This document shows, piece after piece, positions 1 through 64,000 of a stretch of DNA of 64,000 bases; within the stretch, counting starts at the first letter, position 1; every line of letters starts with the position of its first letter. Where the stretch lies: contig JAFGBT010000006.1 of the NCBI GenBank assembly GCA_016933025.1, positions 155,078 through 219,077 on the forward strand. Reading direction: 5' to 3'. The translations under genes were made by a program, and so were the position numbers. The notes below the pieces were generated by a model, which saw only the letters and a program-made list of their open reading frames with translations, made no database searches and was not told the DNA's origin. The DNA is from Spirochaetota bacterium. GTDB lineage: Bacteria > Spirochaetota > UBA4802 > UBA5550.

Positions 1-638
1 CGCAGATCACTTTTGACGGGTAGTCCCACATGACCCGGTTCGCCATCCTGACCGTTTCCACCATGTCCTTCCTCGAGCTGTCGAAGAGCTCCTTGATCTC
101 TCCGAAGTCCATGTCCTCGACGAACCGTCTGAATATCGGCTCAAGCTTTTCGGCAAAATAATGCGGGTTGGCGTCGTGCAGCCCGTTGGTGATGCGCGCG
201 AACGATGTTATGATGGCGCCCGCGTGTCCACGGCCGGTGCCGGCAAACATGCCGTCAAGCAGGGCCTTCTTCTCCTCTGCCGGAAGGCCTTCAATACCCT
301 CGACAAACGAACCGGCCGCGCCCATAATTCCCTCAACGACAACAGGCGCCTCCCTCGTCGCCATCGCGATAAATCCCGGGTCTTTCATCAGAGACGCCAT
401 ATCGCGCGTCGTTTCATCATGTGCCCGGCTGATGAAACCGCCGGCGGCGATCTTTTCCAGGATCAGCGCCATCAGCTTTTTAATCGGGTTTCTCCCCGCC
501 CACTGGCCGAGAATGGCCGGAAGGATTCCCCCGATAATGCTGTTGAATTCTCTTGTTTCCGCCACTGCGCCCAGAAGGACGGTCAGCGATTCGGCGAAAT
601 TTCCGCCGGCATCAGTCGTCACCCCGGTTCTGTTCATT
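1..638 (-). CDS. hypothetical protein; 3' end (C-terminus) lies beyond the window start; missed by the ORF track
   Basis: Manual reverse-complement translation gives a clean frame (MNRTGVTTDAGGNFAESLTVLLG...RMANRVMWDYPSKVIC) from ATG at 636-638, preceded by GGGGAG. The two + strand ORFs 161-640 and 168-689 are low-complexity antisense products. Confidence 0.5.
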
Positions 639-709
639 GAACACTCCCCCTCTGTTGATGTGGCCGGCCTGGCGCGACCCGCGTCCTGAAACAGGGGCCA
701 TCATCATGT

Positions 710-1318
710 TTACACTTTCATTTTCGATTTCCCTTTCGGCTTTGATCCGGCATCCTGCCTCAATTTCTTTACGCAATCCATAAACATATCGAGAAACAGG
801 CCAAGCTGTTCGCGGAAAGATGCATCATCATGCAGCATGAGATCGTAATACATGAGCCCGATCATGTGCGTATATATGAACTTCGAGAGCTTCTCCGGCA
901 CGTTGAGATTGTCCGCCATTGCGTCTATGTAATACTGGATATATTCCCTTGTCACCCTCCCCTTGTCGGGACCGTGGTAGTTCCTGAAAAAATCGAGAGC
1001 CAGCAGGATGATGCTCTGATAATAGCTTTTATTGTCAGACCAGTGCTTTCCGTACACCTTCAGTTTTTCCTCGATAGTAAACGATTCATCAACCTGCTCG
1101 AGCACGGAAGCAACGTCGCTGTGGCTCATGTGGTCCGCCATATAGGCGAAAATGGCCTCTTTCGTGGGAAAGTAATGGTAGAGGAGCCCGGTGGAAACGC
1201 CAAGCTCTTTCGATATCTCCCGCATCGTGACATTTGCGTAGCCTTTTCTGCCGAAGAGTTCCATGCATTTATCAGCCAATTCTTTCCGGTATTTTTCATG
1301 GTCGACTATTTTTGGCAT
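710..1318 (-). CDS. TetR/AcrR family transcriptional regulator
   Basis: N-terminal HTH TMREISKELGVSTGLLYHYFPTKEAIF; about 200 aa; same orientation as the gene at the window start. Confidence 0.85.
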   Translation of the reverse strand: MPKIVDHEKYRKELADKCMELFGRKGYANVTMREISKELGVSTGLLYHYFPTKEAIFAYMADHMSHSDVASVLEQVDESFTIEEKLKVYGKHWSDNKSYYQSIILLALDFFRNYHGPDKGRVTREYIQYYIDAMADNLNVPEKLSKFIYTHMIGLMYYDLMLHDDASFREQLGLFLDMFMDCVKKLRQDAGSKPKGKSKMKV

Positions 1319-1349
1319 GTTACCCGTTCCTTGTGCTTTGATACAAAGG

Positions 1350-2720
1350 TCATCTTTTCACTGTCTTCGTTTTTGCCTTTGTCTTCGTCTTCACTTTTGC
1401 TTTCGATTTCAACGGCAGCTTCTTTTCAACAGACAGCTGCTTCGAAAGGCGCTTCGCCAGCGCAAGCAGCGTCAATGTCGGAGGCAGTCCCCACGGCTCC
1501 GGTATGACAGAGCAGTCGCATACCCAGAGGTTTTCAAACTTCTTCACCTTCAGGTTGGAATCGAGTATCTGCCCGATCTTCACGGTGCCTCCCGGATGCG
1601 CCGCCAGGTACGTGGTCCTGTATATCCCCCTGGCGCCGGCCTTCTCCAGTATCTCTGTAGCCCGGCGATATCCGTCCCTCAGCTTTGCCTTGTCCGCTTC
1701 GGTAAGCGCCTTGCGCACACCGCCGCTGTCTGTAATCCTGCCGCTCAGACCGTCCCTCGCCTTTATCATGATCCGCAGCGTCCTGCCTGACTCGAAGAGA
1801 CGCCAGAACCTGAATGCGCCCAGAGCGAAGACCGTCTTGTCGATTATTGCCGGAACGGCCATGTCGGTCATCACGTAGCCTTCCTCCGCCATGAGGCAAC
1901 CGGCGGACATCGGGATCTCGCATTTCAGTTTCCGCGGCGTCTTCACCCTCCCGCACACCGTGATAAGCGGGTCGTAAAAAAAATTATACCCGGCTTCCTT
2001 CACGCCACTCGCGCGCAGAATGACCGCAGACCCTATCCCGCCGGCCGATATGACAATCTTCGGCGCGAAAGCCCTGTGCAGTTTGCCCTTTATTTTAAAC
2101 TCGACACCGACCGCCTTCCTCCCATTAAAAATCACCTTCATCACCCTCGCCTTGTTGAGCAACTCCGCGCCTGTCTTGACCGCGTCGTCTATGAACATCC
2201 GCGAGCTCCACTTGACCCCGTGCGGATCGCCGTAATATCCGAATTTGAACCTCGGCTGCCATCGGTCCTGATACATAAACTTGTCGAGCTTCTTCCATTC
2301 GTACCCGAGGGCCTGTGCGGCCTTCATGATCTTCTTCGCCATCGGCGTCATCATCGCATCTTTCAGAGGAGCGATGGGGACCTCCTTCCTGATCTCTCTT
2401 TCCTCCTGTGTAACGTCGATACCGTATTTCGCCAGCATTGCATGGGGAACCGGGAATGCTGTTGCGTAGTAGAAGAGGGAACTTCCGCCGGTGGCGATCC
2501 CCCTTACCATGCCGACCATCTGCCCGGTTATAAAAAGGCTTTTCCCGGGTATGCACTGTTCCAGAACATATTGCCTGAGCGTCCCCCTGACGGGTCCCCC
2601 CGGCCCCCATTCAAGGATCAAGACCCTCTGCCCTTTCCCTGATAATTCCTTTGCAACGGTTGCTCCCCCCGGGCCGGTACCCACAACGATTACATCGAAC
2701 TTCTTGTTTTCGACATCCAT
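1350..2720 (-). CDS. GMC-family FAD-dependent oxidoreductase with Lys-rich C-terminal tail
   Basis: N-terminal dinucleotide-binding DVIVVGTGPGG; GMC-like C-terminal region; GGAAGGAA RBS upstream of ATG. Confidence 0.8.
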   Translation of the reverse strand: MDVENKKFDVIVVGTGPGGATVAKELSGKGQRVLILEWGPGGPVRGTLRQYVLEQCIPGKSLFITGQMVGMVRGIATGGSSLFYYATAFPVPHAMLAKYGIDVTQEEREIRKEVPIAPLKDAMMTPMAKKIMKAAQALGYEWKKLDKFMYQDRWQPRFKFGYYGDPHGVKWSSRMFIDDAVKTGAELLNKARVMKVIFNGRKAVGVEFKIKGKLHRAFAPKIVISAGGIGSAVILRASGVKEAGYNFFYDPLITVCGRVKTPRKLKCEIPMSAGCLMAEEGYVMTDMAVPAIIDKTVFALGAFRFWRLFESGRTLRIMIKARDGLSGRITDSGGVRKALTEADKAKLRDGYRRATEILEKAGARGIYRTTYLAAHPGGTVKIGQILDSNLKVKKFENLWVCDCSVIPEPWGLPPTLTLLALAKRLSKQLSVEKKLPLKSKAKVKTKTKAKTKTVKR

Positions 2721-3048
2721 TGCAGCTTCCTTCCATTCATTGAATTATTAAGGATTCCTTTTTATATCGAACATTCGTTTTAAATAAAATACAAACCAAC
2801 CGGCCGGTTCGTCAACTTTTTTATATAATTTTATTATATATAATTATAAGATTATACACCATTCATGATTGATAAATAGTATAATACACATAGCAGGATA
2901 ACAATCCGCGACCATCAGGGGTAATATTGTGAATAGATTCCTCTGCATCCCTGCAAGGCCTCTCCTTCATAAAAGTTGTTTACAAAAATCACTTCAGTGG
3001 AAACCTTCCTAATGATATCTGCACAGAAAAACTGACAAGGAGTTCTAC
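2721..3048. promoter_or_regulatory. AT-rich (about 25% GC) divergent promoter region between the GMC oxidoreductase and crotonase genes; contains the perfect palindrome ACCGGCCGGT (2799-2808) and TATAAT-like boxes
   Basis: Sharp GC drop in a 60% GC context; flanked by divergent gene starts; palindrome read directly. Confidence 0.4.
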
Positions 3049-3825
3049 ATGTCAACATGCAACTATACGGTTGATGAGCAGGGCGTCGCCTTCATGATCA
3101 TCGACAATCCGCCGATGAACGCCCTGAGCACCCCCGTGATCAACGATATCCGCGAATGCGTTCAGAAGGCGCTCGGCGACAGCGCCGTGCGCGTCATAAT
3201 ATTCACCGGCGCGGGGCGGGCCTTCATCGCCGGAGCCGACATCGGCGAATTCAAGGACCTGAACACGCAGAGGGCCGGGAGCGACTGGCTGAAAAACGGC
3301 CAGGACCTTCTCAACCTCGTGGAAAACGCCGACAAGCCGTTCATCGCCGCGATCAACGGGTTCGCGCTTGGCGGCGGCACGGAGATGGCGCTCGCCTGCC
3401 ACATCCGCCTCGCCGATGAAACGGCCCAGATGGGCCTTCCGGAAATCAAGCTCGGGATAATTCCCGGCTTCGGCGGCACCCAGCGCTCCCCCCGACTCTT
3501 CGGCACGGGACGGGCATACGAGCTCATCCTCTCGGGCAATTTCATCAGCGGGAAGCTGGCCGCCGAATACGGACTGGTCAACCGCTCGACCCCGAAAGGC
3601 ACCGTGGTCGCCGAGGCCAAAAAGCTTGCGGATGCCATCGCGCTCCGCGGCCGCCCCGCTGTCAGGACCGCCATGGACGTCATCCGCAGGGGTATCACGA
3701 TGAATCTCGCCGACGCGCTTACAATGGAGCGCGACGCATTCGGGGCGCTCTGTGAGACAGAAAACAAGCGTGAGGGCGTGGCCGCGTTTCTCGCCAAGCG
3801 GGACCCGGTTCCGAAGGACCTGTAG
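3049..3825 (+). CDS. enoyl-CoA hydratase/isomerase (crotonase family)
   Basis: Crotonase motifs FIAGADI, AAINGFALGGGTEMALACHIRLA; AAGGAG RBS. Confidence 0.85.
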   Translation: MSTCNYTVDEQGVAFMIIDNPPMNALSTPVINDIRECVQKALGDSAVRVIIFTGAGRAFIAGADIGEFKDLNTQRAGSDWLKNGQDLLNLVENADKPFIAAINGFALGGGTEMALACHIRLADETAQMGLPEIKLGIIPGFGGTQRSPRLFGTGRAYELILSGNFISGKLAAEYGLVNRSTPKGTVVAEAKKLADAIALRGRPAVRTAMDVIRRGITMNLADALTMERDAFGALCETENKREGVAAFLAKRDPVPKDL

Positions 3826-3835
3826 GATAATGGCA

Positions 3836-3935
3836 CTGGGCTGTCTCATAAGCCCCCTAAATCCCCCGAAGGGGGACTTTATGGAGCCTAAGCAACTGAA
3901 AAGCCCCCCTCTGGGGGGTTTGGGGGGCGGCGACG
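3836..3935. repeat. G/C-tract modular hairpin repeat, copy R1 (modules CCCCCGAAGGGGGAC and AAGCCCCCCTCTGGGGGGTTTGGGGGGC)
   Basis: Near-identical modules recur at 7744-7872 and in six or more further intergenic spacers. Confidence 0.6.
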
Positions 3936-3978
3936 CAAAAAACTTTTATGACAGCCCCACGCCGCATATCATATTCTC

Positions 3979-4419
3979 ATGAAGCTAATAATAAGGAAAG
4001 CTGCCATCGAGGACATCGACGCCGTATATGCGATCGAGCGGGAAGGACAGGCGCGGTGGAGCCGTCAGCAGTTCGCCGAAGAACTCGGGCTCGCCTTCTC
4101 GCGGTTCGTCGTCGTCGAGAACGGAACTGGAATCATCGGCTTCTCGGTCTCATGGAATGTTGCCGGCGAGATACAGCTGAACAATATCGGCGTCAGGCGG
4201 GAGCGCAGGCGCCGCGGGACGGGCACCCTCCTCATGGAGGAGATGGTCTCCTCCGCGCGTGAACCCGGCATGCAGGGAAAGATATATCTCGAGGTGAGCG
4301 AGCGGAACGAGGCGGCGGTGGCGTTTTACCTCAAAAACGGCTTTACCGCGACCGGCCGCAGGAAGAATTATTACGACACTATCGATGCCATTCTCATGGA
4401 GCGTGAAGTCCGGAAATGA
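3979..4419 (+). CDS. GNAT family N-acetyltransferase (RimI-like)
   Basis: GNAT motif region QLNNIGVRRERRRRGTGTLLM...AFYLKNGF; 146 aa; overlaps the next gene by 4 nt. Confidence 0.75.
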   Translation: MKLIIRKAAIEDIDAVYAIEREGQARWSRQQFAEELGLAFSRFVVVENGTGIIGFSVSWNVAGEIQLNNIGVRRERRRRGTGTLLMEEMVSSAREPGMQGKIYLEVSERNEAAVAFYLKNGFTATGRRKNYYDTIDAILMEREVRK

Positions 4420-5006
4420 AAATTCGCGACGTCTACTATCTGAAAAGCTGCGGGCGGCCGTCCGATTTTCCGCGCTATTCACACCCCGAATTCGCGTTCA
4501 TGGGCAGGTCGAACGTGGGCAAATCGTCCCTCATCAACATGCTGATGAGGAAAAAGGACCTCGTAAAGACCGGATCGAAGCCGGGAGTGACCAAAACCGT
4601 CAACTTCTTCCTGCTGAACGAGCGGATATCGATTGCCGACCTCCCGGGGTACGGATACGCAAAAGTCCCCCAGCAGCTCAAGAAGACCTTCCTCCCGCTC
4701 ATCCGAAGCTATATCGGCAACCGCGAAAACCTGAGGCTCGTCTTTCTCCTCATCGACGTTCGAAGGATACCCGACAGCTTCGAGCTCGACATCCTCGCCC
4801 TCCTGGCCAAAAACCGTATACCATCCGTAATAACCCTTACCAAGTGCGACAAGCTTTCGCGCAACCAGCGGACGAAAAGCATACGAACCATCAGCGAGGC
4901 GCTCGGAGTTCAGATGGATGCGCTCTTCCCGACATCCGCAAAAACCGGGGACGGGAGAAAAGAACTGCTCGGCCTTATGGAAGAATACGCGGCCGGCGGG
5001 AATTAG
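4416..5006 (+). CDS. engB: ribosome biogenesis GTP-binding protein YihA/EngB
   Basis: G1 motif GRSNVGKSS, G3 DLPGYG, G4 TKCDK; typical 196-aa length. Confidence 0.85.
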   Translation: MKIRDVYYLKSCGRPSDFPRYSHPEFAFMGRSNVGKSSLINMLMRKKDLVKTGSKPGVTKTVNFFLLNERISIADLPGYGYAKVPQQLKKTFLPLIRSYIGNRENLRLVFLLIDVRRIPDSFELDILALLAKNRIPSVITLTKCDKLSRNQRTKSIRTISEALGVQMDALFPTSAKTGDGRKELLGLMEEYAAGGN

Positions 5007-5800
5007 CCGCGCTCGGTTATCTCGGCATACTTGCTCCGAATGTCCTTGTACTGCACCTTGTCGTTGAAGATCTTGTACTGGTTCTTCCCGGAATACTTGG
5101 CGTCGTACAGGGCGTCGTCGGCGGCCTTCTGGAGCTTGAGATACTCCTGCTTGATGGCGTCCGTGTTGATTCGCTTCAGCCTGTTGAATTCCATTGCGAA
5201 AATCGCCACCCCCGCGCTTACGGTGACCCGGACGTCCATGTTGTCGAAGTTGTACTTCAGAGCGCGCAGGTTCTTGTATATCTTGTCGAGGTATGTCACC
5301 GCACCCTTCAGGTCGGTAGAGGGCAGGATCACGTCGAACTCCTCTCCCCCGAAGCGGATTATGTAATCCGTCGGACGGGAATACGTTTTCAGGATCGAAG
5401 CGAGATCGATAAGCACGATGTCGCCCTTGTCATGGCCGAAGCGGTTGTTAAGCTTGGAAAAGTTGTCGATATCGAAGCGGATATAGGAGATTGTGTACTT
5501 GTCGTTCGGGATCATGTCCAGGATCCTGGACGCCGACTTGATGATCATGGTAAGATAGTCGTCCCGGTATTTGAGGAGGTTCGTCTTCCAATCGATGTTG
5601 ACTTTTTCTTCGAGGATGTTGTTCTTGTCGAGAAGCGAGTGATACTCGAAGTTCAGCTTCCTGAGCGTTTCCATAACGTCGTCTTCAACCGCCCCGCTCT
5701 TGTACAGGTGCGTCATGATGTTTATGACATGCAGGTCGAACAGCCCGAGCTCCCGTTCAGTTCTGTCCCGGTCATCAGTAGCCATTTTCCTCTCCTTCAC
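5003..5800 (-). CDS. GGDEF-domain diguanylate cyclase
   Basis: Active-site motif RFGGEEF; GGDEF-domain architecture. Confidence 0.85.
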   Translation of the reverse strand: MKERKMATDDRDRTERELGLFDLHVINIMTHLYKSGAVEDDVMETLRKLNFEYHSLLDKNNILEEKVNIDWKTNLLKYRDDYLTMIIKSASRILDMIPNDKYTISYIRFDIDNFSKLNNRFGHDKGDIVLIDLASILKTYSRPTDYIIRFGGEEFDVILPSTDLKGAVTYLDKIYKNLRALKYNFDNMDVRVTVSAGVAIFAMEFNRLKRINTDAIKQEYLKLQKAADDALYDAKYSGKNQYKIFNDKVQYKDIRSKYAEITERG

Positions 5801-6035
5801 CCGATTGGAAATATCCGCTCATCCCCGCCTGACAACGGCCGCTTATTAGTGGAAACAGATATCGATGTGCAACCGGAAACGCCAACGGTGATTAAAGTAA
5901 AGCAGCTCAATACATCCTGTCAAGTTATAATTTGAACAGGAAGCGCTCTCTGGTGAAGAGGGGAGCGGGACAAAAAAATCTACACCTGCACCTCGCCGCG
6001 CCGCCCGGCATGCTTCGGCCGTGCCGACACTGATC

Positions 6036-6641
6036 TCAGACCTGTGTCATAAGGTACATTATGCGACTGGCCCTGTCAGCCTTGACTTCCGACATCTTCT
6101 GCATGAGGTATGGTGTGATGCTTGTCCTGCCTGCCTCCAGCGCATTCGCGTCAATCTGCCTGAGCACATCGATGATCAGCGTATCTTCCCAGTTCAACAT
6201 TATGCTTACCGCATTTGCCGGCGGCATGTTCACCATCTTGTCGGCGAGCACCTTCACGTTCTGGCGGTAGCCCGAATAACGAGTCTTCTCCTGGTCTAAT
6301 TTCTTTTTCTCGAGGTCCAGCCCCTTGCGCACCTCTTCCATCTTTTCTTTCTGAGCGTCGAGATCCTTTTCTCTTTCAGCGATCAGAGCCTCACGCTTGT
6401 CCAGGCTCTCAACCCGCTCCGCAAACTTCTGTTTCTCCTTTTCGAACTCCTCGCGCTCAACAAGCGACGGCTCGTCGCCACCAGCCTCGGTCACGAGCTC
6501 CGGCTCGCCCCTGAAGCGGTTTACATACGATGAGATGTCGAAGAGACCGATGTAATCGAGCCAGAAAAGGCCGAACCCGGATATAAAAAATATCAGCAGA
6601 ATCAGGTAAAGAATCTTTGCCCTGTTTGATATGTTTCTCAT
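6036..6641 (-). CDS. YlxF/FlbB/MotE-like flagellar-operon protein (TM anchor, coiled coil, MgtE_N-like C-terminal domain)
   Basis: Hydrophobic N-terminus, long charged coiled coil, C-terminal LIIDVLRQIDANALEAGRTSITPYLMQKMSE; position after fliJ. Start chosen at the internal Met with GGTGGAGG RBS (the ORF track extends to 6683). Confidence 0.5.
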   Translation of the reverse strand: MRNISNRAKILYLILLIFFISGFGLFWLDYIGLFDISSYVNRFRGEPELVTEAGGDEPSLVEREEFEKEKQKFAERVESLDKREALIAEREKDLDAQKEKMEEVRKGLDLEKKKLDQEKTRYSGYRQNVKVLADKMVNMPPANAVSIMLNWEDTLIIDVLRQIDANALEAGRTSITPYLMQKMSEVKADRASRIMYLMTQV

Positions 6642-6690
6642 GCACAACCTCCACCGCGGCGCGTCACCGGGCCGCCCCGGCACATAATTC

Positions 6691-7257
6691 TCATTCGCTG
6701 TTCTTCACGTAGGCGTCGATCACCTTCTTAACGTACTCCTGGGTTTCAGGGAAATCGGGTACGCCGCCGCTCTCGTTGACCGCCCTTCTCCCGGCGTTGT
6801 AGGCGGATAGTGCCTTTTTGTAATCTCCGTCATACTCGACGAGCAGATCTTTCAGCATCGTCACGCCGGCGCTTATGTTCTCGCCCGGGTTAAAGGGGTC
6901 CTTCACGCCCAGATCGTTGATTACCGAAGGCATTAGCTGCATCAGGCCCTTCGCCCCCTTCGGGGAGACGGCCCGGGGATTGTAGTTCGATTCGGTCTCG
7001 ATCACCGCCCTCACCAGCTCGGGAGAGACCCGGTTGGCAAGCGCGTAATGATCGGCCAGCTTCCGTATCTCCTCGACTGTCTTCCCCTCGATCCCCTTGA
7101 CGCCCCGATCGGAAGCGACCGCCCGGTCGTGCATGTCCCGATAGGCGTTGCGCGCCCCGCCCTCCGCGGGCAGGGACGCCGGCCGGTGCCGCCCGATCCC
7201 GAATCTGCTGCGGATCTCGTTGATCCGCTTCATGACCGTAAACATGTTGTCTATCAT
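6691..7257 (-). CDS. lytic transglycosylase (SLT domain), flagellum-associated (FlgJ-like muramidase candidate)
   Basis: SLT signature ETESNYNPRAVSPKGAKGLMQLMP; 2-nt gap after the fliJ stop. Confidence 0.85.
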   Translation of the reverse strand: MIDNMFTVMKRINEIRSRFGIGRHRPASLPAEGGARNAYRDMHDRAVASDRGVKGIEGKTVEEIRKLADHYALANRVSPELVRAVIETESNYNPRAVSPKGAKGLMQLMPSVINDLGVKDPFNPGENISAGVTMLKDLLVEYDGDYKKALSAYNAGRRAVNESGGVPDFPETQEYVKKVIDAYVKNSE

Positions 7258-7258
7258 G

Positions 7259-7717
7259 CTAAGCCGATTCCCTCTTTCTCATAGCGTATATTTTCTGATT
7301 GGTCTCGTCATTCTCCTTATTCAGCTCCCTGTTGACCTCGTATGCGTGCTGAGCCTGTTTCCGGTCCCTGAGCTTTTCCACGACCTTGCGGGCGCGCGAG
7401 GCCTCGACCAGCCGGGACCTGACCTCCTGGATCTGCGGCTCCATTCCCCTGATCCTCTCTTCGGCCGTGTCAATGGCTCTCAGCGACACGTCCACGAACC
7501 GCTCGAACAGGATGGCCTCGCCGGATGAAAATGCTCCACGCTTCAGCCTTTCGCCGAAGAGAGACTTCTGCTCCTCAATCCGGCGTCTGAGTTCCGCCTG
7601 TCTTTCGCGCTCGCGGTTCTGGACGCTCAGTATCCTTGCGAGCTCATACTGGATCTCCCGTTCACGGGCCTCCCGGATATTGAGCAGTGTCTGGAGCTTG
7701 AACTTGAATTTTTTCAT
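7259..7717 (-). CDS. fliJ: flagellar export chaperone FliJ
   Basis: 152-aa charged coiled-coil protein immediately downstream of fliI; FliJ-like N-terminus KFKLQTLLNIRE. Confidence 0.7.
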   Translation of the reverse strand: MKKFKFKLQTLLNIREAREREIQYELARILSVQNRERERQAELRRRIEEQKSLFGERLKRGAFSSGEAILFERFVDVSLRAIDTAEERIRGMEPQIQEVRSRLVEASRARKVVEKLRDRKQAQHAYEVNRELNKENDETNQKIYAMRKRESA

Positions 7718-7743
7718 GATACTATCCTGCCCACTTCAGCTTG

Positions 7744-7872
7744 CTCACAAGCCCCCTAAATCCCCCGAAGGGGGACCGCCCTCACCCCCTTCCCCTCTCC
7801 CACAGGGAGAGGGGAGAAGGTATCATAGACATGTTACTAAAGCCCCCCTCTGGGGGGTTTGGGGGGCATCGC
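7744..7872. repeat. G/C-tract modular hairpin repeat, copy R2, inserted in the fliI-fliJ spacer
   Basis: CCCCCGAAGGGGGAC, CCCCTCTCCCACAGGGAGAGGGG, AAAGCCCCCCTCTGGGGGGTTTGGGGGGC; shares over 60 nt with R1. Confidence 0.6.
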
Positions 7873-7904
7873 AACAGGGAGCGCCCCGCCTTCAAAAGCG
7901 TACA

Positions 7905-9305
7905 TCATCGTACTATCCGCGCGAATGCCGGCGTCCTGGAGACGATATCCGGCCTCGCTGACGGCCTCTTTTCTGAAAACATGTCGATCAGCCTCTTCAC
8001 GATAGATGCGTATTCGTCCTGCTCGTATATTCCCTGCCGCAAAAAAGCATTCATCGTATCCATCATTTCAAGTGCCCTGTCGACGGCCGGTACCGAACCC
8101 CGCGCGTACGCGCCCAGGCTGATCTCGTCCTCGTGCTCGGTGTAGGCCGCGAGGAGTTCGCGGAACTTGTTCGCCGCCTCCATGTGCTCAGGGGTAACGA
8201 CGTCTTTCATGCAGCGGGATATGGAGGCGAGCACATCGACCGCCGGGTAATGCCCCTTATGCGCCAGGCGGCGCTCCAGAACGATGTGCCCGTCAAGTAT
8301 GCTTCGGGCGTGATCGGCGATCGGCTCATTCATGTCGTCGGCCTCTACCAGGACCGCGTAAAATCCGGTGATGCTGCCGCCATCGGCGATGGTTCCCGCC
8401 CGCTCCATCAGCTTCGCCATGAGCGAAAAGGTTGATGGCGGATAACCGCGCATCGAGGATGGCTCGCCGGCGGCGATGCCCACCTCCCGCTGGGCCATGG
8501 CAAACCGGGTGATCGAGTCCATCAATAAATTCACGTGGAGTCCTTTATCGCGAAAAAACTCCGCGATTGCGTGGGCCAGGTAGGCCCCGCGTATCCGCAT
8601 CATGGCCGGCTGGTTGGACGTCGCCACGACTACGACCGTGTTCTTCAGGCCCTCCGGCCCCAGCTCCTTCTCGACGAAATCTTTAACCTCGCGGCCGCGC
8701 TCTCCGATGAGCGCCACCACATTCACGTCCGCGTCGGTAAACCGGGATATCATGGCTATGAGCGTAGATTTGCCGACGCCTGAACCGGAGAATATACCTA
8801 TACGCTGTCCCCGTCCCACCGTGTTGAGCCCGTCGATGGCCCTGATCCCGACCGAGAGGGGCCTGTCGATGACCACGCGCTCGAGCGGATTTATCGGCTC
8901 GCTGGTGACCGGATACCGCTCCTTCGTAAAGATGCTGCCCCGGCCGTCAAGCGGTTCGCCCACGCCGGAAATGACCCTGCCGAGGAGCTCCTCCCCAACC
9001 GGGACCATGAGCGCCGTACCGGCAGCGACGACGTCGGCGCCCGGGACGATCCCCTTCATGTCACCTATCGGCATGAGAACGACCCTGTTCTTGTTGAAGC
9101 CGACGACCTCGGCGTGGAGGTATCCGCCCCGGTCGAGCCGTATCTTGCAGAGCTCTCCGTATTCGACATCGGGACCGATCGACTCGATGGTGAGGCCCAC
9201 CACACGCTCGACCCGGCCGGTATACTTGATGGTCTCCAGCTCCTCAATGATACCCCTGTATTTCGAGAGGATATCGACCTTTTCATGTGGCAGGATTTTT
9301 ATCAT
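7905..9305 (-). CDS. fliI: flagellum-specific ATP synthase FliI
   Basis: Walker A GSGVGKST; T3SS ATPase conservation throughout; 466 aa. Confidence 0.95.
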   Translation of the reverse strand: MIKILPHEKVDILSKYRGIIEELETIKYTGRVERVVGLTIESIGPDVEYGELCKIRLDRGGYLHAEVVGFNKNRVVLMPIGDMKGIVPGADVVAAGTALMVPVGEELLGRVISGVGEPLDGRGSIFTKERYPVTSEPINPLERVVIDRPLSVGIRAIDGLNTVGRGQRIGIFSGSGVGKSTLIAMISRFTDADVNVVALIGERGREVKDFVEKELGPEGLKNTVVVVATSNQPAMMRIRGAYLAHAIAEFFRDKGLHVNLLMDSITRFAMAQREVGIAAGEPSSMRGYPPSTFSLMAKLMERAGTIADGGSITGFYAVLVEADDMNEPIADHARSILDGHIVLERRLAHKGHYPAVDVLASISRCMKDVVTPEHMEAANKFRELLAAYTEHEDEISLGAYARGSVPAVDRALEMMDTMNAFLRQGIYEQDEYASIVKRLIDMFSEKRPSARPDIVSRTPAFARIVR

Positions 9306-9335
9306 ACGTTATGTCTCATTGACATCCATTTTTTT

Positions 9336-9385
9336 GGCGCCCTCTGTTAGGGGCGGGTTTAAACCCGCCCCTAACAGAGGGCGCC
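9336..9385. repeat. 50-bp perfect palindrome in the fliH-fliI spacer (GGCGCCCTCTGTTAGGGGCGGG TTTAAA CCCGCCCCTAACAGAGGGCGCC)
   Basis: Read directly; 22-bp arms with a TTTAAA centre; lies 7 nt after the fliH stop and 30 nt before the fliI ATG. Confidence 0.7.
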
Positions 9386-9392
9386 GTATCGA

Positions 9393-10280
9393 TTATATCG
9401 TCGTCGTGCTCCTGATCGCCTCTTCTATGGCGTCAAGCTGCGTTGATATCTTCGCGTCGATGGCGCCGACGTCGGTCTCGATAATGCAGCCTCCCCGCTC
9501 GACCCGGGAGTCCTCGTAGATGTTGACCTTCTTCAGCGATTCCATCATCTTTATCAGCTCGTCCTTGTGCGCGGTGGTCATGTCGAGGTCAGCGAAGTTC
9601 ACGCGGATGTCGATCCGGTCGCGGTCTTTGACGCGCTTGATCGCCTCTTTGATGTTGTTGATGACAACCTCGCGGCGCTCCACGATCTCGTCCTTGATGA
9701 CCTTGCGCGCGATCATAAGGATCATCTCGGTCATCAGCTTCTCCGACGACTTGATGATGTCGTCGCGGATGTCCACGGCCGTGGAGACGATGGTGCCGAG
9801 CCGGTCGATGAGCCGCATGACCTCGGCCTGCCCTTCCTTGTATCCCTCTTCCCGACCGGCGTCGTAGCCCTTCTTGTACGCCTCGTGCTCGATCTCGGAG
9901 ACCTTGAGCTCGGCCTCCTTGATCATCTTCTCGGCCTCGAACTTGCCACGCTCAATCTCCCGCTCCGACTCGACCTTCAGGCGCTCGATCTCCTGGGTAA
10001 TCTGCTCCTTGGAGGTCTGGAGCTCGCGGAAAGCGGCCTGCCGCCCCTCCTCTTCTATCTGCTTGGCCTGCGTGCGGGCCTGCTCGAGCATGTCCTTGAC
10101 TTCTTCTTCTGTCTCGCGCCGGTACCTCTCGAGCTCCGCCTCCATCTCCTCGATGGACGGCCCCTGGTAGACGTCGATAGGATTCCCCTCGTCGTCGACC
10201 TCGAATTCCTTGAATTCCTCGCTTTCTATGAGGTTCTTCTGATATTTTGCCGGAAGCTCGATCTGCTTCGGGATGTTCAT
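9393..10280 (-). CDS. fliH: flagellar assembly protein FliH
   Basis: Charged coiled-coil N-half; FliH/YscL-like C-terminal domain (IRVNFADLDM...GGCIIETDVGAIDAKI). Start placed at the internal ATG 10278-10280, because the 10370 start would overlap fliG by 59 nt; weak RBS. Confidence 0.75.
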   Translation of the reverse strand: MNIPKQIELPAKYQKNLIESEEFKEFEVDDEGNPIDVYQGPSIEEMEAELERYRRETEEEVKDMLEQARTQAKQIEEEGRQAAFRELQTSKEQITQEIERLKVESEREIERGKFEAEKMIKEAELKVSEIEHEAYKKGYDAGREEGYKEGQAEVMRLIDRLGTIVSTAVDIRDDIIKSSEKLMTEMILMIARKVIKDEIVERREVVINNIKEAIKRVKDRDRIDIRVNFADLDMTTAHKDELIKMMESLKKVNIYEDSRVERGGCIIETDVGAIDAKISTQLDAIEEAIRSTTTI

Positions 10281-10311
10281 CTGGCGAATCTCGCCCGGTT
10301 TAAAAACTAAC

Positions 10312-11328
10312 CTAGACAACCAGTTCCTCCTCGCCGGCCCGTGCCACGATAATGTCGCCGGATTCCTCAAGTTTTCTAATTATGTTAACGATTTTCTGCT
10401 GCGATTCCTCAACGTCCCTCAGGCGGATTGGGCCCATGAAGTCCATGTCCTCGCGGAGGAGCGCGGAGGCGCGCTTCGACATGTTCCGGTAGATCTTTTC
10501 CTGCACTTCGGCGTCCACGCCTTTGAGAGCCTTGGCAAGATCCTGCGTGTCGACCTCGCGGAGGACCTTCTGTATCGAACGGTCGTCAAGCAGCACGATG
10601 TCCTCGAACACGAACATCCGCTTCTTGATCTCCTCCGCCAGCTCGGGATCCTCCTCTTCCAGCGCCTCTATGATGATCTTCTCGGTTCCGCGGTCGACGT
10701 TGTTCAGCACCTCTACGATGGCGTCGATGCCGCCGGCGGATGTAAAGTCCTCGCTCGCCAGTGTGGAGAGCTTGCGCTCGAGCACGCGTTCGACCTCGCG
10801 GAGCACGTCAGGCGAGGTCCGGTCCATCTGGGCGATCCGCTTGGCCACGTCCGCCTGTATCTGGTGCGGAAGGCCTGAAAGGATGAGCGCCGATTTCTGC
10901 GGGTCCAGATAGGCAAGTATCAGCGCAATGGTCTGCGGGTGCTCGCCCTGTATGAAGTTCAGAAGATGGCTCGGGTCGGTACGGCGTATGAAGTCAAAGG
11001 GCCTCACCTGCAGCGACGAGGTGAGACGGTTCACGATGTCAATGGCCTTCTGGGTGCCGAGGGCGCGCTCGAGTACGTCGCGGGCATAATCGATGCCGCC
11101 GTTCTGGATGAATTCCTGGGCCATCATCATCTCCTGGAACTCCTGTAAAACCTTGTCGCGGTCTTCCGGCTCGATCCGGTCCAGGCGGGCGATTTCGAAG
11201 GTCAGCTGCTCGATTTCATCTTCCCGGAGGTGCTTGAAAATCTCGGATGAGACCTCCGAACCGAGGGAAACGAGGAAAATGGCCGCTTTCTGGCGCCCCG
11301 ATAATTGCGATTTTTTCGATTGAAGCAT
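10312..11328 (-). CDS. fliG: flagellar motor switch protein FliG
   Basis: 338 aa; N-terminal SGRQKAAIFLVSLGSEVSSEIFKHL; FliG middle and C-terminal domains. Confidence 0.9.
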   Translation of the reverse strand: MLQSKKSQLSGRQKAAIFLVSLGSEVSSEIFKHLREDEIEQLTFEIARLDRIEPEDRDKVLQEFQEMMMAQEFIQNGGIDYARDVLERALGTQKAIDIVNRLTSSLQVRPFDFIRRTDPSHLLNFIQGEHPQTIALILAYLDPQKSALILSGLPHQIQADVAKRIAQMDRTSPDVLREVERVLERKLSTLASEDFTSAGGIDAIVEVLNNVDRGTEKIIIEALEEEDPELAEEIKKRMFVFEDIVLLDDRSIQKVLREVDTQDLAKALKGVDAEVQEKIYRNMSKRASALLREDMDFMGPIRLRDVEESQQKIVNIIRKLEESGDIIVARAGEEELVV

Positions 11329-11417
11329 CAGTTATTCCATCCTAAAGCCAGGTGGATATCATACACTATATTATCGGCCTCACCCTCAAATTAACATTAT
11401 TAATATATCAAAGTCAA

Positions 11418-11480
11418 ACCAAAAATAGCCCCCCTCCGGCCTGCGGCCACCTCCCCCCATTAATGGGGGGAGGACGGGAA
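11418..11480. repeat. G/C-tract hairpin element in the fliF-fliG spacer (CCTCCCCCC ATTAAT GGGGGGAGG palindrome plus an AGCCCCCCTCCGG module)
   Basis: Read directly; related to the modular repeat family. Confidence 0.5.
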
Positions 11481-11485
11481 GGGGG

Positions 11486-13186
11486 TTACTCCTCCGCCAG
11501 CCAGGTCCTGAGAAGCTGGGCCACGTCGTCCGGCCGCTCCCGTGCCAGGTTGATGGCATTCTCCTGAAGCTCCAGCCGGGCCCGTTCCTCCAGGGAGAGC
11601 TCAACATCGATTCCCTCCTCCTCGGCCGCACGCAGTGCGGCTTCCCGCATCTTCTGCTGCTCGAGGGCAAGGGCCTCTTCCTTCGCCCTCCTGCGCCGCT
11701 CCAACTCCTTCGAGATGGTCCGGAACAGAATGAAGCCGAGGAACAGTACGATCACCCCTATAAGCGCCGCGAGGAGTATCTTCTTGATCTGCTCCTTCTT
11801 TCTGAACTCGTTCCGTATCGACTCCCAGTACTTGCTCCGGTCGAACATGATGTTCTCGACAGCAACCTGGTCTCCCCTGGCGTCGCTGTAATTGATCGAT
11901 TTTTTCACCACATTTTCGGCCTTCTTCAGCTCCTCACCCGTAAGAGCAACCTGAACCGGCTCTTTCATCGGGTCGAGATCGTAGTCGCCGTTCGGAAGCT
12001 TCGGGAGGCTCTGTTGGCCGTCAATGGCGATAGCCACCGAGACTCTCGATATGTTGTAGGGATCGCGCTCTATCTTGCGCATGGTCTTGTTGACCGCGTG
12101 ATTTTTGATCTGCTCGTTCTTGCTGTAATTGGCGTACTGATCGTCGCTCGCCTTGTATCCCGGGGGCGTGTTTCCCTCGGTGCCGGCCGGTCCCTCCGGG
12201 TTCCAGCCGTGGCCCTTGAATTTCTCATCCGTCGTTTTTTCGGAAATCACCAGCGAGTCCTTGATCTGCCTGGTCGAGTACGGCTTGGTCGGATCCTGCT
12301 TCTCCAGCTCTATGGGGGTATACTCCTCCTGCTCCTCCAAGACCTTGTCCCAGTTGAATTCCATGTTCAGGCGTAAAATCTGTATCCGATCCGCCGAATA
12401 GATGCGCTCGAGGCCCGATCGGATATCTTTCAGCATCCGGACCCGCGCGCGTTCCTCCAGTTTGTGTCGGTATTCCAGAATTGTGTACTCGGTCTTGGCC
12501 CTGTCGAGCTCGTCGTCGAAATCAGAAATGATATTTCCGTAAGAGTCAGTCACGGTCACGTTCTCAGGCTTAAGCCTGTTGCCGACCCCGCGGGACACGA
12601 GGTATATTATACCCTTGATCTCCTTTTTCGAAAGCTTTTCGTACCCCGACTTCAGGTGGACGGTGACGGCGGCAGTGTACGGGGTTTGGTTATCGGTATA
12701 AATGCTCTCCTCCGTCATGGCAATGTCGACGTCCGCTTTCTCTATGTTTTCAAGCGACTGGATATGACGCTTTATCTCGTCGCGAAGGGCCCGCATGAAC
12801 TTTACGTCGAGCTCGCGCTCGGTCTCGGTCCACTTCGTCATGTCGAAGAGCTTCCAGCCCGGGATCCCTTTCGGTATCATCTTTTCCTGAGCCAGCTTTG
12901 TCATGATAAGATCCCGCTGTGCCGGACGCACCATGATGCTCGTCTGGCCGGCGGTCTGATAGCCGTATCCCATCTCATCGAGCTTCTTGGTGACCTGGCC
13001 GAAATCATCCGCTGATAGTTCCGTGAACAGGACGACATTGGGCTGGCCCGTGGATACGGTAAATAGGACGGCGAAGGCGGCCACAACAACGATGACAACG
13101 ACGCCGATGATGATTTTTTTCGTTCGGTCAAGCTTCCCGAAGAGTTCCTTCATCTGGGCAACTATCTTTTTGAAGAAGTCCTGCAT
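11486..13186 (-). CDS. fliF: flagellar M-ring protein FliF
   Basis: 566 aa; N-terminal TM segment; YscJ/FliF domain; C-terminal TM and charged tail; GGGAGG RBS. Confidence 0.9.
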   Translation of the reverse strand: MQDFFKKIVAQMKELFGKLDRTKKIIIGVVVIVVVAAFAVLFTVSTGQPNVVLFTELSADDFGQVTKKLDEMGYGYQTAGQTSIMVRPAQRDLIMTKLAQEKMIPKGIPGWKLFDMTKWTETERELDVKFMRALRDEIKRHIQSLENIEKADVDIAMTEESIYTDNQTPYTAAVTVHLKSGYEKLSKKEIKGIIYLVSRGVGNRLKPENVTVTDSYGNIISDFDDELDRAKTEYTILEYRHKLEERARVRMLKDIRSGLERIYSADRIQILRLNMEFNWDKVLEEQEEYTPIELEKQDPTKPYSTRQIKDSLVISEKTTDEKFKGHGWNPEGPAGTEGNTPPGYKASDDQYANYSKNEQIKNHAVNKTMRKIERDPYNISRVSVAIAIDGQQSLPKLPNGDYDLDPMKEPVQVALTGEELKKAENVVKKSINYSDARGDQVAVENIMFDRSKYWESIRNEFRKKEQIKKILLAALIGVIVLFLGFILFRTISKELERRRRAKEEALALEQQKMREAALRAAEEEGIDVELSLEERARLELQENAINLARERPDDVAQLLRTWLAEE

Positions 13187-13348
13187 ATAGTCCTCCCGAG
13201 CCCGCCCTGAACAGGGCCCCTGCCAAAATAAATCTCACCAGAAGCAAAGACAATGCGACATAATACAGCTTATCAGGACAAAAAAAAATGTCAATTAATT
13301 TTTCTAAAAATAATAATAAAAATATACATGAAAATTAATTGGATAACA

Positions 13349-13392
13349 GGCGGGCTGTAGGCGAGGTCACGTGACCTCGCCTACAGCCCGCC
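13349..13392 (-). terminator. 44-bp perfect palindrome (GGCGGGCTGTAGGCGAGGTCAC GTGACCTCGCCTACAGCCCGCC) followed on the minus strand by a U-rich tract; candidate fliE terminator; member of the GAGGTCACRTGACCTC palindrome family
   Basis: 8 nt downstream of the fliE stop; an AT-rich tract follows in the minus direction. Confidence 0.55.
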
Positions 13393-13399
13393 TCGCCTA

Positions 13400-13732
13400 T
13401 TATCTAAGGTTTAACAGCTCCCTATAGGACCTGACCGCCTCGTCCCGCACCGCCCTGGTGAAGCTCAGGGCAACCTCTGCCTTCTGCATGGCGATCATTA
13501 CGCTATGGATATCAACCGATTCTGGCTGGAAGATCATTTTCTGCGAAAGGTCCTCGGAATCGGTCTGGAGATCGTTCACCTTTCCCAGCGCCTTCATCAG
13601 TGAATCCGCGAACGAGGTTGAAACATCGTCATACTGCGGCTGGTTTTTCACCCTGTTGTCGTAATGAAGCGGGTGCGTGGTCCTCATGTTCACCACGTGG
13701 CCCGCAGGATCGTTGTTAATGACAAGCATCAT
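13400..13732 (-). CDS. fliE: flagellar hook-basal body complex protein FliE
   Basis: C-terminal VDIHSVMIAMQKAEVALSFTRAVRDEAVRSYRELLNL; start at internal MM with AGAGAGGAG RBS (the ORF track extends to 13804). Confidence 0.8.
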   Translation of the reverse strand: MMLVINNDPAGHVVNMRTTHPLHYDNRVKNQPQYDDVSTSFADSLMKALGKVNDLQTDSEDLSQKMIFQPESVDIHSVMIAMQKAEVALSFTRAVRDEAVRSYRELLNLR

Positions 13733-13901
13733 TGTACTCCTCTCTTGTTTTCGCACCGCATCTCGATCCTGCCCGTCGAGTACAGGTCGCTGACGTGGTC
13801 CCATATCCGATCGTCCCGCTTTACCCTGAAGCGTTTCGAGAGATGGTGAGAGACGTGAATCTCATTGTTAAACGTTGTTTCCCGGTACATGGCCTACCTC
13901 C

Positions 13902-14366
13902 TTATACCCCGCCCCTTCCGATTTCGAGGGCGCGGTTGAACATGGCCTTTTCGTTATTTATCATCTGCACATTGGCCTCATAAGAACGGGAGGCCGATAT
14001 TAGGTCAGTCATCTCAACGACGATATTGATATTGGGCATCTCGACGTACCCGGTTTTCGGGCCCACCTTGATCGCGTCCGGATGGGTCGGGTCGTACGTG
14101 AGCCTGAAGGGCGACTGGTCGTCCTCGATCTTCACGACCCGCACCCCCCTGCCGATACCGTGCCCGATGCGATCGGGGACCAGGGGCGACTTGTAGTTCG
14201 GCCGTATGTTCACGGGAGCGAAAATGGCGCGCTTGCGCCGGTACGGCCCGCCGTCCGGCGTCCTGGTGGTATTGGCGTTGGCGATGTTGTTGCTGATCAG
14301 GTCCATCCTCAGCCGCTGGGCCGTGAGGCCGGTCGCCGATATATTAAAGCTGTCAAACATTCCCAT
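13902..14366 (-). CDS. flgC: flagellar basal-body rod protein FlgC
   Basis: N-terminal FDSFNISATGLTAQRLRMDLISNNIANANTT; C-terminal SRSYEANVQMIN. Confidence 0.9.
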   Translation of the reverse strand: MGMFDSFNISATGLTAQRLRMDLISNNIANANTTRTPDGGPYRRKRAIFAPVNIRPNYKSPLVPDRIGHGIGRGVRVVKIEDDQSPFRLTYDPTHPDAIKVGPKTGYVEMPNINIVVEMTDLISASRSYEANVQMINNEKAMFNRALEIGRGGV

Positions 14367-14422
14367 ATCTTATTTCCTCTCTCCTAATCGCATCATTCTA
14401 ATCTCGACCCGCGGCCCATTGA

Positions 14423-14851
14423 TTATACCGTCCTCATGGCCAGTTTAAGCATCCTGAAATTATGATTCAGGTTGTTGGTGAAGGCATTGTAGCGCATAAG
14501 GTTCTTCGCCGCATCCACCATCTCCTTTTCAACGTCCACGTTGTTGCCGTCGTTTCGGGACGTCGTGTTGTAATCGAGGTTTATGCGGGGCCGCACGGCC
14601 ATGATATCGCGGGGAATGAAGAAGGGGATATGCCGCTCGTCGGTCATAAGCGCCGGCAGCCTGTTTTCCTTCTCCTTCCGGTCCATGATGGCGCGCTTCA
14701 GCTCGCTTTCGAAATTGACCTCGCTCCGCTTGAAGTGCGGGACGTCGACGTTGGAGATATTGTTCGATATCACCTTCCTCCTGAGCGACTCGACATCGAG
14801 CCCCCGTTCCAGGAGGTAGTTGGTCATCATCAATTTGCTGTTCTCGAACAT
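14423..14851 (-). CDS. flgB: flagellar basal-body rod protein FlgB
   Basis: FlgB N-terminus (LERGLDVESLRRKVISNNISNVDVPHFKR) and C-terminal NLMRYNAFTNNLN. Confidence 0.9.
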   Translation of the reverse strand: MFENSKLMMTNYLLERGLDVESLRRKVISNNISNVDVPHFKRSEVNFESELKRAIMDRKEKENRLPALMTDERHIPFFIPRDIMAVRPRINLDYNTTSRNDGNNVDVEKEMVDAAKNLMRYNAFTNNLNHNFRMLKLAMRTV

Positions 14852-14890
14852 CTCTCCATCCTTTCGCTACGGATTTTCTGCCTATTATTC

Positions 14891-14918
14891 AGATCGGCCA
14901 ATTCTGAAATACTTTAAG
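14891..14918 (-). promoter_or_regulatory. possible sigma-28-like promoter upstream of flgB (TAAAGTAT-N10/11-GCCGATCT on the minus strand)
   Basis: Match to TAAAGTTT-N11-GCCGATAA, about 50 nt upstream of the flgB ATG; weak and unverified. Confidence 0.25.
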
Positions 14919-14988
14919 CTTTTTTTAGCAGGGGACATAATTTTTTTGTGAAAATCGGCTCTGTGATTGATTAGGACCCTGTCCGCAT

Positions 14989-15032
14989 GCGCCCCGGGAG
15001 GCGGGGTCTTGTGACCCCGCCTCCCGGGGCGC
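14989..15032 (+). terminator. 44-bp perfect palindrome (GCGCCCCGGGAGGCGGGGTC TTGT GACCCCGCCTCCCGGGGCGC) followed by TCATCTTTTTTAT on the + strand
   Basis: Read directly; terminator-like geometry on the + strand although the nearest upstream + strand gene is about 9 kb away. Confidence 0.5.
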
Positions 15033-15217
15033 TCATCTTTTTTATACACTACCCCCTCCCGGCAGAAAAATTTTGTCATTAAATGCTACATTCCGACACT
15101 ACCTCTTTAGGTGCCCCGATTGATGATAATCCGGCGCGTGCGCACAATTTTCGTACAGCGCCCGAAAAGGGGTATCACGTTCAATTCATATTACATCTAT
15201 CGCGCGAAGGGAGGTTT

Positions 15218-15934
15218 ATGGTGAAAAATTTTCTATCAGCATGCATTGCTTTACTGTCCATTGTACTACTGTCTGCATCGGCCATGGCGATCGGGATTGG
15301 AGGGTATTTCGATATCGGCGCCGGGAGCACAACATGGAGCGGAGACCTCAGCGGAGGAACAACCGACCTGGTTCCCACCGGCGGACTGATCCTCGACACC
15401 GCCGCGGCCAAAAACAAGATATTCAATTACCGCCTTAAATTCGGGGGCGGCAAGATGCTGAGCGGCGACCTTAAACTCGACAAGGTCGGCATGGTACATA
15501 CCTTCGGCCTTTCCCCGTCCAACATGCGAGGCGACGAGGCCAGGTTCTTTTTCGGACCACGTATCGGCCTCCACTATGTCGGCGGGAAATACATGTCATT
15601 GGATGCGCCGGACCCGCTCATGTTCCTGTTCCTGGGACCGTACGCGTGGCTCTTGTCCGGAGACAAAATGGTCCATTTCGACATGTTCCGTTTCGATCTC
15701 GGGCTTGTCCTTCTCGGTTTCAATTTCAACCTCGGGGAGCACGCGACGCTCACCTTTGAGTTCGGTTTCGATTACGGCATTATGCTTGGCGGCGACGAGG
15801 CCTCAATCACGGCAAACGGAATAGAGGGATTCGCCACCCTGGGATTCATGTATCGCATCAACGACCGCTTCGGCGCGGTACAGAAGAACATCGAACGTCC
15901 GGATGAAAATAAAATGAGCATCAACGTTGATTAG
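15218..15934 (+). CDS. putative outer-membrane beta-barrel protein (signal peptide, Gly/aromatic-rich)
   Basis: Signal peptide MVKNFLSACIALLSIVLLSASAMA; alternating amphipathic beta-strand pattern; GGGAGG RBS. The ORF-track start at 15083 was trimmed. Confidence 0.55.
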   Translation: MVKNFLSACIALLSIVLLSASAMAIGIGGYFDIGAGSTTWSGDLSGGTTDLVPTGGLILDTAAAKNKIFNYRLKFGGGKMLSGDLKLDKVGMVHTFGLSPSNMRGDEARFFFGPRIGLHYVGGKYMSLDAPDPLMFLFLGPYAWLLSGDKMVHFDMFRFDLGLVLLGFNFNLGEHATLTFEFGFDYGIMLGGDEASITANGIEGFATLGFMYRINDRFGAVQKNIERPDENKMSINVD

Positions 15935-15961
15935 TGCCCAGGCGCAAGCATTTCTGAACGA

Positions 15962-15997
15962 GGGATCGCTCAAACCTATGCGAGGTCACGTGACGTC
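15962..15997. repeat. imperfect palindrome AAACCTATGCGAGGTCAC GTGACGTCGTATGGGTTT between convergent genes; GAGGTCACGTGAC core family
   Basis: 15 of 18 arm positions pair; shares its core with the 13349 and 18124 palindromes. Confidence 0.45.
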
Positions 15998-16038
15998 GTA
16001 TGGGTTTGCGCGACCCCACCCTCGCACCCGAATCCATT

Positions 16039-16800
16039 TCACGATTCGACGTCTCCGCGTGCGGACAGCTCGTCAAGGATTACGCCGCGGGCCCGTTTGA
16101 TAAGATCGCCGATAGTACTCTCATCGTAGCCGGAAATATCGATGGCCGGGTGAATGACCATGGTTGCGGTCCCCGGGAAGAGGTTCCATGACCTTGGAGA
16201 AAGAATACGTCGCGTTCCCGAGATAGTGACGGCAAGTACCGGAAGGCCGAGCTCACGCGCAATCACGAATGCGCCCTTCTTGAATTCGCCGAGCTCTCCC
16301 GTGCGGCTGCGCGTGCCCTCGGGGAGCATGATGACAGAAGTACCGCCGGTGACCTTCTTCCGGGCGGCATCGAGCGTACTCTTCAGGGCCTCCGGGCTCG
16401 ACCGGTCTATGTAGATGTTGCCGCCCATCTCGCCCGCGTACCCAAACACCGGCACCTTCCGGAGCTCGGCCTTCATCACCCACTTGACCTCGATGCCGAG
16501 CCAGCCATACAGGACCAGAATGTCATAGTGGCTCTGGTGGTTGGCGACAACCATGTACGACCGCCCCTTCTCTATGTTCTCCCTTCCGACAACCTTCACC
16601 CGGATGGGCGTTATATAGCTGACGAACCTCGCCCACCAGACCCCGGTGGTGCGGTGCGCAATCCGGTCGTTGAACAGGACGACGAACAGGGCACCCAATG
16701 CAACGAAGAAACAGGTTGCTATCAACATGAGAGGGACGAACACCAGAAACTTGTAGGGCTGGTATAGAATCCAAATGATTTTTCGCAGCATACTCATCAT
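16039..16800 (-). CDS. plsC: 1-acyl-sn-glycerol-3-phosphate acyltransferase
   Basis: Acyltransferase motifs NHQSHYD and PEGTRS; AAGGGG RBS at the chosen start. Confidence 0.85.
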   Translation of the reverse strand: MMSMLRKIIWILYQPYKFLVFVPLMLIATCFFVALGALFVVLFNDRIAHRTTGVWWARFVSYITPIRVKVVGRENIEKGRSYMVVANHQSHYDILVLYGWLGIEVKWVMKAELRKVPVFGYAGEMGGNIYIDRSSPEALKSTLDAARKKVTGGTSVIMLPEGTRSRTGELGEFKKGAFVIARELGLPVLAVTISGTRRILSPRSWNLFPGTATMVIHPAIDISGYDESTIGDLIKRARGVILDELSARGDVES

Positions 16801-16847
16801 CAACCCCTTGATTAAATGACAGGAATGGAACTCAGAACCATCAGCAA

Positions 16848-17391
16848 TCATTTAAACGGGAAATAAGCGGTCCATACAATGGCGTCCAGCAGTACCGTCT
16901 GCACACAGAAAGCCGCACACCCGACGACCGCAATCCGGTGCGCCCACACCGGCGCGGCAGGCTGCACCATGACCACCGAAGCCAGGAGCAGAAGGGAGGC
17001 GATACCTGTTATCGCCAGGACAAGCCTGACTGCGACCCACGTCAGCAGGGCCGGCTGACCGATCAACGCGAACGTAAACGGCATCCAGAGTGCGGACGGC
17101 ACAAGAATGAAAGCGTAGAGCCAGTTGAACAGACTGTAGGAAAAATGGCCGGCCACCGAGACCTCGTCCGGGTCGAGCCGAAACATGATGAAATAGGTGA
17201 ACGCCAGGTAGCCCGCGGCCGCGCAAAACATCGACACCGTGTAATAGGGCATGAGCGTCCTCGGCACCTCGCCCCAGAGCGCGCCGCGCGTGTCCGGGTG
17301 GGTGATAATGCCGATGGCATAGCTGCCGAGCACCGCGGCGCCGCCGATGATGTTGATCACAAGAAGGATGAGTTTTTGGTTGTGAAAGTTC
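16848..17391 (-). CDS. hypothetical integral membrane protein
   Basis: Five to six hydrophobic helices; start placed at the ATG with GGAGAA RBS; no family recognised. Confidence 0.5.
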
Positions 17392-17559
17392 ATAAAATTC
17401 TCCACGGCACGTAACGTCGAGTATTTATATGTATGATATCTATTGAAAAAAAACGACCGGTCAATCATAAAATCCAGCACACCAATAAATTACTAACGAA
17501 ACCCGAAGAATTCTGGCGGAAATATTGACAGTGACGAAAAATATGACTATAATTATCGC

Positions 17560-18099
17560 ATGAAATATAAACTATTGAAAAACCCGATCTCATTTATTGC
17601 ATCGTCCCTTCTGCTTCTATGTGGCTGCGGTGAAAAGCCGTCTCTTAAAACAGTGACCGGCGTGGACATCAAGCGCTTCATGGGCGACTGGTACGTGATC
17701 GCCAACATTCCCACGTTCCTTGAAAAAGGGGCGCACAACGCGGTCGAGTCGTACTCGCTTGACGCGGACGGAACGATCGCAACGACCTTCACCTTCCGCA
17801 AGGGCGGCTTCGACGGCCCGGTAAAGACCTATCACCCGCGGGGATTCATCCGCGACCCCAAAACAAACGCCGTCTGGGACATGCAGTTTTTGTGGCCGCT
17901 CAGGTCGGAGTATCTCATTATCTATCTCAGCAGGGATTATTCGGTCACGGTCATCGGCCGCAGCAAGCTCGACTATGTCTGGATCATGGCGCGCAGACCC
18001 GCAATCAGCGAAGCCGACTACCGGTCGCTTCTCAAGCTCCTGGCGGACGTCGGGTATGACGTGGACAGAGTGCGGAAGGTGCCGCAGAAATGGGATTGA
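17560..18099 (+). CDS. blc: bacterial lipocalin Blc (outer-membrane lipoprotein)
   Basis: Lipobox LLLCGC; lipocalin SCR1 motif GDWYVIA; about 179 aa. Confidence 0.85.
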   Translation: MKYKLLKNPISFIASSLLLLCGCGEKPSLKTVTGVDIKRFMGDWYVIANIPTFLEKGAHNAVESYSLDADGTIATTFTFRKGGFDGPVKTYHPRGFIRDPKTNAVWDMQFLWPLRSEYLIIYLSRDYSVTVIGRSKLDYVWIMARRPAISEADYRSLLKLLADVGYDVDRVRKVPQKWD

Positions 18100-18123
18100 A
18101 TCATGCATGCCGGGCGGTGTCAC

Positions 18124-18163
18124 GCGCATGTGAGCGAGGTCACATGACCTCGCTCACATGCGC
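18124..18163 (+). terminator. 40-bp perfect palindrome GCGCATGTGAGCGAGGTCA CATGACCTCGCTCACATGCGC, 25 nt after the blc stop, followed by a T8 run
   Basis: Read directly; shares the GCGAGGTCACRTGACCTCGC core with the 13349 palindrome. Confidence 0.55.
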
Positions 18164-18292
18164 ACAAATAATCATTTTTTTTCGTCCTGGAACTTAAACG
18201 TATGCTCCACGTATTTCTTCCCGCCGCACCCCGAGAAAAATGAAACCGTAGCTTCAGAAATTCCGGGGCTCGCAGCGCTATCTACAGCCGAC

Positions 18293-19468
18293 ATGATCGG
18301 CCAATCGCCCGCGGCCGCGGAGGAAGCCGGGAATCCGCTGCACAATATAAGGATCTTCGTCGTGGACGATGAGCCGGTTAACCTCCAGGTCCTCAGGAAT
18401 AACCTCTTCCTGGCCGGGATACAGGTCGAAACAGCGTCCGGCGCATTCGAGGCGCTGGAAAAACTTGAAACTGGATACCTCCCCGACATCATCCTTCTCG
18501 ATATTATGATGCCACGTATGAACGGGTACGAGTTATGCAAGATAATACGGAAGAGCCACAGCATCAGCGAAATGCCGATCATTTTCCTCACCGCGAAGGA
18601 CCGCACGTCGGACCTGATTGAGGGACTCTCGAGCGGTGCCAACGATTACATATCCAAACCCTTTTCGCCTCACGAGCTCATCGCCCGGGTCAACACGCAG
18701 ATCGCGCTGAAAAAGGCTGTCAAGGACAGGGAAAAGCTTGTCTCCATCAGGAACGAGCTCAGAATCGCGAGGGAAATACAGCAGGCCATCATACCCAAGC
18801 ACTACCCGCTCATGTCGGGACTTGACATTCAGGGCGAATATATTCCAATGGAGGCAGTCGGCGGTGATTTTTTTGATTTCCATCTTTTTGACGGGAAGAG
18901 GATCGGCATTGTAATCGCAGACGTATCGGGCCACGGCATTCCGGCAGCAATCGTGGCGGCGATGGTCAAGGTGGCCTTCTCGCTTTCACTCGGCGACGCA
19001 CACCGGCCGGACAGGGTACTGGAGACAATACAGCAAACCCTGATAGACAAGCTGGGCAACAATTTCCTGACCGCGGGCTACGTCTATATTGACGTTGAAG
19101 CCGGGACGATCAGCAGCTCCCGCGCCGGTCACCTGCCAGTGCTGGTCTTCAGGAAAAGCGAGAAAAAATTCTACGAGCTCTACCCCGCCGGCGGCATGAT
19201 CAGCAGGCTGGGGGAAAACCTTTTTGAGACGACTGACATGAAACTCGCTGAAGGTGACCGTATTATACTCTTTACGGACGGGATAGTCGAGATCACCGAC
19301 CGTTCGGACGTCATGTTCGAAACAGAACGTCTGATGAAGTTCATAGAGCGCAATTCAGAAAGAACCGCAAAAGAACTCTGCCGGACACTCGTGAAAGAAC
19401 TGACGATATGGGCCGGCAAGGATACATTCAATGACGATCTCACCCTGCTGATCATAGACATAACATGA
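18293..19468 (+). CDS. response regulator receiver fused to PP2C (SpoIIE/RsbU-type) phosphatase
   Basis: Receiver residues VVDDE...DIILLDIMMP...LTAK; PP2C motifs GGDFFDF, IADVSGHG, ILFTDG. Start placed at the internal ATG 18293 because the 18158 start lies inside the palindrome; start uncertain. Confidence 0.8.
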   Translation: MIGQSPAAAEEAGNPLHNIRIFVVDDEPVNLQVLRNNLFLAGIQVETASGAFEALEKLETGYLPDIILLDIMMPRMNGYELCKIIRKSHSISEMPIIFLTAKDRTSDLIEGLSSGANDYISKPFSPHELIARVNTQIALKKAVKDREKLVSIRNELRIAREIQQAIIPKHYPLMSGLDIQGEYIPMEAVGGDFFDFHLFDGKRIGIVIADVSGHGIPAAIVAAMVKVAFSLSLGDAHRPDRVLETIQQTLIDKLGNNFLTAGYVYIDVEAGTISSSRAGHLPVLVFRKSEKKFYELYPAGGMISRLGENLFETTDMKLAEGDRIILFTDGIVEITDRSDVMFETERLMKFIERNSERTAKELCRTLVKELTIWAGKDTFNDDLTLLIIDIT

Positions 19469-19570
19469 CAGGGCAACACGCGATCCTGTCTTCGGGTAAA
19501 ACAAACGGGGAAAAAATCTTAAGCCGTACCGACGCCTCTTGTCCCAGTCCACCACCCGCGGAAATTGTAT

Positions 19571-20113
19571 TCAGTGTTGAGCGGCGGGGCCGCGCAGCCC
19601 CGTAATCGCCTTTTCAAGGCGGGCAATCGTATCCTCATGCGCGCCCACCTCGCTGAAAACAATATACCCATCGCTGTTGACCAAAAACGTAGCGGGGAGC
19701 ACCTTGCTCGAATTGTATTTCTCAAGCGCCACATGATATATATCGAGAATGAACTCCTCGGAAATGCCGATCTTTTTCAGGAAATCCGATGCCTTTTTCT
19801 TAGCGCTCCCCGAGCTGTCATTGATGTCAGCGGATATAAGCAGGAGCGTGAGATTCTTTTCCCTGCGGTATTTTTTCCCCAATCCGACCACATCGGGGAG
19901 CTCCCTTTTGCAGGGCCGGCAATAGCTGGCAAAAAATGATATGAGAATGTTCCCCTTAATCGACGACTTGAAAACCATTCTGCCGCTGCTGGCGGCAAGG
20001 GCAAAATTCGGAGCCTTCCGATAGGCCGTATGGGCCGGGACCAGTGAAAGCAGAAGCAGAATAATCAGGCCTGTTTGCATTGATTTCATGGAGGCACCGC
20101 CGTCCCTCATCAT
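19571..20113 (-). CDS. TlpA/ResA-like thiol-disulfide oxidoreductase (thioredoxin fold), secreted
   Basis: CRPC active site; signal peptide; thioredoxin-like layout. Confidence 0.7.
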   Translation of the reverse strand: MMRDGGASMKSMQTGLIILLLLSLVPAHTAYRKAPNFALAASSGRMVFKSSIKGNILISFFASYCRPCKRELPDVVGLGKKYRREKNLTLLLISADINDSSGSAKKKASDFLKKIGISEEFILDIYHVALEKYNSSKVLPATFLVNSDGYIVFSEVGAHEDTIARLEKAITGLRGPAAQH

Positions 20114-21108
20114 CAAAATCTCCGGGCCAACCCTATGCTGAAATTAAAGCTCATAGTATTCATCCGGTACGGGTCGACAAAATTCTCCGGCGGAAATACC
20201 ACCGCAATATCACCTGCTCCCATGGCGGCATCCGCAGTATTGTAATGGATATAGCGGCCGATGAAGGTGATGAACATGATGGCGGCGAAACCGCCAAACC
20301 CCGCCCCGACGTAAAAGGCCGTGTTCCTCCCGCGCTCCGCTCTTTTAATTGCGTCCTTCTTGCTCTGGCTGTCCATTAAAAAATAAAGGGCCATGGCCGG
20401 TCCAAATCCCGAGGATCCCGCCAGCATGAACAGCGAGCCGTTGGACTGCATTTTCAAAGGATCGACGGTGAACTTGTAATGCAGCGCTCCGCCGGCGCAC
20501 ACGATGCCACCCGCAATAAGCGACCCCAGTGATATCCATGTGGTCGGATCCGAAACAGCGTCATAGGACGAATATCCTGTATAGGAATAATACCTGACCC
20601 CCTTGATTTTATTTGATGCGTCTTCCTTCGGCTTAGCCTTCTTGCCGGTTATTCGCTCGGTCAGCTTGCTGCAGAACTCATCCACCCCGCTGATCAGGTC
20701 GTTGTGGTTCGATACCGTCACTTTTTCGCTGAACTCATCAATGCCCTTTTCCACATCGACAACCCTGCCGGTGATGGCGATGCTGTCGCCGATCCTCATG
20801 ATGCTGCCGACCAGTATCTTCCGGGCCGACAGGAGCTTGCCCACCTGTACAGCGCAGGTCACATCCGTACAGCCGGTCATCTGGAAGCCCTGCTCCTTCA
20901 GGATCTTGTCCACCTGGGCGCGTTCAATCAATATATATGCGCCGCTGTTTATCAACTCGTTGCGAATGAGCTCCGAAACCTTTACTGCGTCCGCCCGTCT
21001 GAAATCATGGGCGGCGAAATCCATTATCGCCATGGTCATTTTCTCCGCGGCCATGATCGGCTGCGCAACGACCAAAATGAACACCAGTAAAAAAACGATC
21101 CTTTTCAT
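20113..21108 (-). CDS. CsgG-like (COG1462-type) periplasmic domain protein with Gly-rich hydrophobic C-terminal half
   Basis: Signal peptide; MAIMDF...LIERAQVDKILKEQGFQMTG...VGKLLSARKILVGSI pattern; GGGGAA RBS at the trimmed start. Confidence 0.5.
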   Translation of the reverse strand: MKRIVFLLVFILVVAQPIMAAEKMTMAIMDFAAHDFRRADAVKVSELIRNELINSGAYILIERAQVDKILKEQGFQMTGCTDVTCAVQVGKLLSARKILVGSIMRIGDSIAITGRVVDVEKGIDEFSEKVTVSNHNDLISGVDEFCSKLTERITGKKAKPKEDASNKIKGVRYYSYTGYSSYDAVSDPTTWISLGSLIAGGIVCAGGALHYKFTVDPLKMQSNGSLFMLAGSSGFGPAMALYFLMDSQSKKDAIKRAERGRNTAFYVGAGFGGFAAIMFITFIGRYIHYNTADAAMGAGDIAVVFPPENFVDPYRMNTMSFNFSIGLARRF

Positions 21109-21371
21109 ATCGGTTCCCCTGTGGAGAATATACAGATGTCGCCGCAACCGGGCGGAAAAATGGCCTGAAAAATCAGGCCATCGGATTTCGACTTTCAGTT
21201 AAATTTTTATAACCGGTATTAACAGAATATAGATAACAGTTATTTTTCAAATAATCACTGCTATTCGAGTCTATTGTCAATCATTAATTATCAAATGTAT
21301 GCGGTCCGAAGAAAACCGCTGCCGTCGTTACTCGATTTAAGCGGCCAGAGGTCCGGGGATACGGCGGTTTC

Positions 21372-21400
21372 AGTCAAAATAAGCGGCGCTTCACGCGCCG
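21372..21400 (-). terminator. rho-independent terminator candidate after the acyl-CoA dehydrogenase gene (GGCGCGTGAAGCGCC followed by a T-rich run, minus strand)
   Basis: Hairpin at 21385-21399 followed by TTATTTTG on the minus strand. Confidence 0.5.
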
Positions 21401-21429
21401 TTGGCGTGTAGATCAATGAATGTTTTACC

Positions 21430-22587
21430 CTATACGTCGTAGCACCCGATCTTCCTCGATATGACAATCCGCTGGACTTCCGAGGTGCCCTCGCCGATGG
21501 TGAGAAGCTTGTAGTCGCGAAAGAAGCGCTCGATATTGTATTCCTTCATCAGGCCGTAGCCGCCGTGGAGCTGCACCGCCTCGTCGACCACGCAGCCCAT
21601 CACCTCAGAGCAGTAGAGCTTGGCCATGGCAGCCTCCTTGCCGAAGGGCCTCCCGGTATCCTTGAGCTTGCAGGCCTTGTAAAGGAGATTGCGCGCGGCC
21701 TCGATTTCCGTGGCCATGTCGGCCAGTTTGAAGGCGTTCACCTGAAACGTGGAGATCGGCTTGCCGAACTGCTTGCGCTCCTTCGCGTACTTCATCGCCA
21801 GCTCGTACGCGCCCTGGGCCCCGCCGAGCCCCATGGCAGCAATTGCCAGCCTGCCGTTGTCCAGGGTCTGAAGCATCTGGTGAAACCCCTCGCCCCGCCT
21901 TCCGAGAAGGTTCTCCTCCGGGACCCGGCAGTCGTCGAAGTAGAGCTCGCCGGTGTCAGAGGCGCGCCACATCATCTTTCCGGTCATCTTTTTCTGCGCG
22001 AAGCCCTTCGTCCCGTTCGGCACCAGGATGCAGGAGACCTCCTTCTTGCCGTCCGGCTTGGTCCCGGTGATGGACTGCACCGTGCAGACGCCCGCCATCC
22101 TGCTGGTCGAGTTTGTGATGAATATTTTGGAGCCGTTAATGACCCACTCGCCGCTCTCGAGTTTCGCGTTCGTTTTGCTCGCGCCCGCGTCCGAGCCTGC
22201 CTCCGGCTCGGTGAGGCCGAAGGAGGCCAGGATCTCTCCCCTGCAGAGCCGCGGGAGCCACTCCTCCCTCTGCTTCTCGTTCCCGTAATAGTAGATTGGC
22301 CCGATGCCGAGGGAATTGCCGGCCGCCACCGTGGCGCCGTGGGAACCGTCTATCCGGCATATCTCCTCAACGGCGACGCAGTAGGAGAGATAGTCCATGC
22401 CGGCGCCGCCCCACTTCTCCGGGACGTATATGCCGAAAAGGCCCATAGACGCCATCTTCTCCGTTATCTCGCAGGAGAACTCCTCCTTTTCGTCGAGCTC
22501 CCGCGCCTTCGGGCCGATCTCCTTCTCCGCAAACTCGCGCACGTTGTAGCGGAGCATCTTCTGCTCGTCGTTAAGCCAGAAGTCCAT
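21430..22587 (-). CDS. acyl-CoA dehydrogenase (catalytic Glu present: IGEGTSEVQ)
   Basis: Full ACAD architecture, 385 aa; C-terminal YEGT-type motif. Confidence 0.9.
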   Translation of the reverse strand: MDFWLNDEQKMLRYNVREFAEKEIGPKARELDEKEEFSCEITEKMASMGLFGIYVPEKWGGAGMDYLSYCVAVEEICRIDGSHGATVAAGNSLGIGPIYYYGNEKQREEWLPRLCRGEILASFGLTEPEAGSDAGASKTNAKLESGEWVINGSKIFITNSTSRMAGVCTVQSITGTKPDGKKEVSCILVPNGTKGFAQKKMTGKMMWRASDTGELYFDDCRVPEENLLGRRGEGFHQMLQTLDNGRLAIAAMGLGGAQGAYELAMKYAKERKQFGKPISTFQVNAFKLADMATEIEAARNLLYKACKLKDTGRPFGKEAAMAKLYCSEVMGCVVDEAVQLHGGYGLMKEYNIERFFRDYKLLTIGEGTSEVQRIVISRKIGCYDV

Positions 22588-22610
22588 GGTTGTCCTCCAT
22601 TGTTACGGCA

Positions 22611-22715
22611 TTCTTGACAATCCCCCTAAATGGGGCCGCCCCAAAAGTCTCCTGCGACGCCCCCCCAACCCCCCGGAGGGGGGCTTGTGAGACAGCCCCG
22701 TTGGGGGGCGGGACG
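22611..22715. repeat. G/C-tract modular repeat copy R3 (inverted orientation relative to R1)
   Basis: The reverse complement contains GGCTGTCTCACAAGCCCCCCTCCGGGGGGTTGGGGGGGCG, matching the start and second module of R1. Confidence 0.55.
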
Positions 22716-22725
22716 TCGGGCCTCA

Positions 22726-23316
22726 CTAGAAAGAAAACCCCTTCGGCAGCTGATCTGCCTCCGTCCCATCGGGCACCCATGCCAGGTCGAGAATGGTATA
22801 GGTGGGATCCAATGTTTGGAAGATGGGGACCACACGCATGCCCATTTTCGGCTCGCCGACCGAGAGGTAGCTCATCAGGATGGTGCAGACGCCGTCGAAT
22901 TCTATGTTGATAAACTTAATCGGCTTATCAAGAATATTAAAAGCGCCCGACCGCTCGCACACCATGAAGGTGTGGACCTTCGCGGTCTTCTTCGCGATGT
23001 TCGTCATGTCTATCGGCGTCATCTTCGCCAGGCAGTCCGGGCAGTGGATGCGGAACGGCTGGTAGATGGACCCTTTCGTCTCGCATTTCGGGTTGTCGCA
23101 ACGCGTCGCCATCAACCTGCCCTGGCTCAGGGACTCGAAGAAGAGCGCCTCACCGCCGTACGAATGCATATACGTCATATCGCGCGGGTTCGTCACTCCC
23201 ATCAGCTTCCAGGCGTCATCCGCGTTCCGGATCGGGGTATTTGGAGTAAAATGATGGAAGTCTCCCTTTATCTTGTACTGATTGTTTTTAACGTGCACCT
23301 GTCCTATCATACTCAT
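22726..23316 (-). CDS. DUF35 family protein (rubredoxin-like Zn ribbon plus OB-fold), thiolase/aldolase partner
   Basis: Zn ribbon RCDNPKCETKG...HCPDC followed by an OB-fold region; immediately downstream of a thiolase-like gene. Confidence 0.75.
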   Translation of the reverse strand: MSMIGQVHVKNNQYKIKGDFHHFTPNTPIRNADDAWKLMGVTNPRDMTYMHSYGGEALFFESLSQGRLMATRCDNPKCETKGSIYQPFRIHCPDCLAKMTPIDMTNIAKKTAKVHTFMVCERSGAFNILDKPIKFINIEFDGVCTILMSYLSVGEPKMGMRVVPIFQTLDPTYTILDLAWVPDGTEADQLPKGFSF

Positions 23317-23327
23317 GGCCCATCCTC

Positions 23328-24764
23328 CTACGCGTCCTTCTTAATGAGATTTTCGGGGTTCATCAATATCGTCGCCGTCACGTGCGAGCCGACGCCGGCA
23401 TGGCTGATTGCAAGACCGCGCTTTGCGCCCTTGACCTGAAGGTCCGTCCAGTCAGCGGGCTTCTGGCGGCCGAACGCCTTCCATCTCTTCTCGTCGCCGT
23501 GGACCTCCGCCCAGCGGTTCCAGAGATGGCACGCAATCTCGAACACCTGCATGATGCCGGTCGCGCCGACCGAGTGCATGCAGCCGATCAGTCCGCCGGA
23601 GATGTTTGACGGAAGCTTGCCCGGCTTGCCGGTTTTCGGGCTGGTGTGATAGCAGTCTCCTGACTCAACATAGTCGCGGCCGCAGCCGTAGGGCCGCAGC
23701 CCGATGTCCTCGTAGGTCTGTACGTCACTGATGGTGAAGGCGTCGTGCAGCTCGATGACGTCAAGGTCCTCGGTCGGATCCTTGATGCCGACCTGATTAT
23801 AGGCGTAGTACGCCGCCATACGGGCGGCCAGGAACCCGGTGAATCCCGGATAGCGCTCGCCGCCGGGGAATTTCTTGCCGAGGTCCTTGTACTGATCCTT
23901 GGTCTCGTTCGGCAGGAGCGGTATCTCCATGTCGCGCCGGTCCGCCGGCCGCAACGTGTGAGAACCCGCCGTCACCCATATCCGCAGCGGCTTGTGGGGA
24001 GCGTTCTTCGCGAGCTTCATCGCCGTCTCCTCATCGCAGAGAATTCCACACGAAGCGCCGACGCTCATCAGGCAGCAATCCAGAGCGCGAAGCGGGTGCG
24101 CCACCACCGGAGAGTTGAGCACGTCTTCAACCGTTATCTTCATCGGCCCGTGCGCGTAGGGATTCATGCGCGCGTAGCCGTGGTGTTTCACGGATATCTC
24201 CGCCAGGGTTCTCCGGAACGAGTCCTCCTCCTTGCCGAAGACCTTCCAGTACTTCTGCGCCATAACGGCATAGTAGCCCGTGTAAATATGGCCCAGCGGG
24301 GATTCCCAGTCCTTGTCGGCCGCGCATGATATGAGGAAGTTGCCCTCGTCCGTGGGGACCTCGTCCATCCGTTCCCAGCCCATGCAGAGCACGCAGTCGG
24401 AATAGCCGGATGCCACGGCCTTAACGCCCTCCCAGAGTGTTGTGCCGCCGGTCGCGCCGCCTGTTTTAACGCCGCAGTTGCCCAGCGGGTCGAGCCCGAG
24501 CCGGTCATGGATGACCGCCTCGCCGAGGAGCTGGTCGCCGAAATGGTCGGCAAAATGACCGTAGTAACAGGTGTGGATGTAACTCTTGAGCTCCGCCGGG
24601 GTCATGTCGATCATCTCCGCCGCCTGCGTGAGTGCATCGATGCAGAGCTCCTCCGTCCTTTTGCCCGGGAAGGCACGATCGAACTTCGACTGCCCCGCGG
24701 TCACCAGATAGACCGGCCGCATCAATTTAGGTATTGATAGTTGTCTGTCGCTGAATGTTATCAT
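23328..24764 (-). CDS. SCP2-type thiolase-like protein lacking the nucleophilic Cys (Ltp2-like retro-aldolase candidate)
   Basis: Thiolase fold (KTGGATGG...VASGYSDCVLCMGWERM; C-terminal ISGGLIGCMHSVGATG). Gly aligns with the Cys of paralog 30361-31518. Start uncertain (24764 or 24722). Confidence 0.75.
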   Translation of the reverse strand: MITFSDRQLSIPKLMRPVYLVTAGQSKFDRAFPGKRTEELCIDALTQAAEMIDMTPAELKSYIHTCYYGHFADHFGDQLLGEAVIHDRLGLDPLGNCGVKTGGATGGTTLWEGVKAVASGYSDCVLCMGWERMDEVPTDEGNFLISCAADKDWESPLGHIYTGYYAVMAQKYWKVFGKEEDSFRRTLAEISVKHHGYARMNPYAHGPMKITVEDVLNSPVVAHPLRALDCCLMSVGASCGILCDEETAMKLAKNAPHKPLRIWVTAGSHTLRPADRRDMEIPLLPNETKDQYKDLGKKFPGGERYPGFTGFLAARMAAYYAYNQVGIKDPTEDLDVIELHDAFTISDVQTYEDIGLRPYGCGRDYVESGDCYHTSPKTGKPGKLPSNISGGLIGCMHSVGATGIMQVFEIACHLWNRWAEVHGDEKRWKAFGRQKPADWTDLQVKGAKRGLAISHAGVGSHVTATILMNPENLIKKDA

Positions 24765-24854
24765 AAACCAAATACCTCGTGTATAAAATCTTTAACGTAA
24801 TATCGCATATCCGCCTGAAGGCGCGGTTGCGTTCCCGCGCCTTCAGGCGGAAGC

Positions 24855-25241
24855 CTATACTTCCACCTCCGCCTCGACCTTCTGGAGCACCTCGACGCCG
24901 GTCTGCCTGGTGACTTTCAGGTCGACCTTTGCCCTGTTGCCCTGTATGTCTGACACGGCGCCCTCTATCGATATCGTGTCCTCGAGCATCACCGGCGCGC
25001 TGAACCGGCACCTGATCTTCTTGAGCTTGCCCGGATCGCCCGCCCAGTCGGTGACGGTCTTTGCCGCAAACGCGAGGGTGCAGAGACCCTGTAAAATTGC
25101 TCCGCCCAGGCCGACCATCTTGCCGAAATCCGGGTCGATGTGGATCGGGTTGAAATCTCCTGACGCGCCGGCATAATATATGGCCCGGTATTTATCGACT
25201 TTCTCGCTGCCGCTGAATGTCTCTCCTTTTTCGATAGCCAT
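24855..25241 (-). CDS. MaoC-like (R)-specific enoyl-CoA hydratase, C-terminal hot-dog subunit
   Basis: Motif GDFNPIHID; start at the internal ATG with AGGAGG RBS. Confidence 0.75.
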   Translation of the reverse strand: MAIEKGETFSGSEKVDKYRAIYYAGASGDFNPIHIDPDFGKMVGLGGAILQGLCTLAFAAKTVTDWAGDPGKLKKIRCRFSAPVMLEDTISIEGAVSDIQGNRAKVDLKVTRQTGVEVLQKVEAEVEV

Positions 25242-25252
25242 GGGCGTTCCTC

Positions 25253-25690
25253 CTACTTTCTCACCACAAAAGTGTATAACCCCCGGCACACGCTCCTGCC
25301 GTGCTGGTTCTTCGAAATCCCCTCGATGGTTATAACATCGAGCTTCTCCTTGTTCCTGATATCGCTGATTTTCGCCGTCGTGGTGATGGCATCGCCGGCC
25401 TTCACGACCTCGAAGAATTCGAACTCCTGCTCGCCGTGGACCAGCATCGCCATGTTCAGGTTAAGCTCGCTGTCCAAGAATATTGGCTCGATCAGATACG
25501 CGCCGAACACGACCGCGAAGGTCGGCGGAGCAATGATCGCGCCATATTTCGATTTTTTCGCAAACGCCTCGTCCATGAAATGGGGATCCTGGTTCTTGAT
25601 GGCCTTGGCGTACTCCTTGATCTTGTCCTTGCTCACATCGTAGGTGTACGACGGATACTCCTTGCCGATGAACTTCGTGTCTATTGCCAT
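25253..25690 (-). CDS. MaoC-like dehydratase N-terminal-type hot-dog subunit
   Basis: Hot-dog fold with HGEQEFEF; pairs with the adjacent C-terminal-type subunit. Confidence 0.7.
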   Translation of the reverse strand: MAIDTKFIGKEYPSYTYDVSKDKIKEYAKAIKNQDPHFMDEAFAKKSKYGAIIAPPTFAVVFGAYLIEPIFLDSELNLNMAMLVHGEQEFEFFEVVKAGDAITTTAKISDIRNKEKLDVITIEGISKNQHGRSVCRGLYTFVVRK

Positions 25691-25710
25691 ATCGTTTACT
25701 CCTTCTCATT

Positions 25711-25750
25711 CCCCCCCTCTCACCGTGGGAGAGGGGGTTGGGGGGGTGAA
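25711..25750. repeat. short G/C-tract repeat copy (CCCCCCCTCTCACCGTGGGAGAGGGGGTTGGGGGGGTG)
   Basis: Matches modules of R2 and R7. Confidence 0.4.
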
Positions 25751-25753
25751 GCA

Positions 25754-26929
25754 TCATTTCCCTCCGTACTTCCTTATCAAGTCCTTGGCGATCAATATCC
25801 GCTGGATCTCCGACGTTCCCTCGCCGATCTCGCCAAGCTTGGCGTCGCGGTAAAGCCGCTCCACCGGGAACTCCTTGATGTACCCGTACCCGCCGTGGAC
25901 CTGGACCGCCATGCTCGAAATCTGCGTCGCCGCTTCGGAGGCCCAGACCTTGGCCACGGAGGCCAGCACGGCGGCCTCGGGGTCCTTCATCTGCTTGGCC
26001 CACGCCGCCTGATAGATGAGGAGGCGCGCCACGTCTGTCTGAATCATCATGTCCGCGATCTTGAATGAAATCTCCTGATAGCGGTTTATCGGCCTGCCGA
26101 AGGCCTTCCGCTCCTTGGAGTACTTGTTTGCCAGCTCCAGGCACTTCGCCGCGATCCCGAGGCACACGGTGGCCATGCCTATCCTGCCGTACTCGAGGGT
26201 CTGCATCGCCTGGATAAAGCCCCTCCCCACCTCGCCGAGAACGGCGCCCGCGGGCACCTCGCAATCCTCGAAGATTAGCTCTGCCGTGGGCGAGCCGCGG
26301 AAGCCCATCTTGTCGAAGGGCTTGCTCACGGAAAACCCCTTCGTGCCCTTGTCAACCAGGAAACAGGTAACGCCTGCGCCCGGCCCCTTCTCCCGGTCAT
26401 TGTAAGCGAAGACCAGTGCCACGTCCGCGATCGTCGCGTTGGTTATGAAGGTCTTGGTGCCATTGATTACCCACCGGTCCCCCTTCTTCACGGCGTTCGT
26501 CTTGATGGAGGCCGCGTCGGTGCCGGCCTCCGGCTCGGTTAGACCGAAACAACCTAAGATCTCGCCCTTGATGATGCCGGGTATATACTTCTTTTTCTGG
26601 GCCTCGCTGCCGAAGAACCGAAGCGGCATGCCGAAGAGGCCTGACGAGGCCCCGCAGGAAAGGAAAGTCGAGGCGCACGCCTTGGCAACCTCCTCCCCCG
26701 CTATCGCCTGGCTGATCAGATCAAGGTCGGTGCCGCCGTACGCCTCCTCGTGGCCCATGCCGAGATAGCCGATATCCGCGAGCTTTCTGATGTTCTCCTT
26801 GATGAGTTTGTCAACGTCATCATGGGACGCCTGGTCGAGCATCTGGGCGCGCGGCTCGATCTCCTTCACGCAGAATTTTACAAAATTTTCCTTTATTGAT
26901 AACTGCTCGGATGTCAGATCGTAATTCAT
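25754..26929 (-). CDS. acyl-CoA dehydrogenase (catalytic Glu present: IGEGTSEIQ)
   Basis: Full ACAD architecture, 391 aa. Confidence 0.9.
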   Translation of the reverse strand: MNYDLTSEQLSIKENFVKFCVKEIEPRAQMLDQASHDDVDKLIKENIRKLADIGYLGMGHEEAYGGTDLDLISQAIAGEEVAKACASTFLSCGASSGLFGMPLRFFGSEAQKKKYIPGIIKGEILGCFGLTEPEAGTDAASIKTNAVKKGDRWVINGTKTFITNATIADVALVFAYNDREKGPGAGVTCFLVDKGTKGFSVSKPFDKMGFRGSPTAELIFEDCEVPAGAVLGEVGRGFIQAMQTLEYGRIGMATVCLGIAAKCLELANKYSKERKAFGRPINRYQEISFKIADMMIQTDVARLLIYQAAWAKQMKDPEAAVLASVAKVWASEAATQISSMAVQVHGGYGYIKEFPVERLYRDAKLGEIGEGTSEIQRILIAKDLIRKYGGK

Positions 26930-26975
26930 GGTCTCATTCTCCTCTCTGCTGTTTGGTTGCCCCGCCTCTCCTGTG

Positions 26976-28127
26976 TTAGAACATGCTCAGAATCCGGGAT
27001 ATGATAAAGCGCTGGATTTCCGACGTGCCGCCGCCTATCTGCGCCAGCTTGGCGTCGCGGAGGAACCGCTCGATCGGATAATCGTGGATGTAGCCGTATC
27101 CGCCGAAGACCTGGGTCGCCTCGCTGGCGGCCTTCACGCCCCAGTCGCCGACCAGCGCCTTGGCGATGGAGGTATGCATGTGGTTAAGGGGCTTCCCTGA
27201 ATCTTTGTCGAAAGCGACACGATAGACCACCATCTTCGCCGCTTCCTTTATGATCCTGAGGTCCGCCAGCTTGTGCTGGATCGCCTGAAACGAGCCGATC
27301 GGCTTGTCGAACTGCACCCGCTCCTGCGCGTACTTCGTGCACTCCTCTATCGCGAACTGCATTCCGCCAACGAAGGGGGAGAGGAGCGAGCTCCGGTCCC
27401 AGGAGAGCGTCTCATGGGCGTACTCCATCCCCTTCCCGACCTCGCCGATCAGGTTCTCCTCCGGGACCTCGCAGTTGTCGAGGAACACCTCGGAAGTCGA
27501 CGAGGCCCGTACGCCCATTTTGTGAAACGGCTTGCCCGTGGAAAAGCCTGGGAACCCGCGCTCCACGATGAAGGCGGCGATGCCGTTATGCTTCAGCTTT
27601 TTATCGATCGTCGCGTAGACCACGCATATGTTGCAGACCGGCGCGTTGGTTATGAAGGTCTTGGAGCCGTTGAGCATCCAGCGGTCGCCCTTCTTGACCG
27701 CTGTGGTCGACATTGCGGCTGCGTCGGAACCCGACCCGGGCTCGGTGAGACCCATGCAGCCTATCCACTCGCCGCTTGCAAGCTTGGGCACGTATTTCTT
27801 TCTCTGAGAGTCGTTGCCCTGCTTGTACAATGTGTCGGTGCAGAGATAGGTGTGTGCGCCCAGCGCCAGCAGGTGCCCCTGGTCGACGCCGGCGTGGCCG
27901 AGGGCCTCCCCCGCGAGGCAGCAGGTGACGACATCCGCACCAGAGCCGCCGAGCTCTTCAGGGAACGGAAGCCCCAGAAGCCCCATCTCCCCCAGTTTGC
28001 CCCAAACTTCAGGTGAAAACTCCGACTTGAGATCGGCCTCCTCGACGAGCGGAACGATCTCCTTCTTCGCGTACCGGTACACCGTCTCTCTGAACATCAA
28101 TTGCTCTTCAGTAAACCCAAACTCCAT
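26976..28127 (-). CDS. acyl-CoA dehydrogenase-like subunit with Gly replacing the catalytic Glu (IGGGTSEIQ)
   Basis: ACAD fold; motif substitution read directly; start at the internal ATG with AGGAGG RBS. Confidence 0.85.
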   Translation of the reverse strand: MEFGFTEEQLMFRETVYRYAKKEIVPLVEEADLKSEFSPEVWGKLGEMGLLGLPFPEELGGSGADVVTCCLAGEALGHAGVDQGHLLALGAHTYLCTDTLYKQGNDSQRKKYVPKLASGEWIGCMGLTEPGSGSDAAAMSTTAVKKGDRWMLNGSKTFITNAPVCNICVVYATIDKKLKHNGIAAFIVERGFPGFSTGKPFHKMGVRASSTSEVFLDNCEVPEENLIGEVGKGMEYAHETLSWDRSSLLSPFVGGMQFAIEECTKYAQERVQFDKPIGSFQAIQHKLADLRIIKEAAKMVVYRVAFDKDSGKPLNHMHTSIAKALVGDWGVKAASEATQVFGGYGYIHDYPIERFLRDAKLAQIGGGTSEIQRFIISRILSMF

Positions 28128-28184
28128 GCGCTCCTCCTTTGTAATACGGTCCGGGACGGACAACGCGCTCCGTCACCAACCCGG

Positions 28185-28811
28185 CTATTTCTTCTTTATG
28201 ACCAGATCGTTAATATGCTTCATGATCTTTTTCACGTAATCCTCATAATTGAAGGCGTTGTTGTCTATGACGTACTGTATAATCATGCCCTGGATGATCG
28301 AGATTATCACGGCCGCCGTGTAATCCAGGTCCATCTTCATGAAGATGCCCTTGTCAATCCCCTCGTTGAGGATCTTTATGATCTCGTCCCGGTAGCTCTT
28401 GAAGAGCTTGATATTCGCCCGCTTCATCCGCTCGTTCTTGTTGACCTGGGTCCAGAAATCGATGACGATGTAGAAGTAGTCTTTCTCGTTCTTCACCAGG
28501 TCAAAGGCCTGCATCATGAAGATGTTGAGCTTCTCTCTCGGGTCTTCCGCCTTGCCAATGGCCTTGTTCAGGATGGCCGTCATGTTGGTGTTGATTTCCT
28601 TTAACAGATTAAGGAGAAGGTCCTCCTTGTTCTTGAAATAGTAGTGAACCAGGCCTGTGGACAGACCCGCCTCACGCGCGATATCGCGGATGGTGAAATC
28701 ATAATACCCCTTCTGTCCCACGACCTTATATGCTGCGCGCGTCAGCTGCCCTCGCCTCATATTCATGATGTCGCTCTTGGTTTTCTCGTTCATGGCTGCA
28801 ATCACTCCCAT
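28185..28811 (-). CDS. TetR/AcrR family transcriptional regulator
   Basis: HTH TIRDIAREAGLSTGLVHYYFKNKEDL. Confidence 0.85.
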   Translation of the reverse strand: MGVIAAMNEKTKSDIMNMRRGQLTRAAYKVVGQKGYYDFTIRDIAREAGLSTGLVHYYFKNKEDLLLNLLKEINTNMTAILNKAIGKAEDPREKLNIFMMQAFDLVKNEKDYFYIVIDFWTQVNKNERMKRANIKLFKSYRDEIIKILNEGIDKGIFMKMDLDYTAAVIISIIQGMIIQYVIDNNAFNYEDYVKKIMKHINDLVIKKK

Positions 28812-28865
28812 TCTTATTTATTCCTCTCAAACGCGCCGCTCAATCACCGGCGACAAATTTCATCA

Positions 28866-29738
28866 TCACTCAAGGACCTCGACTCCCGCGCCCTCGAGCA
28901 GGGCGGCGCGTCCGCTCCACTCGTTCTCCTGCACCCACCGGCCGTCCGATCCCGGGGGATATTCCCCGAGAAAGGCTTTCTCCTCGTTCGGCCGCGTCCC
29001 GCCTACGATGACGGCCCTTCCCGCAGCTCGCTCAACCCTGAACGGGTCGATGATAATGAAGCCTATATCATCATGCTCGAACTCTCCCCTGTTCGCATCG
29101 AGGACGCCGTGCATCCGTTCGCACACGCACTCACCGGGAGCCGCGTCGAGGAGCGTGCGCTCCCCTGAAAAAAGGGAGCGACCGGCGCAGTAACGAAGCA
29201 GGTCGTCGAAGCCGTCGGTCGCCAGAATCAGCCTGCTGTCACGGTTTGCCACTCGGTGCTCGGTGACGCCTGCGATCTCCATGCTCCTCCCCGCAAAATT
29301 CATGTCTGGCGCCGTCCGAAATTCAACGGCGCCGCCGGCAGGATCGACCAGCGTCACCACGCTGTCCCCGCCGTGTGACACGATCAGGGTCACCCCCGCT
29401 TCATCGTTCGCGAGGGCGACGCAGCTCAGGGTGGTCTTGTGCTGAAATTTCTGTTCCGAATATACCTCGCCGTTTATCAGCTCCTTCCACTCCTCCGCGG
29501 TCCCGGGCGCGCCGCTCCGGACCAGGCACTTCCACAACCGCCGCAGCAGGTCGCGCGACGCCCAGGGAAAACGCTCGGTCCCGTCCGCCACGGCGAATAC
29601 CATCCTCCCGAAATCGAGGTACAGGCAATCGCCGTTCCCGTATCCGCTCCGAATCTTTTCTGTGCCCGTTATGACCGACCCGCATGCCGCGCCTGTCTGC
29701 CTCACGATGCGCCTCGATGGACTGATCTCTATCGCCAC
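28866..29738 (-). CDS. PP2C/PPM-like phosphatase-fold protein (degenerate motifs), function unknown
   Basis: FAVADGTER, SHGGDS, LILATDGFDDLL resemble PPM motifs; weak assignment. Confidence 0.4.
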   Translation of the reverse strand: MAIEISPSRRIVRQTGAACGSVITGTEKIRSGYGNGDCLYLDFGRMVFAVADGTERFPWASRDLLRRLWKCLVRSGAPGTAEEWKELINGEVYSEQKFQHKTTLSCVALANDEAGVTLIVSHGGDSVVTLVDPAGGAVEFRTAPDMNFAGRSMEIAGVTEHRVANRDSRLILATDGFDDLLRYCAGRSLFSGERTLLDAAPGECVCERMHGVLDANRGEFEHDDIGFIIIDPFRVERAAGRAVIVGGTRPNEEKAFLGEYPPGSDGRWVQENEWSGRAALLEGAGVEVLE

Positions 29739-29751
29739 AGGCCCCCTGCCG

Positions 29752-30216
29752 TCAGTCTATGACCCTGAAAAACTCTATGTCCCGGATGCTCCCCTTCGGG
29801 TTCATTGAAAAGACCGGCTCGACACGGGCGCCGATCCTGATCTTCTTCTCGTCCTCAACGCTGATATAATGCTGGAAAAGCGTGTCCGCTCCGTCCAGCC
29901 TGATGAAGCCGTATCCGTAGGGCACGGGCTTCTGATGACCCGTCTCCGGATCAATGAACGCGAACCGGAGGATCGTAAAGGTGCCGATGACGCCTCCCGG
30001 TCCCACCTCGACCCAGTCGTTCATCTCCACAAAGCAGTCGCCGCAGACGCCGCGCGGGGGAATGTAGACCTTTTTGCATTTCGGGCACCTGATACCCATG
30101 AACCGCCGGTTGTCCCGTATCTCGGTGAAAAATTTGCTCCCGTGCATCCCGATTGAATAGGTGAAGGGCTGCACCGCGTCGCCTGACTCAATAATGATAT
30201 GATTGCTGTCTGCCAT
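29752..30216 (-). CDS. DUF35 family protein (Zn ribbon plus OB-fold)
   Basis: CPKC...CGDC ribbon; OB-fold C-terminal half; GGAGG RBS at the trimmed start. Confidence 0.8.
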   Translation of the reverse strand: MADSNHIIIESGDAVQPFTYSIGMHGSKFFTEIRDNRRFMGIRCPKCKKVYIPPRGVCGDCFVEMNDWVEVGPGGVIGTFTILRFAFIDPETGHQKPVPYGYGFIRLDGADTLFQHYISVEDEKKIRIGARVEPVFSMNPKGSIRDIEFFRVID

Positions 30217-30240
30217 GATATTTCCTCCACTTTGCTCCAA

Positions 30241-30352
30241 TCTTTTCTCTTAAGCCCCCTCCGGGCGTTGCACTGAACGGTTCAACAGGCTTGTCCTGAG
30301 CTTGCCGAAGGGCTCACCACAGGCCTGTCGAAGTGGGGTTTGGGGGGATGGT
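30241..30352. repeat. G/C-tract modular repeat copy R5
   Basis: AAGCCCCCTCCGGG ... GTGGGGTTTGGGGGGATGG modules. Confidence 0.5.
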
Positions 30353-30360
30353 TCTCAGAA

Positions 30361-31518
30361 TCATTTCGGCTTCTTCCTGCCGTGAAGTATCATGTCTGTC
30401 CACCAGCACCCGCCGAATCCTGTGCTGAAGGCGAAATTTACGTCCGGCACCTGCCGGCCCTCGGCCTTACCCATCACCTGCATCGCGGCCTCTGCGCACC
30501 GGATAAGCCCGGTCGCGCCGATCGGGTTGCAGGATATAACGCCGCCGGACGGGTTAATGGGGAGCTCACCCCCCATGTCGGTATTCCCGTCCCAGATGTA
30601 CTGCGGCGCCTCGCCCGGGCCGACGATTCCCATGTCCTCTATCCAGATGAGCCCGCCGAACGAATAGGGCTGGTACAGCTCGATCACGTCCAGCTCCTTC
30701 CGGGGCTCTTTGATGCCGGTTTTCTTCCATATCTCCTGCGCGCCCTCCCGCATGCTGGTGAGGCGGCCGTAATCGGCGTCCCCCAGGTAGGTGTAGGAGT
30801 GACGCGCCGCGGTCGCCCATATCCAATCCGGCTTCGGCGCGATCTTCTCCGCGAGTTCCCCGCTCGCCATGATGACCGCGCAGGCGCCGTCCGTGCGCGG
30901 ACAGACGTCGAGTAGATGTATCGGGTCCGCCAGCATCGGCGACGCCAGGACCTCCTCCAGAGCCACCTCCTTGCGGAGCTGGGCGTGGGGATTGTTCATC
31001 GCATGCCTGCGGTCCCGCACGCTGACGCGCGCGCCGTCCCGATCGGTCGCGCCGTACCGTGCCATGTAGGCCTGCGCCTCGGCGGCAAGGCCCGATATGG
31101 CGCCGGCAAACACCAGGCGGTCCCATATCGGATCGAACGCCGTGGTGATGGCGCCGGTCGTGTCCGACTCTGAATTCTTCTCCCAGCCGATTATCAAAAC
31201 TTTATCGAACATGCCCGACGCCACAAGATGGTACCCGCCGATCGCCACGGTGCACCCGGTCGTCCCGCCGGTCGTGAGCTTGATGATCGGCTTCATGGTC
31301 CCGCCGGAGCCGTCAACGCTCCAGCAGTCGACATAGTTTATTCCCTCGAAATGGTCCATGTTGCCAATGACGACGGCGTCGATATCCTTCATTTTCAGGT
31401 CAGCATCTTGAAGGGCGCGCACCACCGCCTCGTTTATCAGCTCCTGCCCGTTGACGTCGGGGCGATGGCTCTTATGGAACGTCTGGCCGGTTCCTACAAT
31501 CGCAACTCGTTTTCCCAT
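30361..31518 (-). CDS. SCP2-type thiolase-like protein, subfamily A (Cys present at the nucleophile position)
   Basis: TTGGTTGCTVAIGG...LVASGMFD...IGWEK; C-terminal GGVISCNPIGATG. Confidence 0.85.
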   Translation of the reverse strand: MGKRVAIVGTGQTFHKSHRPDVNGQELINEAVVRALQDADLKMKDIDAVVIGNMDHFEGINYVDCWSVDGSGGTMKPIIKLTTGGTTGCTVAIGGYHLVASGMFDKVLIIGWEKNSESDTTGAITTAFDPIWDRLVFAGAISGLAAEAQAYMARYGATDRDGARVSVRDRRHAMNNPHAQLRKEVALEEVLASPMLADPIHLLDVCPRTDGACAVIMASGELAEKIAPKPDWIWATAARHSYTYLGDADYGRLTSMREGAQEIWKKTGIKEPRKELDVIELYQPYSFGGLIWIEDMGIVGPGEAPQYIWDGNTDMGGELPINPSGGVISCNPIGATGLIRCAEAAMQVMGKAEGRQVPDVNFAFSTGFGGCWWTDMILHGRKKPK

Positions 31519-31529
31519 GGCTTCTCCTC

Positions 31530-32672
31530 CTACCTGTCCCCCAGGAGCCAGACGCAGTGCGACTGGCCGCCCAGACCGTTCACCCCGTGGACGAGGCCCG
31601 TTCTCGCCTTCTTCACCTGAAAGCCGCCCGCTTCGCCCCTGATCTGCCTGACCACGGCGGCCATGCTGTACAGACCGGCGGCGATAACCGGATGACCCGA
31701 CAGGAGCCCGCCCGAAGGATTTACCGGAAGCCTGCCGTCAATATTGTACTCCCCTTTTTCAAGATGCCTTCCCGCCGACGATTCATCGGCGAGGCCCATC
31801 TCCTCGAGCCACATGAGCTCCTGGTAGGTAAAGGCGTCGTGTATTTCAGCAACATCGATCTCCGTGCGCGGGTCTTTTATCCCCGCCATCGCGAATGCCT
31901 TCTTCGCCGCCTCGGTGAGCGACCTGGCTCGCGAAAGATCCCGGTCACCGAAGAAAAAAGAGTCGGCGCAGAGAGATACTCCCCTGATCCACACCGGCTT
32001 CTTCCTGAATTTCTTCGCAACCGACTCATGGGCAATGACAACCGCCGCGCACCCGTCTGAGACCGGCGAGCAGTCGAGCTTTCGGAGCGGATCTGCTATC
32101 ATCTCGGAATCCAGGACGTCTTTAACCGTGATATCCATGGGGAGCTGGGCGTGAGGGTTCTTGAGCGCATTGCCGTGGTTCTTCACCGACACCATCGCCG
32201 TCTGCTCGCGCGTTGTCTTCGTCCGGTGCAGGTAGGCATTCGCCTGCATCGCGCACGCGGTAATCATGTCCATACCGAGCATCCGCTCGTAGATCGGGTC
32301 GAAGGCGCAGTTCGTTATCAGGCTCGACACGCTCTCCGATCCCTTGGAATGGCCCGTCACCAGGGTTGTTTTGTACGATCCCGAGAGGCACCTTGCCATG
32401 CCGTAAAAGGCGCCGTACGTTCCGTCGCCCTCCACGCAGGAGACGTTTTTGTGCGCGGCGCCGCTCGCGTCGCCGACGGCCATGCAGGATATCGTTCGCC
32501 CGTCCCAGAAATCGCTTGATGTGGTGACGACATTGTCGATGTCGTCGATGGTCATGCCGGCGTCCTCGAGAGCCCCGTTCACGGCCTGCCATGCCATGTC
32601 GGCAAAGGTCTCACGTACCTTCCTCTTCTCGATCTTGACCGTCCCGACGCCTACTATCGCTGCTCTGTCCAT
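31530..32672 (-). CDS. SCP2-type thiolase-like protein, subfamily B
   Basis: Thiolase fold (YGMARCLSGSYKTTLVTGHSKG...NPSGGLLSGHPVIAAG); 11-nt gap to the subfamily A partner. Confidence 0.85.
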   Translation of the reverse strand: MDRAAIVGVGTVKIEKRKVRETFADMAWQAVNGALEDAGMTIDDIDNVVTTSSDFWDGRTISCMAVGDASGAAHKNVSCVEGDGTYGAFYGMARCLSGSYKTTLVTGHSKGSESVSSLITNCAFDPIYERMLGMDMITACAMQANAYLHRTKTTREQTAMVSVKNHGNALKNPHAQLPMDITVKDVLDSEMIADPLRKLDCSPVSDGCAAVVIAHESVAKKFRKKPVWIRGVSLCADSFFFGDRDLSRARSLTEAAKKAFAMAGIKDPRTEIDVAEIHDAFTYQELMWLEEMGLADESSAGRHLEKGEYNIDGRLPVNPSGGLLSGHPVIAAGLYSMAAVVRQIRGEAGGFQVKKARTGLVHGVNGLGGQSHCVWLLGDR

Positions 32673-32687
32673 GTCTGCGCTCCTTTT

Positions 32688-33155
32688 CTATCGTACCGGC
32701 CTGAAATGGGATATATCGCGGATGGTCCCCTTCCGCTCTTCGGCGAAGACCGCCTTCACGCGCATGCCGATGCTCACGTCTTCCGGCTTAACATCGCCCA
32801 GATAATGGAGCAGGGCCGTGTCCGCGCCGTCCAGCTTCACCAGCCCCCAGATGACCGGCGCCTTCAGCTCCCGGGGAATTGACGCGAATTGCCGCCGGGC
32901 GACCGTGAACGAGAGAAGCGTCCCCTCATCGGATACATCCACCCACTCGGTATCGCCGGTGAAGCAGGCCGGGCAGCTCTTGCGCGGCGGGAGATACGTC
33001 TTCCCGCAGGTCATGCATCTCGTCGCGATGATTTTCTTCTCGTCCCTGAGAGAGATGAAAAACCTGGACGCCGTGTCCCCCGCCCACCATGAATAGGGGA
33101 TATTGATCATGCTCTCGTATACCATCGGCTCAATGCCCTTGAATTGGTCTGTCAT
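32688..33155 (-). CDS. DUF35 family protein (Zn ribbon plus OB-fold)
   Basis: CMTC...CPAC ribbon; OB-fold. Confidence 0.8.
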   Translation of the reverse strand: MTDQFKGIEPMVYESMINIPYSWWAGDTASRFFISLRDEKKIIATRCMTCGKTYLPPRKSCPACFTGDTEWVDVSDEGTLLSFTVARRQFASIPRELKAPVIWGLVKLDGADTALLHYLGDVKPEDVSIGMRVKAVFAEERKGTIRDISHFRPVR

Positions 33156-33175
33156 GATGATTCTCCTTGTAATAC

Positions 33176-33272
33176 CTCACCCCCTTCCCCCTCTCCTCAA
33201 AGGAGAGGGGGAGAAGAAGAATATCGCATTCTTCTCCTCCCCTTCTTCCTGTGGGAGAAGGGGCCGGGGGAT
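33176..33272. repeat. G/C-tract modular repeat copy R6 (CCCTCTCCT CAAA GGAGAGGG and CCCCTTCTTCC TGTG GGAGAAGGGG hairpins)
   Basis: Read directly; same module style as R2 and R7. Confidence 0.5.
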
Positions 33273-33277
33273 GATGT

Positions 33278-34048
33278 CTATCTTCCTATAATATACCGGT
33301 GCGGGTCCACCTGCTCGCGGAGGATCCGCAGTTCATCCGCGTGCGGGGGCTCGGTATCCGTGAGCCTGTCGGCCCACATCAGCTCGAACCCGCAGTTCGC
33401 CTGGATGTCCTCCCGGTCATAGCCGGGATTGACGCTCAGAACCTTCATCCGCTTCGATATCTCATCGAACCCCATGATCGCCATGTTGGTGATGATCCGG
33501 TAGGGCCCGGTACCCTTCGGCAATCCCGCCTCGTAGCGGGAATTCCCGCCCTGCAGATAACCGGGCGAGGTGATGAAATCGCACTTTTCGGTGAATCGCT
33601 TGGCGTCCTGCGGGGTCATCATCATGGTCCTCCAGCAGAGGGAGGCCAGGTCGTTCGCCCCGCCCGATCCCGGAAAGCGGACCTTCGGCCTCGCGTGGTT
33701 ATCGCCGATCATCGTCGAGTTGATGTTGCCGTACATGTCGATCTGCGCGCCGCCCAGGAAGGTGTAGTCCACCATCCCGCGCTGGCATGTCTCCATCACG
33801 TCCGGCATGGAGCTGGCGAGTATCGCCTTGTGAAAGGTCCGCGAATCGCCGACGGATATCGGCATCGAGGGCAAAAACGGCGCCACGCCGCCCGCCTCGA
33901 ACATGATGGTGAGATTGGGCGAATGCGTCTTCTGCGCCAGCATAGCGGCCGCGCACGGGGCGCCGGTGCCGACCACGACCGTCGCGCCGTCCTCCAGGTT
34001 GCGCGCCGCAACGCATATCATCAATTCCATAGGGTTATAGTCTGCCAT
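33278..34048 (-). CDS. CoA-transferase subunit B (glutaconate/3-oxoacid CoA-transferase family)
   Basis: Family I CoA-transferase beta-subunit conservation (GGAQIDMYGNIN, SGGANDLAS). Confidence 0.8.
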   Translation of the reverse strand: MADYNPMELMICVAARNLEDGATVVVGTGAPCAAAMLAQKTHSPNLTIMFEAGGVAPFLPSMPISVGDSRTFHKAILASSMPDVMETCQRGMVDYTFLGGAQIDMYGNINSTMIGDNHARPKVRFPGSGGANDLASLCWRTMMMTPQDAKRFTEKCDFITSPGYLQGGNSRYEAGLPKGTGPYRIITNMAIMGFDEISKRMKVLSVNPGYDREDIQANCGFELMWADRLTDTEPPHADELRILREQVDPHRYIIGR

Positions 34049-34049
34049 C

Positions 34050-35054
34050 TCATTTCTCCTTGTTGTTCGCGACCAGGTTCTCGATGGCGCGAAGCTTCAG
34101 GATCCTTTCGATCCCGCCGTTCAGCTCCAGGTATTCGTAAAAGTCCTTCGTGTCGAGGATTTGCTTCCGGTAAAATTTCCTGAACTCTTCCGGGTCCTTC
34201 TCAACGGTGAGCCACTCCCTCAGGTGCTCCTCGTCGGAAAAATACTCGTAGGGCATGTTGCCGGGGTAGCTCCCGAAGGGGACCTCGACCACTGCGTCGA
34301 CGCACCAGAAGGGAATGAAGGTCGCATGGGGCGTATGCCTGATTTCATCGTTCGGTATGATCCGCTCAGTGGTCAGCACAACCCGCTTCGACGCCCGCGC
34401 AAGGTCCTGGTCGGACACGGACGCGCCTAAAACGCGGGCATTGCCGTACACGTCGCACTCATGCACGTGGATGGCGGCAAAATCCGGATAAAGCGCCGGG
34501 TATGCCGCGTATTTCTGCCCGGTAAAGGGACACAGTATCTCCTTCGCCGCGCTGTAGTTAAAGGTGTCGGTGCCGAGAATGTTGCGCGCCGGCAAAAAAG
34601 AGAGCCCCATCGCCGCCGCCTTGAGCCGCCACGAGAGCGTCGCGTTGGTCCACTCGGTGAGCTTGATATTCCCGCTCTCGACGGCGCGGCGGGAACTCGG
34701 CGAAAGGCCCCGCGCCTCCAGTCCTATGATGTAGGCGATGTCGAGACGGTCGATGCAGCCGCCCCCGACCAGGATCTGCATGTCATGGGTCGAGGTATGG
34801 CCGGCAAAGGCCAGATTTTTCTTCCCCTGACGCGCGATCTCATGAAGAACGGCGGTCGGGATCCTGTTGGCCCCGAACCCGCCGATGGCTATGTAGTCCC
34901 CGTCTTTCAACAGGGTCTTCACGGCCTCCCGCACCGTAGTGACCTTGTTCACCATGGCGCGCGACTTCTGCCTGAAAAATTGACGCGCGGCGTCGGCATC
35001 CGGGTCGGAGAACAACTGGTTCCGGCCTTCCTTCAATTCAACTGGATTGCTCAT
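34050..35054 (-). CDS. CoA-transferase subunit A (GctA-like)
   Basis: GctA-like length and motifs (IAIGGFG...); 1-nt gap to subunit B. Confidence 0.8.
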   Translation of the reverse strand: MSNPVELKEGRNQLFSDPDADAARQFFRQKSRAMVNKVTTVREAVKTLLKDGDYIAIGGFGANRIPTAVLHEIARQGKKNLAFAGHTSTHDMQILVGGGCIDRLDIAYIIGLEARGLSPSSRRAVESGNIKLTEWTNATLSWRLKAAAMGLSFLPARNILGTDTFNYSAAKEILCPFTGQKYAAYPALYPDFAAIHVHECDVYGNARVLGASVSDQDLARASKRVVLTTERIIPNDEIRHTPHATFIPFWCVDAVVEVPFGSYPGNMPYEYFSDEEHLREWLTVEKDPEEFRKFYRKQILDTKDFYEYLELNGGIERILKLRAIENLVANNKEK

Positions 35055-35105
35055 AATTCCGCTCCTTGGCTCTTAAGGTTTTCCCGGTACTCAATCCATT
35101 CCGGA

Positions 35106-36947
35106 TTATTTCTTTTCGAATAAACCATCCGCTGCCTCTTTCGCGTACATCTCTTCGATGAGGTCCCTGTACTTCTCCTGTACCACTTTGCGCTTGACCT
35201 TCAGCGACGGGGTAAGCTCGCCGCCGTTCTGCGAAAACTCGGTCTTGATGATCCTGAACTGCTTTATTCCCTCGTACCTGGCGAGGTGCGAGTTACGCTC
35301 ATCCACGTGCCTCTGCACAACCGATAGAAACTTCTGATCGTCCAGGAGGCCGGCCGGATCCCCGAAGGCGATGCCTTCCGCCTTCGCGATTCGCGCGGCC
35401 TCCTCGATGTTGATGTTGCACAGGCCGGTCAGGTACTTCCTCTTCTCGCCGATGACGATAAACTGCGTGAACAGCGGGTCCGATTTGAAGAGATTCTCGA
35501 TCTTCTGGGGCGCGACGTTCTTCCCGCCCGAGGTGATAATCAGGTCCTTCTTGCGGTCGGTGATGAGAAGGTTCCCCTCGTCATCGAACATGCCGATATC
35601 GCCCGACATGAAATAGCCGTCGGGGGTGAATGCGTCTTTCGTCTCGTCCGGAAGCTTCCAGTAGCCCCTGATGACATTCCCTCCCTTGATTAAAATCTCC
35701 CCGTCGTCCGCAATTTTGATATCCTCTCCCGGAATCGGCTTACCGGTGGTCCCGATCCGGTAATCGGCGAGGGACTGCATGGTGGCCGGCGCGGTCGTCT
35801 CGGTCATGCCGTACCCCTGGATGACGGTGATGCCGGCGGCGTTGAAGAAGCGGATGATCTCCTCGGCCGTGGGAGCGCCGGACGCGGTCATCCAGGTGAC
35901 CCGCCCTCCCAGCTTGTCCTGGAGCTTCTTGAAAATCATGGCGTAGGCGATCCTGTATTTCAGCTTCAGCCAGAATGGTATGCGCCTGTGCATCTCCCGG
36001 CGCCTGCTGATCCTGCTGCCGACCTTCTGTCCCCAGTAGAACACTCTCTGCTTGAAGGCGGACTGCTCCTGCACCTGCGCCATGATCTTCTGGTAGACCT
36101 TCTCGCAGACGCGGGGCACGGCCAGGATCATGGTGGGCCGCCTCTCCTCGAAGTCGGCCAGCAGGGTGTCGATGCTCTCGGCGTACGAGGCCGTGATGCC
36201 GCAGTACATGCCGTAGAAGTGCCCTGCGATCCGCTCGAACACGTGTGAGAGCGGGAGGAAGGGAACGGTGCAGTCCGTATCCGAGGCAAAATGCGGCCGG
36301 ATCGCGTCGAGCGACTGGACCACCCAGAAAATGTTCCCATGACTGATCATCGCGCCCTTGGGGAGTCCGGTCGTCCCAGAGGTATAGACCAGGGTCGCCA
36401 GGTCGTCCGGACCAACATCGGCCGCCAGCTTCTCGAACAGGTTCCGGTCCGCCTCCTGTTGTTTGCGTCCCAGCTCCATCAGCTCATTGAAGGAAATCAC
36501 CTTCGGGTTCGACCTGTCCGCGTCGCCATCCTCCATGACGACAATCTTCTCCAGTTTCGGGCATTTATCCGCTATCTCGAGTATCTTGGTCAGCTGGTTC
36601 TTATTTTCAGATATGATTATTCTTGATTCCGAATTGTTGAGGATGTATTCTATCTCCTCGGCCACCAGCGTCGGATATACCGGTATGAGGACGCCGCCGA
36701 TTCCCATGATCCCCATGTCGGAATACAGCCACTCGAGGCGGTTCTCGGAGAGAAGAGCCACCATGTCCCCCTTCCGTATGCCGAGATAATACAGGCCGAG
36801 GCCGGTCGCGCGCGCCCGTTCATAATATTCGTTCCAGGAAGCGCCGTGCCAAACGCCTTTCAGTTTTTTCTCTATCGCAAGTCTGTCGCCGTATTTCTCA
36901 ACGCGATTGCGGAAAACATCATTGACGGTCCTTTCTGCTGATTCCAC
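35106..36947 (-). CDS. long-chain-fatty-acid--CoA ligase (AMP-binding)
   Basis: AMP-binding motif TSGTTGLPKG; 613 aa, FadD-like. Confidence 0.85.
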   Translation of the reverse strand: MESAERTVNDVFRNRVEKYGDRLAIEKKLKGVWHGASWNEYYERARATGLGLYYLGIRKGDMVALLSENRLEWLYSDMGIMGIGGVLIPVYPTLVAEEIEYILNNSESRIIISENKNQLTKILEIADKCPKLEKIVVMEDGDADRSNPKVISFNELMELGRKQQEADRNLFEKLAADVGPDDLATLVYTSGTTGLPKGAMISHGNIFWVVQSLDAIRPHFASDTDCTVPFLPLSHVFERIAGHFYGMYCGITASYAESIDTLLADFEERRPTMILAVPRVCEKVYQKIMAQVQEQSAFKQRVFYWGQKVGSRISRRREMHRRIPFWLKLKYRIAYAMIFKKLQDKLGGRVTWMTASGAPTAEEIIRFFNAAGITVIQGYGMTETTAPATMQSLADYRIGTTGKPIPGEDIKIADDGEILIKGGNVIRGYWKLPDETKDAFTPDGYFMSGDIGMFDDEGNLLITDRKKDLIITSGGKNVAPQKIENLFKSDPLFTQFIVIGEKRKYLTGLCNINIEEAARIAKAEGIAFGDPAGLLDDQKFLSVVQRHVDERNSHLARYEGIKQFRIIKTEFSQNGGELTPSLKVKRKVVQEKYRDLIEEMYAKEAADGLFEKK

Positions 36948-37014
36948 GGAACACCTCCTGCATAAAATATTATGCCTGATTCAGACTGTTATATTTCAGT
37001 TCAATATGTATACC

Positions 37015-37054
37015 GCGGCGCCTCCCTGTTTTTTGGGAGACAGGGAGGCGCCGC
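37015..37054 (-). terminator. stem-loop GCGGCGCCTCCCTG(N12)CAGGGAGGCGCCGC downstream of the crotonase gene
   Basis: 14-bp perfect stem; weak U-tract. Confidence 0.4.
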
Positions 37055-37064
37055 ATAACATACC

Positions 37065-37844
37065 TTATCTCCCCTTGAAACTCGGCCTCCGCTTCTCTAA
37101 AAACGCGGCAATCCCCTCTTTCTTGTCCTCGCTCTCCGCAAGCCCTCCGAAGAGCCGGCTCTCCAGCTTCAACCCGTCCGCCAGTGGCATCTTCCCGCCG
37201 ACCAGGACAGCCTCGATGACGGCGCTCACGGCGAGCCGGCCCTTGAACGAAAGGTCCTTCGCGAACTTCATGGCCTCCTCCATGAGGGCGGCATGGGGGA
37301 CGACGCGGTTGACCAGCCCGATCCTCTCGCACTCGGACGCCGGTATGAATTTACCGGTGAGCATGATCTCAAGCGCCCGCGCCGGCCCCAGGAGCCGCGC
37401 CGCCCGCTGGGTTCCGCCGAACGCCGGCATGATGCCGAGCAGGATCTCCGGCAGGCCCATCTGCGCCTGGTCGCCGATGAACCGCATGTGGCATGCCATG
37501 GCAAGCTCGGTGCCGCCCCCCAGACAGAGGCCGTTGATCGCGGCGATTACAGGCTTTCGAAGGTTTTCTATCAGATTTATAATCCCCTGGGCCTCTGACG
37601 TGAGCGCCTCGCCCTTCTCGCGCGTGTCGACTTCCCGCACCTTGTTGACGTCGGCCCCGACGATAAATGTCGGGCCCTCGCCGGTGATTACCACGACCTT
37701 CACCGAATCGTCGGCGGCGATCTTCTTCATCGAGCTTTCAAGCTGGCGCATGGTCTCCTCATCCAGCGCGTTCATCGGGGGGTTGTTGATCTTCAGAAGG
37801 GCAACGCCCCGCTCGTTGACTTCGTAATAGCATTTGTCAGCCAT
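37065..37844 (-). CDS. enoyl-CoA hydratase/isomerase (crotonase family)
   Basis: AAINGLCLGGGTELAMACHMRF; paralog of the 3049-3825 gene. Confidence 0.85.
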   Translation of the reverse strand: MADKCYYEVNERGVALLKINNPPMNALDEETMRQLESSMKKIAADDSVKVVVITGEGPTFIVGADVNKVREVDTREKGEALTSEAQGIINLIENLRKPVIAAINGLCLGGGTELAMACHMRFIGDQAQMGLPEILLGIMPAFGGTQRAARLLGPARALEIMLTGKFIPASECERIGLVNRVVPHAALMEEAMKFAKDLSFKGRLAVSAVIEAVLVGGKMPLADGLKLESRLFGGLAESEDKKEGIAAFLEKRRPSFKGR

Positions 37845-37865
37845 ACAATCTCTCCTCGCTTAAAC

Positions 37866-37905
37866 ACCCTCACCCCTGCCCCTCTCCCACGGGGAGAGGG
37901 TACAC
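37866..37905. repeat. G/C-tract repeat copy R7 (CCCTCACCCCTGCCCCTCTCCCACGGGGAGAGGG)
   Basis: Near-identical to the middle module of R2. Confidence 0.4.
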
Positions 37906-37917
37906 CGTGGCGTGAGG

Positions 37918-39345
37918 TCATTTCTTCCTCAATCCCATGATCGCGCGGGCCTCGTCGCAGGTGGCAATCGGCCTGCCGAGACATTCGGCGACCCCGACCG
38001 CCACCTCGACCAGCTCGTAGCTGCCCTTGGCCAGCTCGCCGTTCGGCATCCTGATATTGTCCTCCAGGCCGACCCGCATGTGCCCGCCGAGGAGGCACGA
38101 CTGCATGATGCACGGAAACTCGTCGGTGCCGACGCCGCAGGTGGTGAAGTTCGCCTTCGGCGGGAGCGCGTTCATCATCGCTATGAAGGTCTCGGCCCTG
38201 AAGGCCTGGCCGCCGGCCACGCCCCAGACGAAATTGAAGTTCATCGGATCGGTGAAGAAACCCTGCTTCGAGATCAACATGGTGTTGTCGAGCCCCCCCA
38301 TGTCATAGCACTCGATCTCCGGCTTCACGCCGTTCTCCTCCATGGCCTTGCCGAAATCCTGCAGCATGGTAAAGGTGTTCTCGAACACGTAGTCGATGAA
38401 GATCTTTCCGGTCTTCCGGTCGATGATACTGAAATTCATCGTATTGGTGTTCAGAGACGCCATCTCGGGCTTGATCTCCACGATCTGGCTGATGCGCTGC
38501 TCGGCGGTCTTGCCCATGCCGACGGCCGAGCTCAGGTTCACGATCAGCTCCGGGCTCTTCTGCTTGATGGCGTCGTGGGTCGCCCGGATCCTGTCGATCT
38601 CGTGCGTCGCGAAGCCGTTGTCCATGCGCGCGTGCACGTGCACCATGGCCGCGCCCGCCTTCCAGCACTTGTGCGCCTCTTCCGCGAACTCCGCCGGCGT
38701 GTATGGGACGCTCGGGTTCTGGTTCTTCATGGTCGCCGCGCCGGTAAGGGCGGCGGTGATTATTACTGGCTTTGACATATCCGGTTTTCCTCCCCTTCGT
38801 TTTTCCTGAGTTTCAGGCTCGTCCGACGGAACCCATTGTTTACGCAACTTGCTGCGCTCGTGTACCGACAGCGTTTCAACCGCCGGCCTGAAGTGATCGA
38901 TGTCGAGAATGGTGCTCGTCGTTTTCTCGGCGAACACCGCCTCAACCTTCATCCCTATCTTGACGTCCTCTATCTTACACTCTTCGACAATATGCAAGAA
39001 GGGCGTGTCCGCGCCTTCCAGCTTGATGAGAGCGAGGACGAACGGCGCCTTTCGCGGCAGGTGCTTGTCGTCGTAGCGCACCACCGTGAAGTTCGTCACC
39101 GTTCCGCTTGAGCCCACTTCGACCCAGTTGTCCCGTATATCCGTTAAATCCTTGTCGCAGACCTGCCGCGGCGGCAGGTACACCATGCCGCAGGCCGGGC
39201 ACTTCACTCCCATTATCTTCTTCTTGTCCCGGATCGTCGTGATGAACTTGCTGCCGACGCGTCCGGCGAAATAGCTGTACGGGAGCGCCATCTTGCCTTC
39301 AATGATGTAGCTGTCTTCATATCCCTTTATTTGCTTATCTATCAT
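37918..39345 (-). CDS. fusion protein: N-terminal DUF35 (Zn ribbon/OB-fold) domain and C-terminal BKACE/DUF849 (3-keto-5-aminohexanoate cleavage enzyme-like) domain
   Basis: Single uninterrupted frame (the ORF track reports 37918-39453). N-half GVKCPACGMVYLPPRQVC plus OB-fold; C-half starts MSKPVIITAALTGA. Start chosen at ATG 39345 with TAAGGAG RBS, 11 nt after the upstream stop. Confidence 0.6.
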   Translation of the reverse strand: MIDKQIKGYEDSYIIEGKMALPYSYFAGRVGSKFITTIRDKKKIMGVKCPACGMVYLPPRQVCDKDLTDIRDNWVEVGSSGTVTNFTVVRYDDKHLPRKAPFVLALIKLEGADTPFLHIVEECKIEDVKIGMKVEAVFAEKTTSTILDIDHFRPAVETLSVHERSKLRKQWVPSDEPETQEKRRGGKPDMSKPVIITAALTGAATMKNQNPSVPYTPAEFAEEAHKCWKAGAAMVHVHARMDNGFATHEIDRIRATHDAIKQKSPELIVNLSSAVGMGKTAEQRISQIVEIKPEMASLNTNTMNFSIIDRKTGKIFIDYVFENTFTMLQDFGKAMEENGVKPEIECYDMGGLDNTMLISKQGFFTDPMNFNFVWGVAGGQAFRAETFIAMMNALPPKANFTTCGVGTDEFPCIMQSCLLGGHMRVGLEDNIRMPNGELAKGSYELVEVAVGVAECLGRPIATCDEARAIMGLRKK

Positions 39346-39356
39346 GTCCCGGCTCC

Positions 39357-40550
39357 TTACTCGTCGATTTCGAAATATTTGATGTCCCAGATATCGCCGG
39401 CCCGTTTTTCCTCCCAGACCGGACGAACGCGCGTTCCCTTCTTCTCGTTCCATCCCATCTCGATCTTTTCAATCTGGTCCTTCCGTATAAAATGAGGGAG
39501 GGTCTCGTTGCCCTTGCATCCGTCCAGGAGAATCATGATCGACCCGTAGGGCGTCTCTCGCGCCACTCCGGTCAGCGGGTCGGGAAGAGCGTAGTAGACG
39601 ACATCCATGTACCGGACTTCTCCCTTCGGCCCGACCTCTACAAATTCAGATACGCGTACCCTGCACTCGGCGCACATCTCCCGCGGCGGGAGCTGTATGC
39701 GGCCGCACTTCGGGCACCGGTTCCCGTATATCTTTTTATCCTTCAGTCCCTTGAGGAACCTGCCCATGACCGGGCCGGTCGCGTACTTCTGGTTGACCGA
39801 GATAATCTTCTTCAACACCAGAAGCTCCTGCTCGGGTACGGCGCCGCCCATCGGGTCCTTGTATTTCTCGAACATGACCGGCCATTTCGTCTGAATGAGG
39901 TTGATATCGCCTTTGGCCGATCCCTTGCCCGCCGCCAGCAGGGTCTGCGCGTCTATCTTACCGAGGATAAAATCGACATAGTCCTTCGCGTCGTTGAATT
40001 CGAGGGTCACGGTCGGATTGCCCTCGATGGTCGTCGCAATCGTGCACTTCTTGTCCTTGACGGATACCGTCCACGTGCCGCCGTCCGGGCCGCCGAGATC
40101 GTAGGCGAACGACGCGTCCACGTCCTCCGCCTCCTCGGGCTTGAATCGCGACACGATCGTCCCGAACATGTCCTCTATGTACTCCCGGGTCGACATCTCC
40201 TTCTTCGCGATGACGAACTTGCGAAACATCCTGCCGGTCTTGCCGAACGCGCCCATGTCGCCCTCAACCTTGACCTTGCCTCCCATGAAGGCGTTCGTCG
40301 CGTCGACCTTGCCGGTGTTCACGCCGACGAAGGTCTCGCCGTCGGCGCTCATCGTCGCGACGCATCCGGTTATTCCGTCGACCCTCTCAACCGCCGCGAG
40401 CGTTCCGTTATACACGGTCACCTTCCATTTTCCTTCCCCGGCGATATCGTATCCGTACGAGGCCGTTACGCCCTGCGCGCCCTCGGGACGGAACCGTTCC
40501 TGCATGGTATTGAATATATCTTCAACTTTAATTCCCCAGTATTCTGCCAT
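39357..40550 (-). CDS. fusion protein: two tandem SCP2 sterol-carrier domains and C-terminal DUF35 domain
   Basis: Two AFMGGKVKVEGDM-type SCP2 signatures, then NRCPKCGRIQLPPREMCAECR plus OB-fold; AGGAGG RBS at the trimmed start. Confidence 0.65.
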   Translation of the reverse strand: MAEYWGIKVEDIFNTMQERFRPEGAQGVTASYGYDIAGEGKWKVTVYNGTLAAVERVDGITGCVATMSADGETFVGVNTGKVDATNAFMGGKVKVEGDMGAFGKTGRMFRKFVIAKKEMSTREYIEDMFGTIVSRFKPEEAEDVDASFAYDLGGPDGGTWTVSVKDKKCTIATTIEGNPTVTLEFNDAKDYVDFILGKIDAQTLLAAGKGSAKGDINLIQTKWPVMFEKYKDPMGGAVPEQELLVLKKIISVNQKYATGPVMGRFLKGLKDKKIYGNRCPKCGRIQLPPREMCAECRVRVSEFVEVGPKGEVRYMDVVYYALPDPLTGVARETPYGSIMILLDGCKGNETLPHFIRKDQIEKIEMGWNEKKGTRVRPVWEEKRAGDIWDIKYFEIDE

Positions 40551-40560
40551 GATTGTCCTC

Positions 40561-41760
40561 CTACCAGTTGAGTTCCTTCTCGAGCATCGTGAGCACGGTC
40601 CACATCGTGCCGCCAAAGCCCGAGGCCAGCGCGTGGTTTACCGGGGTCGGGATCTGGTGATCGCCCGCGCCGCCCCGTACCTGAAGGGCGGCCTCGGCGA
40701 CCCGTACCAGCGCAGTCGCTCCGATCGGGTTCGACGCGATGACCCCGCCCGACGGGTTGATCGGCAGCTTCCCGCCTATCATGACCTCTTTGTCCTCAAT
40801 CAGCCTGAGGTGCTCATCGCCCTTGAGATCGAAAAAGTCCCTGAGCCAATCTATGGCCCACCACGATGCGGGATCGTACATCTCGAACACGTCAAAATAA
40901 TTCAACGGGTCCTTGATGTCATTCCGTTTGAAAAGCTGTTCCGCCGCGAACTTGTGGCTCTTGGTAACGGGGAACGCCCTGTTGTATCCGAAGATGGTGA
41001 ATATCTCTTCCTTGTGGATGGCGATATGGTCCCGAACCCAAACCGGCCGCCGTGACAGCTCCTTCGCCTTTTTCTCGGAGGCGTATATGACCGCGCACGC
41101 TCCGTCCGACTGAGAGCACATCTCGATCAGCTTCAGATCGCCGACGAGCTTCGGGGACGACTTGATCAGGTCGTCGATCTGGCTGAAGTCGAGGCCGAAG
41201 GCGCGGTGCGCGTTCGGGTTAAGGCACGCGTGCTTGTCCATTATGATGCGGTATGTCAGGGAGACCCTGTTGGCCCTCTCGAGGCCGAATTCCCGCGAGA
41301 CATCGTACGCCGATGACCCGGTCAGGGCCCCCGCCTGGATCTTGCGGAACCAGAGCGGGTCCGCCATGTTGGTGATGCCGGCTGTGGTGTGCCCCTCCTG
41401 CAGTTTCTCGAAGCCGATGGCCATGACGATGTCGTACATGCCCGACGCCACCAGGTTGTCCGCGGCGCAGGATATGGTTGCGCCCGACGTGCCGCCCGTT
41501 GTGATCCTGATGCTGTCCTTGCCGTAGGCGCCTGTTCCCAGCATGTGCCACATGTCCGGCTGGTGAATCATCTCGAAGAGCTCCATATTGCCGTGAACGA
41601 CACAGTCGACGTCATTCATCGTCAGGTTCGCGTCTTGCAGCGCGAGGCTGACCGCCTCGTATATCATCTCCGGCTGGTTCACGTCCTCGCGGTGGCTCGA
41701 ATGCTTTGTCTGCCCCACGCCTATTATACCGACGTTTCTGTTCTTTTTTCTGTGTGCCAT
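40561..41760 (-). CDS. SCP2-type thiolase-like protein, subfamily A (Ala at the position of the Cys in paralog 30361)
   Basis: TTGGTSGATISCAADNLVASGMYD...IGFEKL; C-terminal GGVIASNPIGATA. Confidence 0.85.
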   Translation of the reverse strand: MAHRKKNRNVGIIGVGQTKHSSHREDVNQPEMIYEAVSLALQDANLTMNDVDCVVHGNMELFEMIHQPDMWHMLGTGAYGKDSIRITTGGTSGATISCAADNLVASGMYDIVMAIGFEKLQEGHTTAGITNMADPLWFRKIQAGALTGSSAYDVSREFGLERANRVSLTYRIIMDKHACLNPNAHRAFGLDFSQIDDLIKSSPKLVGDLKLIEMCSQSDGACAVIYASEKKAKELSRRPVWVRDHIAIHKEEIFTIFGYNRAFPVTKSHKFAAEQLFKRNDIKDPLNYFDVFEMYDPASWWAIDWLRDFFDLKGDEHLRLIEDKEVMIGGKLPINPSGGVIASNPIGATALVRVAEAALQVRGGAGDHQIPTPVNHALASGFGGTMWTVLTMLEKELNW

Positions 41761-41772
41761 TGTTCTTCCTCC

Positions 41773-42918
41773 CTAAGCTTCCATTACGATAACGGCCTGG
41801 TGCTGGCCGGCGCCGCCGGTCGCGGCCTGGGCGACGGCCCTCTTCACTCCCTTGACCTGGCGGTCGCCCGCCTGACCTGAAAGCTGATAGTAGCATTCGA
41901 TAGCCCGCGCCGCCCCCCCGAGGAGGAGCGGATTGCCGTTGAGATGGCCGCCAGACAGGTTGACATTGAACTTTTCCATACCGCCGTCATCAATCCACTT
42001 ACCGCCCTTCCCTTCATCGGCAATACCGACCCCCTCAGCCCACATCGGGAGCTGGTACGCCGCGTGATCGCTCAGCTCGAAGAGCTGGACGTCCTTTCGC
42101 GGGTCCTTGATGCCCGCCCTGGCGTAGGCCCTCTGCGCGGCTTGTTTCAGCGAGAAGTTCGAGCAAAGATCCCGGTCGCCTATGAAATACCGGTCCATGC
42201 AGCTGCCGTATCCGGTGAGCCAGACCGGTTTTTTGGTGAATTCCTTGACGCGTTCCTCGCAACAGAGGAGTATCCCGTACGCCCAGTCGGTGACCGGATA
42301 CACGTGAAGTTCGCGCAGCGGGTCCGCATACATCGGCGAATTCATCACCTCTTTCTCATCCACTTGTCTGTTCTCCCGCGCGTAGGGGTTCTTCTTAGCG
42401 TTTTTCCTGGAACGGACGACTATCTTCGCCAGGTGCTCCTCGGTAACGCCGGACTTCTCCATGTACTCCCGGGCCTGCAGGGCGTCGACGTTCTGAAAGT
42501 CCATCCCGACCGGCCGGCAGTAAAATGGATCGCAGGCGAGATTGGTCGCCATCCGCCTGCTCTCTCCCTGAGACTCCTTGCAGTGCCCCATGAAGAGTAT
42601 CACATCGTCATGGCCGCTCAGGATACAGGCCATAGCGTACCCGAGCCCGTTGATGCTCTCCTGAGCCATCTTCTCTTCGCCCCTGAAGTGGGCGCCCACG
42701 ACGTCAGTCACGCCGTTGTCTGATATGGTCCGCGCATCGAACACGTCATCGGAGCATGTTATAATGTTTCTGATACCCCTTTCCATGTCAAAGGTGACGC
42801 CGGTCTGCTCCATGATAGGCTCGAAGCACTCGAGCAGCATGTTCTGGAAGCGCATGTGCGCGTATTCCGGCTCGTTCTTGACCTGCGCCACTGCGCATAC
42901 CGCTATTCTTTTACTCAT
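41773..42918 (-). CDS. SCP2-type thiolase-like protein, subfamily B
   Basis: YAMACILSGHDDVILFMGHCKESQGES aligns with the 31530 paralog; GAGGAGG RBS. Confidence 0.85.
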   Translation of the reverse strand: MSKRIAVCAVAQVKNEPEYAHMRFQNMLLECFEPIMEQTGVTFDMERGIRNIITCSDDVFDARTISDNGVTDVVGAHFRGEEKMAQESINGLGYAMACILSGHDDVILFMGHCKESQGESRRMATNLACDPFYCRPVGMDFQNVDALQAREYMEKSGVTEEHLAKIVVRSRKNAKKNPYARENRQVDEKEVMNSPMYADPLRELHVYPVTDWAYGILLCCEERVKEFTKKPVWLTGYGSCMDRYFIGDRDLCSNFSLKQAAQRAYARAGIKDPRKDVQLFELSDHAAYQLPMWAEGVGIADEGKGGKWIDDGGMEKFNVNLSGGHLNGNPLLLGGAARAIECYYQLSGQAGDRQVKGVKRAVAQAATGGAGQHQAVIVMEA

Positions 42919-43019
42919 TACCAATCCTCCTCTCAATTCTTTTACGGCAACGGATCATGATAATACCACCTCGCATAACAGATTTGACATGGGCTTTGAT
43001 ATTGCCGCCTCGTGAATCT

Positions 43020-43568
43020 TCAGACATAACAGTTCCAGAATTTTCCATTCTTAATGGCTTTTAATATGGCGTCCTTTTCGCGCTTCGAGTCGAGCTCTAT
43101 CCATGCCCGCCCGATGCCGATGAGCGTATGCGAATCGTCCGATGCGATCTTGGGATACCGGATGTTCAGCGATTCAAAAATTGTGTCCCGGAAGCCTTTT
43201 GTCGTGATCTCGACGGCGTCAAGGGGGTACATCTTCTCGAGCTCGGCCAGGCGTTCAAGAACCTGTTCCGGCGTTAGATCGTATTCGCCGATGTGATTGA
43301 ATATGTGGAGCACCTCTTCATCGCCCTCTATCTTTGACACGTGGATGTATCCCTTCACAAATACCGTCAGCTCAATCCCGTGAAAAATAATCATGTCGGT
43401 CTTGACCTGTGAATACAGATCGCGGTAATTCGGTTTCACCAGGTAGTCGTGGTCTGTAAAGGCGATAAAATCATACCCTTTTGATTCATAGGCATTGACC
43501 ACCTGCTGCGGCGTCAGCTTTCCGTCAGAGCAGGTCGTGTGAGTATGTAGACATCCTTTTAATAGCAT
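43020..43568 (-). CDS. small PHP-domain phosphoesterase
   Basis: HTHTTCSDG PHP signature; lower local GC. Confidence 0.7.
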   Translation of the reverse strand: MLLKGCLHTHTTCSDGKLTPQQVVNAYESKGYDFIAFTDHDYLVKPNYRDLYSQVKTDMIIFHGIELTVFVKGYIHVSKIEGDEEVLHIFNHIGEYDLTPEQVLERLAELEKMYPLDAVEITTKGFRDTIFESLNIRYPKIASDDSHTLIGIGRAWIELDSKREKDAILKAIKNGKFWNCYV

Positions 43569-43639
43569 ACTTCCCTGCGTATTGCCGTCTCATGAAAAAA
43601 TGCGGATCGGAGCCATACTCGCACGTATATAAATCTTTG

Positions 43640-43773
43640 ATTGGATGTTCAACCAATTACCTGGTCCCGATCCACCCCTTCTGACACAGCATTATTCAAA
43701 TAAAAACGGTTATATCGTTATCACTGGATATTTAAATTAATGTCCAATTTATGAGTTGGACGGCCAACCAACT
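43640..43773. promoter_or_regulatory. two related palindromic sites (ATTGG-N8-CCAAT at 43640-43657 and AGTTGG-N8-CCAACT at 43754-43773) in the AT-rich region upstream of the PHP gene
   Basis: Read directly; candidate operator pair; no cognate regulator identified. Confidence 0.25.
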
Positions 43774-43896
43774 ACTTATTAATTAATCACTCCGCCTGTT
43801 ATTGTCAATTAAAAAGTATCCAAACAGATGAAAAATTTTTCTGCACGCCTGGTATCGACGATCGACATCGTCCGGGGGCTGGCCCCGGGCAGAGAA

Positions 43897-44538
43897 TCAC
43901 TCCTTGTTTTCAAGGGATTTTTTCAAATCCTTTCCCATCTGATCAAGTATGTATTCCCTGCACCGGTTCAGGGTCATCGAATCGGTGACCTCATACGAGC
44001 GCTCGGGGCGGTCGTTCTTTATGGTCAGGATCGTGCCGCCGCTCGAGGTTGACACGAGGCGGGCCTGCACCTGGAAATAAAAGAATTTTTTCTTCTTCCT
44101 CTTCTTGACCTTTTCGGTCTCCTTCGTAACGGGATTCTTCACGTAATCGATGTATTCAACCCACTTCGTCTCTTCGCTGTTCCGGGTCACGTTTCCGAAC
44201 AGAAGCGCCTGCGCGCCGGTCAGGCGGCCGATCTCCTCGGAGTCCGATACCACCCCGGACTGGGAGCGTTCGATCTCCCTGAGTATCGTCCTCAGTTTCG
44301 CCCGCTCGACAACGTTCTTTCCCGCATCGATGAAGCTGCTCCGGAAGGCATCCTCGCACTCGACAGCGATCGCCCTCGGTATCCCCGGGGCCTTGTCAAA
44401 ATCCATTATCGCGAGCGTTTCGACCCTGTTCATTTCCGACTTGTTCAGCGAAATCTTTGAGGTCGAACAGGACATCATGATGATTGAAATGACCGCCGCG
44501 CCCGTGATAACGCCAATGACACACATTACTCTTTTCAT
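43897..44538 (-). CDS. CsgG-like (COG1462-type) lipoprotein
   Basis: Lipobox IMMSCS; LAIMDFDKAPG...VERAKLRTILREIERSQSG...ALLFGNV pattern; KKRKKKK stretch. Confidence 0.5.
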   Translation of the reverse strand: MKRVMCVIGVITGAAVISIIMMSCSTSKISLNKSEMNRVETLAIMDFDKAPGIPRAIAVECEDAFRSSFIDAGKNVVERAKLRTILREIERSQSGVVSDSEEIGRLTGAQALLFGNVTRNSEETKWVEYIDYVKNPVTKETEKVKKRKKKKFFYFQVQARLVSTSSGGTILTIKNDRPERSYEVTDSMTLNRCREYILDQMGKDLKKSLENKE

Positions 44539-44687
44539 ATATTATGCTCCTGGTACCTGTGGCCGCGCCCGGTAGCCGCGGCATATACTATGCCTGACAT
44601 GGCATGCACGCATTGCAGCAATGATAGCAGCGAAACAATTCCTGTCAATTATAATGCGTGCGGGGTTATAATTATCATGACCGCCCT

Positions 44688-46205
44688 TCAGGGTCCGAGA
44701 CGCGCGCTGATGCCGTCGGCCACGTGCGTGGAGAGCGCCATGATGGTAATCTGGGGATTCACCCCGAGCGACGTGGGGACGATGCTGCCGTCGGCGACAT
44801 ACAGGTTCTTCACCTCGAAACTTTCGCCGCTCCCGTCCACGGCGCCCCGTGACGGATCGGCCGCCATGCGGCAGGTCCCCAGGGGATGGAAGGCCATGGT
44901 CTCTATCTGGCTCGGCTTGATACGGGTCTCCAGAAGCCTGTCCGCGTCAGCGGCCGAATGGAGTACGGGCATTTTCGCTATGGCGGTGTAGACAAGCCTG
45001 GCCCCGGCCGCGAAGAAAATCTTCGAGAGATAGGCGATCCCCCGCTTGAGCTTGTCGGCATCGGCCTGCTTGATTAAATAGGTCGCGAAGATGCCCGCGT
45101 TCTTCCGGGTATCAAATCCCTTAAGCACCCTCCCCTCGGTCTCATCGTGGGCCATTATGCCGAAGACCGCCAGGCTGTTGTACTTGAGCGCCATCTCCTT
45201 GTGCTCGTACCCCACCCCCGGGAGCGCCGCCAGGAGGAGCGAGGGATGTACCATCACCCCCTCCATCATGATCCCCTCTCCCTCGAAATCGGGGATGTAG
45301 GCGCCCTGCGATACGCCCTTCCAGCCCTCGACGGTCTCGTCCATCAGGGCGACCACCCTGCCCGCCGGATGGATCTGCAGGTGCCTTCCGATGTGCCTGT
45401 TCTTCAGACCGCTCCATTTAAGGAACGACGGCGTGATCATCGATCCGCAGGAAACCACGACGACGCGCGACTTCACGCTGACGCGTCGTGTCCGCCTCCC
45501 CGTTTTCGGCTCCACCACCGAGCCTTCAACGCCCGCCGCGACGCCGCCGCTGACAATCACCCGCTCCGCCCTGCAGTTGGCATAGACCCGCGCCCCCGCC
45601 TTCACGGCCAGGGGGACATAGGTTACGTTCACGCTCTGCTTGGCGTTCTCCGGGCATCCGAACTGGCAGGGTCCGCATCCCTTGCAATCCTTAACGTTAT
45701 GTCTGAGGGGCAGGCAGGTATACCCCAGTTTATCGCAACCGCGCTTTACGATACTCGCGTTATTGCCCAGGATATCCCAGGTGAGCTCGGTGACATTGAT
45801 GATTTTCTCCACCCTGTCGAAGTAGGGACCAAGAGTATCCTCGGACATGGCTCCGAGTCCAAGCTCGTCGCGCCACCGGTCAAGGACCGGACCGGGCGTC
45901 CTGAAGCAGGTTGCCGAGTTCACCGTGCTGGTCCCGCCTATGCACTTCCCCAGGGTAATGGATATGAAGGGATTCCCCAGCGTCCCGGTTGTGCCGCCGC
46001 CGCGGTACATTGCCGACATCCCGCTTGCCGGTCTGCCGTCCCAGTCGTCCACGGTGAAGTGCCCCCCCTCCTCCAGAAGCACCACCGAATGGCCCTTCTC
46101 CGCGAGCTCCTTCGCGACCACCCCGCCGCCCGGCCCGCTGCCTATGACGCATACATCGCAGGATTCATCGATATCGCCGGTGTAGTCTTTATATGTCTTT
46201 ATCAT
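44688..46205 (-). CDS. GMC-family FAD-dependent oxidoreductase (large subunit)
   Basis: CVIGSGPGGG dinucleotide motif; GMC C-terminal region (HPLGTCRM...NLYVADGSIVP). Confidence 0.85.
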   Translation of the reverse strand: MIKTYKDYTGDIDESCDVCVIGSGPGGGVVAKELAEKGHSVVLLEEGGHFTVDDWDGRPASGMSAMYRGGGTTGTLGNPFISITLGKCIGGTSTVNSATCFRTPGPVLDRWRDELGLGAMSEDTLGPYFDRVEKIINVTELTWDILGNNASIVKRGCDKLGYTCLPLRHNVKDCKGCGPCQFGCPENAKQSVNVTYVPLAVKAGARVYANCRAERVIVSGGVAAGVEGSVVEPKTGRRTRRVSVKSRVVVVSCGSMITPSFLKWSGLKNRHIGRHLQIHPAGRVVALMDETVEGWKGVSQGAYIPDFEGEGIMMEGVMVHPSLLLAALPGVGYEHKEMALKYNSLAVFGIMAHDETEGRVLKGFDTRKNAGIFATYLIKQADADKLKRGIAYLSKIFFAAGARLVYTAIAKMPVLHSAADADRLLETRIKPSQIETMAFHPLGTCRMAADPSRGAVDGSGESFEVKNLYVADGSIVPTSLGVNPQITIMALSTHVADGISARLGP

Positions 46206-46291
46206 AATCTATAATCCTTTTGATAATTAAATCTTAAAGTATAAGAGATAAAATATATAGAGCATGGCGGATGCATCCGCCGCTATATTTT

Positions 46292-46747
46292 TTATTTTTT
46301 CCAGGTACACCCGTGCTCGTACCCGGTAAGGCACGCCCGTTCGTCGCTCTCGTAAAACGTCAGCATGGTTATCAGCTTGAGCAGAAGCATGATCATCCGC
46401 TTGTAAAAGAAGCGGCTCTTCTCCATCGATTCAAGAAAGCGGATCCTCTTTTCCTCGCTTAACCGCGTGAACACCTTTCCATGCCTGGTTAACGCGCCGT
46501 ACTGAACGTATTTCAGCATCACCGGGAAGAGCTTCCTGATCGATGGGTCATAGCTCATGATGAGCTCGCCGGCGCGCGGCAGGAGGTCATAATCGGCGGC
46601 GCCGGGACCGAACGCGCCGCCCCGCGGGATTATTGTGTCCATCACCGACCTGAGTATCTCGCCGCTCCCACCACGGAGCACGCCCGGCCCTGCGATCCCT
46701 TCTGTTCTCTTCATACCGATATCCCTCCGCGAGATTCTTGAACGCAC
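46292..46747 (-). CDS. gluconate 2-dehydrogenase subunit 3-like small subunit of the GMC oxidoreductase
   Basis: LRSVMDTIIPRGGAFGPGAADYDLLPRAGELI pattern typical of small subunits paired with GMC enzymes; start uncertain. Confidence 0.55.
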   Translation of the reverse strand: MRSRISRRDIGMKRTEGIAGPGVLRGGSGEILRSVMDTIIPRGGAFGPGAADYDLLPRAGELIMSYDPSIRKLFPVMLKYVQYGALTRHGKVFTRLSEEKRIRFLESMEKSRFFYKRMIMLLLKLITMLTFYESDERACLTGYEHGCTWKK

Positions 46748-46820
46748 CGATATATAATGTATTTATATCCTATATATCAAAAAAACGAGGCTGTCGTCTG
46801 GAATGATAATTCCGGAAGGA

Positions 46821-47666
46821 TTAACCGGTTTTTTTCGCGGCCCGGCCGACCCAGTCCTCCATGCTCTTCCCGATGCCGAAGACCTTCGAGGCGAGAAACA
46901 TTATGATAAAATCCGGGACCAGGCCCCTCATGAGAGCGCCCAGGTGGAGAGTGGCCGGAATTTTGACGGTGTTGCGTCTCTTTTTGACCGCCTTCCCGAC
47001 AATGGCGCGGGCGACAATATCCGGGGATTTTATCCGGGGCAGCAGAAGCTCGCCGAGCCGGTTGAGGTGCCCGCCGGCGAACAGCCCCTCCTTGAGAAAG
47101 TGGGGATGCACCGATGCGACATGGATATCTTTACCGTCCGCAATTACTTCAAGCCTGATGGATTCGGTAAAACCCCAGACCGCCCACTTGGTTGCGCAGT
47201 AGGCCGCGAGGTCGGCTACCCCGATGATGCCGGCCGCAGACGAGATATTCACTATCCACCCTGAATTTCTCTCGTACATGCGGGGGAGGACCGCATGGGT
47301 CGTGTAAAAAATAGAGAGCAGGTTGACATCCACGACCTTTTCCCATTCTGACAACGGAACGGCGCAGAAACGGCCGTGGCGCTCGATCCCGGCGTTGTTC
47401 ACGAGAATATCGACGCCCCCCATGTCGGAAACCGCCTTGCGCACGAGTGTGAGCACCGCTTCCCTTTTGGTTACATCGCACTGGTACGCGAAAACCCTTC
47501 CGGGCCCGGCGCCCTTCAATTCCCTCACCGTTTCCTTGAGGGCCGCGGCGTTGACGTCGCAAATGGCGACATCGACGCCCTCGGCGACGAGCATGCGGGC
47601 TGTCGCGCGGCCTATCCCCATTCCGCCGCCGGTGACTATCGCTTTTTTCCCCTTGATCGACAACAT
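46821..47666 (-). CDS. SDR family oxidoreductase
   Basis: TGGGMGIGR, NNAG, Y-x3-K (YCATK) motifs. Confidence 0.85.
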   Translation of the reverse strand: MLSIKGKKAIVTGGGMGIGRATARMLVAEGVDVAICDVNAAALKETVRELKGAGPGRVFAYQCDVTKREAVLTLVRKAVSDMGGVDILVNNAGIERHGRFCAVPLSEWEKVVDVNLLSIFYTTHAVLPRMYERNSGWIVNISSAAGIIGVADLAAYCATKWAVWGFTESIRLEVIADGKDIHVASVHPHFLKEGLFAGGHLNRLGELLLPRIKSPDIVARAIVGKAVKKRRNTVKIPATLHLGALMRGLVPDFIIMFLASKVFGIGKSMEDWVGRAAKKTG

Positions 47667-47701
47667 GGCACCCTCCTTTCAACCCTGACGTTATGATATC
47701 G

Positions 47702-49519
47702 TTAGCTGCTTCTCAGCATCAGCATCATGGTGAGGTCATCCTCGATACGCTTCCCGCCTGTCCACCTTTCCAGGTCGCCCATGATATGCCTGGCGGCCTC
47801 GGCCGCGCTTCCGACCGGCGCAGTCTCAAAAGACGCGATAAGCCTCCCAAGGCCGTAATGCTCCTTTCCGGCATCCGCCGCCTCTATCAGCGCATCGGTG
47901 TACAGGAGGAGCATGTCTCCCGGCGCCACCTTGAAGGTCATGACATCGAACCTCGAGACCATCTCCGGAACGCCGAGAAACGCGCCCCTGAAATCCCGGT
48001 CGGGCAGATTGACGATTGAGACCGCACCGCCGTCCCCCCGCTTCAGGAGGAGGTGGGTGTGCCCCGCATTGACATATTCAACGGCGCCGTCCCCGATCCG
48101 AAGCAGGATGCCCGTGATAAAGTTGTCGATGTGGCCGATGTCCCTGACCAGCTCGTCGTTGATCAGCCGGGCGACATGGTTCAGCGGGGCGTCCGTGTGC
48201 GAGGTAAAAATCCGGTAGACGATCGATTTAGCGATCATGGTTATGAGTCCCGCGGCCACGCCATGGCCCGAGACGTCGAAGAGGGACACCCCGCGCAGCC
48301 TCCTTTCTGATACGTAAAAATCGTAGAAATCGCCCGATACCGGAAAGACCGGCCTGAACACCATGGAGACGCTCCATCCCTCTATCCCGGAGGGAGGGGA
48401 CGGAAAAATGCCGGACTGGACACGCGCCGCCATTTCCATGTCGATGTCGACCATGCGCTGCATCTCTATCAGCTTTTTGGTCTCGCGCATGTCATATCCG
48501 ACAAACACGAATCCCAATAGATCGCCCTCGGCGTCGCGTATGGAAGAGCAGGAAAGGCGAACCGGGATGGTGCTCCCGTCGCCGGTCCTGAAATGGACAT
48601 CGGAGATGCTGCTGTCCCGCGGGAGGAAACGGAAATGGCGCATCTCATCATCGATCTGGTCACTCTCTACAACCAGAAAACCAATCGGTTTCCGGATAAG
48701 ATCGGCACGGCCGTACCCGAGGGCGGCGCAGGTGCGCGGGCTGACATGGCTGATAATGCCGTCATAGTCGGCCAGCACCATCAGGTCTCGCATGCTCTTG
48801 ATGATCTCGCTCGCCGCGAAGGACGTGCTCAGCACCATCAGCCGGTATTTCTTTACGGCGAACCACAGGCCAACGAGCCATATCATTCCCATCACCGGCG
48901 CCATCACCGGAATGACCGCTATATTCATGGCCGGAAGCATGACGTCGATGAACGACCCGAACGCGAGCGCCACCACGGAGGTTGCGATGATGATCCGCAT
49001 CTGCTTCTTTTCCCTCCTGAATCGGGCCCGCCTTCCCCAGAGATAGAGCGCGGTAAAGCCGGTCACAAGATAAAGCACATAGGCGGAGACATACACAAGC
49101 ACCGGATGGAAGCTGATGTTGTACACCGGGACCCAGCCGCCGGGGACCTTGCGCAGAATCCCCGGGTGCAGGACATGCGCGTTCGCATAAATGATGCCAG
49201 CAACCGCGGGCGCGTACATGATGACAAGGGTCCATGGGTTGACGAACCGCTTGTTATGCGACATCAGCAGAAGGAGATGAAGCGTGAGGGGAACGAACAT
49301 GTTCCAGCCGACGGAAGAAATCCGGTACCAGGCGAATGCGTCATAACGGCCGGCGGCGGCGTGCATGAACGCGAACGAAAAGGCCCACAGGGTATACGAG
49401 ATACAGAGGAGCAGCATGACGCGGTTCACCATCGACTTTTTATCGAGGCGGTACGTGATAATGCCCAGGTAGAGGTAATTAAAGCACGCAAAGAATAATA
49501 GGAGAGAAAATATATTCAC
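47702..49519 (-). CDS. membrane sensor (multi-TM, PAS-like) with C-terminal PP2C/SpoIIE phosphatase
   Basis: About 8 hydrophobic helices; PP2C motifs SGDFYDF, LFDVSGHG, LLYTDAL. Confidence 0.75.
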   Translation of the reverse strand: MNIFSLLLFFACFNYLYLGIITYRLDKKSMVNRVMLLLCISYTLWAFSFAFMHAAAGRYDAFAWYRISSVGWNMFVPLTLHLLLLMSHNKRFVNPWTLVIMYAPAVAGIIYANAHVLHPGILRKVPGGWVPVYNISFHPVLVYVSAYVLYLVTGFTALYLWGRRARFRREKKQMRIIIATSVVALAFGSFIDVMLPAMNIAVIPVMAPVMGMIWLVGLWFAVKKYRLMVLSTSFAASEIIKSMRDLMVLADYDGIISHVSPRTCAALGYGRADLIRKPIGFLVVESDQIDDEMRHFRFLPRDSSISDVHFRTGDGSTIPVRLSCSSIRDAEGDLLGFVFVGYDMRETKKLIEMQRMVDIDMEMAARVQSGIFPSPPSGIEGWSVSMVFRPVFPVSGDFYDFYVSERRLRGVSLFDVSGHGVAAGLITMIAKSIVYRIFTSHTDAPLNHVARLINDELVRDIGHIDNFITGILLRIGDGAVEYVNAGHTHLLLKRGDGGAVSIVNLPDRDFRGAFLGVPEMVSRFDVMTFKVAPGDMLLLYTDALIEAADAGKEHYGLGRLIASFETAPVGSAAEAARHIMGDLERWTGGKRIEDDLTMMLMLRSS

Positions 49520-49565
49520 GTGATTATCCCTGACGTACGATATAACGCTACAGCGGGCGTGTCAA

Positions 49566-50669
49566 TCATTTCCCCTGCCTTTTCCTGAACGCCTGCGGGG
49601 AGAGCCCGGTAAACCGGGAAAACGCTTCGTAAAACGCGGATTTTGAATTGAATCCGACATCAAGAGAGATTGCCAGCACCGTTTTCTCCGGCTCGTTCAG
49701 AAGGGCATTCTTCGCCGCCTCAATCCGACGCTGGTTGATATACGCGTTGAAATTGGTGTTGAGCCGTTCATTCAGGAGCTGCGACAGCTGATGGGGTGTT
49801 ATGGAAAGCTCGTCCGCCACGTCGCGCAGGGTGAGCTGGTCGTCGGTGTATATCCGTTCCCGGTCCATGAGGAGTTCAAGCCTTCCGATCAGCGCGGCGA
49901 CATCGACTCCTTCCAGCAGCGATCGGCCGCAGTGTTTCTTCTCCGCCTCGAACATCAGGAGCTGGAGTATCTTCGGATGCCTCTGGCTTATCAGGTACGC
50001 GCAGATGACAAGGAGGCCCGCCAGGTTCGTTCCCCACCGGAGAAGGGTATACGATCCAATCAGGTATCCGAGAATGATAATCACCGTGAGCGCCGCGATG
50101 ATGATCACGCTGCTAATCATCACATAGATGATCGTCACGTTTTCCCCTTCAACCCTGGTGGCCCGCATCCTCCTGAACAGAAAGCCCATGTAGACAAGCA
50201 TCTGGACACCGGCGCCCGCGATGACAAGCCGTGCGGCCAACGCGCAGGGAGAATGCCCGCCGGCGAACAATGCGCTCAGCAGAGCGACCCTCTCGCCGGC
50301 CGGCAGCACCATGTATCCGATGTCCGCGGCAAGGCCGACAACCACCGGAAGAAACAGGAAGGCCATTCTCCGCGGCATGCTTTCGACCGGCAGGATCACC
50401 AGGTAATCGGCGATATAGACGATGGGCGCCATGAAGTAGAGGGCGGTACCATGGAAGAAGAGGAGCCCCGGGTGGGCCAGGAATGCGTCATTGACAATCA
50501 CGCAGACCTGGAAAAAAATCGCTCCCAGGCAAAACAGGTACAGAGCGAGCACATAGTTCTCGAAATACCGTATCTTACCGGAGAGCTGGCCCAGACAGAG
50601 GAGGAACGATAGACCGGAGGAAAAAAATATGAAAGCCGCCGATATGAATTCAATGCTCAGTATTTCCAT
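49566..50669 (-). CDS. membrane-anchored AraC-family transcriptional regulator
   Basis: About 6 N-terminal TM helices; C-terminal HTH_AraC (LTLRDVADELSITPHQLSQLLNERL...SLDVGFNSKSAFYEAFSRFTGLSPQAFRKR). Confidence 0.75.
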   Translation of the reverse strand: MEILSIEFISAAFIFFSSGLSFLLCLGQLSGKIRYFENYVLALYLFCLGAIFFQVCVIVNDAFLAHPGLLFFHGTALYFMAPIVYIADYLVILPVESMPRRMAFLFLPVVVGLAADIGYMVLPAGERVALLSALFAGGHSPCALAARLVIAGAGVQMLVYMGFLFRRMRATRVEGENVTIIYVMISSVIIIAALTVIIILGYLIGSYTLLRWGTNLAGLLVICAYLISQRHPKILQLLMFEAEKKHCGRSLLEGVDVAALIGRLELLMDRERIYTDDQLTLRDVADELSITPHQLSQLLNERLNTNFNAYINQRRIEAAKNALLNEPEKTVLAISLDVGFNSKSAFYEAFSRFTGLSPQAFRKRQGK

Positions 50670-50678
50670 GAGCCGCCG

Positions 50679-51356
50679 TCACCTGAATATGAGCGCGGAT
50701 ATGAAAAGGAGCTCCACGAGAAAATGAAAAAGGAATGGAAGCCATATGCTCCGTGTCTTCAGGGCGAGCCAAGAGAGGATCGGCGAGCCGACCAGCAGCC
50801 CGAGCGCCTCGAGTTCTGGCTTAACGAAATGGAAAACCACCTCGAATATCCAGGCCACGGCCACCGCCAGCATTACCGCAGTCTCCTCGCGTATTCCCTC
50901 CCGCTCGGTCAGTACGTATCTGAGGCCCATGAGGAGAAACCCCCTGTGCAGGAACTCCCACCCCGTGAGCGTTGACGCGGTGAAGACCATAAAGCTCGCG
51001 AAGCGATCGAACCGGCTCCCTCCCCCGAACGAATAGGCATAGTGGGAAAAATATCCCTGTATGAAATATATCCCGGCAAAAATGACTATCAGGACGACGA
51101 TACCGGCGATAACGACAGTGCGCATCTTCCGGTCCAGGCGGGGAAGGCCGAGGCCGATCCGGGAAAACGGAATTTTCAGAGCCATCAGGACGATAACCGG
51201 TACCACGATGCGGAGAACGACCCAGAGCGCGTAAAAGGAATCTCCAATGATAAACGACTTCGCGTGGTACGAGCCTGCGAGCTGCGCCGCCAGCGCGGTG
51301 AAGATGATGATCAGGAATGACGATACAGCGGGAAACCCGCGGGTCTTAGAGGCCAT
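50679..51356 (-). CDS. CPBP-family intramembrane metalloprotease (CAAX protease-like)
   Basis: Polytopic; candidate motifs WEFLHRG and FHF..H. Confidence 0.6.
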   Translation of the reverse strand: MASKTRGFPAVSSFLIIIFTALAAQLAGSYHAKSFIIGDSFYALWVVLRIVVPVIVLMALKIPFSRIGLGLPRLDRKMRTVVIAGIVVLIVIFAGIYFIQGYFSHYAYSFGGGSRFDRFASFMVFTASTLTGWEFLHRGFLLMGLRYVLTEREGIREETAVMLAVAVAWIFEVVFHFVKPELEALGLLVGSPILSWLALKTRSIWLPFLFHFLVELLFISALIFR

Positions 51357-51388
51357 GGAGCACCCTCCCGGGGAATGCAGACGCGTGA

Positions 51389-52360
51389 TTATTCCTCTGA
51401 TCGAGTCTCATCAGGCTTGTCCTTCCCGAATTTTATTGAATAGACGGCGGACAAGACAATTCCGTAGAAGTGATCGTACTTGCCGTCATAGTGCGCGAAT
51501 TCATAGTAGTATTTCCATCCGGTATTCGGCTGAATGAAATAGAGAACCTGATACCGGAACCCGAGGGAGAGCGAAATGTTCGCCTTGCTGATGTAATAGG
51601 CGAACGAGAGGGAGCTGTTTCCGGCAATCGCGTAAAAATTCGACTTGCGGTACTGGGTGGGATTCTGCTGGACGCCACTATCCCCTATCAGGATAAAATA
51701 ATTATGTTGAAACGAAAAATGCTCCTGACCGAACAGAAATGAAGCAGAACCGTTTATCAGCACATAAAAATTCTCAATGAGAGGAATGTTGAAACCGAGG
51801 CCCAGCCCCAGCCCCAGGTTTCTCATGACGTCGCGGGCGTTTCTGGCAAAAAGCGCACCTTCCTCTGTAAAGTTGGCAAACCACATGTTCTCCCGGTAGG
51901 TATATCCCTGGTATTTAAATCCAAGGAAAAGCCTGAAATACCTGTTGACCTGGCAGTTTAACGTGGAGTCGCTGTCATATTTTTCGATCTTTTTCCTGTA
52001 CCTTGTATCACCCAGATACCCGAATCCGGTGAGGCGGGGACCGTTCGAAACGAACTCGAACCTGCCGTACATGAACACCGAAGCCACGCTCCACCGATGG
52101 TCAAACCCGATCATGAGCATCGGGCCATAGAGAAACGACATGTCAGAGGTAAAATCATTTAATTTTATCGGCACCGGTACGGGTGGAAAATCACCCGTCA
52201 GGGTCGCCGGCACCCTGAATTTCCAGTATGCCCAGGCAGGCTCCCACTTGCTGTACCAGGTGGTGCCGCCGAAGGCGATCTGAAATGAATAGGCGGGGAT
52301 CGCTGCGGTCGTCACAATGACACTTATGAGTAACAGCACCACTCTCGGAAGATATTTCAT
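51389..52360 (-). CDS. putative outer-membrane beta-barrel protein
   Basis: Signal peptide MKYLPRVVLLLISVIVTTAAIPAYS; aromatic-rich beta-strand pattern; C-terminal F; AGGAGG RBS at the trimmed start. Confidence 0.5.
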   Translation of the reverse strand: MKYLPRVVLLLISVIVTTAAIPAYSFQIAFGGTTWYSKWEPAWAYWKFRVPATLTGDFPPVPVPIKLNDFTSDMSFLYGPMLMIGFDHRWSVASVFMYGRFEFVSNGPRLTGFGYLGDTRYRKKIEKYDSDSTLNCQVNRYFRLFLGFKYQGYTYRENMWFANFTEEGALFARNARDVMRNLGLGLGLGFNIPLIENFYVLINGSASFLFGQEHFSFQHNYFILIGDSGVQQNPTQYRKSNFYAIAGNSSLSFAYYISKANISLSLGFRYQVLYFIQPNTGWKYYYEFAHYDGKYDHFYGIVLSAVYSIKFGKDKPDETRSEE

Positions 52361-52601
52361 AGACTCCCTCCTGGCTCCATGGCACATTTACCGAAGGCTG
52401 GCAGCCAAACGATGTTCCACCACGCCTTTCATGCATACGAATATCAAAAATAACCTGAAATGAATAATATTTCAAGAAAAATATGATGGGCGGCATGCGG
52501 TCGCTTAAAAATTACTTGCTGAAAGTGCTTTTCACTATCATTATTCTGTAATACCATGTATATTATATACCAACAGAGCGTATCTTCTACGGAGAATCTT
52601 C

Positions 52602-54281
52602 ATGGAATATGACTTCGCGGTAATCGGAAGCGGGTTCGGCGGCAGCGTGGCCGCCCTCAGACTGGCAGAGAAAGGATACTCGGTCATCGTGCTCGAGCAG
52701 GGCGGGCGCGTGTCGCCGCAGGACATGGAGGATGCTTCGAAGAGCGTCAGGAAGCTCTTCTGGATGCCGCGGCTCGGCATGAGGGGCTTTTTCACCCAGC
52801 GCTTCTTTTCACAGGCCTACATAGTCGGCGGCGCGGGCGTGGGCGGCGGGAGCATCGTGTACGCGGCTGTCCTTCTCCGGCCGAAGGACGATTTCTACCG
52901 TGACGCTTCGTGGAGCGGCCTGGGCGTCGACTGGAAGAAGGAGCTGAAGCCGCACTACAATACCGCCATGAAAATGCTCGGGGCGGTGAAGAATCCCGGC
53001 TTCGACATCATGGACGACTATCTGAAAAGAACGGCCAAGCGGATGGGGGCGCTCGCCACATTCGGGCCGACGATAAACGGCATCTATTTCGGCACGCCGG
53101 AAGTGACGCGGGACGACCCCTACTTCGGCGGCCGCGGACCCTCGAGGACGGGGTGCCGCCTCTGCGGTGAGTGCCTGACGGGGTGCAAGTACGGATCCAA
53201 GAACACGCTCGACAGAAACTACCTCTATCTCGCCGAGAGGCTCGGGGCCACCATACTTCCCAACCGGAAGGTGGTCAATATCGTGCCGCAGCGCGACGGC
53301 GCCTATCTCCTCAAAATGAAGGACCCGACACGGAGGCTTTCGCGCTGCCCTGATATCCGGGCGAAGAAGATCGTGATCGCGGCTGGCGTGCTCGGCACGC
53401 TCGAGCTCATGTTCCGGTGCCGGGACGTCACCCGCGCCCTCCCCGGCATCTCGCAGCAACTCGGCAGGATAGTGCGCACCAACAGCGAATCGATCGTGGG
53501 AGCGCTCTCGCCGGACAGGGGGCTTGACATATCGCATGGCACCACCATCTCGTCCGATTTCTATCCGGACGCCCACACCCATATCACGCAGAACCGGTTC
53601 CCCGTCGGCTACAACTTCATGAGGATGTACGCCGGTCCTCTGGTCAACGGCGACATCCCGTTCGTCAGGGCGCTTACAACCCTGGGTAAAATCGTCATCA
53701 ACCCGATGTCCCTGTTCCGCAACTGGTTCGCCGCTGACTGGAACAGGAGGTCGACGTTTCTCACCGTGATGCAGAACCTCGACAACCGCATATCCTTTGC
53801 CTACGGCAGGAAGGCATCGGCCCTCTTTCTCGCGCGCGGCCTCAAGTCCAGGCGCTGGAAGGGCAAGGAGGCGCCCGTGTATATCCCGATCGCCAACGGT
53901 GCGGCGAGGGTCCTCGCCGAAGAGATGGGGGGCATGCCCCTCAACGTCATCATGGAAAGCCTCATGAACCGCTCGACCACCGCGCACATCCTGGGCGGGT
54001 GCCACATGGGCAAATCGGCGGAAGACGGCGTTATCAGCACCGGCAACGAGGTGTTCGGCTGCCCGGGAATCTACGTGATCGACGGCTCGGCCATCTCGGC
54101 GAACGTCGGTGTCAACCCGAGCCTCACCATCACCGCGCTGGCGGAGCGGGCCATGGGCCTTATACCGTCGAAGAAAACGGCGCAGAAGGACTTTTTAAAA
54201 AACGAGCCGCGCATACCGGCGAAGAACGCCATCATGCAAATAGCCAAGAAAAAGAGACGGGTCGGGCCGGACAGGGAGTAG
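52602..54281 (+). CDS. GMC-family oxidoreductase, cholesterol-oxidase/long-chain alcohol oxidase-like
   Basis: FAVIGSGFGGSVAALRLAEKG; cholesterol-oxidase-like GCRLCGECLTGCKYGSKNTLDRNYL segment; GMC C-terminal region. Confidence 0.85.
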   Translation: MEYDFAVIGSGFGGSVAALRLAEKGYSVIVLEQGGRVSPQDMEDASKSVRKLFWMPRLGMRGFFTQRFFSQAYIVGGAGVGGGSIVYAAVLLRPKDDFYRDASWSGLGVDWKKELKPHYNTAMKMLGAVKNPGFDIMDDYLKRTAKRMGALATFGPTINGIYFGTPEVTRDDPYFGGRGPSRTGCRLCGECLTGCKYGSKNTLDRNYLYLAERLGATILPNRKVVNIVPQRDGAYLLKMKDPTRRLSRCPDIRAKKIVIAAGVLGTLELMFRCRDVTRALPGISQQLGRIVRTNSESIVGALSPDRGLDISHGTTISSDFYPDAHTHITQNRFPVGYNFMRMYAGPLVNGDIPFVRALTTLGKIVINPMSLFRNWFAADWNRRSTFLTVMQNLDNRISFAYGRKASALFLARGLKSRRWKGKEAPVYIPIANGAARVLAEEMGGMPLNVIMESLMNRSTTAHILGGCHMGKSAEDGVISTGNEVFGCPGIYVIDGSAISANVGVNPSLTITALAERAMGLIPSKKTAQKDFLKNEPRIPAKNAIMQIAKKKRRVGPDRE

Positions 54282-54285
54282 CGCC

Positions 54286-54495
54286 ATGAACAAGATACGG
54301 CTCGCCCACAATGCCACCTGTGAAGTCTGCGGGAAGAAGCAGGCGGTGGTCTACTGCGACGGCTGCGACAAGCCGCTCTGCGAAGAATGCCGCGTCTTCG
54401 ATATCTGGTGCTCCGGGTGCGGCTATGGCGAACCGCATGTCTTCTGCAAGGCATGCAATGAAAACCCGAAGATCAATATATGGAAGGGGCTGTAA
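54286..54495 (+). CDS. small Cys-rich protein with five CxxC motifs (Zn-ribbon or metal-binding candidate)
   Basis: 69 aa; CEVC, CDGC, CEEC, CSGC, CKAC; GGAG RBS; 4-nt gap after the GMC oxidoreductase stop. Confidence 0.5.
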   Translation: MNKIRLAHNATCEVCGKKQAVVYCDGCDKPLCEECRVFDIWCSGCGYGEPHVFCKACNENPKINIWKGL

Positions 54496-54509
54496 ATTCC
54501 GATTTGTCT

Positions 54510-54684
54510 GCCCCCCCCCCAAATCCCCCGGAGGGAGACTTGCCCTCACCCCCGACACTGAGTGACAGGATGTCACGAATGCAGCAGCGTACACGGATGT
54601 ACAAGCTGCTGCCTCCCAGAGGGAGAGGGGAGGAGTTGTCAGATACATTTTCTTATAGCCCCCCTCTGGGGGGCTTGGGGGGAT
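54510..54684. repeat. largest G/C-tract modular repeat copy (R8) with nested hairpins (GTGACA GGA TGTCAC; CAGCAGCGTACA...TGTACAAGCTGCTG; AGCCCCCCTCTGGGGGGCTTGGGGGGA)
   Basis: Shares CCCTCACCCCC, AGAGGGAGAGGGGA and the terminal module with R1 and R2; ends at the coaE stop. Confidence 0.55.
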
Positions 54685-55317
54685 TCATGCCGATATTTTC
54701 CTGCGCAGTTCCTTGAAGAGCTTTTCAACCTGTTTTTTCGTTTCGGCCAGGGTCCCGGTATTGTCGATCAGGTATTTCGCCCACCCCTTCTTCTCTTCAA
54801 TGTCCATCTGCGCCCTGATAGTTATCGCCGCGGTTTCGCGGTCCAGGCCGTCGCGCTTCATGAGACGCTCGATCTGGAGCGGTACTGGCGCGTACACCAG
54901 TATCGCTTCCGGAAACATCGTATCCCACCCGGATTCGTACAGAAGGGGCACATCGATGATGATAGGCATTCCGTCCTTTTTCGCGGCGTGTACGGCGATG
55001 CGTTCCAATACGATTTCGTTGATTTTTGGATGGGTGATGCTGTTGAGCCTGTTTCTCTTTTCCGGGTCGCGGATGATGAGGCCGCGCAGCTCCTCCCGGT
55101 TCAGCGTCCCGTCCGAATTGATGACGCCATCGCCGAAAAATTCACGGATCTCCCCGAGGGCCGGCTGGCCGGGCTCCACCACCGCGCGGGCTATACGATC
55201 GGTATCGATGATATGGGCGCCCATGTCCGCGAGCATCGAGGCCACGGCCGACTTACCGGTCCCGATGGCACCGGTAAGGGCGAAGCAGTTCTTGATATTA
55301 CCGTAAACATCCGTCAT
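54685..55317 (-). CDS. coaE: dephospho-CoA kinase
   Basis: P-loop GAIGTGKS; CoaE length and layout. Confidence 0.85.
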   Translation of the reverse strand: MTDVYGNIKNCFALTGAIGTGKSAVASMLADMGAHIIDTDRIARAVVEPGQPALGEIREFFGDGVINSDGTLNREELRGLIIRDPEKRNRLNSITHPKINEIVLERIAVHAAKKDGMPIIIDVPLLYESGWDTMFPEAILVYAPVPLQIERLMKRDGLDRETAAITIRAQMDIEEKKGWAKYLIDNTGTLAETKKQVEKLFKELRRKISA

Positions 55318-55394
55318 TAAATATTCTCCAAAACTTATGAGCCGCTATCTTAAACGGTTAAATTACGACAGCCCACAAACACTGAGGGATGCGA

Positions 55395-55916
55395 TCAGGT
55401 CTTCAAAAAATTCTCTTCAATCAGATCAGCAAGCTTCCCGACCTCATCGAGTCCGAGACAGATACAGCCCACACCCAAAGGCACATCGCTCATCACCGCC
55501 ATCACGTCATCAATCGTGCGGCAGAGCGGCTCCTCGCCGAGCGCCTCCCGAAAAACCTCTATTTTCGGCGCTGAATCCCTCTTGAACCCCTCGGACAGTA
55601 TGATGTCCGCGTCGTGGATAAACCGGTCCCTAATTTCATCCAGCGAGGCATCGTGGTCCATGTCGCGTACGAGCGCCAGCTGGCCCGCGGATGAAAGCAC
55701 CGTGCACGCGGCGCCCGCCTTCCGGTGCCGCCAGGTGTCCTTGCCCTCCCGGTCCATGTCAAAGCCGTGCGAGTAGTGCTTCACCGTAGCGACGCGACAC
55801 CCCCGCCCCGCGAGCTCCGGAATCAGTTTCTCCAGAAGGGTGGTCTTGCCGGAGCCCGACCATCCGATTATGGAAACAATGGGGACTTTTGCTGACTTTT
55901 TCATCACATCAAACAA
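55395..55916 (-). CDS. mobB: molybdopterin-guanine dinucleotide biosynthesis adaptor MobB
   Basis: P-loop GWSGSGKTT; MobB-like length. Confidence 0.8.
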   Translation of the reverse strand: MFDVMKKSAKVPIVSIIGWSGSGKTTLLEKLIPELAGRGCRVATVKHYSHGFDMDREGKDTWRHRKAGAACTVLSSAGQLALVRDMDHDASLDEIRDRFIHDADIILSEGFKRDSAPKIEVFREALGEEPLCRTIDDVMAVMSDVPLGVGCICLGLDEVGKLADLIEENFLKT

Positions 55917-56179
55917 TTGTTAATAATAAAAAAATTACAATAAAAAAATTATTGGGCGGCCGCAGACGCGGTATGACTTAACGGCAGGCGGAAAATTATC
56001 AACCAATCAGCCCGACTTCTGGGATCCGGTTATAGTTTGCGCTCCCAGAAAATAGTTTCATTTAATTTTAAGTCGCCTGCCCGGAATTTTTGCCTGTCAT
56101 GGCTTATCAGATGTATGATTGTCGGCTCCAACAAGGTCCTTCACGTCTATCCCGCAGGGCCGGCCGGCGGTGCAACATC

Positions 56180-58279
56180 CTATACGGTCTTTTTCAAGTA
56201 TTTCACCAAAACAATTCTGTTCCCCTTTTCATTGAACCTGACAACGTCAAACGTATCGCTGATCATCATGAGACCGCGGCCGTGCATGAGCCCGGCATTG
56301 TCCGCATCATCACAATCACAATTCATCGCCGATTCATGATCGAAGCCGTCCCCCTCGTCGGCAATCGTGTATTCTACGCTATCCCCGTTCAATGAGTACG
56401 CCACGTGGACCTTTCTCTCGGCAACCGCCTGCGCCGCCTGCCGTTCCTTCACCACATCGAAGTAACGACCTGCCGCCAGGCATTCGGATTTCTCCTCGAA
56501 TGAGAGGTTGAGGTTCCCGTGCTCGATCGCGTTGATAATCGCCTCCCGCAGAGCGATCCTGACCTCGGATATTGTCGAGCCGTCCAGGAATTTATACAAA
56601 TTCCTGACCAGCCGCTGGCTGATGAGGTCGGCGTTGCTCAAGTAGTTGTTGAGGTTATACTCATGCCGCTCCGACTCGAGAAAATACGATATGACGTCGT
56701 CAATAACCGGCGAAGCCCGGCCCAGGATGACATAGTCGGTATCCATGCCCCCCGTATATTCCAGCGTCACGGCAAACTCCTTCGGCTCGTGACTGTATTT
56801 ATCCTTTATTGTGGTGCGGAACTTGACGCTCCCCTTTTTCCTTGCCTTGAGGTCGGAAATGTATTCCAGCACAACATGACGCGCGATATTGGTCTTTTTA
56901 TGCCACGTCTCCACGATCAGATCGGGAAAATCGGCGTTCGCGAGCTCCTCGGGCGTGAATCCGAGATGCACCTTCGCCGCGCCGTTGACGCTCTGAATTC
57001 TGTTGCTCTCGTCAAGGGTGAAAATTATCTCTCCGGTGCTTTCTACGAGGTGCCGGTACCGGCTCTCCCCCGCATCAATGACGTCTTTCATCCTGTTGAT
57101 CTTGTCCGCCATGCCGAAGGAGAGGAGTACCAGGGCAGAAGCAAAGCCGAGCTGCATTGACCAGCGGGTTAAGAAATTCGCGGGCAGCACGCCCATCATG
57201 GTCAGAATGACGATCGGTATCGTCACCATGACAAGAAAAAACGCGATGAGCAGGATTCTGACCTGACGGGATGGCGGTTTTCTGAAGAACGCCAGATATA
57301 TTCCGATAATCATCACCGGAAGGGTGAGCATGCCCACGAAGGCGTATATAATCTGCAGGCTTACATCCACACGGACGATGAGCGACAGCACGGCCAGGCC
57401 GGGACAGGCCAGCATCAGGACCCAGATGACAAGCCTGTGCAGACGCGGATGAATCTTTTTGTATTCCGCGAATTCAATAATGAACATATACGCGAAAAAA
57501 ATCTGGATGCTGACGAAAACCGACTGGGCATGCTGCGTCCACCAGGGAACATTCGGCCACAGGTACTGCGCGGCGAAGCCCTTGAAATTTAATTCAAACA
57601 GCACATTGAAGACGACCGTCCCGGCCAGGTAGAGGTAGCCCGTTTCCCTGGTGAATACGAAGAGCACCAGATAGTAGAGGGCCATGACCACCATGAGGCC
57701 GAAAAAGAGCCAGTATATCGGCATGTCAGTGTACAGCCGATCAATAAAGTAATCGGTGGAGAGCATATTTAAATTGAAATTCAATGAATGGTCGGAAGTG
57801 ATGCGGATATAGCACTGCATGGGGCCCGGCTTCTGATCAATCCTGAAGATAAAGTTAATGTATTTCATTTCCCTGGTGTCGAACGGAAGCGTGTCGCCCG
57901 TTCTCTTGACGCGATATCCGCCATGACCGTCCGGGAGATACAGCTCTATCAGATCAAGTGTGGGAAAATCGAGCTCCAGCAGCCAGCGAAGAACCTTGTC
58001 CGCCTCGTTATCAACGGTGAAGCGGAACCAGTAGGCAGACCTGGTATAGCCGAAATTAATATTGTCCCTTTTCGGCTGTTTCCATTTCAGCGGCACCCCC
58101 CCGGAAACGTCACTTATGGTCAGGGTCTTTTTTGCATCCTCACAATATTCGATACGGCCGGTGATGTTCCTGAATGAAAGGCTTTCGTCAAAGGAAATCG
58201 GCTCGGCTGCGAACGCAGGGCAGGCCAGGCACAGGACGATGAAGCATGCCGGAAAGATTGTTCTCTGTAGAGTCTTCAT
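56180..58279 (-). CDS. 7TMR-DISM-type membrane sensor (periplasmic domain, 7 TM, PAS) with C-terminal RsbW/SpoIIAB-like HATPase (Ser kinase) domain
   Basis: Signal peptide; extracytoplasmic domain; 7 hydrophobic helices; C-terminal REAIINAIEHGNLN...DEGDGFD...GRGLMMISDTF. Confidence 0.7.
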   Translation of the reverse strand: MKTLQRTIFPACFIVLCLACPAFAAEPISFDESLSFRNITGRIEYCEDAKKTLTISDVSGGVPLKWKQPKRDNINFGYTRSAYWFRFTVDNEADKVLRWLLELDFPTLDLIELYLPDGHGGYRVKRTGDTLPFDTREMKYINFIFRIDQKPGPMQCYIRITSDHSLNFNLNMLSTDYFIDRLYTDMPIYWLFFGLMVVMALYYLVLFVFTRETGYLYLAGTVVFNVLFELNFKGFAAQYLWPNVPWWTQHAQSVFVSIQIFFAYMFIIEFAEYKKIHPRLHRLVIWVLMLACPGLAVLSLIVRVDVSLQIIYAFVGMLTLPVMIIGIYLAFFRKPPSRQVRILLIAFFLVMVTIPIVILTMMGVLPANFLTRWSMQLGFASALVLLSFGMADKINRMKDVIDAGESRYRHLVESTGEIIFTLDESNRIQSVNGAAKVHLGFTPEELANADFPDLIVETWHKKTNIARHVVLEYISDLKARKKGSVKFRTTIKDKYSHEPKEFAVTLEYTGGMDTDYVILGRASPVIDDVISYFLESERHEYNLNNYLSNADLISQRLVRNLYKFLDGSTISEVRIALREAIINAIEHGNLNLSFEEKSECLAAGRYFDVVKERQAAQAVAERKVHVAYSLNGDSVEYTIADEGDGFDHESAMNCDCDDADNAGLMHGRGLMMISDTFDVVRFNEKGNRIVLVKYLKKTV

Positions 58280-58463
58280 AGCTTCATTGAGGAAATGCCC
58301 ACCTCCCGCATGGCCTTTGCATCATAAAAAATATATTTTATAGACCCCTGTCCAGAACTTTTTACTTTTTAAAAGCCTCAGATGGGCTATACCTGCTTCA
58401 GACAAACCCTGTTGTGCCGCACGATCCCCGGCAGTAGCAGGAACTCATTCCCGAATGATAATC

Positions 58464-59867
58464 TTACCGTATACCGTGCTCAAAATCAAAGGAGAAGGAA
58501 TAGTCCTCGCGGCTAAACCCGACGTACGCGTGAAGGATGGTCGACTGGTTCCAGGGCACCACGACGCCGCCGCCGTAGCAGTACCTGTAGTCATCCCAGC
58601 GGGGATGGGCGAAGGGGTCCCCCGGCTCGTCATAGACATTGCCCGCCTCGACAAAGGCGACAAGCTTGATGCCGAAGCGTCCCAGGAGCGGGACATCGAA
58701 ATCGACGACATGGTAGCGGAGCTCGAAGTTGGCAAGGGTCATTGTCTTGCCCACGAAGCGGTCCACCCGGTAGCCCCGCAGGGTACGCGGGCCGCCCAGG
58801 CCCGCCTCGCGGTTCCAGAAAAAGGCGAACCGATCCATCTCGAAAAAGGGCATGTTGCGCGCCGATGTGGTATAGGCGAAGCGGATTACGTGCATCAATC
58901 CCTTGTAGTATGTCTGGTACCACCTGAACCCGAAGGTGTTGCGGTAGTACACGTAGTCTGAACCGAAAAAACGATGGGAGGTCTCCATGCAGTACTCTAT
59001 TCGCACCCCCTTCCTCGGGTCCGGCTCGAAGTCGATAGTGCTGAACGCCAGGCCGAGCCGAATGAAGTTGGTCCAGCCTCCGCGGTAGCCCCGCGGCCGT
59101 TCCCGGTTGATCCTCGTGGGATTGAGCTCGACGAAGCGGCGGCCGTTAACCCGGTACCCTCGCAGGTCCCAGCGGCTGATCCGCGTGTGCCCGGCCTGAA
59201 AGCCGGCCAGATACTCGAAGTTCTTGAGAACGGGGGCATCATCCGTGAACGTCCCGTAGAGATTGAAATATCCCTTCGGCTGCACGTACCCGTAGTTGTC
59301 GTACTTGTAGTTCACGAAATGCCACCACTCGCCCCGGGCGAAATTGCGGTAATCATCCTTTAAGAACCGGCGGTAGTAGTGCTGTCGAGAATCGTGCACC
59401 GCGAAATTCCCGTCCTCCAGGTTTCTGCGCGTCGTCCGGGAACCGATGCCGAAATAATTGGCGTTGATCTTCTTTTCATACATCACGCAGGCCCGCACCC
59501 TGAGGCTCGTCCCGCCGAGGCGGAATTGGTCCCATTGCAGCATGTGCTGGGTCCATCCGTTCGTGGTCTGGAAAAACTGGCCGTATAACTGCGTGAAGTA
59601 TGGCGTTTCGTCAAAGCCGGGATCTTCATCTCTGCCGTTCTGGTAAAAATAGACGCCCGCGCCGTAGCCGAGGCCGTTATCGCTCGTTAAATTCAGGATC
59701 GGCATGCCGGTGAAATACCAGCCCCGCTTCTTGTTCTTCAACGTGTAATCGTCGAGCTTCCCGGCAGCCAGCACCCGGGACCCGATCAGGCAATACACAA
59801 GGACGCAGCCGAGCAGTCCGGCCGTTATCCGGCAAAACCGGGCCGCCATATTACCCGGGGCGCTCAT
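58464..59867 (-). CDS. putative outer-membrane beta-barrel protein (surface-antigen/Omp85-like?)
   Basis: Signal peptide; Tyr/Phe/Arg/Gly-rich beta-strand pattern; family not recognised. Confidence 0.5.
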   Translation of the reverse strand: MSAPGNMAARFCRITAGLLGCVLVYCLIGSRVLAAGKLDDYTLKNKKRGWYFTGMPILNLTSDNGLGYGAGVYFYQNGRDEDPGFDETPYFTQLYGQFFQTTNGWTQHMLQWDQFRLGGTSLRVRACVMYEKKINANYFGIGSRTTRRNLEDGNFAVHDSRQHYYRRFLKDDYRNFARGEWWHFVNYKYDNYGYVQPKGYFNLYGTFTDDAPVLKNFEYLAGFQAGHTRISRWDLRGYRVNGRRFVELNPTRINRERPRGYRGGWTNFIRLGLAFSTIDFEPDPRKGVRIEYCMETSHRFFGSDYVYYRNTFGFRWYQTYYKGLMHVIRFAYTTSARNMPFFEMDRFAFFWNREAGLGGPRTLRGYRVDRFVGKTMTLANFELRYHVVDFDVPLLGRFGIKLVAFVEAGNVYDEPGDPFAHPRWDDYRYCYGGGVVVPWNQSTILHAYVGFSREDYSFSFDFEHGIR

Positions 59868-60886
59868 CCCCGAAACCAGTCGACCTGCGGGGTGTCCCTG
59901 GCGATGACGCCGTCAATTTTTCCGACCGGATATCCGAGCGCGATGCAAGTGACCGCCTTCCAGGGCCGGGCTATGCTGAGCTTTTTCCTGAATCCCTTCA
60001 TCAGCGGGAGGTTCATCGACTTAATGGCAAGCGATATATAGCAGGTACCCAGGCCGAAGGAATGCGCCGCCAGCACCATGTTCTGGCAGCATATGCCGAC
60101 ATCGAGGTCAGGATTGCTGATGCCGAGCGTGTTCTTGAGCACCATAATGACGACCGGCGCGTCCCAGTATATCTTCTCGTCGATCCGGTCCGCCTTCTCC
60201 ACCGCCGTGAACGGACGCGGGTCCATGCTCTGCGGATCGAACCAGCTGTAGACGGTGAAAAAAATTCTCTTCCATAACGGACGCTTCCCCTTCCCGGATT
60301 TGTCGAAGTAGAGATTTTTAAGGAGCCGGAGCGACCTCATGGCGCCGTGCTCCAGCTCTTGAATGATTTTTTTATCGCTGATCACGATGAACCGGTACGG
60401 CTGGTTGTTGCCGGCTGACGGGGCGAACCTTCCGGCCTCGAGGACGCGGTTGACCGTCTCCTCCGGAACCGCCTTCTTCTGGTTGAACAGCCTGTTGGAC
60501 CGTCTCGTGTAGACGACGCGCTCTACTTCAGTGAGCTGCTTCGCATATGATTCATAGGGCCTCCTGTCCTTCTCGCCGAAAGGATGGGGAAGGCTGATAT
60601 TTTTCCTGAGATAGGTCTTATGCCTCCCCCTGTCCACGTAATAGGCGCCCTCAACCCTGATGGCACCGTGCGGGCACACGGCCACGCAGTTCCAACAGCT
60701 TATGCATGCGTCCGGGTATCCACCGTATCCGTGCGGATGCGGATAATTATCGTCCCCCCACACATAACCATAGCTGGGGCAGGCGTCGAAACAGCGCCTG
60801 CAGCTCTTGCATTTCGAATAGTCGACGATCCTCCGTGGAAAGGTGATCGTCTTAGGCATATACGCGTTCGTGAATATTCCCATCAT
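59864..60886 (-). CDS. 4Fe-4S dicluster ferredoxin domain fused to a nitroreductase-family domain
   Basis: CKSCRRCFDACP and CISCWNCVAVCP cluster motifs; nitroreductase segment AGRFAPSAGNNQPYRFIVI. Confidence 0.75.
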   Translation of the reverse strand: MMGIFTNAYMPKTITFPRRIVDYSKCKSCRRCFDACPSYGYVWGDDNYPHPHGYGGYPDACISCWNCVAVCPHGAIRVEGAYYVDRGRHKTYLRKNISLPHPFGEKDRRPYESYAKQLTEVERVVYTRRSNRLFNQKKAVPEETVNRVLEAGRFAPSAGNNQPYRFIVISDKKIIQELEHGAMRSLRLLKNLYFDKSGKGKRPLWKRIFFTVYSWFDPQSMDPRPFTAVEKADRIDEKIYWDAPVVIMVLKNTLGISNPDLDVGICCQNMVLAAHSFGLGTCYISLAIKSMNLPLMKGFRKKLSIARPWKAVTCIALGYPVGKIDGVIARDTPQVDWFRG

Positions 60887-60902
60887 GCACCTCCCTTGTC
60901 CG

Positions 60903-62510
60903 TTATACTGTTATCGCCGCGACGTTCGCGGCGTCCGGCCTGAAAATATCGCGCAGCACCCGCTCGAGCGCCTTCTCCGTCACCGTTTTCGGAATCTCGT
61001 CGACGATCTGAATATAACCCGGAATCGAGTTGCGCTCGAGCTTGGAGAGGCATAGCTTTTTGATCCCGTCCACGTCGACCTTCTTCCCCTCAAACGGCGC
61101 GACCGCGGCCACGATATCGCTCTCACCCGGCGCGCCGGAAGCGGCAGGGATCCCGTAGACGCAAACCTCCGACACGCTCTCATGCTCGCCGATTATCTTC
61201 TCGATCAGGTCCGGCTGGATGAAATCGCCCTGCCGCCTGAGGCCGCCGCCCTTACGAAAATCGAAATAGAGAAAGCCGTTTTCGTCCTGATGGCAGATAT
61301 CGCCGCTCCGCAGCCATCCTCCCCTCGTTTTCTCCTCGGATTCTTTTTTCTTGCCGTAGTAGGTGACCTCGGTGTCGCCGCTTTTCATCCGGCTGATCAG
61401 CTCTCCCTTCACGCCGGGCGGGCACTCGTTGTCGTTCTCGTCCACGATCTTCACCTCGATGATCCCCTCGATCGGCTTGCCGAACGAGCCGACCGGCCCC
61501 GTGCCCGGAGGATTGTGGGCGAAGCCGCCCTCAATCGCCGCGTACCACTCGTGTATCTTCACGTTGAAGCGCTTCTCGAACTCCACCCAGATGGAACGGG
61601 GAGTGCCGGCGCTTATCACCACGCGAACCGGGTTGTCGCCGTCGTCCGGCCGCGGCGGCTCGTTATAGATGCCGGCAAGCATCCCGCCCAGCGACGAGAA
61701 GGTGGTGCACCCGTACTTTCTGCAGATGTCCCATATCCTGCTCTTGGTGAACTTCTCGCCTATGACCGCCGGTATCCCCTTCGCGAGCGACGGAATTATC
61801 GTGACAGACTGCGAGTTGCCGTGTGTCATGGACAGGCCCGTGTAGGGAATGTCGTCGGGCTGGTACTTCCAGACCAACGCCCCGAGAAAGGCATAGGTCG
61901 TGTACCGGTTGGCCTTGAGCACAACACCTTTCGGGTCGCCGGTCGTACCGGAGGTGTGTATGATCTGGGCCGGGGCGTTCCCGTCAAACGGCAGGGTCCT
62001 ATCGGGAGGGTTCTGGTCGCCGTGGGCCAGCACTTCGTCAAGCGAAGGATAGGCCGTGCGTTCGGCCACTCCATGGTGCTTCTTGTAGGCGACGCCGATC
62101 ACCGGCACACCCTTAACGTCGGCGGCAATCTCATCGAGGCTTTCGATGAACTCCCCGGTCAGGATGATGCCCTTCGACTTCGTGTTGTTGATCTGGAACG
62201 ACAGCTTCCTCTCCTTCGATCGGGGATCGATGGGGACCGCAATTGCGCCGATGGAGAGCGCCGCAAACATCGCGTAGAGGAATTCCGGATGATTCCTCAT
62301 TAAAATGCTGAAGGTGTCCCCCTTGCCGATGCCCGCCTTGAGCAGGGTATGCGCCACCCTGTTCGTGTTTTCAAAGAGCTGCAGGTAGGTTATCTTCTCG
62401 TCCGAGCCGTCGGTGTTCACGAACGTGAAGGCCGTCTTATCGGGCTGGACGGTGTTCAGGCCCACCCCCTTGAATATCGGGAGATCTTCAATCTTGACTC
62501 TCATAGGCAC
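60903..62510 (-). CDS. acyl-CoA synthetase (AMP-binding)
   Basis: TSGTTGDPKG AMP-binding motif. Confidence 0.85.
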   Translation of the reverse strand: MPMRVKIEDLPIFKGVGLNTVQPDKTAFTFVNTDGSDEKITYLQLFENTNRVAHTLLKAGIGKGDTFSILMRNHPEFLYAMFAALSIGAIAVPIDPRSKERKLSFQINNTKSKGIILTGEFIESLDEIAADVKGVPVIGVAYKKHHGVAERTAYPSLDEVLAHGDQNPPDRTLPFDGNAPAQIIHTSGTTGDPKGVVLKANRYTTYAFLGALVWKYQPDDIPYTGLSMTHGNSQSVTIIPSLAKGIPAVIGEKFTKSRIWDICRKYGCTTFSSLGGMLAGIYNEPPRPDDGDNPVRVVISAGTPRSIWVEFEKRFNVKIHEWYAAIEGGFAHNPPGTGPVGSFGKPIEGIIEVKIVDENDNECPPGVKGELISRMKSGDTEVTYYGKKKESEEKTRGGWLRSGDICHQDENGFLYFDFRKGGGLRRQGDFIQPDLIEKIIGEHESVSEVCVYGIPAASGAPGESDIVAAVAPFEGKKVDVDGIKKLCLSKLERNSIPGYIQIVDEIPKTVTEKALERVLRDIFRPDAANVAAITV

Positions 62511-62530
62511 CTCCAGAGATATAATATATA

Positions 62531-63343
62531 TTATGCATCTTTCTTCAAGGCGAAATTGGATATGGCGTCAACAATCACTCTCGGCGTAATGCGGTTCAGC
62601 ACCAGGTGGACGAACTTGTTCACCAGCCCGGGCACGTATACCGGCCTGCCTTTCACCAGGGCCCGCACGCCCTTGCGCGCGATGACCGCCGGGTCGGCGA
62701 GACCGCTGATCCTGATCCACCTGACCTTTTCGGGGAAGCCCCCTTTTTTCAACAGAGGCGTGTCCGTGTATGAAGGACAGAGCGCCGTAATCCGCACCCC
62801 CGTGCCCCGGAGCTCCTGGTTCACCGCTTCGGAAAGGCTCTGGATGAAGGCCTTGGTGGCGCCGTAGACCGCGTGGTGCGGCGTCGGCTGGAACGCCGAC
62901 ACCGAGCTGACGTTCAGGACCCTCCCCCCGCCGCGCTTTATCATCCCGGGGGTGGAGAGCCGCATGAGGTCCATGTAGGCGATGGCGTTCACCCGCACCA
63001 GGTTTTCCTGGGGGCCAAGGCGCGCCCGGTGGAAAGGGCCATAGACCACCATGCCCGCGTTGTTCACCAGGACATCAAGCCGCGGCACGTTCCTCGACAC
63101 CTTTCGGTACAACTTTTCCGGTCCTCCCCTGTCCAGAAAGTCCTCGAACAGGCACCAGACCTTCACGGCATGCTTTTCTCTCAGCTCCCGTCCCAGAGCG
63201 GCAAGCGTCTTGCGCTGCCCCGGCAGGGCATGGAGAACACAGTTCGCCCCTGCCGCCGCGAAGCAGCGCGACAGCTCCTTTCCGATGCCGGTAGCCGCGC
63301 CGGTGATGAGAACGTATTTGCCTTTCAGATCGTATTTTGACAT
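62531..63343 (-). CDS. SDR family oxidoreductase
   Basis: TGAATGIGK, NNAG, Y-x3-K (YGATK). Confidence 0.85.
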   Translation of the reverse strand: MSKYDLKGKYVLITGAATGIGKELSRCFAAAGANCVLHALPGQRKTLAALGRELREKHAVKVWCLFEDFLDRGGPEKLYRKVSRNVPRLDVLVNNAGMVVYGPFHRARLGPQENLVRVNAIAYMDLMRLSTPGMIKRGGGRVLNVSSVSAFQPTPHHAVYGATKAFIQSLSEAVNQELRGTGVRITALCPSYTDTPLLKKGGFPEKVRWIRISGLADPAVIARKGVRALVKGRPVYVPGLVNKFVHLVLNRITPRVIVDAISNFALKKDA

Positions 63344-63346
63344 ATG

Positions 63347-64000
63347 TCACACCTTCCGGAGAATATGGATGCACATCGCCGCCTCTTCCACGCGGATGTT
63401 GCCGCCGCCGTTCTCCGCGAGGCCGATACGCGCCTTTTCTACCTGTCGCCTGCCCGCCTCTCCCCTGAGCTGCAGCACCAGCTCGTGGATCTGGGCCAGG
63501 CCCGAGGCGCCGATGGGATGCCCCCTGCACTCGAGACCGCCGCTAGTGTTGACAGGCCGCTTGCCGCCGAGTCGCGTCGCGCCGGACTCGGCGTACGGCC
63601 CGCCCTCTCCCATCGGGCAGAAGCCCATCGCCTCGGTCTGATGCAGCTCGCCCCAGGAGGTCGCGTCGTGCAGCTCGGCGAGGCTGATGTCCTCCGGCCC
63701 GACCCCGGCCATCTCGTACGCCTGCTTGGCCAGCCGCTCGCCTATGTCCTCGCCGTCCATGTCGCGGTCGCTCCCCTGACCCGGGACCGACGCGATGATC
63801 TCGACCGGCCGCGCTCCGGCGAGCTTCTTCAAATATTTTTCCGAACAGACGATCGCGGCTGCCGCGCCGTCGCCCACCGGCGCGCACATCGGCCTGGTGA
63901 GGGGCCAGGCGACCAGCCGGTCCGCAAGCACCTCATCGACCGTCATGTCCTGCTGGTACTGCGCCAGCGGGTTGAGCGATCCGTGAAAGTGGTTCTTGGC
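63347..64000 (-). CDS. SCP2-type thiolase-like protein; 5' end (N-terminus) lies beyond the window end
   Basis: C-terminal thiolase domain (NTSGGLECRGHPIGASG); the frame continues upstream of the listed Met (AKNHFHGSLNPLAQYQQD), so the gene is truncated by the window edge. Confidence 0.75.
   Translation of the reverse strand, partial: AKNHFHGSLNPLAQYQQDMTVDEVLADRLVAWPLTRPMCAPVGDGAAAAIVCSEKYLKKLAGARPVEIIASVPGQGSDRDMDGEDIGERLAKQAYEMAGVGPEDISLAELHDATSWGELHQTEAMGFCPMGEGGPYAESGATRLGGKRPVNTSGGLECRGHPIGASGLAQIHELVLQLRGEAGRRQVEKARIGLAENGGGNIRVEEAAMCIHILRKV

Follow-up and report, generated by a model that had tools for sequence, protein, structure and literature searches.

A conserved DUF35–BKACE fusion gene encoded beside cysteine-less thiolase-fold proteins in uncultured anaerobes

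We analysed 64,000 nucleotides of a Spirochaetota contig (JAFGBT010000006.1, positions 155,078 to 219,077; hereafter the window), in which a gene for a DUF35 domain joined to a BKACE (DUF849) domain lies fourth in the unit Thl1–Thl2–(SCP2)2-DUF35–DUF35~BKACE (Table 1). The fusion occupies an uninterrupted reading frame at 37918–39453 on the reverse strand, 511 amino acids long when counted from its first ATG. An ATG at 39345 gives 475 amino acids, and we take this as the real start, as the original prediction proposed, because it is preceded by a ribosome-binding site and matches homologue lengths of 473–476 amino acids. The AAGGAG box (39358–39353) overlaps the TAA of the upstream gene (39359–39357), leaving an intergenic gap of 11 nucleotides. 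The peptides GVKCPACGMVYLPPRQVC and MSKPVIITAALTGA are both found in the translation of 37918–39345.

Table 1. Features of the fusion locus and its conserved surroundings in the window
Feature	Coordinates	Strand	Basis or remark
PHP-domain protein, 182 aa	43020..43568	-	Pfam; operon head in nearly all loci (synteny)
Thl1, Cys-less thiolase-fold partner subunit	41773..42918	-	
Thl2, Cys-less thiolase-fold protein, candidate aldol-lyase catalytic subunit	40561..41760	-	'MYDP' motif invariant
SCP2-SCP2-DUF35 protein, 398 aa	39357..40553	-	Pfam SCP2 x2 + zf-ChsH2
AAGGAG ribosome-binding site	39353..39358	-	Read from sequence; overlaps stop of preceding SCP2-SCP2-DUF35 gene
DUF35-linker-BKACE fusion gene, 475 aa + stop	37918..39345	-	ORF, translation, Pfam, homologue lengths
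DUF35 module, aa 1-155	38881..39345	-	Pfam, PDB matches, AF2
Charged variable linker, aa 156-189 (~34 residues)	38779..38880	-	Homologue comparison, AF2
BKACE (DUF849) TIM-barrel domain, aa 190-475	37918..38778	-	Pfam, alignment to Kce 2y7d
Crotonase-family enoyl-CoA hydratase	37065..37844	-	Pfam ECH_1, 210 bits
Long-chain-type acyl-CoA synthetase	35106..36947	-	Pfam AMP-binding
Family-I CoA-transferase	33278..35054	-	Pfam CoA_trans; subunit A 34050-35054, subunit B 33278-34048
Second module	29752..33155	-	Pfam, motif alignment, synteny
DUF35a	32688-33155	-	Second module
Thl3	31530-32672	-	Second module
Thl4, Cys-less	30361-31518	-	Second module; 'YQPYS' motif
DUF35b	29752-30240	-	Second module
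Downstream conserved genes	21430..29738	-	Pfam, translation, synteny
SpoIIE/PP2C-like gene	28866-29738	-	
TetR gene	28185-28811	-	
ACAD1	26976-28163	-	
ACAD2	25754-26929	-	
MaoC1	25253-25690	-	
MaoC2	24855-25289	-	
Thl5	23328-24764	-	
Cryptic DUF35-like gene	22726-23316	-	
ACAD3	21430-22587	-	

The two halves of the protein are recognized by separate Pfam profiles. OB_ChsH2_C (PF01796) matches residues 74–138 with 47.1 bits (cut-off 27.1), and BKACE (PF05853) matches residues 193–472 with 313 bits (cut-off 24.8), covering positions 1–274 of the 274-position profile. The zf-ChsH2 profile (PF12172) scores 21.3 bits at residues 43–64, slightly below its cut-off of 23.2; the zinc-ribbon motif there reads CPAC...CDKD, with Asp at the fourth ligand position, and among orthologues this position alternates between Cys and Asp. 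A Cys3His variant of the ribbon is known in Shy (PMC12329534). The DUF35 part also matches PDB 3irb (8e-10) and 6esq_E (1e-9). An AlphaFold 2 (AF2) monomer model shows two independent domains: residues 40–155 have pLDDT values of 80–91 with predicted OB-fold β strands, and the linker, at about 50–57 and devoid of secondary structure, is predicted to be disordered. Reading frame, domain matches and homologues together bear out the single-frame fusion that had been proposed from the DNA, and 37918–39345 is a genuine DUF35–BKACE fusion gene.

Besides an identical protein, about 85 additional clusters at 90% identity show the same two-domain architecture. In a scan of GTDB species-representative genomes, 74 of the 80 best species-level loci carry the fused form. 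The hosts are Spirochaetota, Smithella/Syntrophales and other anaerobe metagenome-assembled genomes, from sediments, peat and digesters; by its GC content the cluster is not clearly distinguishable as foreign. In five divergent lineages DUF35 and BKACE are adjacent separate genes, 57–61% and 73–79% identical, respectively, to the corresponding parts of the fusion, and the linker is the counterpart of their intergenic spacer. Such split forms are what might be expected if a lost stop or a frameshift had joined two genes in assembly or sequencing. Against this stand an uninterrupted fusion that recurs independently in the genomes of 74 species and in numerous metagenomes, a conserved fusion length, and a linker that varies in sequence and length among homologues yet is always open. 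The chance of an artefact is therefore negligible, and this recurrence answers the concern, raised with the original prediction, over a frameshift or missing stop. In each of the five split pairs both genes lie in the same frame, separated by two to six stops of mixed type, and each BKACE gene has its own ribosome-binding site (GGAGG) and ATG. Recoding or read-through is rejected on these grounds, and the pairs are ordinary separate genes.

The position held by the fusion accepts other proteins. In one locus (L009) a stand-alone BKACE heads the same module and the fusion slot is occupied by a DUF35~MaoC protein, which is found there in many of loci L091–L121 as well. Three further loci (L099, L116 and L119) have a bare DUF35 in the slot and no nearby BKACE; the bare domains of L099 and L116 are 65–72% identical to the DUF35 of the fusion. 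Because the slot can hold a BKACE fusion, a bare DUF35 or DUF35–MaoC, we view DUF35 as an adaptor with exchangeable cargo, and because bare-DUF35 variants of the module do without BKACE, we view BKACE as an accessory and not a core step. A DUF35 query of a 50%-identity representative library, whose use was limited to showing the range of fusions that DUF35 enters, found close relatives joined to domains of the MaoC, SCP2, AMP-ligase or thiolase-like type and did not return the fused DUF35–BKACE family; the representative of that family's 50%-identity cluster is probably a stand-alone BKACE.

Gene order around the fusion is strongly conserved. In 66 of 69 loci the gene immediately upstream is SCP2–DUF35, whose product we propose to be a second adaptor bearing lipid-binding domains; in 61 of 63 loci both Thl1 and Thl2 are found upstream. 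The CoA-transferase gives weak matches to NCBIfam 3-oxoacid CoA-transferase families and had been considered part of a β-keto cleavage route. It is not constant across loci, where it alternates with the AMP-ligase (the long-chain-type acyl-CoA synthetase of Table 1), and is therefore more likely to activate substrate than to be an obligatory handler of acetoacetate. By Pfam and synteny, the core cluster contains neither a 3-hydroxyacyl-CoA dehydrogenase (HADH) nor a Cys-bearing thiolase. GMC oxidoreductases and SDRs are encoded nearby.

Thl1 and Thl2 had been predicted to be thiolases, a reading that their active sites contradict. At the position of the nucleophilic Cys of 6esq_A, 6hsj and 7yvy, Thl2–Thl5 have Gly and Thl1 has Ser; Gly is found there in 70 of 70 Thl2 orthologues and 52 of 55 Thl4 orthologues. 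None of Thl1–Thl5 has the nucleophilic Cys, and we reject all five as thiolases. The HDCF motif of SCP2-thiolases corresponds to YDHF in Ltp2 and YDCY in Sal (PMC12329534). Tyr likewise stands first in the equivalent motif of Thl2 (YDPA), Thl4 (YQPY) and most Thl3 orthologues (YDAF), and in Thl2 and Thl4 it corresponds to the Tyr that serves Ltp2 and Sal, aldolases of steroid side-chain breakdown, as catalytic base, motif equivalence being the whole basis for assigning these two proteins as aldolases. Their third motif residue is Pro, as against His in Ltp2 and Cys in Sal. NCBIfam 'lipid-transfer protein' models, the sole sequence comparison made with Ltp3–Ltp4, all scored below cut-off. Judging from these motifs, the partner of the fusion is more likely an aldol-lyase of the Ltp/Sal type.

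The BKACE domain retains the active site of the family. Alignment to Kce (2y7d) predicts H236, H238 and E428 as Zn ligands, equivalent to the Kce ligands His46, His48 and Glu230 (numbering of the 2Y7D–2Y7G work). S272, E345, R424 and D429 align with other catalytic or substrate-binding residues, Ser82, Glu143, Arg226 and Asp231 of Kce. All 71 homologues compared have H236, H238, E345, R424, E428 and D429, and conservation of S272 reaches at least 90%; judged by these conserved Kce residues, the domain is catalytically complete. The position of Kce Glu14, which binds the amino group of the substrate, is Ala204 in the fusion (2y7d alignment; 71 sequences). The score for the Kce equivalog NF052387, 272 bits, falls below its cut-off of 382, and no NCBIfam BKACE equivalog (Kce, 3-oxoadipate or 3,5-dioxohexanoate) reached cut-off, so we assign the domain to no characterized BKACE function. 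Public databases hold many copies named '3-keto-5-aminohexanoate cleavage protein'. Given the Glu14-to-Ala change and the sub-cut-off Kce score, this name is wrong as to substrate, and the labelling of the subfamily as an enzyme of lysine fermentation is, on residue and profile evidence, a mis-annotation. The ASMC and NetSyn papers make no mention of DUF35, and we found in them no active-site key usable here. Stand-alone BKACEs 77–92% identical to the domain occur in unrelated contexts, so its substrate may be general and not pathway-specific; their neighbours, a TetR gene or a gene for a 431-amino-acid class-II-aldolase-family protein, are uninformative on substrate.

Tethering of the BKACE to the neighbouring thiolase-fold proteins, an idea put forward in the original prediction, is backed by synteny, by the split and alternative-cargo forms and by published DUF35 biology (PMC12329534). 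By analogy with solved DUF35 complexes, a Thl1/Thl2 heterodimer would be flanked by two DUF35 domains, one bearing a pair of SCP2 domains for lipid binding, the other bearing BKACE, in a lyase–carrier–BKACE assembly. With two Thl pairs and four DUF35 domains, the numbers agree with the α–β–β–α arrangement of DUF35–Sal and DUF35–Ltp2 (PMC12329534). When Ltp3–Ltp4 acts, acetyl- or propionyl-CoA is set free and the carboxylate that remains 'must be thioesterified' (PMC6678751). Cleaving a β-substituted 3-hydroxyacyl-CoA in the manner of Ltp3–Ltp4, the lyase would yield acetyl-CoA (or propionyl-CoA) and a free β-keto acid, which the tethered BKACE could convert, with the acetyl-CoA from the lyase, to a shortened acyl-CoA and acetoacetate. 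The chain would be re-thioesterified with no need of ATP, 3-hydroxyacyl-CoA dehydrogenase or thiolase. We regard the case for this coupling of BKACE to a heteromeric Ltp3/Ltp4-like aldol-lyase as evenly balanced. Counting against it, the zinc ribbon falls just short of its Pfam cut-off and has Asp as fourth ligand, some variants of the module lack BKACE, close stand-alone BKACEs occur in other contexts, and the window encodes no carboxylase able to make a carboxymethyl branch. The long, flexible linker argues against tight channelling, a point also made for Shy–Sal (PMC12329534). The SCP2 domains, paired ACADs and paired MaoC hydratases make a bulky or branched lipid acid the likely substrate.

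Much of the same gene content could serve an isoprenoid or methyl-ketone route, in which a 3-hydroxy-3-methylacyl-CoA would be cleaved to a methyl ketone and acetyl-CoA, the ketone carboxylated to a β-keto acid by an enzyme encoded elsewhere, and BKACE would form acyl-CoA and acetoacetate. Cys-less lyase-type subunits, SCP2 domains, a long-chain ligase, paired ACADs and paired MaoC hydratases would all find a place in it; the nearby GMC oxidoreductases or SDRs could oxidize an alcohol precursor, and sediment, peat and digester anaerobes are suitable hosts. Such a route is nevertheless unlikely: no carboxylase gene was found in the 64-kb window or the conserved cluster, and tethering BKACE to the lyase would make less sense with a soluble enzyme acting between them. 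By the established chemistry of Kce, BKACE exchanges acyl groups in a reaction that is reversible in principle. BKACE might then condense acyl-CoA and acetoacetate to β-keto acid and acetyl-CoA, or interconvert acetoacetate and acetyl-CoA pools, supplying the Thl complexes instead of consuming their products, and a 3-oxoacid-type CoA-transferase is often present in the cluster. The catabolic character of the cluster (ACADs, hydratases, ligase, TetR), in which no downstream consumer of free β-keto acid is evident, makes this quite unlikely.

A different proposal would have DUF35 act in cis on BKACE, as an acyl-CoA-binding or regulatory domain that does not dock on Thl1/Thl2. DUF35 was first proposed as an acyl-CoA-binding module (PMC2954200), and the two independent domains of the AF2 model are compatible with such a role. 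Orthologous DUF35 domains, however, occur as separate, bare or MaoC-fused proteins in the same slot while BKACE stands alone, so BKACE does not need DUF35 in cis. DUF35 is bound to a thiolase-fold protein in all complexes listed by PMC12329534, and synteny with Thl1/Thl2 is strict; we consider action in cis very unlikely.

Our preferred reading, the tethered lyase and BKACE, can be extended to the whole cluster. It may encode an unrecognized anaerobic route for β-branched or bulky lipid acids, perhaps isoprenoid-, sterol- or alkyl-glutarate-like, run by strict anaerobes on a modular mega-complex of Cys-less thiolase-fold heterodimers with plugged-in DUF35 cargo. The exchangeable cargo would comprise SCP2 carriers, acyl-CoA ligase, MaoC hydratase and BKACE; the C–C cleavage steps would need neither ATP, dehydrogenase nor thiolase, and BKACE would recycle lyase-derived acetyl-CoA, re-thioesterify the β-keto acid product and free acetoacetate. 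We offer this larger picture tentatively, as a possibility on the doubtful side.

To our knowledge, work on BKACEs has until now considered them soluble enzymes that act alone on free β-keto acids. DUF35, for its part, is known for scaffolding complexes of thiolase and HMG-CoA synthase or for tethering MaoC hydratases. The conserved fusion connects these two fields and provides a BKACE subfamily that is large and highly conserved with a concrete partner, and hence with a candidate physiological role. The fusion also suggests a way in which the β-keto acid left by a thiolase-fold aldol-lyase could return to the CoA pool without ATP, and it points to DUF35 as a general plug-in adaptor. A modular BKACE-cargo route, if correct, would also answer the open step after aldol cleavage of the Ltp3–Ltp4 type. 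Because the cluster is widespread in Smithella/Syntrophales and Spirochaetota from methanogenic habitats, the pathway may matter for anaerobic turnover of recalcitrant lipids. Searchable papers yielded no report of DUF35 together with BKACE or DUF849/PF05853, and nothing relevant for Smithella, Syntrophaceae or Spirochaetes with Kce, or for DUF35 with syntrophy or alkane terms. The earlier remark that no such fusion had been described thus holds for the searchable literature, but the architecture is not rare, with many copies in databases. As fused DUF35 tethers are already established (ChsH2, Shy), the novelty lies in the cargo.

The closest parallels are ChsH2 (MaoC–DUF35) with Ltp2 and Shy (DUF35–MaoC) with Sal, in which a linker connects DUF35 with an enzyme that acts one step away in the pathway, and DUF35 docks this enzyme onto a Cys-less aldolase dimer, two DUF35 domains per dimer, an arrangement that we infer here. 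As in those systems, DUF35 is flexibly linked to an enzyme and its gene lies beside that of a thiolase-fold partner; paired ACADs and paired MaoC hydratases recur as in the ChsH2 and Shy steroid clusters, and in related loci a DUF35~MaoC fusion takes the very slot of DUF35–BKACE. The differences are that a BKACE TIM barrel replaces the hydratase as cargo, the partner would be a Thl1/Thl2 heterodimer with the motif YDPA in place of YDHF or YDCY, SCP2 domains are borne by the proposed second adaptor, and the system is known from the sequences of uncultured anaerobes. Compared with Kce and the BKACE family, the fusion gives a full profile match with all Zn ligands and catalytic residues kept, and differs from Kce in the replacement of Glu14 by Ala and in scoring below cut-off for every NCBIfam equivalog. 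The bifunctional Kal–Kce (NCBIfam NF052389) similarly tolerates an N-terminal fusion partner, there a second catalyst and here a docking domain.

Ltp3–Ltp4, which acts on C24-branched sterol side chains, also consists of two adjacent, different thiolase-fold genes, and forms a heteromeric lyase that acts on a β-branched acyl-CoA and leaves a carboxylate to re-thioesterify (PMC6678751), as we suppose for Thl1/Thl2; it is an actinobacterial system with no reported BKACE, and the present cluster lacks a carboxylase. The archaeal thiolase/HMG-CoA synthase/DUF35 complex (6esq_E) uses a DUF35 scaffold to recruit another enzyme to a thiolase-fold dimer that works on acetyl-CoA, and DUF35 is also the scaffold in the archaeal KT/DUF35 fatty-acid synthase assembly (bioRxiv 10.1101/2024.07.05.601840). 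Unlike the proteins described here, the archaeal thiolases keep the catalytic Cys and run in the condensing direction, and their DUF35 is free-standing, with the recruited enzymes not covalently fused. Finally, SCPx of peroxisomal branched-chain β-oxidation resembles the cluster in combining a thiolase fold with SCP2 carriers for bulky or branched acyl-CoAs, whereas here the thiolase-fold proteins are Cys-less and a DUF35 adaptor is proposed to bring in SCP2 without a covalent link.

The gene at 39345 encodes, in one frame without interruption, a DUF35 domain and a β-keto acid cleavage enzyme (BKACE; DUF849, PF05853). The first ATG of the open frame lies inside the upstream gene, and the ATG at 39345 lies 11 nt past the upstream TAA (39359-39357), which is overlapped by an AAGGAG box; the resulting 475 aa agree with homologue lengths of 473-476 aa. 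Pfam matches cover the entire BKACE profile (1-274/274; aa 193-472, 313 bits against a cut-off of 24.8) and OB_ChsH2_C (aa 74-138, 47.1 against 27.1), with zf-ChsH2 below its cut-off (aa 43-64, 21.3 against 23.2). PDB sequence searches gave Kce 2y7d for the C-terminal part (1.8e-49) and, for the N-terminal part, the DUF35 proteins 3irb and 6esq_E (~1e-9). The DUF35-BKACE fusion as described in the original prediction is correct in every detail. The charged linker (aa 156-189) differs in length and sequence among aligned homologues, whereas the two flanking parts are conserved. In an AlphaFold2 model built on 71 aligned sequences (mean pLDDT 79, pTM 0.63), the DUF35 domain (pLDDT 80-91) and the TIM barrel are confident, and the linker, at pLDDT ~50-57, has no secondary structure. 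The fourth ligand of the zinc ribbon is Cys or Asp depending on the orthologue (CxxC...CxxC or CxxC...CxxD), a variation that resembles the Cys3His type known from Shy.

Many homologous fusions were found, as the original prediction had proposed to search for. One identical protein is present in the protein database, on a 303-kb contig of an NCBI 'Spirochaetes bacterium' MAG, together with ~85 additional clusters (clustered at 90% identity) that show the PF01796+PF05853 architecture at 69-90% identity. A GTDB scan of one genome per species found 256 relatives, and 74 of the best 80, which were inspected, carry the unbroken fusion. These findings rule out an assembly artefact, and the fusion is neither artefact nor rarity. 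Carriers are all MAGs, mostly labelled Spirochaetota/Leptospirales or Smithella/Syntrophaceae/Smithellaceae, with a few Thermodesulfobacteriota or just 'Deltaproteobacteria'. The fusions of Spirochaetota and of Syntrophales/Smithella MAGs share 82-88% identity and have the same flanking gene order, an indication that the cluster has recently moved horizontally from one phylum to another. Two copies occur in several MAGs.

In Kce, which serves as the reference here, Ser82, Glu143, Arg226 and Asp231 are catalytic or substrate-binding residues besides the zinc ligands, and Glu14 binds the substrate amino group. H236, H238 and E428 align to the zinc ligands and S272, E345, R424 and D429 to the four other catalytic positions; this complete set is invariant or nearly so in 71 sequences, so the domain is expected to perform BKACE chemistry. 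The Glu14 equivalent is Ala, and all NCBIfam BKACE equivalogs fall below cut-off (Kce, 272 against 382; 3-oxoadipate, 200 against 350; 3,5-dioxohexanoate, 181 against 430), which rejects assignment to a characterised function. Judged from these residues and scores, the database name '3-keto-5-aminohexanoate cleavage protein' is unfounded as to substrate. The Kal-Kce bifunctional enzyme of NCBIfam indicates that BKACE tolerates N-terminal fusions. The subfamily also has stand-alone members (77-92% identity) in unrelated contexts; on two unrelated contigs such BKACEs, 79% identical, lie immediately after a 431-aa F_bP_aldolase-family gene and may form a separate conserved pair with it.

Coordinates of the features discussed; the first five rows follow gene order, and rows with an L-number refer to related loci
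Feature	Position	Strand	Remarks
PHP-domain protein	43020-43568	-	182 aa
Thl1	41773-42918	-	motif SDHA
Thl2	40561-41760	-	motif MYDP(A/S), invariant
SCP2-SCP2-DUF35	39357-40553	-	
DUF35-BKACE fusion	37918-39345	-	475 aa
Open frame of fusion	37918..39453	-	511 aa from first ATG
Zinc ribbon of fusion	39154-39219		
Thl3	31530-32672	-	motif mostly YDAF; HDAF in window
Thl4	30361-31518	-	motif YQPYS, 51/55 orthologues
SpoIIE/PP2C-like	28866-29738	-	290 aa
Thl5	23328-24764	-	478 aa, thiolase-like
Protein beside Thl5	22726-23316	-	196 aa
GMC oxidoreductases	1350-2720, 44688-46205, 52602-54281		FAD-dependent family
Gluconate_2-dh3-like small subunit	46292-46747		paired with GMC 44688-46205
SDRs	46821-47666, 62531-63343		
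Flagellar genes	7905-13186	-	FliI-like ATPase, FliH, FliG, FliF
Thiolase-fold gene fragment	63347-63946	-	runs past right end of window
Giant ORFs	L099:4804-7857, L116:5235-7952		906-1018 aa
F_bP_aldolase-family gene/BKACE pair	L001:8676-9971, L008:6676-7971		

The cluster genes all lie on one strand, with core gaps of 7-12 nt, and their order is kept across phyla. Association of the fusion with its upstream genes is strict: SCP2-DUF35 directly precedes it in 66/69 loci with enough sequence, and Thl1 and Thl2, two thiolase-fold genes, lie upstream in 61/63. Past the fusion come ECH, a long-chain-type AMP-ligase, CoA-transferase A/B, DUF35a, Thl3, Thl4 and DUF35b, then the SpoIIE/PP2C-like gene, TetR, two ACADs, two MaoC, Thl5 with a cryptic DUF35-like gene, and a third ACAD. 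AMP-ligase and CoA-transferase alternate, one or both being present per locus, which suggests for each a role in activating the substrate acid. A 3-hydroxyacyl-CoA dehydrogenase is missing from the conserved core. In nearly every related locus, across phyla, the operon begins with the gene of the PHP protein, which is weakly similar in NCBIfam to 3',5'-nucleoside bisphosphate phosphatases; the SpoIIE/PP2C match is weak, and that gene directly follows DUF35b in most loci. The protein beside Thl5 has a CxxxxC...CxxC ribbon, then an OB-like region, and no Pfam match, and probably serves as a fifth, cryptic partner of DUF35 type. A GMC gene immediately precedes PHP in several Spirochaetota loci, and the GMC and SDR surroundings hint at an alcohol or sterol-like precursor. 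The flagellar genes fit a spirochaete host.

The original prediction took the neighbours Thl1 and Thl2 for thiolases. All five Thl proteins fall within the SCP2-thiolase/'lipid-transfer protein' group (best PDB matches 7yvy, 6esq_A, 6hsj, BbsB 7pxp_C and Ltp2 6ok1), and alignment with three Cys-bearing thiolases (6esq_A, 6hsj, 7yvy) places Gly at the nucleophilic Cys position in Thl2-Thl5 and Ser in Thl1. Thl2 orthologues read GGT(V/T)G in 70/70 (GGTSG in the window copy) and Thl4 orthologues GGTTG in 52/55. On these sequence grounds the five proteins are not thiolases. The HDCF-equivalent motif (table) begins with Tyr in Thl2 (MYDP) and Thl4, as in the aldolases Ltp2 and Sal. In steroid side-chain retro-aldolases the Tyr at the first position of this motif (YDHF in TcLtp2, YDCY in CtSal) acts as the catalytic base; each of these enzymes is a dimer with a DUF35 domain on either side, contributed by the preceding-step hydratase, ChsH2 or Shy (PMC12329534). 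With its two pairs of Thl proteins and its four DUF35 domains, the cluster fits this α-β-β-α arrangement exactly. Gene order and stoichiometry suggest pairing of Thl1/Thl2 with (SCP2)2-DUF35 and DUF35-BKACE, and of Thl3/Thl4 with DUF35a and DUF35b.

Five more divergent genomes carry a split form: a ~155-aa DUF35 gene ending in ...DHFEPV (57-61% identity), then 2-6 stop codons and a GGAGG box, then an ATG-started stand-alone BKACE (73-79%). Hence the fusion's linker corresponds to what was once an intergenic spacer. The split pairs share one reading frame in 5/5 loci despite the stops and separate ribosome-binding site, which probably reflects descent from an ancestor shared with the fused form. 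In one locus (L009) a 77% identical stand-alone BKACE heads the module and a DUF35-MaoC fusion fills the slot after SCP2-DUF35; a metagenome scan with the latter found many loci of the type PHP, Thl1, Thl2, AMP-ligase-SCP2-DUF35, DUF35-MaoC, ACAD. Four loci (L099, L116, L119, L096) have a tandem second module, Thl1-Thl2-SCP2DUF35-DUF35-ECH; its DUF35 in L099 and L116 is bare, 65-72% identical to that of the fusion, with no BKACE nearby. In L099 and L116, single giant ORFs, in which an AMP-ligase region and two or three regions resembling SCP2 are combined with a C-terminal DUF35, fill the SCP2-DUF35 slot of a related module, a further cargo for this adaptor. Elsewhere, close DUF35 relatives form fusions with MaoC, SCP2, AMP-ligase or thiolase-like domains, and some are tandem DUF35-DUF35 proteins. 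Together these forms argue that DUF35 acts here as an adaptor with exchangeable cargo, of which BKACE would be one lineage-specific example.

Ltp3-Ltp4 is a heteromeric aldol-lyase whose substrate is a hydrated, carboxylated C24-branched sterol side chain; it frees acetyl- or propionyl-CoA, and thioesterification of the remaining carboxylate 'should be mandatory' (PMC6678751, a review). On our own reading of the chemistry, that carboxylate is a β-keto acid. We propose that BKACE docks, through its DUF35 part, onto a heterodimer of Thl1 and Thl2 acting as an Ltp-type aldol-lyase, and we consider this docking fairly probable. The tethered BKACE would receive both its substrates, β-keto acid and acetyl-CoA, from the lyase and give back a shortened acyl-CoA plus acetoacetate without ATP, dehydrogenase or thiolase, matching the absence of the latter two from the core. 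This chemical coupling is tentative, somewhat less likely than its alternatives taken together: bare-DUF35 variants lacking BKACE speak against it, a search for a carboxylase gene nearby in the window found none, and a long flexible linker is no proof of channelling.

In the searchable literature, BKACE as DUF35 cargo is undescribed, as are the SCP2x2-DUF35 co-adaptor and the heteromeric Cys-less YDP-motif partner. The cluster represents an assembly that is conserved across phyla and so far unstudied; it offers a large BKACE subfamily a testable role, its mechanism being inferential. That a fused DUF35 can tether an enzyme to a thiolase-fold partner is already known. The nearest systems are the DUF35-tethered hydratases ChsH2-Ltp2 and Shy-Sal, the archaeal thiolase/HMGCS/DUF35 and KT/DUF35 assemblies, Ltp3-Ltp4 and SCPx.

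Follow-up and report, generated by a model that had tools for sequence, protein, structure and literature searches.

DUF35 proteins take part in the multi-enzyme complexes of archaeal mevalonate synthesis, steroid side-chain aldolases, benzylsuccinate degradation, and Friedel-Crafts acylases. In the characterized cases known to us, the passenger borne by the DUF35 staple is always catalytic or absent, and we know of no SCP2 module in the archaeal ACAT/HMGCS/DUF35 complex, PhlABC, MucABC, or BbsAB. The literature assigns DUF35 the role of a scaffold, or "molecular staple" (PMC10398937, PMC12329534, PMC12960953), and such staples are emerging as an organizing principle of thiolase-superfamily multi-enzyme complexes. 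In the archaeal ACAT/HMGCS/DUF35 complex, PhlABC, and MucABC, the DUF35 scaffold bridges thiolase-superfamily enzymes and allows channelling (PMC12960953). The hydratase-aldolase complexes that degrade steroid side chains, ChsH1-ChsH2(DUF35)-Ltp2 and Shy(DUF35)-Sal, each contain a thiolase-fold enzyme that lacks the nucleophilic cysteine and has passenger-bearing DUF35s on its flanks. The locus described here has a similar composition, with gene linkage suggesting the corresponding binding, and the protein family at its center would be the first staple to bear lipid-binding carrier modules.

The gene under study (hereafter, the target) lies in a 64,000-nucleotide stretch of DNA from a Spirochaetota bacterium, which was analyzed as a whole (the window). 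Its product combines two SCP2 modules, a C4 zinc ribbon, and a DUF35 OB-fold (Table 1). The first-pass annotation had delimited the ORF correctly, about 500 homologs align to it at 100% coverage, and the three peptide signatures quoted in that annotation are all present in the translation. The gene is indeed located between the DUF35-BKACE fusion and the ThlA/ThlB pair. Because homologs of 395 to 397 aa align along the full length, we take the ATG at 40550 as the start; a longer ORF from a TTG at 40616 exists, and the homolog lengths argue against its use. Downstream of the ThlB stop codon, a GGAGGA ribosome-binding site precedes this ATG.

Table 1. Features of the target gene and its neighborhood (positions within the window)
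Feature	Position	Strand	Basis and remarks
Small PHP-domain metallohydrolase	43020..43568	(-)	Pfam PHP + PHP_C; first gene of conserved core
ThlA, alpha-type thiolase-fold protein	41773..42936	(-)	Likely start 42918; GNP replaces GHP; active-site positions vary among orthologs
ThlB, beta-type thiolase-fold protein	40561..41760	(-)	No nucleophilic Cys; invariant TTGGT / MYDP / SNPIGAT / GFGGT
Target SCP2-SCP2-DUF35 gene	39357..40550	(-)	ORF; 397 aa; exact public match NCBI MBN2158384.1
SCP2 module 1 (aa 1-118)	40197..40550	(-)	PF02036 when scanned alone; pLDDT 85-92; SCP2 fold matches
SCP2 module 2 (aa 119-236)	39843..40196	(-)	PF02036 when scanned alone; type duplicated in 3xSCP2 variants
Linker and N-terminal helix of DUF35 unit (aa 237-266)	39753..39842	(-)	Helix aa 260-270 in focused model; aligns to canonical DUF35 N-terminal segment
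C4 rubredoxin-like zinc ribbon (aa 267-300)	39651..39752	(-)	PF12172; C279, C282, C293, C296
DUF35 OB-fold (aa 301-397)	39360..39650	(-)	hhalign and AlphaFold/Foldseek; no PF01796 match
Second DUF35 (a-type, C3D zinc site) fused to BKACE	37918..39345	(-)	OB_ChsH2_C + zf-ChsH2 + BKACE (Pfam); start ATG 39345 preceded by AGGAG
Crotonase-type enoyl-CoA hydratase	37065..37844	(-)	Optional operon member
Long-chain-type acyl-CoA ligase	35106..36947	(-)	FadD11-like, below cut-off
Two-subunit CoA-transferase, 3-oxoacid CoA-transferase family	33278..35054	(-)	A 34050-35054, B 33278-34048
Paralogous second quartet	29752..33155	(-)	DUF35(a) 32688-33155, Thl alpha 31530-32672, Thl beta 30361-31518, DUF35(b) 29752-30240; Pfam, motifs, hhalign

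Across the whole target, PF02036 matches in two stretches (Pfam, 75.2 bits). The annotated pair of consecutive SCP2 modules also held when each module was scanned separately: module 1 (aa 13 to 104; E = 7.7e-11, 42.7 bits) and module 2 (aa ~138 to 220; E = 1.1e-9, 39.0 bits) each clear the gathering cut-off of 21.3 bits alone. Aligned with one another, the modules share 33% identity (E = 7e-16), and family variants of 512 to 514 aa contain three SCP2 modules, two of them copies of the module-2 type. AlphaFold confidence is high over both modules (aa 11 to 230, pLDDT 80 to 92), and their Foldseek matches (E = 4e-7 to 1e-3) include AF1534, human SCP2, the SCP2L domain of MFE-2, and UbiJ, the best being the C-terminal domains of the alkylsulfatases SdsA1 and Pisa1. 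The Pfam family Alkyl_sulf_C also matches the protein, and the resemblance to human SCP2 and MFE-2 SCP2L is seen in both sequence and fold. The closest fold neighbors function in alkyl-chain recruitment or in the binding of acyl-CoA and lipids; by analogy, the SCP2 modules of the target would bind lipids.

The zinc ribbon predicted at first pass is borne out by a PF12172 match at aa 267 to 299 (E = 3e-8, 33.6 bits against a cut-off of 23.2) and by a Cys-x2-Cys-x10-Cys-x2-Cys pattern whose four cysteines are kept in 71 of 71 sequences. The predicted OB-fold also stands as a domain but not through its Pfam profile: PF01796 gave no match to the isolated C-terminal 159 aa of the target, even at E ≤ 10. 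A relative with 44% identity (P0123) does match PF01796 (E = 1e-6), and profile-profile comparison by hhalign of target aa 242 to 395 with the PF01796-positive DUF35s of the cluster yielded probabilities of 99.4 to 99.9% (E = 5e-21 to 1e-30) over 133 to 141 columns, reaching the C terminus of the target. In a first AlphaFold model, built from the full-length target and 30 close homologs, the C-terminal third was unreliable (pLDDT 25 to 64). A second run, on the DUF35 domain alone with the window's paralogous DUF35s added to the input, gave a model with pLDDT of 83.9 and pTM of 0.71. All of the top 21 Foldseek PDB matches of this model are DUF35 proteins (target-normalized TM-scores of 0.53 to 0.73), among them the thiolase-fold-binding subunits 6ok1_B, 9myr_B, 5m3k_B, 9vbt, 6esq_E, and 7pxp. 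Save for the lone SSO2064 (3irb) and Trf (6htj), the latter a DUF35-fold protein whose assigned function is unconnected with thiolases, these structural neighbors were all solved in complex with a thiolase-fold enzyme. The C terminus of the target is thus established as a complete DUF35 despite the PF01796 miss, which may indicate that its docking surface differs from those of characterized DUF35s.

A search for the domain order in other genomes, as the first-pass annotation had advised, recovered the full-coverage relatives exclusively in uncultured Spirochaetota, Smithella/Syntrophales, and Thermodesulfobacteriota, lineages whose taxonomy suggests that the hosts are anaerobes. The names of the host records point to anaerobic digesters, peat, and sediments. 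The gene order PHP-ThlA-ThlB-target is found in essentially all of 80 species-level loci from three phyla, with ThlB directly upstream of the target in nearly every one. In 76 of 76 loci, a second DUF35 begins 12 to 350 nt downstream of the target; it either stands alone or is joined to BKACE or to a MaoC hydratase. In these 76 loci, BKACE is fused, separate, or absent, and in one subclade the second DUF35 carries nothing. The core order PHP - ThlA - ThlB - (SCP2)n-DUF35 - second DUF35 is essentially invariant. The PHP gene is located at -3.3 kb in nearly all loci and extends to the distant clades L081 and L082, its metal-ligand motifs being invariant; the protein is weakly CehA/McbA-like.

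Beyond this core, the attached domains vary. At 44% identity to the target (L082/L083), the same core persists and BKACE is a separate gene. In L081, the core is accompanied by a DUF35-MaoC hydratase and by a protein in which an acyl-CoA ligase is fused straight onto SCP2x2-DUF35 (P0122). An independent HMGS-like-DUF35-SCP2x2 fusion (P0143) adjoins a canonical thiolase. In all, the SCP2 didomain is joined to a ligase, an HMGS-like protein, an SDR-MaoC protein, or an FMN reductase, and the number of SCP2 modules is two or three with otherwise identical partners. Within the window, hhalign pairs the alpha, beta, DUF35a, and DUF35b families of the core with those of the second quartet, and the b-type DUF35 adjoins the beta subunit in both. 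The window also encodes a TetR repressor (28185-28811). The gene junctions measure 10 to 12 nt, with a ribosome-binding site at each. The constant second DUF35, the invariant ThlA-ThlB-target order, the tight junctions, the two fusions P0122 and P0143, and the structural neighbors of the DUF35 domain all lend weight to the first-pass suggestion that the target is recruited to a thiolase-like complex via DUF35. Mean pairwise identity among orthologs is highest in the DUF35 part (0.74), followed by SCP2-1 (0.70), and lowest in SCP2-2 (0.59), a gradient compatible with a docking surface that is fixed and a ligand module that can adapt more readily.

The neighboring genes had been described as an A/B thiolase pair; the paired thiolase folds are there, but ThlA and ThlB are not true thiolases, as both lack the nucleophilic Cys and the histidines of the HDxF and GHP motifs. 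The nucleophilic Cys is absent from all five thiolase-fold proteins in the window, which makes "thiolase" annotations misleading here. The motif alignment is validated by the canonical thiolase next to P0143 (L084), because it retains NFCASG, HDCF, and GHP in the same alignment. In ThlB, the motifs TTGGT, YDP(A/S), and SNP are invariant across 74 sequences; ThlA, likewise without the Cys, shows GNP and a variable S/C/N-D-H/A/Q motif. The invariant Y295-D296 of ThlB, followed by Pro-Ala/Ser, sits where Tyr-Asp opens the YDHF/YDCY aldolase motifs of Ltp2 and Sal, defined as YD(H/C)(F/Y) (PMC12329534), and the alpha-type paralog Thl_31530 has mostly YDAF, together with GHP. In the aldolases, the catalytic Tyr of this motif is paired with a second Tyr or Cys acid. 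By sequence, Ltp2 (E = 4e-10) is a more distant match to ThlB than are true SCP2-thiolases and archaeal ACAT (E = 5e-24). Both ThlA and ThlB match broad NCBIfam "lipid-transfer protein / thiolase domain-containing" families, at scores far below cut-off (e.g., 258 versus 514). Given that the catalytic residues are lost, we reject a canonical thiolytic beta-oxidation complex; retro-aldol-like chemistry or a scaffold role is likelier than thiolysis, and the ThlA/ThlB heteromer is probably a retro-aldol-type lyase or hub and not a Claisen thiolase.

A hydrophobic or bulky substrate had been proposed, with sterols and hopanoids among the candidates. A hydrophobic acyl chain is plausible because the SCP2 fold is nearest to alkyl-chain-recruiting domains and the window encodes a FadD11-like ligase (below cut-off) and acyl-CoA dehydrogenases. 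The sterol or hopanoid part of the proposal found nothing specific to sustain it, and no ring-degradation genes are present among the genes considered. We reject a specific sterol substrate: the acyl-CoA dehydrogenases are generic by NCBIfam, the likeness of the PHP protein to CehA/McbA is weak, and the sole "cholesterol oxidase" signal (NCBIfam) comes from 61 C-terminal residues of a GMC oxidoreductase, with 102 bits where the cut-off is 850. The BKACE part (beta-keto-acid cleavage domain) of the second DUF35 matches the TIM-barrel model over its full length (PF05853, 312.8 bits, profile positions 1 to 274 of 274), and the fusion scores below every NCBIfam equivalog cut-off (e.g., Kce, 272 versus 382).

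We consider it probable, although well short of certain, that the target is a non-catalytic adaptor in a multi-protein acyl-CoA-processing complex, in which its DUF35 docks the SCP2 modules onto the Cys-less thiolase-fold heteromer. The DUF35 unit (helix, C4 zinc ribbon, and OB-fold) would dock onto a thiolase-fold subunit, for which gene order and paralogy point to ThlB, with its invariant motifs of active-site type, as the probable partner. Such docking is seen in the pairs ChsH2-DUF35/Ltp2, Shy-DUF35/Sal, and BbsA/BbsB, and between PhlB, MucC, or the archaeal DUF35 and their thiolases. Once docked, the target would place its SCP2 modules, two here and three in some relatives, at the entrance to the substrate cleft, where an acyl-CoA or a free lipid acid might have its hydrophobic tail captured, solubilized, or passed on. 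The downstream paralogous DUF35 would dock to ThlA and bring a catalytic passenger, which would be BKACE here, MaoC hydratase in L081, and none in one subclade. The ThlA/ThlB heteromer itself, having lost the thiolase nucleophile, may be an aldolase resembling Ltp2, Sal, or Ltp3-Ltp4.

The SCP2 modules could, instead of acting as carriers, be fixed active-site architecture, such as a tunnel extension or lid for ThlB, BKACE, or the ligase, that sets chain-length specificity. The SCP2-like C-domain of alkylsulfatases helps to form a hydrophobic chute, and the Foldseek and Pfam likeness of the modules to exactly these domains would fit such a role, as would the short linker between SCP2-2 and DUF35. 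In Sal, moreover, the substrate cleft is shaped by DUF35 itself (PMC12329534). The presence of two or three modules with otherwise identical partners, however, is easier to understand if they are carriers arranged as beads on a string, and the same didomain is also attached to a ligase, HMGS-like, SDR-MaoC, and FMN reductase proteins; we regard a fixed role as unlikely. The didomain could also be a membrane- or lipid-droplet-targeting or lipid-sensing device that localizes the complex at an insoluble substrate without delivering single molecules. SCP2 proteins interact with membranes and transfer lipids between them, and UbiJ-type SCP2 domains, represented among the fold matches, organize membrane-associated metabolons, but no membrane protein is conserved in the core, no amphipathic or transmembrane feature came to notice in the analyses made, and we find this explanation hard to credit.

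Physical recruitment itself would be dispensable if the target were a free-standing acyl-CoA- or lipid-binding protein whose DUF35 binds acyl-CoA and whose gene linkage reflects a shared pathway only. DUF35 was proposed in 2010 to be a non-covalent acyl-CoA delivery protein, on the basis of SSO2064 (PMC2954200). All later structures, however, display DUF35 as a protein-protein staple on thiolase-fold enzymes, and the constant ratio of two thiolase-fold to two DUF35 genes in two paralogous quartets points to defined hetero-complexes, so that we assign this alternative a similarly slight probability. The failure of PF01796 and the poor C-terminal third of the full-length model might raise the suspicion of a chance or annotation artifact, through low-complexity similarity or a mis-called ORF. 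That reading is refuted by the large set of full-coverage homologs, by the significance of each domain in HMM, profile-profile, and structural comparisons, and by the invariant zinc ligands, and its probability is negligible.

The locus is probably an uncharacterized lipid-type breakdown operon of uncultured anaerobes, and the target is probably non-catalytic. We tentatively offer a broader conjecture, itself rather doubtful, that the locus is a "plug-in" metabolon of syntrophic or fermentative anaerobes, with a Cys-less alpha/beta hub, two DUF35 staples, and interchangeable passengers (SCP2, acyl-CoA ligase, BKACE, and MaoC). In its BKACE version, acetyl-CoA set free or kept at the hub would be passed straight to BKACE, which would cleave a lipid-derived free beta-keto acid to acyl-CoA and acetoacetate, the latter being recycled by the CoA-transferase. 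Such a metabolon would permit ATP-independent entry of hydrophobic acids into beta-oxidation, a gain for energy-limited syntrophs such as Smithella. Our literature search found no report of DUF35 together with BKACE, of a sterol carrier in Smithella, or of a beta-keto acid cleavage enzyme in syntrophs. The system is compact (four to six genes) and widespread in the three groups of hosts, and in habitats such as digesters, peat, and sediments, little is understood of what becomes of hydrophobic substrates and of lipids from necromass.

Compared with ChsH1-ChsH2-Ltp2 and Shy-Sal, the similarity extends to structure: the DUF35 model of the target superposes on ChsH2-DUF35 and Shy-DUF35 with target-normalized TM-scores of 0.68 to 0.72, and the fusion of a MaoC hydratase to the second DUF35 of L081 is the very arrangement of Shy. 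Unlike in these systems, the passenger of the target is, instead of a hydratase, a non-catalytic SCP2 didomain (with BKACE on the second DUF35), two diverged paralogs make up the thiolase-fold heteromer, and the YDP(A/S) motif of ThlB is devoid of the His, Cys, or Tyr partners found in Ltp2 and Sal. The hosts of Ltp2 and Sal are aerobic steroid degraders, whereas those of the target family belong to uncultured lineages of presumed anaerobes.

An adjacent pair of diverged thiolase-fold genes like ThlA/ThlB is known from Ltp3-Ltp4, which act on C24-branched sterol side chains in actinobacteria. For these, which may correspond to PRK08313 (Ltp3) and PRK07937 (Ltp4), neither an SCP2-DUF35 nor a BKACE partner has been described to our knowledge. 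We do not assign ThlA/ThlB to Ltp3/Ltp4, every NCBIfam score being below cut-off. The two "lipid-transfer protein" genes are thought to encode a heteromeric lyase (PMC6678751). Among the complexes that DUF35 bridges, the archaeal ACAT/HMGCS/DUF35, PhlABC, MucABC, and BbsAB systems provide structural matches to the target DUF35 (including 6esq_E, 5m3k_B, 9vbt, and 7pxp), and P0143 shares the archaeal combination of an HMGS-like protein, DUF35, and a canonical thiolase. The window locus, in contrast, has no HMGS-like partner, and its thiolase-fold proteins are without the Cys that PhlC, MucB, BbsB, and ACAT keep.

For the SCP2 modules, the C-domains of SdsA1 and Pisa1 and the proteins UbiJ and UbiT offer examples of accessory domains with an SCP2 fold that bring an enzyme or metabolon its hydrophobic substrates, although as single copies, without DUF35, and in other enzyme contexts. 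Eukaryotic SCP-x (thiolase-SCP2) and MFE-2 (SDR-hydratase-SCP2) couple an SCP2 module to an SCP2-type thiolase-fold or beta-oxidation enzyme, as we propose here. Peroxisomal targeting is irrelevant in a bacterium, the SCP2 modules of the target are in tandem (two or three), and its partner, unlike that of SCP-x, has no thiolase catalytic triad. Where SCP-x and MFE-2 rely on direct fusion, the coupling in the target family would be non-covalent, through a DUF35 staple.

The SCP2-DUF35 gene lies within a tightly packed minus-strand operon, in which the junctions on either side of it span 10-12 nt and carry Shine-Dalgarno sequences. On this strand, the stop codon of ThlB (a beta-type thiolase-fold protein) is followed by GAGGACAATC and the ATG of the gene. 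That ATG, at 40550, is internal to a longer open reading frame (39357-40616), and the 397-aa product starting from it is 100% covered by homologues of 395-397 aa. An identical public protein from a Spirochaetota MAG (MBN2158384.1) is titled “SCP2 sterol-binding domain-containing protein.” The operon order bears out the placement of the gene, in the first-pass annotation, between a thiolase-like pair and a fusion of DUF35 with a beta-keto-acid cleavage domain (BKACE).

Features of the window, with the operon in its order of transcription
Feature	Position	Strand	Remarks
PHP-domain metallohydrolase, 182 aa	43020-43568	minus	first
ThlA (alpha-type thiolase fold)	41773-42936	minus	second
ThlB	40561-41760	minus	third, directly before SCP2-DUF35
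SCP2-SCP2-DUF35	39357-40550	minus	
DUF35-BKACE	37918-39345	minus	directly after SCP2-DUF35
Enoyl-CoA hydratase, then long-chain-type acyl-CoA ligase, then CoA-transferase A and B		minus	after DUF35-BKACE
Strong 16-bp hairpin, 7 GC pairs	33208-33242	minus	between CoA-transferase B gene and second module
Second module: DUF35, Thl, Thl, DUF35	29752-33155	minus	after hairpin
Thl_31530 (alpha-type paralogue)	31530-32672	minus	in second module
Thl_30361 (beta-type paralogue)	30361-31518	minus	in second module
SpoIIE/PP2C-like protein, TetR regulator	28185-29738	minus	end of order, with acyl-CoA dehydrogenases (ACADs)
Fifth thiolase-fold gene	23328-24764		
GMC oxidoreductase, small partner, CsgG-like lipoprotein	43897-47666		upstream
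Further GMC genes	1350-2720; 52602-54281		
Flagellar export/basal-body block	6036-13186		

Both SCP2 modules read from the sequence were recovered by Pfam: module 1 (aa 13-104, E = 7.7e−11) and module 2 (aa ~138-220, E = 1.1e−9), each scanned alone, are well over the PF02036 gathering score. The two share 33% identity (E = 7e−16) and, therefore, arose by internal duplication. Their folds are confident in the full-length AlphaFold model (pLDDT 80-92) and match alkylsulfatase SCP2-like domains, archaeal, human and insect SCP2, the SCP2L domain of MFE-2, and UbiJ. The zinc ribbon is also confirmed (PF12172, aa 267-299, E = 3e−8), with all four cysteines unchanged in 71/71 orthologues. The Pfam check proposed for the OB-fold failed, as PF01796 gave no match even at E ≤ 10, but three independent results establish a complete DUF35 unit in the C-terminal 160 residues. 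The C terminus matches SSO2064 (3irb, E = 2.8e−11) and the archaeal scaffold 6esq_E among PDB sequences and, more weakly, BbsA, ChsH2-DUF35, and PhlB (phmmer); residues 242-395 align to their very end with the cluster's own PF01796-positive DUF35 proteins (hhalign, probability 99.4-99.9%, E down to 1e−30); and the best 21 PDB matches of a domain-only AlphaFold model (pLDDT 83.9, pTM 0.71) are all DUF35 proteins (Foldseek). Among orthologues, conservation is highest in the DUF35 part (0.74), followed by the first (0.70) and second (0.59) SCP2 modules.

About 500 homologues were found at E ≤ 1e−3 in a 90%-clustered collection, and only a handful of clusters in the 50%-clustered representative library have the full architecture. 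A scan of GTDB species representatives, in line with the search of other genomes suggested in the first-pass annotation, returned 80 loci, all of them MAGs, from Smithella/Smithellaceae/Syntrophaceae, uncultured Spirochaetota/Leptospirales, and Thermodesulfobacteriota. By tblastn, the core of PHP, ThlA, ThlB, and SCP2-DUF35 genes is present at essentially every locus of sufficient length, DUF35-BKACE follows at about 65 of the 80, and the remaining operon genes occur in many. An HMM scan placed the start of a second DUF35, orthologous to the N terminus of the BKACE fusion, 12-350 nt past the SCP2-DUF35 stop codon in 76/76 loci with downstream sequence. In a Thermodesulfobacteriota subclade without BKACE this DUF35 is free-standing (~160 aa), and the genes beyond the core encode a flavoenzyme resembling NMO/FabK and a sulfatase of the formylglycine type (L058, 12213-14628). 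More distant relatives retain the core and exchange the passengers: DUF35 and BKACE are adjacent genes in L082/L083 (44% identity), while in L081 an acyl-CoA ligase is fused ahead of SCP2x2-DUF35 and a MaoC hydratase to the second DUF35. A third SCP2, copied from module 2, is present in variants of 512-514 aa, and library protein P0143, whose gene adjoins a thiolase gene, is an independent HMGS-like-DUF35-SCP2x2 fusion. Tandem SCP2 (two to four copies) is also found inside other library enzymes (P0179, P0205, P0232, P0254, P0158), of types such as MFE-2-like SDR-SCP2n-MaoC hydratase, FMN-reductase-SCP2x3, and acyl-CoA ligase-SCP2x2 without DUF35; such carrier arrays seem to recur among these metagenome-derived proteins.

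Proteins of the cluster (29752-43568) are 72-94% identical between the window and Smithellaceae/Syntrophaceae MAGs (L003, L005, L009, and others), and Thl_30361 is 92-94% identical. Because these values far exceed the between-phyla expectation, they suggest that the whole cluster either moved recently by horizontal transfer or was mis-binned.

The PHP gene opens the core in nearly all loci as well as in the distant clades L081 and L082; its product has invariant DHD, E66, H76, H92, and DDxH motifs and only weak similarity to CehA/McbA-type hydrolases and TrpH-like phosphoesterases. The upstream GMC-family flavoprotein, its “gluconate 2-dehydrogenase subunit 3”-like partner, and the lipoprotein are kept together in several Spirochaetota loci (L002, L008, L010, L037, L043), and the GMC genes could form an alcohol-oxidizing front end of the pathway. 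The flagellar block (FliF, FliG, FliH, FliI ATPase, FliJ, and an SLT transglycosylase) fits a spirochaete host and has no relation to the SCP2-DUF35 finding. The hairpin may be a terminator or attenuator parting two transcription units; a promoter/terminator scan showed no enrichment relative to shuffled sequence. The SpoIIE/PP2C-like (weak Pfam match) and TetR genes are kept at the cluster end in many loci, and in distant clades a TetR gene lies immediately ahead of the PHP gene. Because of these positions, TetR is a candidate regulator of the ligand-sensing type, one that could point to the substrate.

The designation of the neighbors as an A/B thiolase pair did not hold. For all five thiolase-fold proteins in the window, we built an alignment with the SCP2-thiolase 6hsj and inspected HMMER alignments to 6hsj, 7yvy, 6esq, and 4yzo. 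A thiolase signature comprises Cys, HDxF, and GHx, while Cys-less retro-aldolases and relatives have YDHF (Ltp2), YDCY (Sal), or YDCF (SLP) (PMC12329534, PMC12960953). The nucleophilic Cys is absent from all five proteins; in the same alignment, the thiolase adjoining P0143, a control, has NFCASG, HDCF, and GHP. In ThlA, GNP replaces GHP and HDxF-equivalent positions vary, and the ThlB motifs TTGGT, MYDP(A/S), SNPIGAT, and GFGGT are unchanged in 74 orthologues and retained in clades at 65% ThlB identity. The Thl_31530 family has mostly aldolase-like YDAF and GHP, and beta-type proteins have invariant YDP or YQPY motifs. Judged by these residues, the “thiolase” annotations of the five genes are likely functionally wrong. 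The conserved cluster (window 25754-43568, L001-L080) carries hydratase, ACAD, ligase, and CoA-transferase genes, but we identified no gene for a 3-hydroxyacyl-CoA dehydrogenase in it; this absence would fit a lyase (retro-aldol) or BKACE route over classical beta-oxidation. For branched sterol side chains, Ltp3-Ltp4 has been reported as a heteromeric aldol-lyase (PMC6678751).

Four of the five thiolase-fold genes form two paralogous alpha/beta pairs with two DUF35 partners apiece. The pairings of ThlA with Thl_31530, ThlB with Thl_30361, the BKACE-fused DUF35 with DUF35_32688, and the SCP2-fused DUF35 with DUF35_29752 (hhalign scores 549, 537, 324, and 182) show the two modules to be paralogous quartets. 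Gene order is a-alpha-beta-b in the second module and alpha-beta-b-a in the first, which has gained SCP2x2 on the N terminus of b and BKACE on the C terminus of a. The constant 2:2 ratio of thiolase-fold to DUF35 genes mirrors the solved alpha-beta-beta-alpha complexes Sal/Shy-DUF35 and Ltp2/ChsH2-DUF35. Given this ratio and the quartet order, we infer that the SCP2-fused DUF35 would dock on ThlB. The ribbon of the BKACE-fused DUF35 (near aa 49-66) is Cys-x2-Cys-x10-Cys-x2-Asp, not canonical C4, with the fourth ligand Asp in 55/65 orthologues and Cys in 10/65; it is reminiscent of the C3H1 variant reported for Shy-DUF35.

Our preferred reading, with moderate confidence, is that the SCP2-DUF35 protein is a non-catalytic adaptor. 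Its DUF35 would staple it onto the thiolase-fold heteromer; at the entrance to the cleft, the tandem SCP2 modules would hold or pass on the hydrophobic portion of the substrate; and the sister DUF35 would supply BKACE (in some relatives, a hydratase instead). Rival explanations keep the SCP2 modules in the complex as a fixed lengthening of the substrate tunnel or as a means of directing it to membranes, or take the protein to be a free acyl-CoA binder. As for the hydrophobic substrate proposed in the first-pass annotation, the SCP2 modules, a FadD11-like ligase (match below cut-off), and the ACADs make a long or branched acyl chain plausible, but we found no support specific to a sterol or hopanoid.

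The DUF35-SCP2 fusion was already among the domain architectures listed in 2010 (PMC2954200), and automated annotation gives these proteins the name “OB-fold protein/putative sterol carrier protein.” Our literature search turned up neither a functional or structural study of the architecture nor a paper naming DUF35 together with BKACE. We place the SCP2-DUF35 system among the already known DUF35-stapled complexes of the thiolase superfamily, where it is unusual in its carrier passenger, its BKACE passenger, and its Cys-less heteromeric hub.

Follow-up and report, generated by a model that had tools for sequence, protein, structure and literature searches.

Gene content of the locus

The window, by which we mean the whole 64-kb stretch of DNA analyzed, carries on its minus strand two adjacent genes for thiolase-fold proteins, subunit B (41773-42918, 381 aa) followed by subunit A (40561-41760, 399 aa). 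The fold was recognized from matches to Pfam Thiolase_N and Thiolase_C_1 (the latter being the only Pfam match of B), and from AlphaFold models (pLDDT 91 for A, 89 for B). In Foldseek comparisons with solved thiolases, the TM-scores reached 0.89 for A and 0.91 for B, and B matched the archaeal DUF35-associated thiolase at 0.89-0.91.

A paralogous module with the order DUF35-B'-A'-DUF35 occupies 29752-33155 of the same strand (32688-33155, 31530-32672, 30361-31518, and 29752-30240, respectively). Pairwise alignment gave 42% identity (E = 5e-88) between A and A' (385 aa) and 37% (E = 2e-80) between B and B'. Since A and B shared only 22% identity, there are two distinct subunit types, each present in two copies. 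The order B then A is common to both pairs, and these likenesses together with the repeated order lie far beyond chance. An earlier interpretation of the window made from its letters alone (the sequence-only reading) had called the pair a paralog of the 30361-32672 pair, with 41773-42918 as the B-type partner and two DUF35 fusion proteins alongside, and was right on each point. A total of 3404 proteins matched A with E <= 1e-10.

The first of the two fusion proteins, SCP2-SCP2-DUF35 (39357-40550, minus strand, 397 aa; Pfam SCP2 and zf-ChsH2), consists of a pair of sterol-carrier/lipid-binding domains, a zinc ribbon of the pattern CxxC...CxxC, and an OB fold, in that order. Its last 147 aa gave an end-to-end alignment with the free DUF35 protein at 32688-33155 (30% identity, E = 2e-17). 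The second, a DUF35-BKACE fusion (37918-39345, minus strand, 475 aa), was assigned by Pfam and by alignment to the BKACE Kce (2Y7D, E = 2e-49). Its N-terminal DUF35 domain is 47% identical to D35a and has a degenerate second CxxC (CDKD), while the TIM barrel retains the motifs of 2Y7D, with VHVH corresponding to IHLH (the Zn-binding HxH) and GLEDN to GFEDN (EDN).

Further genes on the minus strand encode a small PHP-domain protein directly upstream of B (43020-43568, 182 aa; Pfam PHP and PHP_C), an enoyl-CoA hydratase of the crotonase family (ECH; 37065-37844; Pfam ECH_1), a long-chain-type acyl-CoA ligase (35106-36947; Pfam AMP-binding, NCBIfam FadD11-like but below the cutoff), and a glutaconate-CoA-transferase-like pair (33278-35054; alpha 34050-35054, beta 33278-34048). 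The best PDB match of the latter was 1POI (E = 4e-39 and 1e-45 for chains A and B), with MFEAGG corresponding to IVESG and the catalytic Glu kept. An IpdAB-like ring hydrolase and an AibAB-like decarboxylase were considered for this pair and rejected, because GctAB was a far better match and the Glu is present. Gaps of 10-12 nt and GGAGGA ribosome-binding sites mark a tight coupling of the genes.

The trio of B, A, and SCP2-SCP2-DUF35 is invariant in 84 loci, and the SCP2-SCP2-DUF35 gene lies directly after A in every locus long enough to show it. In terms of gene content, two DUF35-containing genes follow A in each locus, and their products may physically associate with the pair. The fourth gene encodes the DUF35-BKACE fusion in 44 of the 58 scored modules and a plain DUF35 protein in 12; the fusion is the form seen in Spirochaetota and Smithella, the plain protein that of Desulfobacterales. 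The PHP-domain gene upstream of B is kept in most loci and the ECH gene after the module in many, and the operons compared contain ACADs, hydratase, and ligase, with no conserved 3-hydroxyacyl-CoA dehydrogenase. The family is conserved very strongly, with 70-90% identity among Spirochaetota, Smithella/Syntrophales, and Desulfobacterales. A was the most conserved protein of its module across the 58 modules scored, exceeding B in 53 of them (mean identity 80% versus 76%). No published account of this module, and no description of an N-terminal DUF35 fusion to BKACE, was found in the literature searched.

Position of the thiolase nucleophile

The segment TTGGTSGATISC of A matches TTGGTTGCTVAI of A' without gaps, so that Ala94 of A stands opposite Cys89 of A', and A has a Cys (Cys98) four residues later. 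This residue-for-residue correspondence had been described correctly in the sequence-only reading, whose quoted strings were all recovered from the minus strand at the coordinates given, and which implicitly took the Cys/Ala column to be the nucleophile position. The register of the nucleophile was determined by HMMER pairwise alignment, by MAFFT alignment with 6hsj, 7yvy, 6esq, and Cys-bearing relatives, and from the structure predicted for A by AlphaFold. In all of these, the site of the canonical Cys in solved thiolases corresponds to Gly90 in A and to Gly85 in A', which puts it upstream of the flagged column by four residues. In the HMMER alignment to the SCP2-thiolase 6hsj, the Cys lies opposite Gly90; the nucleophile motifs of the references are NNNCSTG (6hsj) and EAACASG (6esq and 7yvy), and a third paralog also has TGG in place of the Cys. 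No nucleophilic Cys was found at the N-terminal end of helix N-alpha3, where A and A' both have an invariant Gly within TTGG (Gly90 in A, unchanged in 99 orthologs, and Gly85 in A'). At the same position, B and B' have a 3-residue deletion and no Cys, the column being Ser88 in B and Gly in B'.

The flagged column itself is variable. Among 99 orthologs of A it was Ala in 59, Gly in 23, Ile in 7, Thr in 5, Ser in 4, and Gln in 1, and never Cys, and among 24 orthologs of A' it was Cys in 17, Ser in 6, and Ala in 1. Together with three independent alignments, this variability ruled out Cys89 of A' and Ala94 of A as the nucleophile column, so the premise of the sequence-only reading fell on all three lines of alignment and modelling. 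Its suggestion of a nucleophile shifted to Cys98 fared no better, as this residue is present in 86 of the 99 orthologs, with Ala or Gly in the other 13, and its His and acid/base Cys partners are missing (Asn344 and Pro297). In the model of A, a strand at 82-85 leads into a helix at 89-105, placing Ala94 one turn and Cys98 two turns into the helix. Examination of the model for the Cys that starts the nucleophile helix, as had been proposed, therefore pointed to neither candidate: the helix begins at residue 89 with Gly-Gly, and Cys98 lies eight residues in, a placement that together with its incomplete conservation among orthologs eliminated it. Judged from the alignments and the model, the Ala-versus-Cys difference falls at a variable, non-catalytic position.

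Catalytic residues of the paired subunits

In the 99 orthologs of A, the invariant residues were T87-T88-G89-G90-T91, G93, the Y295-D296-P297 of EMYDP, and N344-P345. Neither the catalytic His (GHP) nor the acid/base Cys (HDCF or C-terminal CxG) of thiolases was found in A, which has the invariant Asn344 and Pro297 in their stead. Both were likewise missing from B, with Asn329 and a variable S/N/C-D-H/A/Q motif at these sites; the motifs of B read SDHA and GNP, and its nucleophile loop is 3 residues shorter and without Cys. In the AlphaFold model of B, the nucleophile helix is shortened to residues 88-100. The polar residues E81, K83, Q86, D284, N329, and Q372 were invariant in 87 orthologs of B, and they could form a site of its own.

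Among the four subunits, GHP is kept by B' alone, and the B' of the window also has HDAF. The idea that B' is a genuine thiolase partner on account of these motifs was weakened by the lack of a Cys and by Tyr in place of His in 27 of 31 orthologs.

Of the aligned relatives, 35 showed the signature Gly/Tyr/Pro-or-Ala/Asn, versus Cys/His/Cys-or-Ala/His in true thiolases. Because the nucleophile position is Gly (A and A') or is deleted or substituted (B and B'), thiolysis is impossible for every subunit. Both proteins of the pair are thiolase-shaped but devoid of the thiolase catalytic cysteine. The databases name this family 'acetyl-CoA C-acetyltransferase' or 'thiolase family protein', annotations that the sequence excludes. 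B is identical to an NCBI protein from a 'Spirochaetes bacterium' MAG. As to the earlier proposal that A is an inactive or altered-chemistry subunit, the alteration relative to thiolases stands, with all catalytic residues missing, whereas a special degeneracy of A does not. A is not the inactive copy of an active A', since the Gly/Tyr/Pro/Asn signature is common to both and A is the most conserved protein of its module.

Relationship to characterized systems

A Streptomyces locus with the order ligase-ECH-double DUF35-B type-A type passed the cutoffs of NCBIfam PRK07798, PRK07799, PRK07937, and PRK08313. From the gene order and sizes in M. tuberculosis, we take this locus to be the named ltp3/ltp4. 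Its A-type protein passes PRK08313 (706 bits, cutoff 514), which is also the best NCBIfam model for A (258) and A' (363), both below the cutoff. For PRK07937 (cutoff 419), the Streptomyces protein scored 563 bits, and B (150) and B' (189) again fell below. Adjacent B-type and A-type genes, two DUF35 domains, ECH, and ligase were found together in the window operon, in the 84 loci, and in the Streptomyces locus. Ltp3 and Ltp4 have been defined genetically; in the literature they are called aldol-lyases and are essential where the side chain of the sterol is branched at C24 (PMC6273163), a role for which Wilbrink 2012 is cited.

The window pair resembles Ltp4/Ltp3 in having two adjacent diverged thiolase-like genes, a short one (B/Ltp4-type) and then a long one (A/Ltp3-type), accompanied by two DUF35 domains, ECH, and acyl-CoA ligase as in the actinobacterial DUF35x2-ltp4-ltp3 arrangement. 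However, the identity is only about 31-37% with scores far under the subfamily cutoffs, the actinobacterial locus encodes one double-DUF35 protein instead of separate DUF35 domains fused to 2xSCP2 and to BKACE, and the module hosts are strict anaerobes (Spirochaetota, Smithella, and Desulfobacterales). In our preferred reading, the window pair and the actinobacterial Ltp4/Ltp3 'aldol-lyases' would share one type of architecture.

The steroid side-chain retro-aldolases Ltp2-ChsH2 (6OK1) and Sal-Shy (9MYR) share with A an SCP2-thiolase fold, a Gly at the old nucleophile site, a Tyr as the first residue of the xDxx motif (the HDCF equivalent), and, as predicted for A, a DUF35 partner and a place after a hydratase with no dehydrogenase step. 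Ltp2 and Sal are homodimers, whereas the window module has an obligate A/B gene pair. The general acid is a Cys in Sal and Tyr344 in Ltp2, while A has Pro297 and Asn344. By Foldseek, the folds of A and B are nearer to archaeal/SCP2 thiolases (TM 0.87-0.91) than to Ltp2/Sal (0.71-0.83). Neither 6OK1 nor 9MYR appeared among the top five PDB matches.

The proposed DUF35 clamp has parallels in Ltp2-ChsH2, Sal-Shy, BbsAB, and the archaeal thiolase/HMGCS complexes. The best structural matches (TM 0.87-0.91) were the archaeal acetoacetyl-CoA thiolase/HMG-CoA synthase/DUF35 complex (6ESQ/6ET9) and the PhlABC/MucABC acyltransferases, with which the module would share the principle that a thiolase-fold dimer and DUF35 bring in another enzyme and let successive reactions use one CoA site. 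These complexes contain a Cys-dependent thiolase or acyltransferase, whereas no subunit of the window module has the Cys, and its recruited enzyme, BKACE, is joined to DUF35 by covalent fusion. As in eukaryotic SCPx, SCP2 lipid-binding domains accompany a thiolase-fold unit, for lipophilic acyl-CoAs that are bulky or branched; however, SCPx is a true Cys/His thiolase that carries its SCP2 in cis, while the module would supply SCP2 in trans, through a DUF35 anchor, to a Cys-less pair. The C-terminal 280 aa of 37918-39345 align with Kce over the full length with HxH and EDN kept, although the protein is below the cutoff of the BKACE equivalogs (272 versus 382 bits) and has the added N-terminal DUF35.

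Proposed reaction and alternatives

The pair most likely acts as a carbon-carbon lyase (retro-aldolase) within an uncharacterized multi-enzyme module, one that occurs widely among anaerobic bacteria. We assign a probability of about one half to the reading of a Cys-less, heteromeric retro-aldolase that is held in a clamp of two DUF35 domains and tethered to lipid-binding and beta-keto-acid-cleaving modules. Formation of the heteromer is what we infer solely from the invariant gene adjacency, and the chemistry, substrate, and channelling are proposed below. In CtSal, the thiolase nucleophile position is a Gly, hence no thiolysis occurs; the Tyr of YDCY (Sal) or YDHF (Ltp2) is the catalytic base; and HDCF of SCP2 thiolases, YDCF, YDCY, and YDHF are one motif (PMC12329534). 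A has both the Gly at the former nucleophile site and the Tyr of YDxx (invariant Gly90 and Tyr295-Asp296), an equivalence drawn through the HDCF alignment and the motif statement in PMC12329534. Neither known general acid of these aldolases was found in A, where Pro297 takes the place of the Cys (Sal) or His (Ltp2) and Asn344 that of the Tyr of Ltp2, the correspondence with Tyr344 being taken from spacing only. With both of these solutions missing, the catalytic set that can be named for A is incomplete.

In the proposed retro-aldolase, A would likely be the catalytic subunit, with the Gly90 backbone at the former Cys site and Tyr295 as the base, and B would complete the dimer as a conserved partner, probably with a role in shaping or binding the substrate. 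The heterodimer would be clamped by two DUF35 domains, one carrying two SCP2 domains and the other fused to BKACE. The ligase or the CoA-transferase would activate an acid, an ACAD would desaturate it, and ECH would add water to give a beta-hydroxyacyl-CoA with a non-oxidizable beta-carbon. A/B would then split this compound by a retro-aldol reaction, releasing acetyl-CoA and a carbonyl compound. Most speculatively, the substrate might be a 3-hydroxy-3-alkylglutaryl-CoA, whose cleavage would yield a beta-keto acid and acetyl-CoA, exactly the two substrates that BKACE would convert to an acyl-CoA and acetoacetate. There is a pathway precedent in the proposal that limonene is degraded anaerobically by way of 3-substituted glutaryl-CoA and then a tertiary alcohol, on which a lyase acts (PMC12583861). 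That B/A, SCP2-SCP2-DUF35, and DUF35-BKACE form one machine, in which Cys-independent retro-aldol cleavage of a lipophilic 3-hydroxy-3-alkylglutaryl-CoA, or of some similar tertiary beta-hydroxyacyl-CoA, hands both products directly to the tethered BKACE, is a doubtful extension. No BKACE was found within 10 kb of the module in many lineages, so beta-keto-acid coupling cannot be its core function, and the 64-kb window showed no carboxylase or obvious 3-alkylglutarate source.

It is unlikely that the pair instead runs other Cys-independent chemistry, such as malonyl- or beta-carboxy-acyl-CoA decarboxylation, thioester hydrolysis, or biosynthetic aldol/Claisen condensation. AibAB, which are relatives of the CoA-transferases, are decarboxylases, and B has its own invariant acidic and basic residues. 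In addition, TbSLP, a YDCF protein of the same clade, is a weak malonyl-CoA decarboxylase, but CtSal has no decarboxylase activity (PMC12329534). The surrounding operon has a catabolic makeup (TetR at 28185-28811, ligases, ACADs, and hydratases), and ACP, reductase, and carboxylase genes are not conserved nearby, which argues against this alternative.

Rather improbable is a non-catalytic heterodimer serving as a scaffold or substrate-delivery platform that binds acyl-CoA and, with SCP2, the lipophilic substrate, the chemistry residing only in BKACE, ECH, the CoA-transferase, and the like. Such a role would suit the loss of every canonical catalytic residue from A and B, the lack of an identified general acid in A, and the known recruiting function of DUF35/thiolase-fold assemblies (bioRxiv 10.1101/2024.07.05.601840). 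However, the TTGGT, YDP, and NP loop residues are invariant across phyla in the most conserved protein of the module, many lineages have B-A-SCP2/DUF35-DUF35 with no fused enzyme, and the related Cys-less Ltp2 and Sal are real enzymes. Finally, a true thiolase with its nucleophile shifted to Cys98 (ISC), or an A' using Cys89 with A as its inactive copy, is highly improbable despite the clearly thiolase-like fold and the frequency of Cys98 (86/99) and Cys89 (17/24), as these residues are replaced in 13 and 7 orthologs (by Ala/Gly and Ser/Ala), lie 8 and 4 residues into a helix starting at residue 89, and have an invariant Asn for the GHP His and an invariant Pro for the HDCF Cys, with the canonical site an invariant Gly as in the non-thiolysing aldolase CtSal.

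Significance

Spirochaetota, Smithella/Syntrophales, and Desulfobacterales have key roles in anoxic digesters and hydrocarbon-impacted habitats. If the pair is a heteromeric retro-aldolase, it would mark a way for anaerobes to break down bulky or beta-branched lipids without oxidation and would provide a tractable model for the uncharacterized Ltp3/Ltp4 class of sterol catabolism. If the components further form one BKACE-coupled machine, this would be an undescribed ATP-free bypass of beta-branches in isoprenoid, sterol-like, and ring-cleavage-derived lipids, and would supply the Ltp3/Ltp4 class with its first mechanistic model. The DUF35-BKACE fusion extends a rule now taking shape, in which DUF35 fastens successive CoA-dependent enzymes to thiolase-fold dimers.

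Gly90 of A occupies the nucleophile position

A (40561-41760, 399 aa) and its paralog A' (30361-31518) were 42% identical (E=5e-88), with Ala94 of A opposite Cys89 of A' and Cys98 of A four residues further on, exactly as the sequence-only reading had described. In pairwise alignments, their partners B (41773-42918, 381 aa) and B' (31530-32672) were 37% identical, and A and B 22%. The HMMER alignment of A with the zebrafish SCP2-thiolase 6hsj was gap-free through the nucleophile region, with NNNCSTGSTALF over TTGGTSGATISC, so that the catalytic Cys of 6hsj was opposite Gly90, while Ala94 and Cys98 lay at +4 and +8 from this column. In a multiple alignment of 6hsj, 7yvy and 6esq (sequences rebuilt from HMMER output), five window proteins and 87 family representatives, the Gly90 column held the Cys of all three solved thiolases and of the Cys-bearing relatives. 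The B-type proteins had a 3-residue deletion at this site, B' had Glu or a gap, and the third thiolase-like paralog of the window had KTGGA in place of NNNCS, the same substitution as A.

In the AlphaFold model of A (pLDDT 91.3, pTM 0.93), residues 82-85 form a strand and residues 89-105 a helix. Thiolases carry the nucleophile at the N-terminal end of this helix, which in the model was formed by Gly89/Gly90; Ala94 lies one helical turn further along and Cys98 two. The sequence-only reading had implied that Cys89 of A' is the nucleophile and had proposed that A is either an inactive or altered-chemistry subunit or has a shifted nucleophile, naming a structural model as the check. The model and the alignments placed the canonical position at Gly90, which contradicts both assignments equally. 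The Ala/Cys difference itself carries no meaning.

Conservation was assessed in 80 loci from a scan of species-representative genomes and four from contig look-ups, counting as orthologs tblastn matches with a query coverage of 85% or more. Among 99 orthologs of A, T87, T88, G89, G90, T91, G93, E293-M-Y-D-P297 and N344-P345 were invariant or nearly so. Position 94 was never Cys (A59/G23/I7/T5/S4/Q1), and position 98 varied (C86/A8/G5). In 24 orthologs of A', YQPY and NP were invariant or nearly so and position 89 varied (C17/S6/A1). In B (87 orthologs), E81, K83, Q86, D284, N329-P330 and Q372 were invariant or nearly so, with a variable HDCF-equivalent motif (S/N/C-D-H/A/Q). B' differs from A, A' and B in retaining the GHP His, which was kept in 30 of 31 orthologs; the window copy has the HDAF His, where 27 of the 31 have Tyr (YDAF). 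In the wider family, Gly/Tyr/Pro-or-Ala/Asn co-varied in 35 aligned sequences, as against Cys/His/Cys-or-Ala/His in thiolases. A lacks the thiolase residues and carries an invariant Gly/Tyr/Asn set.

A shares two hallmarks with the aldolases Sal and Ltp2

In the aldolase CtSal, Gly stands where thiolases have their nucleophilic Cys, so that the enzyme is unable to thiolyse; the catalytic base is the Tyr of YDCY in Sal and YDHF in Ltp2, a motif that reads HDCF in SCP2 thiolases and YDCF in TbSLP (PMC12329534). Since YDPA of A aligned with HDCF in both the HMMER and multiple alignments, A has both hallmarks of Sal and Ltp2, Gly and Tyr. The general acid is Cys in Sal and Tyr344 in Ltp2, whereas A has neither, carrying Pro297 and Asn344 instead; if A is an aldolase, its catalytic apparatus is a further variant. 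By structural comparison, the predicted models of A and B both matched the DUF35-associated branch of the thiolase superfamily, with TM values of 0.87-0.91 to the archaeal thiolase 6ESQ/6ET9 and 0.71-0.83 to Ltp2 and Sal, and with SCP2 thiolases, BbsB, PhlC and TbSLP as further matches. The fold alone therefore cannot separate thiolase from aldolase.

Among NCBIfam models, A and A' scored best against PRK08313, and B and B' matched PRK07937 ("lipid-transfer protein"), in each case below cutoff. A Streptomyces relative of A lies in a locus (AP018517.1) with the order ligase, ECH, double-DUF35, B-type (349 aa) and A-type (388 aa), which we take to be that of mycobacterial fadD19-echA19-Rv3521-ltp4-ltp3. 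The proteins of this Streptomyces locus passed the cutoffs of PRK07798, PRK07799, PRK07937 and PRK08313, and nearly that of EchA19. From the sub-cutoff scores and the shared architecture, A/B is a distant relative of Ltp3/Ltp4, outside those subfamilies. Ltp3 and Ltp4 are cited as aldol-lyases that are essential for sterol side chains with a C24 branch (PMC6273163; Wilbrink 2012, as cited elsewhere).

Operon and partner domains

All genes of the tight operon lie on the minus strand, in the order PHP-domain protein (43568-43020, 182 aa), B, A, SCP2-SCP2-DUF35 (40550-39357), DUF35-BKACE (39345-37918), enoyl-CoA hydratase (37844-37065), acyl-CoA ligase (36947-35106), two-subunit CoA-transferase (35054-33278), free DUF35 (33155-32688), B', A' and a second stand-alone DUF35 (30240-29752). 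From B through DUF35-BKACE, neighboring genes are separated by 10-12 nt, and every gap has a GGAGGA ribosome-binding site. The two DUF35 fusions directly follow A; the sequence-only reading had noted that they adjoin the pair. In most related loci the PHP-domain gene likewise immediately precedes B. Further upstream (43897-46747, minus) lie genes for a GMC-family FAD oxidoreductase, a gluconate-2-dehydrogenase-subunit-3-like protein and a CsgG-like lipoprotein; L005 and L020, the two Spirochaetota loci closest to this one, conserve all three.

The SCP2 protein ends in a complete DUF35 (30% identity over the full length of the free DUF35, E=2e-17), and the N-terminus of DUF35-BKACE is 47% identical to the same free DUF35. 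At this N-terminus (39150-39345), the zinc ribbon reads CPAC...CDKD against C..C...CPAC in the free DUF35; with CDKD as the second CxxC, it is left with three Cys ligands, which recalls the C3H1 variant in Shy. There are therefore two DUF35 domains per predicted A/B heterodimer, which fits the alpha-beta-beta-alpha arrangement of Sal-Shy and Ltp2-ChsH2, made asymmetric. In the Streptomyces locus both domains are fused into one 313-aa protein upstream of the pair, so this stoichiometry is solved differently there. The HxH and EDN motifs known from Kce are intact in the BKACE (beta-keto acid cleavage enzyme) barrel. The CoA-transferase was closest to glutaconate CoA-transferase GctAB (1POI), then AibAB and IpdAB, and keeps the catalytic Glu, so its substrate may be a dicarboxylate of the glutaconate or glutarate type.

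Downstream of 29752 are a SpoIIE-like gene, TetR and a second, steroid-igr-like set (22726-28163, minus), comprising an ACAD pair (28163-25754), a MaoC hydratase pair (25690-24855), the third thiolase-like gene (24764-23328; 478 aa, Cys-less, HDAF and His kept) and a weak DUF35 (23316-22726), followed by a further ACAD (22587-21430, minus). A thiolase-like gene leaving the window (63347 to beyond 64000, minus; N-terminus outside view) has HDAT and GHP motifs and may be the region's canonical thiolase; an SDR (63343-62531) and an acyl-CoA ligase (62510-60903), both minus, lie directly downstream.

Distribution of the module

The gene pairing is obligate: every locus of sufficient length contains B-A-SCP2/DUF35. 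In Spirochaetota/Leptospirales and Smithella/Syntrophales this trio is followed by the DUF35-BKACE fusion as fourth gene; Desulfobacterales and some other lineages have a plain DUF35 there. Of 58 strictly scored modules, the fusion is present in 44 and the plain DUF35 in 12. In the plain-DUF35 lineages the module is in tandem duplicate (B-A-SCP2/DUF35-DUF35; L054-L084, hosts including a Desulfosudis oleivorans MAG), with no BKACE within 10 kb. One copy adjoins a MaoC-type and the other a crotonase-type hydratase, a difference possibly related to opposite stereochemistry. Mean identity across modules was 80.1% for A, 76.2% for B and 64.4% for SCP2-DUF35, and A was more conserved than B in 53 of the 58. 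Across the 13-gene operon (29752-43568), protein identity between Spirochaetota/Leptospirales and Smithella/Syntrophales MAGs (L005-L049) was 73-94%, far above the prediction from phylum distance, which suggests horizontal transfer (or mis-binning). ACAD pairs, ECH or MaoC hydratases and ligases recur as neighbors, and no 3-hydroxyacyl-CoA dehydrogenase recurs near the module across the loci compared, the same pattern as in aldolase-containing steroid operons.

Proposed function

We infer that A/B is a putative retro-aldolase for a beta-hydroxyacyl-CoA that cannot be oxidized, with an ACAD and then a hydratase acting before the retro-aldol cleavage. Speculatively, the substrate would be a 3-hydroxy-3-alkylglutaryl-CoA, whose cleavage would give acetyl-CoA and a beta-keto acid, the two BKACE substrates, from which BKACE would form an acyl-CoA and acetoacetate. 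For anaerobic limonene degradation, a route through 3-substituted glutaryl-CoA intermediates has been proposed in which a different enzyme performs the lyase step at the tertiary alcohol (PMC12583861). Against the proposal, many lineages are without BKACE, the window contains no carboxylase or clear source of 3-hydroxy-3-alkylglutaryl-CoA, and the comparison with Sal and Ltp2 revealed no general acid in A. Our literature search found no description of DUF35 together with BKACE, nor of the B-A-SCP2/DUF35 module, and public databases label the proteins as acetyl-CoA acetyltransferase or thiolase family protein. The NCBI protein identical to B comes from a Spirochaetes MAG, and the window therefore derives from such a genome. 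A/B is conserved and is probably an uncharacterized variant of the DUF35-clamped, Cys-less thiolase-fold lyases.
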